Shown here: positions 1 to 32,000 of the stretch, in pieces | Position numbering within the stretch: position 1 is the stretch's first letter | Layout: the number at the start of each line of letters is the position of its first letter | NCBI GenBank assembly: GCA_951812855.1 | Contig: OX638337.1 | Coordinates: 1,170,001 to 1,202,000 of the forward strand | DNA length: 32,000 nt | Source of the DNA: an uncultured Lentisphaeria bacterium | GTDB taxonomy: Bacteria; Verrucomicrobiota; Lentisphaeria; JABSQK01; JAJFLO01 | Reading direction: 5' to 3' | The notes under the pieces: model-generated | What the model was told of the DNA's origin: nothing | The model's input: the letters and a program-made list of their open reading frames with translations, nothing else | Databases searched by the model: none | Position numbers and translations under genes: made by a program

Positions 1-1279
1 AAAAATAAAAGAAGATAAAAGAAGTTTGCTTGTAAGTGGTATTTTAATAGCACTCAAAAATAAAGATTTTTACAGGAGTTACTCGGAGTTATCAAGTAAC
101 AAGATGTTAGTAGAAGCACTTGTCAGCACCATTAAAGAACAGCTCGATAAAGATTTACAAGGTAATAAAGTTGAGAGACTGATGGAAAACTACAGTTTTA
201 TCAAAAGTCACCCAAGCCTAATACATAAAAATGAAAATAGAGACCTTAAAAACTTAAACAAATTAATTGATGAGATTGATAATAATATTAATGGTTATTC
301 AAGAACATATAAATACTATGATGTTTTGGGGCAATTTTATATCGAGTTTTTAAGATATTCTAATGCCGATAAGGGATTAGGTATTGTCTTAACGCCACCC
401 CATATAACAGAGTTTTTTGCTGATATTGTGGATATACAGTATGCTGATGTTGTATTTGATAATTGCACAGGTACAGGCGGATTCTTGGTATCGGCAATGA
501 AAAAGATGATTGAGAAATGTGGTGGTGATTCATCGCAAGAAAACAATATAAAACATCATCGGCTATATGGAGTCGAATACCAACCTGAAATATACCCACT
601 TGCCGTATCTAATATGCTCTTACACGGAGATGGCAAGAGCAATATTGTTGGCGGTAGTTGTTTTGATAACGACACCATTAAAAAAATTAAAGAAAAAAAG
701 CCAACAGTTGGTTTTTTAAACCCCCCCTATAAATCAGAAAAAAACGATATAGAAGAATTTGAATTTGTATTAAACAATTTAGATTGCTTAGAGAAGCACG
801 GCAGGTGTGTAGCTATAGTACCTATGAGTTGTTCCTTAGCACAAAAAGGGCAAAGGTTAAGATTAAAAGAAAAACTGCTATCTAAACACACTTTAAAAGC
901 GGTGTTTTCTATGCCTAATGAATTGTTTAAAAATTCTAAAGTAGGAGTTGTAACTTGCATAATGGTATTTGAAGCTCACATACCACACCCAGCAAACAAA
1001 AAAACTTTCTTTGGGTATTTTAAAGATGACGGTTTCTATAACAAAAAAACAAAAAATAGGTTTGATTATGATAATCAATGGCAAGGCATAAAAGAGAAGT
1101 GGATAGATTTATATACTAATAATACTGTTAAGGCTGGTTTTAGCGAAGTTTATAAAGTGTCAGCAGACGATGAATGGTGTGCAGAAGCGTATATGGAAAC
1201 TGATTATTCAACACTAAGCAGAGATGACTTTATAGAGACGCTAAAAAAGTATGTCGCCTTTAATGTGTTAAATGGATAA
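1..1279 (+). CDS. hsdM: N6-adenine DNA methyltransferase, type I R-M HsdM-like; 5' end lies outside the window
   Basis: The frame of the 26..1279 ORF has no stop back to base 2, so the gene is 5'-truncated by the window edge. SAM-binding motif DNCTGTGGFL; catalytic GFLNPPYK (NPPY); LGIVLTPPHI and YGVEYQPE...NMLLHGD blocks typical of gamma-class N6 methylases. Confidence 0.85.
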   Translation, partial: KIKEDKRSLLVSGILIALKNKDFYRSYSELSSNKMLVEALVSTIKEQLDKDLQGNKVERLMENYSFIKSHPSLIHKNENRDLKNLNKLIDEIDNNINGYSRTYKYYDVLGQFYIEFLRYSNADKGLGIVLTPPHITEFFADIVDIQYADVVFDNCTGTGGFLVSAMKKMIEKCGGDSSQENNIKHHRLYGVEYQPEIYPLAVSNMLLHGDGKSNIVGGSCFDNDTIKKIKEKKPTVGFLNPPYKSEKNDIEEFEFVLNNLDCLEKHGRCVAIVPMSCSLAQKGQRLRLKEKLLSKHTLKAVFSMPNELFKNSKVGVVTCIMVFEAHIPHPANKKTFFGYFKDDGFYNKKTKNRFDYDNQWQGIKEKWIDLYTNNTVKAGFSEVYKVSADDEWCAEAYMETDYSTLSRDDFIETLKKYVAFNVLNG

Positions 1280-2219
1280 TTTTATGAAAACTGTGCCTCT
1301 ATGTGAAATTTTTGATATTGAGTATGGTAATTCTCTGGCATTATCCGATTTAACAGAAAGCGAAAACGGTGTTTTTTTTGTATCAAGAACAGAAAACCAT
1401 AACGGTGTAAGCACAACAGTCGCTTTAATAGAGAATATTACACCTAATCCAAAGAATACAATTACAGTAGCAGTTGGCGGGTCTGTTATGTCCAGTTTTC
1501 TACAAAAAAGAAACTATTATACTGGCTATCATATATTAATCTTGCACCCTAAAACAAAACTGAGCGATAATGAGATGCTTTATTATTGCATGTGCTTAAG
1601 AGCAAATAAATATAGATATTCATACGGTAGGCAAGCAAACAAAACCCTAGACACCTTATTAGTTCCATCATTGGATAACATTCCTGATTGGGTGAATATA
1701 GCAGAGGTTAAAAATCCAAGTAAAAAACCAATTACAAATAAAGTATTTGAATTAAAAACAAAACAATGGCAATACTTTTTATATACTGATATTTTTGAAA
1801 TCAAAAAAGGAAAAGTGCCAAAAACAATACAAGACGGTAATATATTTTTAGTAAGTGCTACTGGATTAAATAATGGTGTATCTAAAACCATATCAAGTTC
1901 AGTTATACCAAATAACCGAAATTTAATCACGGTATCTTCAAACGGTGATGTTGGAGATGCTTTCTATCAAAACAAAGAATTTTATGCAACAGGTGATATA
2001 AATATTTTAATTCCTAAGTTTAAAACAAATCCACTTATCTCTATGTTTTTAAATACATTAATTAGACGAGAGAAATTTAGATTTAATTATGGCAGGAAAT
2101 GGAGTAAGGAAAAAATGTTAAATCATAAAATTAAATTACCTGTGGATAAAAATAACCAACCTGATTGGCAATTTATGGAAAATTATATTAAGACATTACC
2201 TTATTCAAAATTATTATGA
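1272..2219 (+). CDS. hsdS: R-M specificity (S) subunit with two tandem target-recognition domains
   Basis: Its start overlaps the methylase stop by 8 nt (ATGGATAA), implying translational coupling. Internal two-fold repeat: both halves end in an F-R-(Y/F)-x-Y-G-R ... PDW block (YRYSYGRQANK...IPDW and FRFNYGRKWSK...QPDW). At 315 aa it is short and lacks obvious long helical spacers. Confidence 0.7.
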   Translation: MDNFMKTVPLCEIFDIEYGNSLALSDLTESENGVFFVSRTENHNGVSTTVALIENITPNPKNTITVAVGGSVMSSFLQKRNYYTGYHILILHPKTKLSDNEMLYYCMCLRANKYRYSYGRQANKTLDTLLVPSLDNIPDWVNIAEVKNPSKKPITNKVFELKTKQWQYFLYTDIFEIKKGKVPKTIQDGNIFLVSATGLNNGVSKTISSSVIPNNRNLITVSSNGDVGDAFYQNKEFYATGDINILIPKFKTNPLISMFLNTLIRREKFRFNYGRKWSKEKMLNHKIKLPVDKNNQPDWQFMENYIKTLPYSKLL

Positions 2220-2261
2220 TAATAATTGAACACTTTTTATACGTGTAAAATAAATGACAGA

Positions 2262-2420
2262 ATGAAACAAAAAGATATAAATAAAGTAGCTAAAATGTTA
2301 CTAAACGCTGGCCATCTTCCAAATCATAAGCGGCCAATACCCAGTGCAAAAGACTTGAAAAGGCGATTTGTCCTGCGGCTAGACAGACGGGGTAAACCCG
2401 TACTAAGAGAAGTCAAATAA
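2262..2420 (+). CDS. hypothetical small basic protein (52 aa from ATG 2262; the track ORF starts at TTG 2226)
   Basis: Open frame only, Lys/Arg-rich (KRRFVLRLDRRGKPVLREVK). I recognise no motif and see no convincing SD. Confidence 0.25.
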   Translation: MKQKDINKVAKMLLNAGHLPNHKRPIPSAKDLKRRFVLRLDRRGKPVLREVK

Positions 2421-2579
2421 TTAGTGGTTTTGTCAAGTTAAATACATAATTCCCTTAAAAATGATAGCCGGCATTGAAGAGATCAGTAATCAGTGAGAAA
2501 AACTCAGTGATCAGCAAAAGCTGAGTGATCAGTTACAGAAAAGTTTTGTCTCAGACTCATATAATCGGTTGGCAAAAGC

Positions 2580-2634
2580 AGTGCGGCCATCCCGGCCGCA
2601 GCTTTTCATTATTACACGGGCATGCTGCCTGCTG
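2580..2634 (+). repeat. ~55-nt intergenic repeat element, copy 1 (shared with 22038-22097, inverted)
   Basis: Shares the 15-mer agtgcggccatcccg, then ttatt(a/g)cacgggca and a small GGCA/TGCC-type hairpin, with the reverse complement of 22038-22097. Confidence 0.5.
2582..2607. terminator. GC-rich hairpin, probably a bidirectional rho-independent terminator
   Basis: Stem tgcggcc (2582-2588), loop atccc, stem ggccgca (2594-2600), followed by gcttttc on the + strand and by ctgcttttgcc on the - strand. It sits between convergent genes. Confidence 0.6.
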
Positions 2635-2671
2635 ATTACTCGATTATCGATAACTGGTTACCCGGTGTTGA

Positions 2672-3589
2672 TCACTGATCACTGTTTATTAAGCTCTCGC
2701 CAATCGTCTCTCCAACCTTAACTGATGTCTCATAGCCGTTCCTGCTGTTTTCAATGAGATCAGGTGAAAACTGGATCTTGTTTTTCTCAAAAAGTAATAC
2801 TATTGATGAACCACCGAATTTGAAATAACCTTTTTCCTGCATCTTTATAACATTTTGTCCACTGTACGTCTCCACAATTTCTCCTACCCCAAAGGCACCG
2901 ACTTCGATAAACGCAAACGTACCATATAACGGGTTCTTCAGTATTGTACAGCACCTCTTATTTTTTGTAAAAACCTTGATATCAGCAGCAAGAACAACAG
3001 GATTTACAGAATGATAAGAACCAGAAATCGCAGTTGAATCCATTACGTGAGCATCACATGGGAAATGATATCGATGATAATCCGATGGATTCAACCTGAG
3101 AACTGCCGCTGAACCATTATAAAATTCAGACGCTTCTCTCATAAGTAACGTATTTATAGAGAAATCTACGCCTTTTACAGGAATTATCCGATCATTTGCC
3201 ACATTAGGATAGACAAGCAACCGGCAGTCAGCCGGAGAAATAAACGCACTTGAATTACTGTCAAATTCACGGGATTCCGGTTTTAATTTTCTAATAAAAA
3301 AATCGTTAAAGGACTTATAATCATCAATCGAATCCAGAAATTCTGATTCATCTATTTCTAAATGATCGATGACTTTTCTAATTCTATTCCGTGAAAAGGC
3401 TGAATCCATATACATCCCAAGAAGTTTACTTAATATTGAAAATTTTGAAATGAGCGGAATCATAATAAAATCGAGTGGTCCCAGGTAAGCCCAGGTAATC
3501 ATATTACCGCCAAGGACAACTTCAGTGCGAGGTTCTTTTTCACCCCGTTTGTAAAATTGCACTGTTGTTGCAACATTTATTTTACTCAT
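2672..3589 (-). CDS. psd: phosphatidylserine decarboxylase proenzyme
   Basis: FKFGGSSIVLLF self-cleavage (G-S) motif near the C-terminus; DYHRYHFP block; N-terminal hydrophobic segment; typical length. Confidence 0.9.
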   Translation of the reverse strand: MSKINVATTVQFYKRGEKEPRTEVVLGGNMITWAYLGPLDFIMIPLISKFSILSKLLGMYMDSAFSRNRIRKVIDHLEIDESEFLDSIDDYKSFNDFFIRKLKPESREFDSNSSAFISPADCRLLVYPNVANDRIIPVKGVDFSINTLLMREASEFYNGSAAVLRLNPSDYHRYHFPCDAHVMDSTAISGSYHSVNPVVLAADIKVFTKNKRCCTILKNPLYGTFAFIEVGAFGVGEIVETYSGQNVIKMQEKGYFKFGGSSIVLLFEKNKIQFSPDLIENSRNGYETSVKVGETIGESLINSDQ

Positions 3590-3731
3590 TATTTATATCA
3601 TTTCCTGATTTTTAAAAATTGACTGCTGATATAAACTGCATCATCATTGGTACTGGGAATTTCAATATCTCAATCGAAAACAGTTTGAATATCGTTGGAT
3701 TCCTGCCAAAATCGCAAACTTGCTTTTCAAT

Positions 3732-4397
3732 ATGAATGATATATATATCTTTTTAATATGTTTAATCACCTTTGTATCAGGAATCAGTTTTTGTATTTAT
3801 TTACACTCCAGAGGAGTAAAAACAACACACGTACGTGATTTCTTACATATCATCACAGTTTTATGGTTATTCAGCTGGACATATTGGCAAAATAAAATTT
3901 GTCCAATTGTATTTGTCCTGAGTATATTTTGCATTATAACCGTCACTCCCAAACTCCTGAAAAAGGTTTCGTTTCTTTCCAAATTAAGCAAGAGTGTTTC
4001 GAATCAGGACGAAAAATGGTCAGGTGTTATCTTATATGTATTTGCATATTTAGTTTTTACTGTCCTGGGGTTTTCCCGTTCGCTTTTTCCAGCGGCATGT
4101 GCATTGGCCGTTTTATCAATCGGTGATGGTGTGGGTGGGCTGACAGGCAGTAAATTTGGTAAACTCAAATATAAAATCCCATGGTCTAAACCAAAATCAT
4201 ACATTGGTTCAACTGCAGTGTTTTTGGGATCCTTTGCCTCAATACTCTTTATGAAATGGTGGTTTGACTATACACTCTCGCTGACTTCCGCAGTTATCGT
4301 TGCCATAGTTGCAACCCTGATAGAAGCTGCATCGCCGAAAACGTCAGATAATATCTTAATGCCGGCGTCGGTATATTTAATCCTCGAAATTCTTTGA
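3732..4397 (+). CDS. integral membrane protein, CTP-dependent diacylglycerol/polyprenol (dolichol/phytol) kinase or CdsA superfamily
   Basis: Multiple hydrophobic helices. The SIGDGVGGLTGSKFGK ... KSYIGS block resembles the GD-x-A/G...G-x-x-x-G-K...K-S/T-x-E/G-G motif of the CTP_transf_1/dolichol-kinase family. Start taken at ATG 3732 rather than TTG 3720. Divergent from psd. Confidence 0.55.
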   Translation: MNDIYIFLICLITFVSGISFCIYLHSRGVKTTHVRDFLHIITVLWLFSWTYWQNKICPIVFVLSIFCIITVTPKLLKKVSFLSKLSKSVSNQDEKWSGVILYVFAYLVFTVLGFSRSLFPAACALAVLSIGDGVGGLTGSKFGKLKYKIPWSKPKSYIGSTAVFLGSFASILFMKWWFDYTLSLTSAVIVAIVATLIEAASPKTSDNILMPASVYLILEIL

Positions 4398-4592
4398 ATT
4401 CCATAAAAGGTTCGCCCTGTTTTATGTAAATTTGTAAATGTCGATAAAAATGAACATGCAGCACCTAATAAAATCACACCTCAATACAAAAACGTCTTTT
4501 GGAAAGAAAAAATCCAATTAGCATAAAAATTAAACCGGTAACAATACTGCCCGATGACCGAACAGGCTTTTAATTTTTGAGAACAACACGTC

Positions 4593-5675
4593 TCACCTCC
4601 CTGAAGATTTTGTTTTCATATAATTTACCAATGCTTTCATTAAACTGAAACTTAGCATTAATAACAGCACTAAACCTGGAATTCCATGCATGTGATCATG
4701 AGACAGTGATTCATGACTGACATTATTTAGGAAGCGGTTAAATCCGACAAAATCCGCAGTTTGATTTATCATAATTCCGAAAAACATAGAAACCATAATA
4801 ATCATACCAAGATAAATGACTAATTCACGTTTTCCCAATTCACGTAAAACAGTAAGCATTGTCGTAATATTTGTTGCAGGCCCCGCCAGCAAAAAAACAA
4901 TTGCTGCTCCTGGATTCAATCCTTTGGCAAGCAGTGCAGCCACTAATGGCGTTGATGATGTTGCACACACATAAATCGGAAGAGCAGAAATCAGCATGAT
5001 CAACATCATAAATATCGGCGGTAAATTTAAATCCATAAAAAGATTATCCGGTATGAAAACAGATACCAAACCGGCACCGATGAATCCAATCGATAACACA
5101 CCGGAAATATCATCAAAAATTTTGACGTAAGCAAAGTAGAATACTTTTTTAATTTTTGACACCGCCAAACTGCCCAGAGTACCCGTTCCCTCAGAAACAG
5201 ACGATATGTCCATATCATGACAACAGGATGATTCATTATTTTCCGTTTTTTCCGTGTCCTCCGGATCAGCATCGTCAAAATGATCGATCAGAGTTCCAAC
5301 TCCTATTGCCGAACAGATTGTCGCAATGACCCGGGTTATCGCCAGCACAGGTCCAAGAAGAAAAAAACTTAATAAGAATGAATCGACACCGATTTCAGGA
5401 GTGCTGACAAAAAAACTCGCTGTTGCACCTTTACTTGCACCCTCTTTGCGAAGAGACACCCCGACAGGAATAACGCTGCAGGAACATAAAGGCAGGGGCA
5501 CACCATAAACGGATGCCTTAAAAACAGAAAAAATTCCGGGAGTTTTGAGATGTTTTTTAATGAATCCGGTTGGTAAAATTACATGAATAACCCCGGCACA
5601 AAAGAACCCGACTAAGAGCCAGGGAGCACTTAATTTAATAATCGTCCATGTTTCAAACAGCCATTGCACAATCAT
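4593..5675 (-). CDS. COG0701/ArsP-like permease with a vicinal Cys pair (PLCSCS) and a Cys/His/acidic loop
   Basis: YGVPLPLCSCSVIPVG motif; two hydrophobic halves separated by an acidic insert DDADPEDTEKTENNESSCCHDMD; HESLSHDHMH near the C-terminus. Starts 36 nt after the phoR stop on the same strand. Confidence 0.7.
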   Translation of the reverse strand: MIVQWLFETWTIIKLSAPWLLVGFFCAGVIHVILPTGFIKKHLKTPGIFSVFKASVYGVPLPLCSCSVIPVGVSLRKEGASKGATASFFVSTPEIGVDSFLLSFFLLGPVLAITRVIATICSAIGVGTLIDHFDDADPEDTEKTENNESSCCHDMDISSVSEGTGTLGSLAVSKIKKVFYFAYVKIFDDISGVLSIGFIGAGLVSVFIPDNLFMDLNLPPIFMMLIMLISALPIYVCATSSTPLVAALLAKGLNPGAAIVFLLAGPATNITTMLTVLRELGKRELVIYLGMIIMVSMFFGIMINQTADFVGFNRFLNNVSHESLSHDHMHGIPGLVLLLMLSFSLMKALVNYMKTKSSGR

Positions 5676-5711
5676 AGTATTATTAACCAGCCTCTATTAA
5701 TTTCAATATTC

Positions 5712-7490
5712 TTACGATTGTTCAGAAGACACAGGCAATGTAATTTTAAATATACTGCCCCTGCTTTCCTGGCTTTCTACCGTAATGCTGCCGTTATGAA
5801 TTTGGATTACATGTTTCACAATTGCCAACCCTAATCCTGATCCACCTGTGTGTCTGTCTCTTGATTTATCAACCCGGTAAAATCGTTCAAAAATTCTGTC
5901 ACACTCTTGAGCAGGAATACCAATTCCATTATCCTTAACGTGGATTTCTAACAAATCCGTATCAAAATTTGATGTTATCACTATTTCAGATTTTTTTGGA
6001 CTGTAGTTTACCGCATTCTCCAGGATATTCCGAATTGCTTCTTCTAAAAGACCATGATTACCAAAAACATCTCCATCATTCAAATCTTGTTTCAAGTCAA
6101 TCTCTTTTTCTTTAATTTTAGTTGATATCGACGTGACTGCTCTTTGTACAGTGTCCCTGACATTCTGCTTTTCAAACTTCTTATATAAGCTATAATCTCC
6201 CTGATCCAATTTTGCCAGATAGAATAAATCATCGATAATGTTATTAATGCGTTTCGTGTTATTTTCAATCATTTTAATAAAGCCTGCAGCCTGCGTCGGG
6301 TCAGTGTTAATACATTCCGGGAGTGCCTCAATGGTTCCCTGGATCGTAGTTAGTGGCGTTTTTAATTCGTGAGAAACATTGTCAAAAAATTGTTGTCTGA
6401 CAAGTTCAAGCTCTTTTATTCGTGTTACATCTGTGAAGACCAGTAAAAGCCCTTGAGGCTGATCCTTTTCTAATTCCAGTTTGACGCCTGAAACAACATA
6501 CTTATTTAATTTATTGTTGTCTGAAGACAACTCCAATTCTAATAGTTTTTTTGTGTGATTATCAGACTTAACTAACGAATCAATCATGGATTTTAATTCA
6601 TAGTCACGATTAACTTCTAAAACAGATTTTCCGGGGTACTCTTCATTTTGATCAAGATTCCAGAACGATTTGGCAGCAATATTTATAACAATAATATTTC
6701 GAAGATGATCCAGAACGATGATACCTTCATTCATATTTTCAAAGATCATTTTCCACTGGTTATTATATTTTCGTAATTCATTCTGATTATCCTGCAGTTT
6801 ATCTGTCATTAATTTTATCGAATTACCCAATTTCCAAAACTCGGTAAATTTAGATTGTGCAATCTTTACCGTGCTATTTCCGGCAATAATTTCATTAATC
6901 GAATTAATCAGTTGCTGGATCGATTGGTCAATAATCCCTGAAATAATCGCTGATGCGAGGACGATGATACAAAAAAACGTTAAAATGGCCAGGCTGGATT
7001 GAGATAAAAAGATACGGAGCCGTTTCCAGTTATTTTGCACATTTTCAGATAAACGAAGATAAACAATTCTGTTGTCAATTTTATGCCCAAGAGTTACGGC
7101 AAAGCTGAGAATATACTCGGATGACACCAAATCATAGACTTGACTATATTCGTTTGGAATGATTTTTTTGTCGATATGATAGTTTGACCCATGTAGAGAA
7201 TCAGCTACAACACCCCCATCTTCGCCAATCAGGGTAACGTGCATATCTGTTAATATTGCAATTTTTTGACAATACAGGTTCCAGGTCATTTCGGAATCGG
7301 GTGCATCACCGAAATATGACGATAAGAATAATTTGGCTATTTGGCTGTTCTTACGTAACGCCTCTTTTATAGATAAAATTTGTAATTCATGATAAATTTG
7401 AAATTGGAAATAAATGAAAAGGAAAAGCCCCAATCCCATAAATATGCTTAAACAATTAAATATCCAATAAGCAAGTTTCTTGCGATTCAT
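5712..7490 (-). CDS. phoR: phosphate-regulon sensor histidine kinase (PhoR-like; TM-HAMP-PAS-HisKA-HATPase)
   Basis: H-box FFDNVSHELKTPLTTI; N, G1 and G2 boxes (NAVNYSP, DNGIGI, GGSGLGLAIV). Immediately downstream of the response regulator, within the pst-phoU cluster. Confidence 0.85.
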   Translation of the reverse strand: MNRKKLAYWIFNCLSIFMGLGLFLFIYFQFQIYHELQILSIKEALRKNSQIAKLFLSSYFGDAPDSEMTWNLYCQKIAILTDMHVTLIGEDGGVVADSLHGSNYHIDKKIIPNEYSQVYDLVSSEYILSFAVTLGHKIDNRIVYLRLSENVQNNWKRLRIFLSQSSLAILTFFCIIVLASAIISGIIDQSIQQLINSINEIIAGNSTVKIAQSKFTEFWKLGNSIKLMTDKLQDNQNELRKYNNQWKMIFENMNEGIIVLDHLRNIIVINIAAKSFWNLDQNEEYPGKSVLEVNRDYELKSMIDSLVKSDNHTKKLLELELSSDNNKLNKYVVSGVKLELEKDQPQGLLLVFTDVTRIKELELVRQQFFDNVSHELKTPLTTIQGTIEALPECINTDPTQAAGFIKMIENNTKRINNIIDDLFYLAKLDQGDYSLYKKFEKQNVRDTVQRAVTSISTKIKEKEIDLKQDLNDGDVFGNHGLLEEAIRNILENAVNYSPKKSEIVITSNFDTDLLEIHVKDNGIGIPAQECDRIFERFYRVDKSRDRHTGGSGLGLAIVKHVIQIHNGSITVESQESRGSIFKITLPVSSEQS

Positions 7491-7492
7491 TT

Positions 7493-8185
7493 TTACTCGC
7501 TAAATTTATACCCATCACCATGAACAGTTTTAATATAAACTGATCCGGCACCGAGTTTTTTGCGTAGAGAAGACATATGTACATCAATCGTTCTATATGT
7601 TATAAATGAGTCTTCACCCATTACATCACTAATGATTTTTTCCCTACTCATTACCCATCCAGGATGTTTGGCTAACAATTCCAAAATACGAAATTCATTA
7701 GCTGTTAATTCCAGCTTTTTCGTCCCCACCATTACATCCCGAGTATTAGGGTCAAGTGTTAATTTCCCCCGAATTATTTTTTCATCACTTTCGTATTGTG
7801 ATTCTTTTCTTTCGTGTCGACGTAAAACACTGGCAATTCGAGCTAAAAGAATTCTCGGACTAAACGGTTTCTTTATATAGTCATCGGCTCCGATTTTTAA
7901 TCCGACAACTTCATCTGTTTCTTCCTTCCTGGCAGTAAGCATCATAATCGGAATTGAATTAAATTCGGGATTAGTTTTTAATCGATAACAAACCTGATGT
8001 CCATCCATTCCCGGCATCATTAAATCCAATAAAATCAAATCGGGTTTTAGAAGCTCACATAATCTTATTCCTTCCTCACCATCACGTGCTTTGTTAACGG
8101 AGAATCCATCCTTTTCAAGATGATAAGATAACATTTCAAGAATATCAGGTTCATCATCTATTACTAATATCGTTTTTTTCGGCAT
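7493..8185 (-). CDS. phoB: OmpR/PhoB-family response regulator
   Basis: Receiver domain ILVIDDEPDI...DLILLDLMMPGMDG...KPF; C-terminal winged-helix LTANEFRILELLA...GDGYKF. Context is next to phoU and phoR. Confidence 0.85.
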   Translation of the reverse strand: MPKKTILVIDDEPDILEMLSYHLEKDGFSVNKARDGEEGIRLCELLKPDLILLDLMMPGMDGHQVCYRLKTNPEFNSIPIMMLTARKEETDEVVGLKIGADDYIKKPFSPRILLARIASVLRRHERKESQYESDEKIIRGKLTLDPNTRDVMVGTKKLELTANEFRILELLAKHPGWVMSREKIISDVMGEDSFITYRTIDVHMSSLRKKLGAGSVYIKTVHGDGYKFSE

Positions 8186-8234
8186 CTTTACAGCTTATTG
8201 TTAATGATATGACCAGGTGCTTTTAATCAGTATT

Positions 8235-8897
8235 CTATTTACCGGAAATATGATGGCGAACAATTTCTCCCTGGGTCATATACAATACATCTTCAGCAAT
8301 ATTAGTGGCAGAGTCACCAATCCGTTCGATAGTCCGTGATACGGAAATTAAAAATAGAAGAGGTTCCATCCGATCCGGACATTCTTTAAGTTGCTGTTTG
8401 TATTCAGCAATAACTTCATTATTGAGTTTATCGACGATATCATCGTTCTGACATACCCTGGTTGCCAGAGGAGAATCCAGATTGACAAGTGAGTCAAGAC
8501 TCATTTTTACCATTTTTTGGGTTTCGTCGAACATTAAAGAAAGTTTTTGAGAGATTTGAATTTTTTCGTATTTTGCTATTTCCAAAACATACTCAGCAAT
8601 TTTTGCTGCTAAATCACCGATACGCTCTAAATCATTATTCATTTTTAAAAGACCAATAATCATTCTTAAATCCTTGGCAACAGGCTGATACAGTGCCATT
8701 ATTTTCAGACAATCTTCCTCAAATTCAACTTCATGTTCATCTATTTTCTTATCATAATCAATGACCTTTTGAGCCAGGACAAGATCAAAATTCGCCAACG
8801 CTTTATACGAACTTTTTATTGCATTTTCTATTTCAGCACTCAGTTCCAGTATTTCATCTTTTAAATTTTTTATTCCACGTTCTAAATGGGTGATCAT
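8235..8897 (-). CDS. phoU: phosphate signalling/transport accessory protein PhoU
   Basis: Two PhoU repeats with E-R-I-G-D motifs (DLERIGDLAAKIAE and TIERIGDSATNIAE); follows pstB. Confidence 0.9.
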   Translation of the reverse strand: MITHLERGIKNLKDEILELSAEIENAIKSSYKALANFDLVLAQKVIDYDKKIDEHEVEFEEDCLKIMALYQPVAKDLRMIIGLLKMNNDLERIGDLAAKIAEYVLEIAKYEKIQISQKLSLMFDETQKMVKMSLDSLVNLDSPLATRVCQNDDIVDKLNNEVIAEYKQQLKECPDRMEPLLFLISVSRTIERIGDSATNIAEDVLYMTQGEIVRHHISGK

Positions 8898-8936
8898 TCA
8901 AGTCTCCTGACAAATTAAAAATATAACCGTTTATTA

Positions 8937-9710
8937 TTATCCAAATCGTCCGCTGATATAATCTTCTGTTTGTTTTTCATGAGGGTTACTGAATATGTGT
9001 TCGGTGTCGCCGCATTCTATTAACTTACCCAGATAAAAAAATGCCGTTCTATCCGATATACGCGAAGCCTGCTGCATGTTGTGTGTCACAATGATAATCG
9101 TAAATTTTTTCTTCAGTTCTAAAATCGTTTCTTCAATTTTACCGGCAGCAATCGGATCCAGTGCTGAACAGGGTTCATCCATCAAAATAATTTCAGGCTT
9201 GATTGCGATGGTTCTGGCAATACATAGACGTTGAGTCTGACCTCCGGACAAACCCAATGCACTCGAATGAAGTCTGTCTTTTACCTCATCCCATAATGCC
9301 GCATTTATTAAACTTTCTTCTACAGCATTGTCCAGAACTTCCTTATCTTTTATACCTGCTATTCGTAACCCAAAAACAATATTTTCATAAATGCTTTTTG
9401 GAAAAGGGTTTGATTTTTGAAAGATCATACCAACTCGTTTACGTAAACCTATAACATCCAGGTCCCGTGTATAGATGCTCTGACCTATCAGTTGAATATC
9501 ACCCTCATGATTTGTATTTTCAATTAAATCATTCATCCGATTGATGCTGCGCAATAAAGTTGATTTTCCACATCCTGACGGACCGATAAAGGCAATAATT
9601 TCATTATTGACAACTCTCAGGTCAATGTCAAAAAGCACCTGATTTAGACCGTAATAAAAACTAAAATTATTAATCGAAATAATGTCTGAATTTCGTTTAA
9701 CGCTGGTCAC
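8937..9710 (-). CDS. pstB: phosphate ABC transporter ATP-binding protein
   Basis: Walker [10 protein letters not shown]; signature [13 protein letters not shown]; Walker [13 protein letters not shown]; characteristic PstB C-terminus [10 protein letters not shown]. Confidence 0.95.
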
Positions 9711-9790
9711 TGTGATTTCACTTTTATTTGATGTTCACAGTCCATGACAACTGCCTGATTCAATGATTAACGGTTCCACAAATTGCATAA

Positions 9791-11473
9791 TTAAATTGCG
9801 CTCATTGAATATTTTTTTCGCAGCTTTTCACGTACTGTTACAGCAGTAAGATTAAGGATAACAACTAATAGTATCAAAAATAATGTTGTCGCAAATACCA
9901 TCGGTTTTGCCGCTTCTGAATCAGGTGATTGAAAACCAAGATCATATATATGAAATCCCAAATGCATAAATTTCTGATCTAAATGAAAAAAGGGATAAAT
10001 ACCGTCAACCGGTAATGATGGCGCCAGTTTGACAACGCCAACAAGCATCAACGGGGCAACTTCCCCGGCACCTCTGGCCATTGCTAAAATTACTCCGGTT
10101 AATATACCCGGCACTGAAGCAGGCAGTACAATCCGGTATAAACACTGCCATTTTGATGCACCGCATGCAAGACCGGCTTCTCTTAAACCTCGCGGAACCG
10201 CTGATAACCCTTCTTCAGTTGCGACAATAACAATCGGCACAGTAAGTAATGCCAGTGTCAATGAAGCCCATAATATACCTCCGGTACCAAATGTCGGTGT
10301 TGGCAACGACTCGGAAAAAAATAATTTATCAATGGAGCCGCCTAAAAAATAAACAAAAAAACCAAGCCCGAAAACACCAAATACAATTGATGGAACTCCC
10401 GCGAGATTATTAACTCCGATTCTCACTAATCGCACCCATACACCTTTGCTGGCGTATTCATGGAGATAAATTGCAGTAATAATACCAAAGGGTGTCACGA
10501 TCAATGTCATAACAAGGGTCATGATAAATGTTCCAAAAATCGATGGAAAAATTCCCCCCTCTGTATTCGCTTCTCTTGGATTACTTACGATAAAATTGGA
10601 TATATTTTGGAAAAATCCAAAAAGTTTGTCTGAAATCGACATTTGATTCGGATAATGATAATTAATAATTGAACCTAATGGAATGATTATACGCTTCCCT
10701 GTAATCAAGCGACATTGGAGTTTGTGCGAATTCTGAGTCTGACGCAGCCGGGAGGCTCTCTCAGCGAGTTGTTCATACTCTTTCTGCAATGATTTTAATT
10801 TCTCCTCAAGTCCCTTTAGTGAATCGGGATCATCGGTTGTCCGCTTTTGCAATTGGAAGGATTTAATCTTTCTGTTTATTTTTCCTATTTCTGCTTTTTC
10901 CAATTTTTTTATTTCATCCCGCCGATCCGCAACCTCATTTACAAGCGTGGAAAATTGCCCTTCAAATATACTTGAATCACTGTCAATAGCAGTGTCATTA
11001 TCTATTATAATTTTTTCGGGATAACCGATCAAATTACCATATTCTTCACGTTCAATTTTTATGAGCTGCCCGGGTTTTGTGATTGTTTTAATATCACCGG
11101 CATCAATATAAAAAAACGAAAATCCATAGTGATCCTTATTACCGACATATAACTGCCATTCCATATTCGATTCATTTGGGTCCCCGCTTTTTTTAACCTC
11201 AGCAATAGATTTTTGCTGCTTAAGAACGATTTCACCACCTAATATTTTTGAACCGTCGATATGTGTCTGACTATCCTGATTAAGTGTAATTTGGACAATG
11301 TCTTTTATCCAGAATGCCCTCGTTCCTTCCCAGACAATCAGACCAATAATAAAAAACACCATCAATAAACAAAGTGAAAGTCCAAGGCCTGACAGCCAGA
11401 TATAACAATCTCCTTTAGGTGGCTTTTTCAACACACTTTCCGAATTAATAAGGTTTCTATCTATATCGGTCAT
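9791..11473 (-). CDS. pstA: phosphate ABC transporter permease PstA, long form with a large extracytoplasmic insert
   Basis: C-terminal permease core with the ARGAGEVAPLMLVG motif. One N-terminal TM is followed by a roughly 250-270 aa non-hydrophobic region that includes a Lys/Glu-rich probable coiled coil (EIKKLEKAEIGK...LKSLQKEYEQLAERASRLRQ). 4-nt overlap with pstC. Confidence 0.9.
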   Translation of the reverse strand: MTDIDRNLINSESVLKKPPKGDCYIWLSGLGLSLCLLMVFFIIGLIVWEGTRAFWIKDIVQITLNQDSQTHIDGSKILGGEIVLKQQKSIAEVKKSGDPNESNMEWQLYVGNKDHYGFSFFYIDAGDIKTITKPGQLIKIEREEYGNLIGYPEKIIIDNDTAIDSDSSIFEGQFSTLVNEVADRRDEIKKLEKAEIGKINRKIKSFQLQKRTTDDPDSLKGLEEKLKSLQKEYEQLAERASRLRQTQNSHKLQCRLITGKRIIIPLGSIINYHYPNQMSISDKLFGFFQNISNFIVSNPREANTEGGIFPSIFGTFIMTLVMTLIVTPFGIITAIYLHEYASKGVWVRLVRIGVNNLAGVPSIVFGVFGLGFFVYFLGGSIDKLFFSESLPTPTFGTGGILWASLTLALLTVPIVIVATEEGLSAVPRGLREAGLACGASKWQCLYRIVLPASVPGILTGVILAMARGAGEVAPLMLVGVVKLAPSLPVDGIYPFFHLDQKFMHLGFHIYDLGFQSPDSEAAKPMVFATTLFLILLVVILNLTAVTVREKLRKKYSMSAI

Positions 11474-13737
11474 ATCGTTTTATACTTTTTCCTTAAATAT
11501 TGTCGCAAAACTTCGGCAATTGTGTTGAGTATAAACGTAAAGATAAATAAAATCATGGCACTGAAAAACAACGTCCGATAAAGGGTTCCTTTATATGGTG
11601 CCTCGGGTAATTCTACGGCAATATTTGCAGACAATGTCCTCATACCTGAAAACATATCAAAATTCATGACCGGCGTGTTGCCGGTTGCCATAAGGACAAT
11701 CATTGTTTCGCCAATAGCCCTTCCAAAACCGATTATCAATCCTGAAAATATCCCTGCGGATGCTGTGGGAATTACAATGTTAAAACAGGTTTGCCATCGA
11801 CTTGCTCCTAACGCCATTGATGCAGAAGTTAAATTTTTAGGAACATTCGTTAATGCATCTTCAGAAATTGAAAAGATGATGGGGATGACAGCGAAGCCCA
11901 TTATAAATCCAACCAAAATAGCGTTTCTTTGTTCAAACGGGACCCCCGAATTTTGTGAATACCAAAGGGTAAAATTTGCTGCTGTTTCGTTTGTACCGGG
12001 ATTCCTTACAGAAAAAAAACTGGATTCAACAATCGGAGAGATATACCACGACAGCACCCCGCCCGCAAAAATAACAAAAAATAAAATAAGGTACTCATAA
12101 CCAATGTGACAATTCTTTGTCAATGATGTCGGCAGCAATGACCAAACCCAGGCAAAAAGCAACGTGCTAACCGGTAAAATAATCATTGTTAAAAACAAGA
12201 AAATAATATTTTTTTCAAAAACGGGAGCCAGCCATAATGCCGCAAGAAAACCAAGAACAACCGAGGGAAGTGACGCCATAATTTCCATCGTCGGTTTAAT
12301 AATAGCACGATATCGGAAACTAAGAAATTGAGATGTATAAATCGCTGCAAGCAATGCAATTGGACTGGCAAAAATCATCGCATAAAAGGTCCCTTTCAAT
12401 GTCCCGCAAATTAGCGGTATCATAGACATCTTCGGTTCGTATTCATCAGTACCGCCGGTTGACTGCCATTCGTATTTCGGAAACGAAGCACCTTCATACC
12501 AAATTTTTGAAAAATACGCTTGAAAACTGGCTTCAGGATGCGGATCAGACAGGGTTAGAATACGCAATTTATTTGAGTCATCCAGAACTAATATTTTATC
12601 ATATTTTGCACTGATTTTTGCATCTTTTATCTGATAATTTACCTGACTTTCCCAGCGGATTTCTTCAGTTGTTGCATATCGGAGACTGATATAATTTTTA
12701 GTTCCAAGTAAAAACAGTTTATTGCGCAAACTTTGTGCATAAAACTGGAACCTATCAGACAAACTATTTAACGATTTGGTATGATAAAATATTCGGCTGC
12801 TTTCAAATTCGGGAACGAGTAAACTGTAAATCCGGTTTTCTCCTGTCTTCGAAGTAAAGACCAATGAAACTCCGCCGAATAAGAAATTGATCGAGTCAAT
12901 TTCAGAATTACTCAAATCTTGAAATGGTTGAAAGACCTGCATTAGATCACAGGAATTCGGATTGATTTTAAAATAGTACACATCCCCGGACAATGTTGTT
13001 ATAACTAAAATATCGCCTTGAGAATTAATACGGATTTTATCGGGTGTACCATCAATTTGATCATTGAATTTGTAGCGATTACGAATACTAATTTTGCCCG
13101 CTCCAAACAGTGTTTTTTTCTGGCTTAAGCTGATAGCTGATACTTCTTGCTGTCCATCAATTTCCTGCATGGCTGCTATAAATTTATTTTTCCCGGAATC
13201 TCCATACTCGATCATATGAATAGGAAAGCCTTGTCTACCGATCTGATAGTTACTGTCAACCTTGGGCTTTACCGATAGCTTACGAATATTATTATCGAAT
13301 TGTTCGTCATAATTTAATTTAACAATTTTAACGGCCCCATCATTTGTGCCGCAAATCAATTCCTGCCGATTTTGATTATAATTTATAGTTGAAAAGGTAT
13401 CGCCATCAGCTAACGAGAAATTACTGATATTGCCAATATTATGTTCCAAATCAACAAAACGAAAATTACCTTTACGATCTAAAACAAATGGAAGTTCAGA
13501 CCATTCATCCAGACCAACAAGCTCATATTCTCCAGCCGGCAAATCAATAACGATATCTTCACTAATCTCAGGTTTCTGAAACAGCGGCAGTGTCTGAAAA
13601 AAAATAAAAATAAAAATACTGAACACAATCGCCACAACACATATCCCGCCAAAACGGATTAATTTTCCCATAAAACTGTCAACCAGAATGACCTGTCTTG
13701 CGGTATGATATCGATTTTCTATTTTTTTTTTAACCAT
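11470..13737 (-). CDS. pstC: phosphate ABC transporter permease PstC, long form with a ~400 aa N-terminal extracytoplasmic domain
   Basis: C-terminal permease core with GRAIGETMIVLMATGN. One N-terminal TM, then a long non-hydrophobic beta-rich region before the membrane domain starts near MIPLICGTLKGTFYAMIF. Confidence 0.9.
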   Translation of the reverse strand: MVKKKIENRYHTARQVILVDSFMGKLIRFGGICVVAIVFSIFIFIFFQTLPLFQKPEISEDIVIDLPAGEYELVGLDEWSELPFVLDRKGNFRFVDLEHNIGNISNFSLADGDTFSTINYNQNRQELICGTNDGAVKIVKLNYDEQFDNNIRKLSVKPKVDSNYQIGRQGFPIHMIEYGDSGKNKFIAAMQEIDGQQEVSAISLSQKKTLFGAGKISIRNRYKFNDQIDGTPDKIRINSQGDILVITTLSGDVYYFKINPNSCDLMQVFQPFQDLSNSEIDSINFLFGGVSLVFTSKTGENRIYSLLVPEFESSRIFYHTKSLNSLSDRFQFYAQSLRNKLFLLGTKNYISLRYATTEEIRWESQVNYQIKDAKISAKYDKILVLDDSNKLRILTLSDPHPEASFQAYFSKIWYEGASFPKYEWQSTGGTDEYEPKMSMIPLICGTLKGTFYAMIFASPIALLAAIYTSQFLSFRYRAIIKPTMEIMASLPSVVLGFLAALWLAPVFEKNIIFLFLTMIILPVSTLLFAWVWSLLPTSLTKNCHIGYEYLILFFVIFAGGVLSWYISPIVESSFFSVRNPGTNETAANFTLWYSQNSGVPFEQRNAILVGFIMGFAVIPIIFSISEDALTNVPKNLTSASMALGASRWQTCFNIVIPTASAGIFSGLIIGFGRAIGETMIVLMATGNTPVMNFDMFSGMRTLSANIAVELPEAPYKGTLYRTLFFSAMILFIFTFILNTIAEVLRQYLRKKYKTI

Positions 13738-13819
13738 TTTATTTAGTGAGAGAAGAGACGATTTGGAGAGATTAACTGCAGTATCAATTCAGTGATGTGA
13801 TTCAAACTGAGGAAAATTT

Positions 13820-14785
13820 TCAATTCAGCTGATCAAGTATTTCCGAACAGGCGAATGCAGGCAGCGGATAATAGCCATCTTTGACAACAATTTGCTGGCC
13901 GCTTTTTGACAGAACATAGGATAAAAATTCCAGTGTCAATTTGTCAATTGATTTATTGGGTTTTTTATTTACATAAACAAAAAGAAATCGTGCTAATGGA
14001 TACTCTCCACTTAAACAATTTTCCATTGATGGGTCTCTATAATCATTGCCCTCATCGGAAAGCGGCAGTGCACGTACACTTGAGGTTTTGTAGCCAATCC
14101 CGGAGTAACCGATTCCTCCCAATTCTGTAGCAATACCTTGAACTACCGACGACGATCCGGGCTGTTCTTTTACATTGACTTTGAAATCACCTTTACCCAA
14201 TGCAACCTTTTTGAAATAAGCATAAGTTCCTGAAGCACTGTTACGTCCGTAAAGTGTAATTGGTTTGCTGTCCCACAAACCACTCAAGCCGACCTGTCCC
14301 CATCTTGAAATTGGATTACCGCCTTTTTTGTAGGTACTCGAAAAAATGCTGTCCACCTGGGATAAGTTTAATCCACTGACAGGATTATTCTTGTGCACAA
14401 ATACAGCCAGAGCATCAACAGCAACCTTGATCTGAGTTGGTTTATAACCGAACTTACTTTCAAACATGTCCAATTCCTTTGCCTTCATTGCCCGACTCAT
14501 CGGTCCTAACTGGGCAATTTCCTCAATAAGTGCCGGCGGTGCTGTAGAAGACCCTTTGCCTTCAATCTGTATCTTGACATTCGGATACATTTTTTGAAAG
14601 CCTTCTGCCCATAGTGTCATCAGATTATTCAAGGTGTCCGAACCGATACTGTTAATCCTGCCTGTAACTCCCGAAACCTTTTTATACAACTTAAGGTCTG
14701 CATCAACCTGAATTACCTGAGACTGGACACTCAATGCCAATCCCGCCAACACACTTAAACTTATAATTTTTATTTTGTTAATCAT
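13820..14785 (-). CDS. pstS: phosphate ABC transporter substrate-binding protein PstS, copy A
   Basis: Signal peptide MINKIKIISLSVLAGLALSV; GSDTL, GKGSSTAP and SASGTYAYF blocks of the PstS/PBP family. Start set at ATG 14785 (GGAGGA SD 5 nt upstream, and the same start as copy B) rather than the track start at 14797. Confidence 0.9.
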   Translation of the reverse strand: MINKIKIISLSVLAGLALSVQSQVIQVDADLKLYKKVSGVTGRINSIGSDTLNNLMTLWAEGFQKMYPNVKIQIEGKGSSTAPPALIEEIAQLGPMSRAMKAKELDMFESKFGYKPTQIKVAVDALAVFVHKNNPVSGLNLSQVDSIFSSTYKKGGNPISRWGQVGLSGLWDSKPITLYGRNSASGTYAYFKKVALGKGDFKVNVKEQPGSSSVVQGIATELGGIGYSGIGYKTSSVRALPLSDEGNDYRDPSMENCLSGEYPLARFLFVYVNKKPNKSIDKLTLEFLSYVLSKSGQQIVVKDGYYPLPAFACSEILDQLN

Positions 14786-14836
14786 GATTTCCTCCATTGT
14801 TGTTTGTAGTTGATAAATTGATGGTGAAACTTACAG

Positions 14837-15020
14837 TTAGAACTTATATACTAAATCGAGTTGAACCAGCCTGCCCTCTCGACTGCTTCCACTGATCTCT
14901 TCAAGATCCATATACGTACTTCCCAGTGACAAGGTATCTTTGAGTTTATATTTGACACTCACTTTATGTCCCTTAACATCCGTAGAAGTCATCCCGGCGG
15001 TATCACCAAAATCACTGTCC
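14837..15020 (-). pseudogene. 3'-terminal fragment of the porin gene (duplicate of 17264-17447)
   Basis: Encodes ...TAGMTSTDVKGHKVSVKYKLKDTLSLGSTYMDLEEISGSSREGRLVQLDLVYKF, identical to the porin C-terminus. The track ORF 14837..15052 is a chimera that runs on into the 3' end of the GT gene in another frame. Confidence 0.85.
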
Positions 15021-16157
15021 GCTCGGGAACTGCACACGCACCACTGCCTCATATATCTCTAACAACAAATTACTTACATAATCCCAGCGAAATTTCGCTG
15101 CTGCCTGACGGCACTTATGTTCGTCAGGCCGCGACTTGTGCACATCATGCATGACCTGAGCGATCGCATTAACGTTCTTTGGGTTTACAGCATGCACAAT
15201 AGACGCATCGTCAATCACGCCGCCGAGCCCTTCACCTTCACCGTGTACTATTGGCAGCCCCTGAGAAAGCGCTTCCAGGTAGACCAAACCGAACGACTCA
15301 TAAAATGAAGGCAATACAAACAGGTCACTTTTTGCATAAACGAGTTTTAGCTCATCCACAGACATACGTCCCTGAATCTGTACATTGCAATCAGGGTGAG
15401 ACGGTGCGAACTGCCTTTCGTAAGAACGGCCTTTGGACTCCGCCGCACCAACAAGAATCACATTAACTGGTGATTTTTCAGCGAATCTCTCAGCAGCGCC
15501 AACCACGTTCTTCAGATTTTTCCATGCCGAAAAATCAGAGGTCGCAACAACGGTAAAAGGTCGATCTTTCGAATCTATGCGCGGTGGATTGTCGGTAAAC
15601 CAGTTGCACTCAATAGCATTAGGTACTACCGAACAACGCACCTCGATATTTGAACGCACCTTTGTTGAGAGACAACCCAAGAATCTTTGTTTGTATGCTG
15701 GTGTTAGAAATACTATTTGACTTGCCTCAGTGAGGATCTTATCGCAGAATCCGTTCAAATCAGGTCGATACTTACGAAAAAAGTTAAGGTCAGTATTCCG
15801 CACGGTAACGATATAGGGTATCCCGAACTGCTGTTTCAGATGATATGCCACACCGCCATCACTGTACAAAAAATGGCTGTGAACCAGTTCATAATCCTCA
15901 ACTGCAACACTCGAGCAGATCGATCTTCGTACCTGCTCGATCTTGAGGTTGTAAAGCAGCCGATGGTAGGGACGCAGAAGATGATCATATATGAACGTCA
16001 CATTGCGGAGATCTTCCAATGCATTCACGCCAACCTCAGCTTCAGTTCGGACCGGGACGAAAACGGTCTGATGTTCACAACTTCGTGACAACTCGGAAAC
16101 AAGGTTTCGACAGACTTTCGATCCCGCATAGTCGCTGGATATATGTAGAATTTTCAT
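15012..16157 (-). CDS. GT4-family (GT-B fold) glycosyltransferase, compositionally foreign
   Basis: N-terminal MKILHISSDY...; E-x7-E motif ESFGLVYLEALSQGLPIV. Hand GC counts of 60-nt lines give 31/60 (15121-15180), 27/60 (15421-15480) and 30/60 (15901-15960), against 26/60 in pstS (14221-14280) and 20/60 in pstC (12601-12660). The last three codons (GGA CAG TGA) lie inside the repeat. Confidence 0.8.
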   Translation of the reverse strand: MKILHISSDYAGSKVCRNLVSELSRSCEHQTVFVPVRTEAEVGVNALEDLRNVTFIYDHLLRPYHRLLYNLKIEQVRRSICSSVAVEDYELVHSHFLYSDGGVAYHLKQQFGIPYIVTVRNTDLNFFRKYRPDLNGFCDKILTEASQIVFLTPAYKQRFLGCLSTKVRSNIEVRCSVVPNAIECNWFTDNPPRIDSKDRPFTVVATSDFSAWKNLKNVVGAAERFAEKSPVNVILVGAAESKGRSYERQFAPSHPDCNVQIQGRMSVDELKLVYAKSDLFVLPSFYESFGLVYLEALSQGLPIVHGEGEGLGGVIDDASIVHAVNPKNVNAIAQVMHDVHKSRPDEHKCRQAAAKFRWDYVSNLLLEIYEAVVRVQFPSGQ

Positions 16158-16164
16158 CGAGCCA

Positions 16165-17447
16165 ATTTTATTTAGTGAGAGAGACGATTTGGAGAGATTA
16201 ACTGCAGTATCAATTCAGTGATGTGATTCAAACTGAGGAAAATTTTCAATTCAGCTGATCAAGTATTTCCGAACAGGCGAATGCAGGCAGCGGATAATAG
16301 CCATCTTTGACAACAATTTGCTGGCCGCTTTTTGACAGAACATAGGATAAAAATTCCAGTGTCAATTTGTCAATTGATTTATTGGGTTTTTTATTTACAT
16401 AAACAAAAAGAAATCGTGCTAATGCATACTCTCCACTTAAACAATTTTCCATTGATGGGTCTCTATAATCATTGCCCTCATCGGAAAGCGGCAGTGCACG
16501 TACACTTGATGTTTTGTAGCCAATCCCGGAGTAACCGATTCCTCCCAATTCTGTAGCAATACCTTGAACTACCGACGACGATCCGGGCTGTTCTTTTACA
16601 TTGACTTTGAAATCACCTTTACCCAATGCAACCTTTTTGAAATAAGCATAAGTTCCTGAAGCACTGTTGCGTCCGTAAAGTGTAATTGGTTTGCTGTCCC
16701 ACAAACCACTCAAGCCGACCTGTCCCCATCTTGAAATTGGATTACCGCCTTTTTTGTAGGTACTCGAAAAAATGCTGTCCACCTGGGATAAGTTTAATCC
16801 ACTGACAGGATTATTCTTGTGCACAAATACAGCCAGAGCATCAACAGCAACCTTGATCTGAGTTGGTTTATAACCGAACTTACTTTCAAACATGTCCAAT
16901 TCCTTTGCCTTCATTGCCCGACTCATCGGTCCTAACTGGGCAATTTCCTCAATAAGTGCCGGCGGTGCTGTAGAAGACCCTTTGCCTTCAATCTGTATCT
17001 TGACATTCGGATACATTTTTTGAAAGCCTTCTGCCCATAGTGTCATCAGATTATTCAAGGTGTCCGAACCGATACTGTTAATCCTGCCTGTAACTCCCGA
17101 AACCTTTTTATACAACTTAAGATCTGCATCAACCTGAATTACCTGAGACTGGACACTCAATGCCAATCCCGCCAACACACTTAAACTTATAATTTTTATT
17201 TTATTAATCATGAATGAGTTACCTTATTATTTGTAGTTGATAAATTGATGGTGAAATTTACAGTTAGAACTTATATACTAAATCGAGTTGAACCAGCCTG
17301 CCCTCTCGACTGCTTCCACTGATTTCTTCAAGATCCATATACGTACTTCCCAGTGACAAGGTATCTTTGAGTTTATATTTGACACTCACTTTATGTCCCT
17401 TAACATCCGTAGAAGTCATCCCGGCGGTATAACCAAAATCACTGTCC
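16165..17447. repeat. 1.28-kb direct repeat, copy B
   Basis: See copy A. Here the repeat continues seamlessly into the full-length porin gene on one side and abuts the GT start region on the other. Confidence 0.9.
16246..17211 (-). CDS. pstS: phosphate ABC transporter substrate-binding protein PstS, copy B
   Basis: 321 aa, differing from copy A by one residue (EYALARF vs EYPLARF) plus four synonymous changes. The upstream RBS patch differs (AAGGTAA-like versus GGAGGA in copy A). Confidence 0.9.
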   Translation of the reverse strand: MINKIKIISLSVLAGLALSVQSQVIQVDADLKLYKKVSGVTGRINSIGSDTLNNLMTLWAEGFQKMYPNVKIQIEGKGSSTAPPALIEEIAQLGPMSRAMKAKELDMFESKFGYKPTQIKVAVDALAVFVHKNNPVSGLNLSQVDSIFSSTYKKGGNPISRWGQVGLSGLWDSKPITLYGRNSASGTYAYFKKVALGKGDFKVNVKEQPGSSSVVQGIATELGGIGYSGIGYKTSSVRALPLSDEGNDYRDPSMENCLSGEYALARFLFVYVNKKPNKSIDKLTLEFLSYVLSKSGQQIVVKDGYYPLPAFACSEILDQLN

Positions 17448-18616
17448 TTTACTTGTTGATACATCGAATCCGCTTCGATAGAGGCAAAGGTATAGCCGAT
17501 TTTCAACCGCCCCATCTCTCCACTCGCACCCAATGCCCAGGCGGTATCATTTTCGTCTGGATCAAGTGCCCGACCACGATTGTCAGTGATTCCAGTATGT
17601 CCAACTGCACCGTCAGCACCGAAATTACTGGCAAGATGTCCGAATAATTTTATTTTCATACCATCAAGTTTGATTTTCATGTGTGAATAAACATCACCCA
17701 CCTTAAAATCGAATTTATCATCAATACCAGCGGCTATGCCGGGCGGTGGATTGGTCCCAATGGTTGCAGCATCATTGAAGTAATAGTAACCACCTGCAAC
17801 TAAAAACTCTGCATCTTCAGACTTCACTTTATAGCCAACCTGAGAACCAACTAAAAATGCGTTCGCCTCGTCTCGGCCAATATGAAAAACATCATAAGCA
17901 CCTGCTGTTGCGAACAGCCCGCCAGTATTCACTGCAGCAGTCAATCCTATTGGACGAACATCACTATCCCAAAGTATGAGTGATGTCTTAAACGGATTTT
18001 TCTGTTGTCCAATTGTTAAATTAATATTTTCCCAACTATGTTTTGAATAAACATAGTCAAGTCGGAGATCACCGGTTTCAAATACACTGTTATCTGAAAA
18101 CGTATCATTAGTACTTGTGGCACCCGAACCACCGGTTGCAATGCCGACGCCTAATTCCCAGTTATCGGCTTCATTTTTCCAGACACCGCCAATTCTGAGG
18201 CGAACACGCTGTCTGTCTCTGGTTTCCTCTTTCCTTACACCACGAGTCCGTTCCTGACGTTCATATCTGAATCGTGCATCACCTTTGATCGCAAGACCGT
18301 TAATTTTTTTACCAAGTTTTACAGTCGGTGTATCCTTGATAACGCTATAGCTTTCATTGAAATCAACCATCTTTTCATCGATATCATTCAACCTGTTTTC
18401 AATAACTGATTGACTTTTATTCTTATTGGCGATTGCCTCATTGTTCTGCTGGAGTTGATTTTTCAATCCATTAATTTCTTTTTGTTGATGCTCTAATTGT
18501 GCCTGTATATCCAGGATGAGTTTTTTTAGTTCTTCAATTTGGGAATCTCCTGAAAATGCGATCTGGTTGGTAAATGTAACAAATAAAAGCGTAGCAGTTA
18601 AGTGTTTTAATTTCAT
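17264..18616 (-). CDS. outer-membrane porin, putatively phosphate-selective and Pho-regulated, with an N-terminal coiled coil
   Basis: Signal peptide MKLKHLTATLLFVTFTNQIAFS; heptad-like Q/E/K/L-rich segment (residues ~25-80); alternating beta-strand pattern ending in the C-terminal aromatic LDLVYKF. It is the first gene of the pst operon and lies behind a Pho-box array. Confidence 0.75.
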   Translation of the reverse strand: MKLKHLTATLLFVTFTNQIAFSGDSQIEELKKLILDIQAQLEHQQKEINGLKNQLQQNNEAIANKNKSQSVIENRLNDIDEKMVDFNESYSVIKDTPTVKLGKKINGLAIKGDARFRYERQERTRGVRKEETRDRQRVRLRIGGVWKNEADNWELGVGIATGGSGATSTNDTFSDNSVFETGDLRLDYVYSKHSWENINLTIGQQKNPFKTSLILWDSDVRPIGLTAAVNTGGLFATAGAYDVFHIGRDEANAFLVGSQVGYKVKSEDAEFLVAGGYYYFNDAATIGTNPPPGIAAGIDDKFDFKVGDVYSHMKIKLDGMKIKLFGHLASNFGADGAVGHTGITDNRGRALDPDENDTAWALGASGEMGRLKIGYTFASIEADSMYQQVKDSDFGYTAGMTSTDVKGHKVSVKYKLKDTLSLGSTYMDLEEISGSSREGRLVQLDLVYKF

Positions 18617-18760
18617 AATGTTTAGTCCTTATTTAATAATTTTATTTTGCAATTTTTCTATATTCCTTGTGTTTTATACTTTTTTACAAAAACAACATTC
18701 ACCCCTCCTTAAATCGAAATAAACAGTTTCTATAAAATAATTAATTTAATGTTATGATTA

Positions 18761-18814
18761 AGTATAAAAAGGAATGGTTAAATATTTATGAAGTAAATGT
18801 TAATTTTTTGTTAA
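18761..18814 (-). promoter_or_regulatory. Pho-box array (four phased hexamers) plus a -10 element of the porin-pst operon promoter
   Basis: Minus-strand reading: TTAACA-aaaaa-TTAACA-tttac-TTCATA-aatat-TTAACC-attcctttt-TATACT. The hexamers occupy + strand coordinates 18809-18814, 18798-18803, 18787-18792 and 18776-18781, an exact 11-bp period. The -10 is at 18761-18766. Confidence 0.65.
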
Positions 18815-19002
18815 TTTTTAAAATTCTAATGACTTCTGGTTGAGGGAAGAAGAGACAGGCGGGTTGTTCAAAAAGGGGTTTTGCCATTAGTAAGATCCCT
18901 TCAAGTACAGTCTAAAATCGATAGTCAAAAATGGGACTCAGTCACCATTGAAAAAATTCGTTAACCGTAATAGAAATAATCAATAAAATTTCTAACTCTT
19001 TA

Positions 19003-20847
19003 TCATGCTAAAATTAAATTTCTTGTTTGTTGAGAACGTTTTCTATCGTTTGCATTTAAAATTCGTTTTCGCAAGCGAATTGCCACCGGGGTAATTTCAA
19101 CATACTCATCATCAGCAATCAATTCAATTGCCTTTTCCAAACTATATTTTTTTGCAGGTTCAAGTTGAATTCCCTTCCCCTCACCCTGGCACCGAAAATT
19201 TGTTAACTGCTTCGCTTTAGTCGGATTAACAGGCAGATCCTGTGGTCTGGAATTTTCACCGATAATCATTCCTTCGTATACCTCTTCCTGAGGAGAAATG
19301 AATAATTTTCCACGTTCCTGAATACTCTCAAGTGCATAGGAGGTTGCTGTCCCGTGCTCCATAGAAATAAGCACTCCGGTATTACGAAATTTTATTTCAC
19401 CGCAAAACGGGGCATATTCTTTGAATAAATGGCCTAATAATGCCTGTCCGCTCGTTTTATTTATAATAAAGTTTTCAAATCCAATTAGTCCTCGAGTCGG
19501 CATTGTCGCTTCTAATTTTACAATTTTTCCCTCGTGAACCATATTTGTAATTTGAGCCTTTCGGGTTGCTAATTCCTGCATGATATCTCCCAGGGTCTCA
19601 TTCGGTAATTCCAACCAGATTTCTTCAAAGGGTTCTAATTTTTTATCGTTTTCAAAATGCAGAATGACTTCGGGTCTGGAAATAAGCAGTTCAAAACCCT
19701 CCCGACGCATGGTTTCAACTAAAACGGCTATTTGTAATTCTCCACGGGCTGAAATGATAAATGATGCACCATCTTGAGATTCTTGAAATTCCAGAGATAT
19801 ATTTGTACGTGTTTCTTTTTCCAGCCGATCCCGAATATTTCGGGCTGTAACATACTTGCCGTCCCGACCTGCAAACGGTCCATCGTTGACACAGATTTGC
19901 ATTTGAATTGTCAGTGGATCAATCTCCACAAATGGAAGGGCCGACCGGGATTCGTTATCACACAAAGTTTCACCAATGTAAATGTGTTCAAATCCTGCAA
20001 TTCCAACAATATCACCTGCGTATACTTCAACTGACTCTGCAGGTGTTAATCCTCGATATGAGAATAATTTTTTAACCGTTCCTTTTTTTAATTCACCATC
20101 CTTATCAATACAGTAAATTAGATCACCAAATTTGACGGATCCACTCCGGATCTTTCCAATTGCAATACGGCCAACGTAATCATCCCAGTCTACATTGCTC
20201 ACAAGCATTTTAAATGGTTCATCATCATAAATCACGGGTGCTGGAATGTGTGTTATCACGGTACGAAAAAGTGGATCCATATTCAGCGGTTCATCGTCTA
20301 AGTTTGTAATAGCAAAGCCTTTTTTAGCACTACAGTATACGAAGGGTGCGTTGAATTGTTCCTCGGTAGCGTTTAATTCGAGTAAAAGTTCAAGAACCTC
20401 ATCATGGACACGTTCAGCATCGGAAAATTCACGATCGATTTTATTAATTATGCAAATGAGTTTCAAATCGTTTTCAATGGCCTTTTTTAAGACAAATCGA
20501 GTTTGTGCCTGCGGGCCTTCAGCTGCATCAACAATTAACAAAACGCCATCAACCATTTTCAAAATTCGTTCAACCTCGCCTCCAAAATCAGCATGTCCGG
20601 GTGTATCAACAATGTTGATAATTGTATCTTCCCATTTTACAGAAGCGTTTTTAGAGCGAATCGTGATTCCCTTTTCTTTTTCTAAATCCATACTGTCCAT
20701 TGCACGGTCCTGAATCACTGCATTTTCCCGATAGACACCTGAAGATTCCAACAACTTGTCTACCAGGGTTGTTTTGCCGTGGTCAATATGGGCAATTATT
20801 CCAATATTCCGATACTCGTTTATGATACCGTTTTCTACTATGTCCAT
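19003..20847 (-). CDS. typA: translational GTPase TypA/BipA
   Basis: G1 AHIDHGKTTL, G3 DTPGHADFGGEV, G4 NKIDR; EF-G-like domain order; ~610 aa length typical of BipA. Confidence 0.95.
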   Translation of the reverse strand: MDIVENGIINEYRNIGIIAHIDHGKTTLVDKLLESSGVYRENAVIQDRAMDSMDLEKEKGITIRSKNASVKWEDTIINIVDTPGHADFGGEVERILKMVDGVLLIVDAAEGPQAQTRFVLKKAIENDLKLICIINKIDREFSDAERVHDEVLELLLELNATEEQFNAPFVYCSAKKGFAITNLDDEPLNMDPLFRTVITHIPAPVIYDDEPFKMLVSNVDWDDYVGRIAIGKIRSGSVKFGDLIYCIDKDGELKKGTVKKLFSYRGLTPAESVEVYAGDIVGIAGFEHIYIGETLCDNESRSALPFVEIDPLTIQMQICVNDGPFAGRDGKYVTARNIRDRLEKETRTNISLEFQESQDGASFIISARGELQIAVLVETMRREGFELLISRPEVILHFENDKKLEPFEEIWLELPNETLGDIMQELATRKAQITNMVHEGKIVKLEATMPTRGLIGFENFIINKTSGQALLGHLFKEYAPFCGEIKFRNTGVLISMEHGTATSYALESIQERGKLFISPQEEVYEGMIIGENSRPQDLPVNPTKAKQLTNFRCQGEGKGIQLEPAKKYSLEKAIELIADDEYVEITPVAIRLRKRILNANDRKRSQQTRNLILA

Positions 20848-20877
20848 TTTATTATTCTATGTTTTCAACAAAAACTC

Positions 20878-21717
20878 TTACTCCGCATTAATTATCAGAT
20901 TGGTGACTGTACATACATCCTTCATCTCAGCAACATCATGTACCCTGACTATTCTTGCACCTCTTGTGATTGCAGTGCTGACAGATCCTGCTGTACCCCA
21001 AATCCTGTCATTTAATCCAGCATTGTTCAATATATTGCCGATGAATGATTTTCGTGACGGTCCAATGAGAATGGGCCGTTCAAACTCATTGAAATGGGAA
21101 AGTTTATTGATTAAAAGCAGATTCTGGTGAACTGATTTGCCAAATCCGATACCCGGATCTAAACAAATAAAGCCTTCATCAGTACCTGCATCTCCGAGCA
21201 TTACAATTGCATTCTTAAAATATATTGATATCTCTTCTATAATATTTGTGTATTTTGTATCGTTCTGCATTGTTTTTGGGCTGCCCCTCATGTGCATGAC
21301 AATACATCCAGAATTATATTTACCGGCAATATATTTCATCTGATGGTCAGAATAAAAACCGCTAATATCATTAATAATGTCAGCACCATTATCCATGGCA
21401 ATTTCAGCAACATCCGATTTAGTTGTGTCAATGCTTATCGGAATATCAGACTGATTCCGTAATTTTTTTATGACGGGTTGAATTCGCCGAATCTCTTCTT
21501 TACTCGAAATCGATTCGGCACCTGGACGGGAAGACTCCCCTCCTATATCAATAATATCAGCACCGTCATTGATCATTTTTAAAGCACTTTGAACTGCGGC
21601 TTCTGATTCAAAGTTTTTGCCATTTTCTGAAAATGAATCCGGGGTTACATTAATAATACCCATCAGCATTATATTAGATGTTAAGTCGACACAACGCTCT
21701 TTAAATTGAAATTTCAT
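20878..21717 (-). CDS. folP: dihydropteroate synthase
   Basis: MGIINVTPDSFS, DIGGESSRPGA and GIGFGK blocks of the pterin-binding DHPS fold. Confidence 0.9.
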   Translation of the reverse strand: MKFQFKERCVDLTSNIMLMGIINVTPDSFSENGKNFESEAAVQSALKMINDGADIIDIGGESSRPGAESISSKEEIRRIQPVIKKLRNQSDIPISIDTTKSDVAEIAMDNGADIINDISGFYSDHQMKYIAGKYNSGCIVMHMRGSPKTMQNDTKYTNIIEEISIYFKNAIVMLGDAGTDEGFICLDPGIGFGKSVHQNLLLINKLSHFNEFERPILIGPSRKSFIGNILNNAGLNDRIWGTAGSVSTAITRGARIVRVHDVAEMKDVCTVTNLIINAE

Positions 21718-21739
21718 AATCGTAAAAAAGTGTGTTAAT

Positions 21740-22011
21740 GTGAAAAATTATATTCTTGATACAAATGTCCTGTTATATGATCCGTCACAGATTTTTAAAA
21801 AATCGGATCATTATTCCCCGGATTCGGCATAACTCGAAGACTGTTTTAACCAGTGATCCTGAGCAGATAGATAATCCTTAGGCTGATTCAATATCAAATG
21901 GTTTTTCTTATTTAGTAAATCGATTTCGCGATCAGGAAATTGCTGCACACAATTACGTTAACCAGGGGGGAACGCAGTAAACTTTCTGAAATCGCCGCAA
22001 ATGTGTTGTAA
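21740..22011 (+). pseudogene. remnant of a PhoH-like PIN-domain ATPase (YlaK/PhoH2-type): N-terminal ~25 aa fused to the C-terminal ~55 aa, with a stop and a frameshift
   Basis: GTG 21740: VKNYILDTNVLLYDPSQIF (PIN N-terminus), stop at 21830. From 21849 in another frame: TSDPEQIDNP-TAG(21879)-ADSISNGFSYLVNRFRDQEIAAHNYVNQGG. After a G6 run (21965-21970) the frame shifts to ERSKLSEIAANVL-stop (22009-22011). GDPxQID and GERS..LAE..A..L are the conserved C-terminal PhoH blocks. About 1 kb of central coding sequence is missing. Confidence 0.7.
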
Positions 22012-22037
22012 ACAGCAAATACTTTCCGCCGGGTTTC

Positions 22038-22097
22038 AAGCAGCTTGGGCATCTTGCCCGTGCAATAAAAATCAGCCGCAGTCGGGATGGCCGCACT
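22038..22097 (-). repeat. ~55-nt intergenic repeat element, copy 2 (inverted relative to 2580-2634)
   Basis: The reverse complement reads agtgcggccatcccgactgcggctgatttttattgcacgggcaagatgccc.... It lies immediately 3' of the aroE stop and has a small hairpin gggca-tct-tgccc at 22047-22059. Confidence 0.5.
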
Positions 22098-22099
22098 AC

Positions 22100-22936
22100 T
22101 TACCCCGCACTCAATGCTTGCCTCATAACGTCGACAGGTGCTGTCTTCCCTGTCCAGATTTCAAAGCTTTTTGCTCCTTGATGTAATAGCATGCCCTTAC
22201 CATCAACAACGTTGCACCCCATTTTTTTTGCTTCTTTCAATAACGTTGTCTCAGAATATATCATATCAACCAGACATAGAGATTCCCCCAATAATTCAAG
22301 TGGAATTGAGATGGGATCGTCGACATTAAGTCCGACGCTGGTACTTTGAATAACAACACTGACTCTTTCAATTAACGTCTTAAGTGCAGCATGTTGGTCC
22401 GGTTGTTCTACCGTGATTTTAGTATCTGCATTGAACTCATTAAGTCTTTGTTTTAATGCCTGAGCTTTACTAATTGTTCTATTTACCAAAATTATTTCTG
22501 CAGCCCCTGCATTTACAAAATGTGCACCTGCCGCTGCCGCTGCACCTCCAGACCCCCAGAACAAAAATTTTCCACCTTCAATATTAATATCAAAGGATTC
22601 TTTAATTGACATTTCTAATCCATATCCATCTGTAGAAAATCCCCATAATTTCCCATTTCTAACAGAAACCGCATTGACACTTCCTGATACCCTTGCAGCT
22701 GTTTGAATTTCATCAAGATAATCGATAATATTTGTCTTATGGGGTACAGTAACATTCCAGCCGGAATAGCCCTCTGAAACAAGATTACCAACAGTTGATT
22801 TCAAATCATTCGGGTTAGTGGGAATAAGATCGTATTGAGCATTGATGCCCAGCTTGTTAAATGCAGACATCTGCATATGTGGTGAACGTGAATGTTTGAC
22901 CGGCCAACCAATAATACCGTACTTAGATTTAGTCAT
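22100..22936 (-). CDS. aroE: shikimate dehydrogenase
   Basis: YGIIGWPVKHSRSPHMQ N-terminus, NVTVPHK, and the GSGGAAAAAG Rossmann loop. Confidence 0.9.
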   Translation of the reverse strand: MTKSKYGIIGWPVKHSRSPHMQMSAFNKLGINAQYDLIPTNPNDLKSTVGNLVSEGYSGWNVTVPHKTNIIDYLDEIQTAARVSGSVNAVSVRNGKLWGFSTDGYGLEMSIKESFDINIEGGKFLFWGSGGAAAAAGAHFVNAGAAEIILVNRTISKAQALKQRLNEFNADTKITVEQPDQHAALKTLIERVSVVIQSTSVGLNVDDPISIPLELLGESLCLVDMIYSETTLLKEAKKMGCNVVDGKGMLLHQGAKSFEIWTGKTAPVDVMRQALSAG

Positions 22937-22986
22937 GACGATTTTTTATTTTTATTAATTGAATGGGCTAAACGCTCTTTCAAAAA

Positions 22987-24912
22987 TTATCCAACACGCA
23001 CACCGGGACTGCATTCTCCATCGACTGTAAGCAATACCGATTTTTTGCCACTCTGTGCAGCAAGAAGCATCCCTTCAGACTTATTTCCGCAAATCGTCGC
23101 GGGCTTCAAATTAGATACGATAATAATAGTTTTATCAACCAAAATATCCGGTGAGCAGGATTCTGCAATTCCAGCAATAATCTGTCTCCTGCCCTTTCCG
23201 GTATCGACAACCAGTTTCAAGAGTTTTTTAGTATTTTCAACTCTTTCAGCAGTAATAATCCTGGCAGTAATAAGTTTAATTTTAGAGAAATCATCAATTC
23301 CTATTAAATTTTGACCATCAGTATCTGTTGTGATTTTCTCCGGAGCCTGTTTGTTACCCACTGATTTTTCCACAATAATTCGCGGGAAAAGTGATGGCAA
23401 ATCACCTGTTTTCGTGTTCGGCTTCAGTAATCCCCATTTCCCTGAGTCCGCTAATTCAGGTTCAAGATGATCTGCATCAACTCCCAATACCGTACGCATG
23501 ATATTCATTTTCCCGGGGATAACAGGATATAATAACACTGATACAATTCTTAATGACTCTGCTGCAGTATACAGGACAGTTGATAATCTGTCCTTATTAT
23601 CCTGTTTTGCTAAATGCCATGGTGCAGTTTTTTCGAAATAGCGATTACACGCTCTGACAGCTTTCATGACACCTTCAAGCCCCCGGTCCAGTTTCATTTC
23701 TATAAATGATATTTCCATAGTCTTAACGGCAGCAAGCGTCTCGTCCTGTAACTCTATATCATCTGCTTCCTGTGATTTCGGAGACGGAATTTTACCGTCA
23801 AAATGACGGCAAATCAGTTGGATAACGCGATTTAACATGTTACCGAGTCCATCTGCAAGATCCGTATTGTATCGGTTAATAAACGCCTTTTCGGTAAAAC
23901 TTGCATCATTACCAGGCGTCATTTCAGCGAGCAGAAAATATCGAAATGCGTCGGTACCATAACGATCACACATATTCATTGGATCAACCACATTCCCGAG
24001 AGACTTTCCCATCTTATCTTTGCCAACCAGCCACCAACCATGTGCGAATATAGATTTAGGCAGAGAAATACCAATTGCTTTCAACATAATTGGCCAATAT
24101 ACTGTGTGAGTCGTTAAAATGTCTTTACCGATAAGATGACAGGTGGCCGGCCACCATTTCTGAAATTCCGGATCGTCAGCCATAAAACCCGGTGCACTGA
24201 TATAGTTTATCAGTGCATCAAACCATACGTAGCATACATACTCCCGGTCAAACGGTAATTCAATTCCCCAGGAAAGTCGTGATTTTGGTCGCGAAATACA
24301 AAGATCATCTAACGGTTGTCTTAAAAATCCCAGGGTTTCATTTCTACGATGTGCAGGTTGAATAAAATCAGGATTATCATTGATATACCCAATTAACCAT
24401 TCCTGATGTTCACTCATTTTGAAAAAGTAGTTGGATTCTACAATTTGACCAACAGGCCGTTTACAATCCGGGCAATTTCCGCCGACTAAATCCTTTTCTG
24501 TAAAAAAACGTTCGCACGGGACGCAATAGGTCCCTTCATAATCCGCTTTATAAATTTCTCCCCGGTCATAAAGAGTCTGCAAAATTTTTGATACGATTTT
24601 TCTATGCCGTTCTTCTGTTGTCCGAATAAAATCATCGTGTGTAATATTGAGTTTTTTCCATAAATTCTGAAAGCGGATTACAGTGGCGTCACACTGTTCT
24701 ATCGGCGAAATCTTTTTCTTATTTGCTGCCTGCTCCACCTTCTGTCCATGCTCATCAGTTCCTGTCAGAAAAAAAGTCCGGCTGCCTGATAATCGATGAA
24801 ATCGTGACATAACGTCGGCTAATATCGTCGTATAAGCGTGGCCGATATGGGGTTTGTCATTGACGTAATAAATGGGTGTCGTAACATAAAATGAAGAATC
24901 TGAATCTGTCAT
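22987..24912 (-). CDS. metG: methionyl-tRNA synthetase with a C-terminal tRNA-binding (EMAPII/Trbp111-like) domain
   Basis: HIGH motif (PHIGHAYT), KMSKS variant (KMGKSLGN), zinc knuckle CVPCERF...CPDCKRP, and a C-terminal OB-fold tail ...KSEGMLLAA. Confidence 0.95.
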   Translation of the reverse strand: MTDSDSSFYVTTPIYYVNDKPHIGHAYTTILADVMSRFHRLSGSRTFFLTGTDEHGQKVEQAANKKKISPIEQCDATVIRFQNLWKKLNITHDDFIRTTEERHRKIVSKILQTLYDRGEIYKADYEGTYCVPCERFFTEKDLVGGNCPDCKRPVGQIVESNYFFKMSEHQEWLIGYINDNPDFIQPAHRRNETLGFLRQPLDDLCISRPKSRLSWGIELPFDREYVCYVWFDALINYISAPGFMADDPEFQKWWPATCHLIGKDILTTHTVYWPIMLKAIGISLPKSIFAHGWWLVGKDKMGKSLGNVVDPMNMCDRYGTDAFRYFLLAEMTPGNDASFTEKAFINRYNTDLADGLGNMLNRVIQLICRHFDGKIPSPKSQEADDIELQDETLAAVKTMEISFIEMKLDRGLEGVMKAVRACNRYFEKTAPWHLAKQDNKDRLSTVLYTAAESLRIVSVLLYPVIPGKMNIMRTVLGVDADHLEPELADSGKWGLLKPNTKTGDLPSLFPRIIVEKSVGNKQAPEKITTDTDGQNLIGIDDFSKIKLITARIITAERVENTKKLLKLVVDTGKGRRQIIAGIAESCSPDILVDKTIIIVSNLKPATICGNKSEGMLLAAQSGKKSVLLTVDGECSPGVRVG

Positions 24913-25248
24913 TTATTTTCTAATTTTTTTTTCGGGTTTAAGCGAATTGCCGTATTATCATCGACGATTAATATTGTAAGATTTTTATCCATGGCAGAAC
25001 CTGCGGCACTTTGAGATTGTTTGAAAGTTAATCAAGTTAAAATCACCCTATAATTATCAGTTATTTATCATATTTCAAAAAATTTAAGGTCCCCTGGAAA
25101 AATTAATTCATATTCCCGTGAATAGAAAATAATCGTCCATTGAAAGATTTGATTCTTAATGGTAACATTATCGGTCTATGCTACAGAATGAACATCATCA
25201 GGCAGTTTTCTGCAACAGGTATGACAAACCCTTGCTGAGGCAAAGAAA

Positions 25249-26619
25249 ATGAACACAACGATACTGATCATCGCAGGAATTACAGGATGCTGCAGCGGCG
25301 CCGGATTTGTCTGGCTTTTTATGCGTTCCAGAACAGCGATTTTAAACGACAGGCTTTGCCAGATAACAAAAGACAAAGAAGACGTATTAAACAGTCTCGT
25401 CGAAAAAAGCCAAAGCGTTAATCAACTAACGACGAAAGTTACAACTTTAGAAACAACGCTTGCCTTTGAACAAGAAGCAGCTGAAGAAAAAATACAATTA
25501 CTGAATAAGACCACTGAAGAACTGAGAACAACCTTCAAAGCGTTATCATCAGATGCGTTAAAGAGTAATACAGCGTCATTTCTTGATCTCGCTAAATCAA
25601 TGTTTGACAATTATCAGGAACAGTCGAAGAAGGAATTTGAACATAAAGAAAAATCAGTTGAGGGACTTGTAAATCCACTTCAGGAATCCTTAAAAAAGGT
25701 ATCAGCTCAGGTTGAAGAACTGGAAAAGTCTCGTCAAAAAGCATACGGAAGTCTGTCGGAACAAGTTAAATCTCTGGTGACGACACAGGAAAAGTTACGA
25801 TCTGAAACGACTAACCTGACCAAAGCACTTCGGTCACCGACAGTACGGGGAAGATGGGGGGAGATTCAATTAAAAAGAGTTGTCGAAATTGCGGGAATGA
25901 TACCCTATTGTGATTTTTCAGAACAGCAATCTCAAGACGCCGAAGAGGGTAAGCTTCGACCGGATCTAATTGTCAAATTACCGGGCAATAAAAATATCAT
26001 TGTTGATGCGAAAGCTCCCTTAAAGGCCTACCTGGACTCCCTGGACAGTGCTGATGAAAATCAAAAAGCAATTCTTTTAAAAGAACATGCACGGCATATT
26101 CGAGCTCATATCACCCGACTGAGTGCTAAAGCCTATTGGGAACAATTTGACGCAACTCCCGAATTTGTTATCATGTTTTTACCCGGAGAAACATTTTTCA
26201 GTGCTGCACTCGAACAAGATCACAGTATTATTGAAGAAGGTGTTAATCAGCGTGTCATTATTGCTTCTCCAACAACATTAATTGCCCTGCTTAGAGCTGT
26301 AGCCTATGGCTGGAGGCAAGAGCGAATCGCTGATAATGCACAGGCAATAAGCAGCCTGGGTAAAGAGCTTTATGAACGGTTGTGCAATTTAACGGATCAT
26401 TTTATCAGTGTCGGAAAACATCTCGACCGTTCTGTTGAATCATATAATCGTGCAATTGGCACCTTAGAAAAGCGAGTATTAACCTCGGCACGACGTTTTA
26501 CACAACTGGGGTCCGGATCAAAAGAGGACATTCAATATCTTTCAACAATTGAAAAATCCTCTCGGGATATCCTGTCACCCGAATTACGTGAACCTGGTGC
26601 ATCAACTCCCGATGAATAA
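25249..26619 (+). CDS. rmuC: DNA recombination protein RmuC
   Basis: N-terminal TM, a long coiled coil, then the conserved RmuC nuclease-like core (RGRWGEIQLKRVVE, VDAKAPL, VIMFLPGE). Confidence 0.9.
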   Translation: MNTTILIIAGITGCCSGAGFVWLFMRSRTAILNDRLCQITKDKEDVLNSLVEKSQSVNQLTTKVTTLETTLAFEQEAAEEKIQLLNKTTEELRTTFKALSSDALKSNTASFLDLAKSMFDNYQEQSKKEFEHKEKSVEGLVNPLQESLKKVSAQVEELEKSRQKAYGSLSEQVKSLVTTQEKLRSETTNLTKALRSPTVRGRWGEIQLKRVVEIAGMIPYCDFSEQQSQDAEEGKLRPDLIVKLPGNKNIIVDAKAPLKAYLDSLDSADENQKAILLKEHARHIRAHITRLSAKAYWEQFDATPEFVIMFLPGETFFSAALEQDHSIIEEGVNQRVIIASPTTLIALLRAVAYGWRQERIADNAQAISSLGKELYERLCNLTDHFISVGKHLDRSVESYNRAIGTLEKRVLTSARRFTQLGSGSKEDIQYLSTIEKSSRDILSPELREPGASTPDE

Positions 26620-27258
26620 ATTCTCAATTTCAAACCTGCCTGATATGTTTGAAAAAGACCGGATAAAAATGGTTGAAAAAATAAAATCCTATGGTCTTAC
26701 AAATGAACGTATTCATTAATATAATGAAGAGTCTGCCCCGTCACCTTTTTTACCTGACGGTGAGGGTAACAGCCATAGTTATGACGATTACCCAATTAAT
26801 ATTGAATTTGGTCAAACCATTTCTCAGCCTTATATTGCGGCATACATGACAGATTATCTTGATATAAATGAAACGGACAAAATTCTGAAAACAGGAACCG
26901 GATCAGGTTATCAAACAGCAATTTTAGCACTCCCGGGAAGGGACGTTTACACTATTGAAACTGTACCTGAATTATTATCACATGCGACTAAAATAATTAA
27001 TTCTATTGGAATAAAGAATATTAATTTTCTACATGGAAACGGATATAATGGATGGGAAACTGAACACCCCTTTGATAAAATCATTTTAACATGTTCGCCA
27101 AAGAAAATACCAGAAACGCTGATTCGACAATTAACTGAAAATGGAAAACTGATTTTGCCTGCAGGCAATCACTGTGTCTCGTCTCAAATGAGAACGGAAA
27201 CATAACTCAAAAAAGGGATTTACAAGTTAGATTTGTCCCTGTGATTAACGAACAGTAA
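26612..27258 (+). pseudogene. pcm: protein-L-isoaspartate O-methyltransferase gene disrupted by three frameshifts
   Basis: Homology runs through three frames. Frame a: ...DRIKMVEKIKSYGLTNERI, then TAA at 26717. Frame b (26715-26750): INIMKSLPRHLF (conserved PRH). Back to frame a after a T6 run (26746-26751): LPDGEGNSHSYDDYPINIEFGQTISQPYIAAYM...GTGSGYQTAIL...LILPAG. Frame c from ~27166: QSLCLVSNENGNITQKRDLQVRFVPVINEQ-stop (27256-27258). The track ORF 26846..27205 is only the middle piece. Confidence 0.75.
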
Positions 27259-27333
27259 CGATTATTTTCAGGGGATAATTAAGCTTGATTAATATATTTT
27301 AACGCTGATTAAAATAACATTAACGATTTTATT

Positions 27334-28767
27334 ATGACGAATTCAATTGATCACTTATTACGTGGAGATGCGGGTAAAGTTTGGTATTACTTTCAAAAAA
27401 TCAGTGATCTTCCCAGACCATCAAAATATGAAGATAAAGTGATAGAATTTATTATTGAACTTGCTGAATCCCGGAATTGGAAAATAAAAAAAGATGCAGT
27501 AAACAACATCGCGATTTCAATACCCGGGAAGGGTAAACTTAAAGATGCCCCGACCCTCATCATACAGGGACACATGGATATGGTTTGTGAAAAAAACAGT
27601 AACGTTGATCATGATTTTATGCGTGATCCGATTCGGTTGGTAACTGACAATAAATGGGTGATGGCAGATGGAACAACTCTTGGTGCCGATAATGGAATTG
27701 CCCTGGGTATGATGTTAGCATTAACTGATGAAAATTTCACTGACTGTCTTCCTTTAGAGTTACTGTTCACTATTGATGAAGAAACTGGATTAACCGGTGC
27801 AATGCAGTTAGATCCTTCGATATTGAACGGTAAAAGACTTCTTAATATTGATTCTGAAGACGAAGGGATTTTCACTGTCGGCTGTGCGGGAGGAATAAAT
27901 ATTTCAACATATTTTGAAATAATGCCAAATAGCAGTTCTGACAAACAGTCCGATATCAGTATACGCGGACTGAGAGGGGGGCATTCCGGGATAAATATCC
28001 ATGAAAATCGTAAAAATGCGATTCGCTGTGCCGACGAGTTACTTGGTCACTTGCGCCAATGTCACCCTAAAATGATATTGTGGAATCTGTCTGGCGGCGA
28101 CAAAACCAATGCCATTCCACGAGAATCAACATTTTCCCTTTCAGGGATTAGTAAAGATTTTCTTGCTAACGAAATTCGTAACTGCCTGTCCACCCTGAAA
28201 AACGTTGAGATTAACGCAACCATTGAAATTTATGAAAGGTCAACCCCTTTTTCTAAGTCAATTCCACTTGGTATCATCGATTATATTAATCAGATCCCAA
28301 ATGGTGTTATTTCTATGGATCCGGATTATCCGGATATTGTTCAAACATCATCGAGCGTCAATGTATGCTCAAAAAACGACGGATTCATTGAAGTCCTCAT
28401 GCATAGTCGATCAAGTTTAAACACAGCACTCGATGAAATAAAAACATCAGTCCAGACAATTGCAGATAAACTGGGTGCAAAAGTGAAATCGGGTCATCGG
28501 TATTCAGGCTGGAATCCTAATCCCGACACAGAGATTCTCAATCGGGGGACGCAGGTATACAAAATGATGAATGGTGTTGAACCAAAAGTGCGTTCAATTC
28601 ATGCAGGATTGGAATGCGGTATCATTGGCGATAAAATAAGATCCGACGAACTCCTGTCAATTGGACCAACAATCAAAAATGCTCATTCACCGACAGAAAG
28701 GGTTAATATCCAATCAACGAACCGGGTTTATGAGTTTTTAAAACAGTTTGTTTCGTTTACCGGTTAA
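27334..28767 (+). CDS. pepD: aminoacyl-histidine (Xaa-His) dipeptidase, peptidase M20C
   Basis: FQKISDLPRPS N-terminus, QGHMDMV, GADNGIALG, TIDEETGLTGA, and the C-terminal GLECG...GPTIKNAHSPTERV blocks characteristic of PepD. Confidence 0.9.
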   Translation: MTNSIDHLLRGDAGKVWYYFQKISDLPRPSKYEDKVIEFIIELAESRNWKIKKDAVNNIAISIPGKGKLKDAPTLIIQGHMDMVCEKNSNVDHDFMRDPIRLVTDNKWVMADGTTLGADNGIALGMMLALTDENFTDCLPLELLFTIDEETGLTGAMQLDPSILNGKRLLNIDSEDEGIFTVGCAGGINISTYFEIMPNSSSDKQSDISIRGLRGGHSGINIHENRKNAIRCADELLGHLRQCHPKMILWNLSGGDKTNAIPRESTFSLSGISKDFLANEIRNCLSTLKNVEINATIEIYERSTPFSKSIPLGIIDYINQIPNGVISMDPDYPDIVQTSSSVNVCSKNDGFIEVLMHSRSSLNTALDEIKTSVQTIADKLGAKVKSGHRYSGWNPNPDTEILNRGTQVYKMMNGVEPKVRSIHAGLECGIIGDKIRSDELLSIGPTIKNAHSPTERVNIQSTNRVYEFLKQFVSFTG

Positions 28768-28876
28768 CACTCTGTTAAATCAGCGGTATTCTACCGGTTA
28801 CCACATTTCATTTTCAGAATAAACAGATGGGAAAAGAAAGGAAACCCGCAGCCCTCAGCTGAATAAAACAGTTCGG

Positions 28877-29923
28877 TTATGATGACAAATTCTGAAATAT
28901 CTTTGCTCTAATTTCAGATGTGCCTAAGTTCTCTATACCTCCTGTGAGTGTCGCTGATATGGCATTATCAACTTCAACTGCTGCATCAAATTCACCTAAA
29001 AAGTCCAGCATCATTTTAACAGTAATAACTGTGGCCAGTGGATTTGCTTTATTTTGACCGGCAATATCTGGTGCTGAGCCATGGACGGGCTCAAACATTG
29101 ATGGATTCGTTTTTGACGGATCAAGATTACCGCTGGCAGCCATGCCCATGCCCCCCTGTGTTATCGCTCCTAAATCAGTAATAATGTCACCAAACATATT
29201 TGTTGTTACCATGACATCAAATCGTTCCGGTTCTTTCACCATATACATGCAGGCCGCATCAACGTGATAATATTCACGACTGACACCCGGGAATTCGGAT
29301 GTGCCAATATCATTGAACACGCGTTCCCACAAATCGAAAACATGCGTTAAAACGTTTGTTTTCCCAATTAATGCGAGTGTTTTTCGTGGACGTTTTTCTG
29401 CAAGTTCAAATGCATATCGGATGCATCGGGATACCTGTTTATAATTATATACCATGGATTGCACCGCAACTTCATCCTCAGTCCCCTTCATACTGAGTCC
29501 GCCAACTCCGGTATATAATCCACCTGTATTTTCCCGAACGACAACATAATCAATTTCATCGATGCCTTTTCCCTTTATTGGTGTATCGATTCCTGGATAA
29601 AGTTTTACAGGTCGCAGATTAATATACTGATCTAACTGGAATCGTAATTTAAGCAAAATCCCCTGTTCCAAAATTCCCGCCCTAACATCCGGTGAACCAA
29701 CTGCACCGAGAAAAATGACATCAAAATTCTTTAATTTCACCAGAGATTCGTCTGACAGAACTTCTCCGGTTTTTAAATAATGTTCACCGCCAAACGGGAA
29801 GGTCTCTGTTTCAATTTTAAAGCCATGTTTATTTGCAACATGATCTAACACCTCTAACCCAATTTCAACAACCTCAGGCCCAATTCCATCCCCGGGAATA
29901 ACCGCAATACGATGTAAAGTCAT
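28877..29923 (-). CDS. beta-decarboxylating dehydrogenase of the isopropylmalate/tartrate dehydrogenase family (LeuB or TtuC-like)
   Basis: IAVIPGDGIGPEV, YINLRPVK, VVVRENTGGLY, NMFGDIITDL and FEPVHGSAPDIAG motifs. Start placed at ATG 29923 (MTLHRIAV..., AGGA 9 nt upstream); the track start at 29944 has no SD. Confidence 0.8.
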   Translation of the reverse strand: MTLHRIAVIPGDGIGPEVVEIGLEVLDHVANKHGFKIETETFPFGGEHYLKTGEVLSDESLVKLKNFDVIFLGAVGSPDVRAGILEQGILLKLRFQLDQYINLRPVKLYPGIDTPIKGKGIDEIDYVVVRENTGGLYTGVGGLSMKGTEDEVAVQSMVYNYKQVSRCIRYAFELAEKRPRKTLALIGKTNVLTHVFDLWERVFNDIGTSEFPGVSREYYHVDAACMYMVKEPERFDVMVTTNMFGDIITDLGAITQGGMGMAASGNLDPSKTNPSMFEPVHGSAPDIAGQNKANPLATVITVKMMLDFLGEFDAAVEVDNAISATLTGGIENLGTSEIRAKIFQNLSS

Positions 29924-30071
29924 AACTAAATGTCCTATCTGCATTTTTATAAGTCAGTCTATTTACATTACCCTGAAATCATTAAATAAATACAAAAATT
30001 TACAGGGTTCAGAATACACAGGAAAAGTTACAATACCCCCGGTTATAAACATAACACAATCCCGATTGAGT

Positions 30072-30110
30072 GAAAAAAAGCAGCAGACGATTAGAAACCG
30101 TCTGCTGCTT
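30072..30110 (-). terminator. strong rho-independent terminator
   Basis: Perfect 12-bp stem aagcagcagacg (30078-30089) / cgtctgctgctt (30099-30110) with a 9-nt loop, followed on the minus strand by TTTTTTT (A-run 30072-30078 on +). It begins 12 nt after the mini-ORF stop. Confidence 0.85.
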
Positions 30111-30121
30111 AAAGTGTGGTT

Positions 30122-30289
30122 TTAATTTATCCTGAAAGCTGTAATACTTGAGCCGGCTAATTGATTTGCCTGTGCCAACATTGTATTTCCAGCCTGAGTT
30201 AGGATTTGAGCATCGGCAAGACTGGTTGATTCCCGTGCCATGTCAACACCTCTTATGCCCTGTTCTGCTGTACGCAGATTAACTTGCAT
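30122..30289 (-). CDS. 55-aa ORF consisting only of a flagellin C-terminal (D0/D1) domain; either a stand-alone mini-protein or the remnant of a deleted flagellin gene
   Basis: Hand translation: MQVNLRTAEQGIRGVDMARESTSLADAQILTQAGNTMLAQANQLAGSSITAFRIN. It matches the flagellin C-terminal signature I-R-x-x-D-x-A-x-E...L...QIL-x-QAG-x-x-MLAQANQ. Below the 60-aa cutoff of the ORF track. An AGGGGG run lies 8 nt upstream of the ATG, and an in-frame stop lies 9 codons upstream. Confidence 0.6.
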   Translation of the reverse strand: MQVNLRTAEQGIRGVDMARESTSLADAQILTQAGNTMLAQANQLAGSSITAFRIN

Positions 30290-30625
30290 TTTTCTAACCC
30301 CCTGTTTTGCTTTCTAATTTTCCCTGGTACGTATAATTTATAATTTGTAATTATTATTCGAAGATATCCATTATCCCGTTACTTTTTTCATCTCTCGATG
30401 ACCAATTGGTGTCTGAGCAACATCATTACTGATTATATTTTATTTCAAAATCAAATTACATAATTATCTGAATTTGAAGGAATTAAAATTTATAAAAATT
30501 TATTTATCACTGTCTGAAAATTAAAAATCATAAAATATTGTTTTTTGTAAACGGCAATTTTCCCCGGATATAAGGAAAAGGGTTAGAACCGCAGGAACAG
30601 CTGTCAGAGAATTTGGAGACAAATA

Positions 30626-31927
30626 ATGAATGCAATAAATCCACAAGCACAAAAACTCAACGAGACTATTGAAGCATCAAATCCGCATATACTGAATATG
30701 TTGTCGGATAAAGGGAAAGGTATCTTTTTCCCTGAAAAGGGAATCTTAGCACAATCTGCTGATGCGAAGGGAAAAGAAATTAATGCTACAATTGGAATTG
30801 CCCTGGAAGAAGATGGGTCACCATTGAGCCTGGATTCTATTAGCGAATTAATCAGCGTGGACAAAGGTAATGCGTTTCCCTATGCACCGAGTTATGGTCG
30901 TCCTGATATTAGAAAAACCTGGAAAAAAATGATTTACAGCAAGAATCCGGGGTTGGGATCAATTTGTATCAGTGATCCGGTAGTAACAAATGCATTAACT
31001 CATGGTTTAAGCATGTGCGGATACCTCTTCGGCAACAGCGGGGATAATATTTATATATCAGATTTATACTGGGGCAATTACAGGCTCATATTTAATAACG
31101 GTTATGGAATTAACTTTATTACGTATTCCACATTTTCCGGAGACAGCCTGGACATTGATGCTTTTCGTAATGCATTGACAGACGGTCGTCCGACAAAACG
31201 TATTGTTTCACTGAATTTCCCGAATAATCCAACCGGATATACACCCACTGAAAAAGAAATGCAGGAAATCACCTCAATACTTATAGAATCTGCTGAAGCA
31301 GGAAATAATATCGTTGCCCTGATCGATGATGCCTATTTTGGATTAGTTTACGAAAACGGAATTGCAAGAGAATCTATTTTCACCTGTCTGGCAAATGCTC
31401 ATCAACGCATATTAGCCGTTAAAATTGATGGTGCAACAAAAGAAGACTATGTCTGGGGCTTCCGTGTCGGCTTTCTCACATTTGGCGTAAAAGATGGCAC
31501 CCCCCTGCTCTACTCAGCATTAGAGGCCAAAACAGCGGGTGCTATAAGAGGTAATATCTCTAATAGTTCCAATCTGTCACAATCACTTCTGAACAGTGCG
31601 TATTGTTCAGAGAATTATGTGAATCAAAAAAATGAAAAATTCAGAACCTTACAAAACAGGTACCAAAAAATTAAAGATATTTTGAACTCACATCCTGAAT
31701 ATAAAGACACATTTACTCCGTTACCTTTTAATTCTGGATATTTCATGTGTTTAACGGCCAAAAACGCGGACGCGGAAGCAGTAAGACAAAAACTTCTTAA
31801 AGATTTTTCAACGGGTATTATCGCATCCAATAATGTCCTGAGAATTGCATTTTCTTCGACACCGACAACCCTTCTTGAAAAACTGTTCGACAATATATAC
31901 CTTGCTATAAAATCAATTCAAAATTAG
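30626..31927 (+). CDS. class I/II PLP-dependent aminotransferase
   Basis: NFPNNPTGYTPT block (the N-x-P-x-N-P-T-G type motif), DDAYFGLVYE, and a probable PLP-lysine region DGATKEDYVWGFRVGF. GGAG SD lies 8 nt upstream of the ATG. Confidence 0.8.
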   Translation: MNAINPQAQKLNETIEASNPHILNMLSDKGKGIFFPEKGILAQSADAKGKEINATIGIALEEDGSPLSLDSISELISVDKGNAFPYAPSYGRPDIRKTWKKMIYSKNPGLGSICISDPVVTNALTHGLSMCGYLFGNSGDNIYISDLYWGNYRLIFNNGYGINFITYSTFSGDSLDIDAFRNALTDGRPTKRIVSLNFPNNPTGYTPTEKEMQEITSILIESAEAGNNIVALIDDAYFGLVYENGIARESIFTCLANAHQRILAVKIDGATKEDYVWGFRVGFLTFGVKDGTPLLYSALEAKTAGAIRGNISNSSNLSQSLLNSAYCSENYVNQKNEKFRTLQNRYQKIKDILNSHPEYKDTFTPLPFNSGYFMCLTAKNADAEAVRQKLLKDFSTGIIASNNVLRIAFSSTPTTLLEKLFDNIYLAIKSIQN

Positions 31928-31948
31928 ACTAGACCATTAATTTTGACT

Positions 31949-32000
31949 TACCCCGTGGTGTAATGGCAGCACAACAGTTTTTGGTACTGTTTGTCCTGGT
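31949..32000 (+). tRNA. tRNA-Gln (anticodon UUG), 3' part cut off by the window end
   Basis: Hand fold: acceptor 5' half TACCCCG (U1), UG, D-arm GTGT/AATGGCA/GCAC, A26, anticodon stem ACAGT/ACTGT with loop TTTTGGT (anticodon TTG), and the start of the T-arm CCTGG-T. Resembles bacterial tRNA-Gln. Confidence 0.75.

Follow-up and report, generated by a model that had tools for sequence, protein, structure and literature searches.

The 32-kb stretch of DNA analysed here (the window), from an uncultured bacterium related to Verrucomicrobia with a circular genome of about 1.94 Mb, contains a phosphate-starvation operon in which the gene for a family 4 glycosyltransferase (GT) is enclosed by two direct repeats of 1.28 kb. 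This repeat-insert-repeat (A-X-A) structure is real and unusual, and the locus represents a case of gene capture rather than a new kind of system. Its best explanation, which we consider fairly probable, is a genuine and evolutionarily recent insertion-duplication, by which a GT of the surface-glycan kind was captured in the operon and came to be driven from a Pho-box-like promoter.

The repeats comprise exactly window positions 13736-15020 and 16165-17447, on which repeat search, MAFFT and blastn agreed, and the contents and differences of the two copies listed in the original prediction were all reproduced. In an alignment of 1286 columns, the copies (1283 and 1285 bp) are 98.4% identical. 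The 16 mismatches and 2 gap openings resolve into 8 isolated substitutions, an indel of 3 nt within the pstS-pstC spacer and, directly 5′ of the pstS ATG, a single dense patch of 8 substitutions and 1 indel within 16 columns. Each copy consists of 184 bp of the porin gene 3′ end, a spacer of 52 nt, a complete pstS gene of 321 amino acids and a pstS-pstC spacer of approximately 83 nt. In the direction of transcription, copy B (16165-17447) is the upstream copy and ends with a spacer of the pstS-pstC type, and copy A (13736-15020) is the downstream copy, which begins with the porin 3′ fragment and ends with the native spacer abutting pstC. Between the copies lies the foreign segment X (15021-16164, minus strand, boundaries taken from the alignment), whose 1144 bp were found, as predicted, to be a single GT4 ORF: an 8-nt leader is followed by the GT coding sequence, which lacks a stop codon of its own. 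Segment X adjoins the end of the spacer at junction J1 (16164/16165) and porin-internal sequence at junction J2 (15020/15021). The GT start codon is indeed located 8 nt from the repeat boundary, and the final codons of the gene (GGA CAG TGA) are, likewise in agreement with the earlier description, porin-derived sequence read in another frame, with J2 supplying the in-frame stop.

The architecture and both junctions are present in the window's source record and in ENA ERZ18545485, there on a circular primary contig of 1,941,460 bp (ptg000035c) and on an alternate contig of 11.9 kb (atg002920l) that is 100% identical to the window. Two haplotypes of a single hifiasm assembly thus carry the architecture; they share 99.69% identity over 21 kb. 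The ptg and atg contig names follow hifiasm naming, which we take to imply long accurate reads spanning the 3.7-kb unit. It could be argued that two strain variants of one porin-pstS-pstC locus and a contaminating GT gene were stitched into a false A-X-A arrangement, given that the repeat copies differ by ~1.3% compared to just 0.24% in the haplotype flanks, and that the lineage is known from a single sample. This is extremely unlikely in view of the occurrence on three sequence records, the provision of the GT stop codon by J2 and the small size of the GT (just 1.1 kb), which is flanked on both sides inside single contigs. Moreover, the copies do not collapse into strain variants of one locus, an outcome that the original prediction had allowed for, since four copy-specific differences are common to both haplotypes. 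The structure is therefore not an assembly artefact.

A search for the plain porin-pstS-pstC arrangement in relatives, which had been proposed together with the prediction, was successful. Five relatives (porin identity to the window 71% in L036, L037 and L038, 50% in L041 and 46% in L042) carry porin-pstS-pstC-pstA-pstB-phoU-phoB-phoR with a single pstS and without a GT, and porin orthologues stand before pstS in all relatives examined. Because the relatives carry this plain operon, the arrangement in the window is derived. In the relative OFTM167, the pstS-pstC spacer is duplicated with a MITE-like insert at the corresponding place.

All genes of the window operon are encoded on the minus strand. 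The first is the intact porin gene (17264-18616, 450 amino acids, Porin_5, PF16930 9.9e-19), followed by pstS-B (16246-17211, 321 amino acids), which encodes a phosphate-binding protein (PBP_like_2 1e-29; TIGR02136 2.1e-76, above cutoff). Downstream of the GT are pstS-A (13820-14785, 321 amino acids) and the remainder of the operon from pstC to phoR (5712-13737), namely pstC (11470-13737, 755 amino acids), pstA (9791-11473), pstB (8937-9710), phoU (8235-8897), phoB (7493-8185) and phoR (5712-7490). The native genes are all undisrupted, and pstS is now present in two intact copies. The ORF call of pstS-A reaches 14797, but the ATG at 14785 was preferred as it matches copy B and is preceded by a Shine-Dalgarno sequence. 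The two PstS proteins differ in a single residue (P263A). The four pstS copies of both haplotypes vary at 13 sites, of which 10 are third-position sites and 3 are non-synonymous; both copies are thus under constraint. A ribosome-binding-site patch upstream of pstS-A (14788-14807, minus strand), which places a GGAGGA 5 nt ahead of the ATG, is specific to the haplotype of the window (L002), whereas copy A of the other haplotype (L001) has the B-type sequence. Changes of this density are not explained by point mutation, which suggests an imported allele. The orphan porin fragment (14837-15020, minus strand, weak match to the Porin_5 C-terminus, 0.006) corresponds to the last 184 bp of the gene and belongs to a chimeric ORF of 71 amino acids (15052-14837), whose start lies within the 3′ end of the GT gene but in a different frame; it is probably a by-product of the junction.

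The GT gene (15012-16157, minus strand) encodes 381 amino acids with a match to Pfam Glycos_transf_1 (2.8e-22), and its profile scores clearly exceed the cutoffs (PF00534, 79.5 bits vs 26.4; PF13692, 62.6 vs 27). The E-x7-E motif noticed originally was located at E287 and E295. Both residues and K213, the conserved lysine of the nucleotide-sugar site, are invariant columns in a 92-sequence alignment, and the GT, itself part of this alignment, keeps all 29 of its invariant columns. An AlphaFold2 model (pLDDT 95.7, pTM 0.92) shows a GT-B fold of two Rossmann domains, for which the best PDB matches in Foldseek were MshA, BshA, GlgA and PimB′ (E 1e-19 to 1e-16, TM ~0.7). Profile matches, alignment and model together indicate a complete and folded retaining GT4 enzyme. 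The proposal that the native 3′ end had been clipped was not sustained in any meaningful way, as the protein aligns end to end with homologues of 370-395 amino acids; according to this alignment, a few C-terminal residues at most were replaced and all functional domains remain whole. The GT deviates from the family consensus in 13 of 69 columns with at least 90% conservation, more than any of 118 homologues, and one of the deviations (G181A) falls within a PNG motif that is conserved to 100%. Such departures may stem from a changed specificity, from a long branch or from lost activity. Between the haplotypes, no differences in the GT were found compared to 2.7 expected, which is marginal (P ~0.07), and an intact ORF is uninformative at so low a divergence.

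The composition of the GT had been described as foreign and GC-rich, and this was borne out by each measure applied. Its GC content of 46.7% and GC3 of 46.1% compare to averages of 38.0% and 32.4% for the other 22 genes (z 2.8 and 3.7), its codon usage shows the worst fit of 22 genes in the window, and the tetranucleotide correlation of segment X (r = 0.43) is the lowest among 108 tiles (0.87 ± 0.08 for the window). The closest homologue in a search among 5.8 billion proteins has just 40% identity, which indicates that the genome itself holds no GT paralogue; searches of plasmids and viral contigs likewise gave nothing close. Composition and homology together argue that the GT is foreign. The absence of mobile-element signatures noted earlier also held: the 32-kb window contains no transposase or integrase, the insert ends carry no perfect or imperfect terminal inverted repeats, and the insert has no match in Rfam. 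Two routes of acquisition were rejected. For an integron gene cassette, an attC-like site is absent from the insert ends and an integrase from the window, and the GT stop lies in porin-derived sequence with no 3′ non-coding DNA. For insertion of an IS or composite transposon, transposase and terminal inverted repeats are missing and the duplication measures 1.28 kb instead of 2-14 bp.

The closest relatives of the GT (33-40% identity end to end) have the motifs HAHFLYSDG, RNTDxN and E-x7-E in common with it. In all five homologue neighbourhoods analysed, the gene resides in a Wzx/Wzy/Wzz O-antigen or capsule cluster with sugar-modifying enzymes and further glycosyltransferases. The GT consequently looks like a surface-polysaccharide enzyme of the O-antigen or capsule kind and not like one of lipid remodelling, although glycan-biosynthesis genes are absent within 14 kb on either side of it. 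The original prediction had instead proposed a glycolipid pathway of the PlcP/Agt type, in which a Pho-regulated enzyme similar to Agt, Pgt or MGlcDAG synthase makes glycolipids that replace phospholipids at phosphate starvation. The position in a Pho-type operon is in line with this idea, the GT4 family includes lipid-acceptor enzymes to whose NCBIfam models the GT shows weak matches, and glycolipid synthesis under phosphate starvation is documented, for instance for Caulobacter (PMC6445935). However, the lipid-acceptor models scored gave values far below their cutoffs (MGlcDAG synthase NF049988, 26.7 bits vs 400; IagA/BgsA NF053513, 31.8 vs 460; GlcN-PG synthase NF053787, 39.3 vs 480) and no higher than those of BshA, MshA and TuaC. 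Furthermore, the window contains no metallophosphoesterase or PlcP-like ORF, and the five homologues analysed for context all belong to O-antigen or capsule clusters, a result named beforehand as evidence against the idea. We therefore regard a glycolipid function as highly improbable.

A Pho-box-like promoter (18760-18814, minus strand) with the hexamers TTAACA, TTAACA, TTCATA and TTAACC at 11-bp phasing, followed by a TATACT -10-like element, is situated ~150-200 nt ahead of the porin start codon. The block is kept in L036, and TTAACA-N5-TTAACA also occurs upstream of the porin gene in L041 and L042; hence, the phased direct repeats over the -35 region that characterise Pho-regulon members are conserved in orthologous promoters. 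The only matches to the pattern without mismatch in the window fall at this site, but the number of pattern matches (3 vs 2.2 expected) is not above chance, and the weight of the assignment thus rests on position and conservation. We infer from these features that the putative promoter is controlled by PhoB. Terminator-like hairpins are absent between porin, pstS-B, GT, pstS-A and pstC. The read-through from a Pho-box promoter suggested originally is consequently a reasonable assumption, and co-transcription of these five genes at phosphate starvation is plausible.

According to the favoured insertion-duplication, foreign DNA of the size of one gene, with a complete retaining GT4 but no promoter, would have been joined to the operon through two illegitimate junctions, one at the pstC start codon and one within the porin gene, 184 bp from its end, and the 1.28 kb between these points would have been duplicated in the event. 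The joining may have occurred by single-crossover integration of a small circle with pst homology or by a two-step template switch in replication or repair. Both Campbell-type integration and a one-step, MMBIR-like template-switch duplication with templated insertion fit the anatomy. Porin, pstS-B, GT, porin fragment, pstS-A, pstCAB and phoU would then be transcribed together from the Pho-box-like promoter, with the GT start codon placed in the A-rich, unstructured leader normally used by pstC. Phosphate limitation would lead to a double dose of PstS and to a GT that probably modifies a surface glycan. The copies have had time to diverge while the arrangement persisted, which argues that pstS dosage, the GT or the two together are under selection. 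It is possible, with a lower but appreciable likelihood, that the pstS duplication is the selected trait and the GT is filler captured by template switching, untranslated or dead. Extra pstS copies are common in phosphate-limited marine microbes and phages, both copies are intact here with mostly synonymous changes, and the remodelled ribosome-binding site of pstS-A in one haplotype suggests ongoing tuning of pstS expression. The many departures from conserved residues and the lack of partner glycan genes nearby point in the same direction, as might the lack of a Shine-Dalgarno sequence upstream of the GT start codon, but this is uninformative because pstC also has none. On the other hand, the insert is trimmed nearly exactly to one complete ORF with its ATG positioned where the pstC leader can serve it, which would be rare for random filler, and the catalytic residues, invariant columns and confident GT-B model argue for a preserved enzyme.

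Extending the insertion-duplication reading, it may be speculated, although we consider this doubtful, that a single step wired a foreign surface-glycan GT into pstSCAB via the translation-initiation region of pstC, and that a possibly host-associated Verrucomicrobium thereby changes its surface polysaccharide when phosphate is scarce. If so, the 1.28-kb duplication would have allowed a gene without a promoter to enter an essential operon while the native genes stayed unbroken. If the pstS-pstC spacer were a recurrent site of such events, this would constitute a general route for the capture of foreign genes by operons.

Campbell-type insertion-duplication is known from insertion-duplication mutagenesis with non-replicating circles and from plasmids integrating by homology. 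Its homology-insert-homology product, in which the duplicated segment is the homologous segment of the incoming molecule, matches the A-X-A structure, and the segment repeated directly on either side of the insert occurs only once in relatives. However, the insert contains nothing beyond one ORF and its 8-nt leader, with no replicon, backbone, marker, recombinase or close plasmid or viral relative, and the implied circle of just ~2.4 kb would itself require two illegitimate joints. A transient non-replicating circle would be compatible with these absences. Template switching of the FoSTeS/MMBIR type and transformation merodiploids resemble the locus in that a single event yields a tandem duplication with intact native genes and places new DNA at the joint thus formed. 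Pneumococci with a cassette inserted into an essential gene are described to survive as merodiploids with an intact copy (Johnston et al. 2013, PMC3784515). The duplications described there span 100-900 kb with IS-derived repeats at their borders, whereas the unit here is 1.28 kb without IS. As for the enzyme, WbuB-like GT4 proteins of Wzx/Wzy clusters adjoin hisH/hisF-like and asparagine-synthase-like genes, whereas the window GT, with up to 40% identity, stands alone and away from glycan clusters; the name WbuB-like is our reading of the homologues' gene context. With regard to regulation, the closest parallels are the Pho-controlled tuaABCDEFGH operon of B. subtilis (teichuronic acid; TuaC is a GT4) and waaH of E. 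coli (a PhoB-regulated LPS-core glycosyltransferase), in which a surface-polymer glycosyltransferase is likewise placed under phosphate-starvation control. LPS modification at phosphate starvation is also reported for E. coli O157:H7 (bioRxiv 10.1101/536201). The score of the GT against the NCBIfam TuaC model (59.8 bits vs cutoff 550) is sub-threshold, yet among its best matches. While tuaABCDEFGH and waaH have their own Pho-box promoters and dedicated glycan loci, the window carries a lone foreign GT between two pstS copies within pstSCAB.

The pst operon region is encoded entirely on the minus strand. Read in transcriptional order, the porin gene (18616-17264) is followed by a first pstS (pstS-B, 17211-16246), a spacer of 88 nt, a glycosyltransferase ORF of 381 aa (GT, 16157-15012), a fragment made up of the 3′-terminal 184 bp of the porin gene (15020-14837), a second pstS (pstS-A, 14785-13820), a spacer of 82 nt and pstC (13737-11470), and then by pstA, pstB, phoU, phoB and phoR. 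Two direct repeats, copy A (13736-15020) and copy B (16165-17447), thus flank an inserted segment X (15021-16164, 1144 bp), an arrangement denoted A-X-A. According to concordant repeat search, MAFFT and blastn results, the copies are 98.4% identical over 1286 columns. Their differences are eight isolated substitutions, a 3-nt indel within the spacer and one densely altered patch immediately 5′ of the pstS ATG. Together with a column-wise alignment, these analyses showed the originally predicted repeat boundaries and differences to be base-accurate. The 8-nt distance from the repeat boundary to the GT start codon was likewise borne out, as was the porin origin of the last three GT codons (GGA CAG TGA), an out-of-frame reading of porin-derived sequence. 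A chimeric 71-aa ORF (14837-15052, minus strand), present as a gene call in the ENA annotation, starts in an alternative frame within the GT 3′ end and runs on through the 60 C-terminal porin residues; the ORF probably arose incidentally when the junction formed. The pstC (755 aa, 11470-13737) and pstA (560 aa, 9791-11473) products, both encoded on the minus strand, are about twice the usual length through long N-terminal extensions ahead of the permease domain, and the loci retrieved with pstS from gammaproteobacteria, planctomycetes and desulfobacteria encode the same long forms.

The window is matched at 100% identity by contig atg002920l (11.9 kb, ENA ERZ18545485) and at 99.69% identity by the circular contig ptg000035c (1,941,460 bp, ENA ERZ18545485), and the same proteins recur in a third record of 1,947,381 bp (NCBI/ENA). 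We take the ptg and atg names to denote hifiasm primary and alternate contigs, presumably built from long accurate reads exceeding the 3.7-kb unit. The GT, both junctions and both repeat copies are present in each of the two haplotypes, and in a four-way alignment both show the same three substitutions and the 3-nt indel distinguishing copy A from copy B. As these differences are common to the two haplotypes, the duplication is older than the haplotype split and the copies are not collapsed strain variants of a single locus, a possibility that had been raised as an objection. That the A-X-A structure is an assembly artefact is highly improbable, given that both haplotypes hold it in full and share the copy-specific differences. 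Exact look-ups of GT, porin and pstS returned a single ENA sample plus its NCBI duplicate only, and yielded no high-identity pre-insertion allele or single-copy revertant.

The plain porin-pstS-pstC arrangement that the original prediction proposed to seek in relatives was found in five of them. Three have a porin of 71% identity (L036-L038), while the others are contigs of 2.47 Mb (L041, porin 50% identical) and 1.95 Mb (L042, porin 46% identical); all have a single pstS, lack the GT and show the gene order porin-pstS-pstC-pstA-pstB-phoU-phoB-phoR. Since these relatives carry one pstS and no GT, the A-X-A arrangement is derived in the lineage of the window. Among named relatives, the closest is the MAG Verrucomicrobia bacterium OFTM167 (porin 74% and pstS 86% identical); it is uninformative on direct pstC adjacency because its contig stops 778 bp past pstS in repeated non-coding DNA. 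There (JAJFLO010000524.1, 8870-9647), about 780 bp of non-coding-looking DNA without an Rfam match stand in place of pstC. The start of the spacer recurs 621 bp downstream (33 nt, 91%), followed by two more collinear direct repeats; the repeats flank a 269-bp element, MITE-like in look, with perfect 35-nt terminal inverted repeats (9210-9244 and 9444-9478), and each spacer copy carries a CCGCC-TTAA-GGCGG-type hairpin. The OFTM167 spacer may represent a second, independent insertion with duplication. Large pstS-pstC gaps in Vibrionaceae were considered as a parallel and rejected, as they contain two large opposite-strand ORFs (504 and 692 aa in L006; 513 and 726 aa in L032) and not operon-embedded insertions. 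From their sizes and from Vibrio genomes, we take these ORFs to be ppx and ppk.

By composition, the GT is foreign. In agreement with the predicted GC enrichment, its GC content is 46.7% compared to a mean of 38.0% over the 22 other genes (z 2.8), and its GC3 is 46.1% compared to 32.4% (z 3.7). Of all window genes, it also fits the pooled codon usage of the rest least well, and its tetranucleotide correlation with the window (0.43 versus 0.87 ± 0.08) is the lowest among 108 tiles. A search of 5.8 billion proteins gave a best homologue of only 40% identity; the same genome thus has no recent paralogue, and no donor is identifiable. No relative was detected among IMG/VR viral contigs and the best plasmid match was 25.7% identical, so that no donor lineage could be named from these three sources. 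Gene, repeat and Rfam checks confirmed the predicted lack of transposase, integrase, attC-like element and terminal inverted repeats: the 32-kb window contains no mobile-element genes, and neither an integron attC or IS element nor terminal inverted repeats, a recombinase or an Rfam element were detected in X. Entry by integron, IS or phage was rejected because the defining features of these routes are missing.

To obtain L-A-X-A-R from a native L-A-R locus, two illegitimate joints are required. At one (16164/16165), X starts where the spacer ends, at the pstC ATG; at the other (15020/15021), X ends against an internal porin position that separates a Lys from an Asp codon. Simple tandem duplication, whether of A+X or of X+A, was discarded, as it would leave two copies of X or a non-native junction between spacer and pstC, which is native here. 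Judged by the anatomy of the locus, two routes would fit. A circle of ~2.4 kb carrying A+X could have integrated by a single crossover, as originally proposed, or replication or repair could have switched template to foreign DNA and then back to a position 1.28 kb behind, which would generate the duplication together with a templated insertion. X consists of the ORF and nothing more, without terminal repeats. With no donor found either, the A-X-A anatomy fits Campbell-type integration and the template switch alike. Transformation is known to make merodiploids that keep an intact copy where insertion would harm (PMC3784515), and tandem duplication is known to activate promoterless transferred genes (PMC11111574).

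As predicted, the 1144 bp between the repeats hold one GT4 ORF with an E-x7-E motif, which matches Pfam Glycos_transf_1 (2.8e-22) and, more weakly, Glyco_transf_4 at the N-terminus. It aligns end to end with homologues of 370-395 aa and keeps the 29 columns invariant in a 92-sequence alignment that includes the GT itself, among them E287-x7-E295 and K213. The structural model is a confident GT-B fold (pLDDT 95.7), with the retaining GT4 enzymes MshA, BshA, GlgA and PimB′ as nearest solved structures. The ORF encodes a full-length GT4, and the suspected clipping of its native 3′ end did not hold: the full-length alignment leaves room for replacement of at most a few C-terminal residues at the junction. 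A Pfam GT4-conflict match was considered as a sign of a defence function and dismissed, since it overlaps the generic GT1 domain and PADLOC gave no match.

NCBIfam returned only sub-threshold, non-specific GT4 matches. The BshA, MshA, TuaC and EpsE models reached ~58-62 bits against cutoffs of 270-550, and the lipid-acceptor models scored lower still (MGlcDAG synthase 26.7 of 400, IagA/BgsA 31.8 of 460, GlcN-PG synthase 39.3 of 480 bits). The five homologue neighbourhoods analysed (P0002, P0003, P0014, P0051 and P0011) are all surface-polysaccharide clusters with Wzx, Wzy or Wzz, as well as DegT-type aminotransferases, GFO/IDH/MocA oxidoreductases, acetyltransferases and further GTs; hisH/hisF-like and asparagine-synthase-like genes adjoin the homologue in four. 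These contexts point to a family of the O-antigen/capsule kind. The PlcP/Agt-type glycolipid function originally proposed is unsupported, the polysaccharide setting of all five being what the prediction itself had named as refuting it. At identities of 40% or less, the acceptor cannot be transferred from homologues with confidence. The GT differs from the consensus at 13 of the 69 columns with a conservation of at least 90% in 118 homologues (other members: mean 1.9, maximum 12); a long branch, changed specificity or decay could each explain this. The 32-kb window holds no glycan genes and no plcP-like gene.

Upstream of the porin gene (18814-18760, minus strand) lies the series TTAACA-aaaaa-TTAACA-tttac-TTCATA-aatat-TTAACC, followed by TATACT. 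Phased TT(A/T/C)ACA repeats are the known architecture of PhoP/PhoB-type boxes. The TTAACA/TATACT block is conserved almost base for base in L036, TTAACA-N5-TTAACA also precedes the porin gene in L041 and L042, and TATACT follows it again in L042. Perfect matches to the hexamer pattern in the window occur upstream of the porin only; as the raw count of the Pho-box pattern is not above chance (3 found, 2.2 expected), the argument rests on position and conservation. No terminator-like hairpin was found on the minus strand from porin to pstC, and the spacers, which are less stable than their shuffles (positive z-scores), revealed no attenuator or terminator hairpin on folding. Read-through from porin via pstS-B, GT, porin fragment and pstS-A into pstCAB would therefore be the simplest expectation. 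The GT ATG lies 8 nt past the A-rich leader CACTAAATAAAA, which in the other copy directly precedes the pstC ATG, and neither GT nor pstC has a Shine-Dalgarno sequence. We infer both the GT function and its Pho control from sequence.

Between the haplotypes, X shows no difference in 1144 bp, while the non-repeat flanks show 41 in ~17.4 kb (0.24%); at that divergence 2.7 differences would be expected in the GT, and zero has P ~0.07. The two repeats show 24 differences (~15 events) in 2.57 kb, a divergence ~2.5 times that of the flanking DNA, with none in the GT between them. Ten of the 13 variable sites among the four pstS copies are third-position and three are protein-changing (A14T, N247S, P263A), which indicates that both copies are constrained. 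A 20-nt patch 5′ of pstS-A (14788-14807, minus strand) differs at 10 positions from copy B as well as from either copy in the other haplotype, and provides pstS-A with a strong Shine-Dalgarno sequence (GGAGGA) in the window haplotype only. Ten changes in 20 nt are too dense for point mutation, and a diverged allele is the probable source of the patch, through recombination. About five of ~12 singleton variants carry the outgroup state. Like the patch, they speak for recombination, either between the copies or with other alleles, and not for clock-like divergence. Along with the raised divergence of the repeats around an unchanged GT, they suggest gene conversion or inter-strain recombination in the duplicated region. 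Kilobase direct repeats are expected to recombine out readily in a RecA-proficient cell; their persistence over the haplotype split thus suggests selection for the duplicated state.

Elsewhere in the window, an N6 DNA methylase (417 aa) and a type I specificity subunit (315 aa) are encoded at 26-2219 (plus strand) with the lowest GC contents of the window (32.8% and 29.1%, compared to 38% overall). They may form a second acquired segment; no restriction subunit was seen in the 32 kb. A protein-L-isoaspartate O-methyltransferase ORF (26846-27205, plus strand, 119 aa) matches positions 65-175 of a 210-position profile; apparently truncated at the N-terminus, it may be a pseudogene, consistent with the small genome of 1.94 Mb.

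If this reading is correct, the locus would be a clean natural case of a promoterless foreign gene brought under the control of a pre-existing stress regulon in a single step, with a gene-sized target-site duplication that spares every native gene. An uncultured bacterium of the PVC group would also have gained a surface-glycan enzyme in its phosphate-starvation response, beside a doubled pstS. In long-read assemblies, A-X-A structures with kilobase direct repeats can flag recent gene capture without a mobile-element gene. Literature searches found no specific report of a GT inside pstSCAB or on the MAG accessions, in line with the original prediction, and we found no description of a lone foreign GT between duplicated pstS genes inside this operon without mobile-element machinery. 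Extra pstS copies and insertion-duplications are each already known. Every component has a precedent, and the locus does not represent a new class of system. For Pho-controlled envelope glycosyltransferases, this precedent is provided by the tua operon and by waaH (bioRxiv 10.1101/536201).

Follow-up and report, generated by a model that had tools for sequence, protein, structure and literature searches.

The question raised by this locus is whether a 55-codon open reading frame on the minus strand, which resembles only the C-terminal part of a flagellin, is what remains of a lost flagellin gene or a small protein that has been kept in its own right. The ORF was studied within a 32,000-nt stretch of DNA, referred to here as the window, and by comparison with the same locus in related genomes. 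The reading preferred here, to which a probability of roughly 93% was assigned, is that the ORF is a non-functional remnant of a chromosomal flagellin gene.

The ORF was located at 30122..30289 (minus strand), and its translation was exactly the one quoted in an earlier, sequence-only reading of the window. That reading had recognised a C-terminal flagellin block, and profile comparison bore this out: the ORF matched Pfam Flagellin_C (PF00700) with an E-value of 3.9e-12 and 46.8 bits against a cut-off of 23, a score that is therefore not due to chance, although the match covers only part of the profile (ORF residues 1-45, profile positions 35-79 of 86). The Pfam search gave no match to Flagellin_N (PF00669), the region holding the export signal and the polymerisation surface of flagellins, and only four N-terminal codons are left. 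As had also been described, an in-frame TAG lies nine codons upstream of the ATG and nothing upstream resembles the rest of a flagellin; no Flagellin_N-like sequence was present there in any frame, and tblastn with full-length relatives found nothing.

A strong terminator just past the ORF had been reported as well. Its hairpin (30110..30078, minus strand) begins 11 nt past the stop codon, and the 15-bp stem followed by a T-run gave a folding energy of -23.1 kcal/mol. In two related genomes described below (L092 and L083), hairpin terminators were found at the same place, non-homologous to that of the window. The statement that the window holds no other flagellar gene stood and could be extended to 8 kb beyond it, that is, to about 40 kb of the 1.94-Mb contig; neither fliS, fliW/csrA nor genes of the flagellar export apparatus occurred in those 40 kb. 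An Rfam scan of the window gave no match, and a sigma-70 promoter scan returned fewer matches than shuffled sequence and was uninformative.

The source of the window is a closed 1.94-Mb contig (ptg000035c), apparently a complete chromosome, and the GC content of the window is about 38%. Contigs were read from ENA sample ERZ18545485. The 55-aa product was found on five contigs, including the 1,941,460-bp ptg000035c (L001), a 1,947,381-bp contig and a 12-kb alternative (L002). The window represents the L002 haplotype, from which L001 differs at 25 positions in 11.9 kb (0.2%).

With the ORF as query, a word-indexed search of a collection of 5.8 billion proteins returned the ORF itself only, and an exhaustive search of 1.84 billion representatives yielded 89 matches. 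The decisive loci were reached by way of the aminotransferase gene: it was used as query, contigs carrying its homologues were collected, the flagellin of one of them (L090) served as the next query, and the resulting proteins were ranked by identity to the stub. This ranking led to P0257, P0274 and P0244, all full-length flagellins, whose C-terminal ends read …NLRAAEQGIRGVDMARESTSLANAQILTQVGNAMLAQANQLPAQVLQLLG. Wherever the source gives a name, members of this flagellin family belong to Lentisphaeraceae or Lentisphaeria. Among the 120 flagellins closest to that of L090 in the 5.8-billion-protein collection, no paralogue was encoded on the 1.94-Mb contig, which gives a slight indication that no close flagellin paralogue survives there.

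P0257 is encoded on L092 (GCA_021772675.1), a Lentisphaeria-type MAG. Its true length is 311 aa, with the start at position 7935 (MQVNNNATSF…); the gene caller had chosen a downstream ATG. The order of genes in L092 is Zn-peptidase, helicase, sigma-54 activator, a 136-aa ORF, ThiI and aminotransferase, then, divergent from the aminotransferase, the flagellin, followed by a 75-aa ORF, two hybrid histidine kinases, Iso_dh, M20 peptidase and PCMT. Along this segment, L092 and the window lineage are collinear and 70-79% identical in nucleotide sequence. Two further genomes carry a full-length flagellin at the same position: in L090 a 311-aa flagellin gene is divergent from the aminotransferase gene, with ThiI after the latter, and in L094, which encodes P0274, the aminotransferase gene lies upstream of the flagellin gene and is likewise divergent. 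An intact orthologue is thus present in the syntenic slot of L092, L090 and L094.

Three separate assemblies of another relative, whose aminotransferase is 85% identical (L084, L085 and L086), all break upstream of the aminotransferase gene. L084 (1-460) and L085 (1-385) end within the flagellin 5'UTR, past a stretch unlike either the window or L092; the corresponding part of L086 is 1-107. The breaks suggest a repeat or a mobile element at this place. In the same relative, a palindrome of about 100 bp is inserted beside the aminotransferase start, and the ThiI gene is split into two ORFs.

Alignment of the window with these loci, the three-way display of the junction included, gave the following features:

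29945..30070, minus strand: short spacer before Iso_dh; about 190 nt if the terminator and the bases that directly follow the stop are included
30071..30110, minus strand: intrinsic terminator of the former flagellin gene (15-bp stem, 3-nt loop, T-run)
30122..30289, minus strand: relic ORF of 55 codons, made of MQVN (codons 1-4), ancestral codons ~263-302 and an 11-residue frameshifted tail
30127..30156, minus strand: ancestral tail frame, PAQVLQLSG and a TAA stop, readable in the +1 frame and now out of frame
30157..30158, minus strand: 1-nt insertion (extra G after CAA TTR), shifting the frame of the last 9 codons
30278..30285, minus strand: deletion junction AAGT/TAAT, break between 30282 and 30281
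30290..30625, minus strand: native flagellin 5'UTR with the intergenic region that lies between it and the divergent aminotransferase gene, 74.5% identical to L092 7590-7946
30416..30431, minus strand: degenerate sigma-54-type -24/-12 element, CAGTAATGATGTTGCT against TTGGCA-N6-YTGC in relatives, with the -24 GG lost

Two blastn matches to L092 delimit the main lesion. The first joins window 30640-30278 (minus strand) to L092 7590-7946 at 74.5% identity and without large indels; it spans the whole intergenic region from the aminotransferase start, the ribosome-binding site and ATG CAA GTY AAT, that is, up to flagellin codon 4. The second, at 79.3% identity, joins window 30285-30118 to L092 8713-8880 and resumes at codon 263. 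Because the alignment is uninterrupted up to codon 4 and resumes in frame at codon 263, a single in-frame deletion of 774 bp (258 codons, 5-262) separates the two genes, by which MQVN was joined to the last ~50 codons. At the junction the two matches share 8 nt, and the full-length L092 gene has imperfect repeats at the two ends of the lost segment, AAGTCAAT in codons 2-4 and AAGATAAT in codons 260-262.

The ribosome-binding site GGGGG was found at 30298-30302 of the window, and a ribosome-binding site with start of the form GGRGGTTA..AAAATGCAAGT is common to L092, L094 and L090. The ORF therefore looks like a well-formed stand-alone gene: an internal in-frame deletion left the native translation start at one end and the terminator at the other. 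The earlier interpretation of the ORF as the relic of a deleted flagellin gene was thereby upheld by the syntenic full-length genes, while its detail that the 5' ~80% of the gene had been removed was not; the deletion is internal, and the 5'UTR, the ribosome-binding site, the ATG and the first four codons have been kept.

An origin of the ATG as a fortuitous start was also considered, as tblastn had stretched the flagellin match to 30310 (AKQGV aligned with residues 252-256). This extension was rejected as spurious. The 8-mer AAACAGGG is present in both the 5'UTR and the coding region, and the nucleotide alignment to the 5'UTR of L092 is continuous and far better.

A second lesion was found at the 3' end, where the last 11 residues of the ORF (AGSSITAFRIN) are not flagellin-like and lie outside the Pfam match. 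The canonical tail PAQVLQLSG, followed by a stop, can be read in the +1 frame, which the sequence-only reading had overlooked. In 119 relatives of this subfamily the extreme C-terminus is LPxQVLQLLG; in its place, the current frame of the window gives LAGSSITAFRIN. When one base was removed after CAA TTA, the Flagellin_C score rose from 46.8 to 54.4 bits and the match reached position 85 of 86. The tail repaired in this way is identical to that of L092 at 8 of 9 residues. The insertion is present in both haplotypes, which differ by a TTA/TTG polymorphism at 30158, and the extra base is absent from L083, L092, L094 and L090.

After frame repair, 45 of the 50 C-terminal residues of the window copy were identical to those of P0257, including the subfamily signature AEQGIRGVDMAREST. 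The window copy thus shares with the P0257-type flagellins (also P0274 and P0244) the chromosomal slot divergent from the aminotransferase gene, the 5'UTR, the ribosome-binding site and the MQVN start. It differs from them by the absence of codons 5-262, which hold Flagellin_N, the variable middle part and the first part of Flagellin_C, as well as by its frameshifted tail and a mutated promoter element.

The promoter element in question is of the sigma-54 type. GG-N10-GC was found at the homologous place in L092, L084, L083, L090 and L094 and was absent in the window and L001; both window haplotypes read the same degenerate element. It lies 99-164 nt upstream of the start codon of the flagellin or its relic in L092, L083, L090 and L094, and the L084 contig ends before any flagellin start codon and so gives no such distance. 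Judging from its match to the consensus, the element probably was a working flagellin promoter in the past. With the -24 GG lost, the stub is probably no longer expressed.

Substitutions in the retained codons were assigned to branches by comparison with L092 and L094, and multi-step Arg and Leu codons were corrected by hand. On the window branch, five replacements (A>T, N>D, V>A, A>T and L>S) and about five synonymous changes were counted, all five amino-acid changes being assigned to the window lineage. In comparison, L092 and L094 together showed one replacement and about 30 synonymous changes. The counts are small (5:5 against 1:30) and differed significantly (Fisher p = 0.0018), corresponding to a roughly 30-fold higher nonsynonymous to synonymous ratio, and protein-level constraint is relaxed on the branch of the stub itself. 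The ratio of 5:5 could not be distinguished from the neutral expectation of 3:1 (p = 0.07), and with only 10 substitutions on this branch the selection test has little power. Two of the five replacements introduced residues never found in 119 family members.

Between the haplotypes, differences were denser in non-genic DNA, a class that here includes the flagellin relic and a PCMT fragment, than in intact genes (4.6 against 1.5 sites per kb; binomial p = 0.006). The ORF itself holds one difference in 168 bp.

Other decayed genes nearby had been cited in favour of a relic. Decay around the stub was seen in the PCMT (protein-L-isoaspartate O-methyltransferase) gene and in gene deletions relative to L092. 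The PCMT gene (window 26612-27205, plus strand) is interrupted by an in-frame TAA (26717-26719), and the 119-aa ORF listed at 26846-27205 corresponds to no more than its distal portion, Pfam positions 65-175 of 210. Together with the flagellin stub, which lies 3 kb away, this makes two decayed genes. Relative to L092, the sigma-54 activator gene and the 136-aa ORF are missing from the window lineage, 1.8 kb having been replaced by 14 nt (L001 6459-6472 against L092 2947-4717). The window lineage also lacks about 5 kb with the 75-aa ORF and the two PAS/HisKA/receiver hybrid histidine kinases, so that about 190 nt (L001 10173-10365; window 29945-30117) stand for L092 8881-13857. At another place, the window lineage has two HSP20 genes (L001 3245-4172) where L092 has 455 nt.

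When MetRS was compared with GTDB species representatives, the best matches were only about 60% identical (Victivallales, Lentisphaeria and Kiritimatiellia) and showed no synteny. Homologues of the aminotransferase gene were also present on contigs of 2.8 and 8.8 Mb. Within the PVC group of phyla the organism stands nearest to Lentisphaeria, and it may have a reduced genome and live in association with a host; a literature search on reduced Lentisphaerae symbionts found nothing relevant.

Taken in sequence, the decay of the gene most probably ran as follows. The ancestor carried a flagellin gene of about 311 codons, divergent from the aminotransferase gene, with a strong intrinsic terminator and probably a sigma-54-type promoter. 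A single illegitimate recombination between the imperfect 8-nt repeats removed the 774 bp, in frame by chance, leaving a 55-codon ORF bracketed by the native 5'UTR, ribosome-binding site and ATG on one side and the terminator on the other. Later decay then added the 1-nt insertion, stripped the promoter of its -24 GG and brought replacements at otherwise conserved positions. The window lineage has probably lost motility.

Three observations run counter to a simple relic. The ORF is open, with a good ribosome-binding site, an ATG and a terminator, and would be translatable if transcribed; the deletion is in frame, an outcome expected by chance in one case out of three; and a 54-codon C-terminal ORF, with intact tail and promoter element, has also been kept in L083, which, with two cases only, might be more than coincidence. 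The same observations, together with the 45 of 50 C-terminal residues that still match a functional relative, speak for the alternative that the stub is expressed as a retained mini-protein, acting as a decoy for FliS, for FliW-CsrA or for an anti-sigma factor, or in some new role. Despite them, this alternative was considered very improbable.

The similarity of the L083 ORF to that of the window called for closer comparison. Its product, P0003, was the nearest of the 89 matches: a 54-aa ORF with Flagellin_C only, 65% identical to the window ORF and with an intact tail (…QLPGQILQLLG). It lies on an 803-bp contig of sample ERZ23498372 that opens with the start of the homologous aminotransferase gene and is therefore syntenic. 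Position, near-equal length and the strong terminator that follows are thus common to both. In L083, however, the relic at 194-484 keeps flagellin residues 241-311 in frame, interrupted by a stop near residue 247. The ATG of P0003 is a native internal Met of flagellin, and L083 has no counterpart of the 5'UTR, ribosome-binding site or start present in full-length genes. The canonical tail and the promoter element (TTGGCATCGCTATTGCC), both damaged in the window, are intact in L083.

Of the two, only L083 has retained codons 241-262 and only the window the 5'UTR and ATG, so neither form can have given rise to the other; on the mapped breakpoints, the L083 relic is an independent truncation, separate from the deletion in the window. 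The idea that P0003 and the window ORF form one conserved mini-protein was accordingly rejected once the breakpoints had been mapped. The impression had arisen from saturated synonymous sites between L083 and the window, a protein still 65% identical and flanking intergenic DNA that could not be aligned. Given the separate breakpoints, the low pairwise dN/dS reflects the long history of both sequences as full-length genes.

Other evidence points the same way. The flagellin C-terminal D0/D1 helix is the binding site of the export chaperone FliS and of FliW, and the stub covers most of it (Flagellin_C positions 35-79), but its final nine residues, LPxQVLQLLG in the relatives, have been replaced by the frameshift in both haplotypes. 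The N-terminal export region is missing, the promoter lacks its GG, the sigma-54 activator gene seen nearby in L092 has no counterpart, and the nonsynonymous to synonymous ratio on the branch is about 30 times that of full-length relatives. The short form was not found as a conserved form in related genomes: the closest relative, L092, is full-length, and L083 is a separate relic with its own in-frame stop. The suggestion that a C-terminal-only product could titrate FliS or FliW is therefore not supported, as the stub has neither a conserved short form, nor an intact C-terminal tail, nor an intact promoter. No gene for a FliS or FliW partner was found near the stub, within the window and 8 kb beyond.

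A related and slightly less probable variant is that the stub is still made as a 55-aa peptide and has been recruited to a new task, such as sequestering a remaining partner of the FliS/FliW type, or some other. Were this true, the 54-codon ORF of L083 could reflect a repeated advantage of keeping the C-terminal helix.

Even less credit was given to the possibility that the coding sequence is dead and has been kept by cis-acting DNA, larger deletions being disfavoured because they would hit the aminotransferase promoter or the terminator that insulates Iso_dh. At 74.5%, the identity of the intergenic region to that of L092 exceeds expectation given a dS of about 1 for the stub; GGAAAAxxTTGCCG upstream of the aminotransferase gene is conserved in five lineages; and a strong terminator, though non-homologous, follows the flagellin stop in every lineage. 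Against this, nothing marks the 150 coding bases as cis-acting, and in the L001 haplotype the terminator already has a stem mismatch, which lowers its folding energy to -17.3 kcal/mol. Such selection would in any case be an addition to the relic explanation and not a true alternative.

The GGAAAA(n)(n)TTGCCG motif lies at about 30538-30553 of the window, some 75 nt upstream of the aminotransferase start codon. It was also found in L084, L092, L083 and L094 and, more weakly, in L090, in intergenic DNA that has otherwise diverged, and may serve to regulate the aminotransferase gene.

The weakest alternative, an assembly artefact that hides a full-length flagellin gene of the real genome, has nothing specific in its favour beyond the metagenomic origin of the assembly and was dismissed because the deletion and the frameshift are common to two haplotypes 0.2% apart, the 55-aa product being present on all five contigs mentioned above.

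A flagellin gene reduced to a remnant by deletion is a kind of feature already known. Flagellar genes decay in host-restricted or non-motile bacteria, as Shigella and Yersinia pestis show with pseudogenes for flagellin or flagellar regulators, and fliC has been lost in Buchnera. The locus studied here is similar in that a motility gene has been inactivated, in this case by deletion and frameshift, amid other gene loss nearby, and the independent inactivation in a related lineage (L083) is a further likeness. It differs in that the lineage is an uncultured one of the PVC group and in that an in-frame deletion has left a gene-like ORF.

This last point has a practical side. An in-frame internal deletion can leave an ORF with a ribosome-binding site, an ATG, a domain match and a terminator, which annotation pipelines call a "Flagellin_C protein", and the case is a caution for small-ORF discovery. 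As a relic, the ORF marks a probable loss of motility and a reductive course of evolution in an uncultured Lentisphaeria-like lineage with a 1.94-Mb chromosome, the relatives of which keep the full gene.

Some observations made elsewhere are added here. In the search of representatives, P0002 (197 aa) was found to consist of three tandem flagellin C-terminal blocks (IRDVDMAKEM…LTQAGQSMLTQANQ) without Flagellin_N; it is unrelated to the locus. Within the window, genes for a type I restriction-modification methylase and specificity subunit stand at the very start (26-2219, plus strand), and a 225-aa ORF at 3720-4397 (plus strand) gave no Pfam match. A phosphate-uptake cluster occupies 8235-18616 (minus strand), with a putative porin, PhoU and PstB, and adjoins a PhoR/PhoB-like pair. 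The cluster is unusual in several respects: it includes two PstS-like binding proteins (13820-14797 and 16246-17211) with a GT4 glycosyltransferase between them (15012-16157), and its permeases are very long, at 755 and 560 aa.
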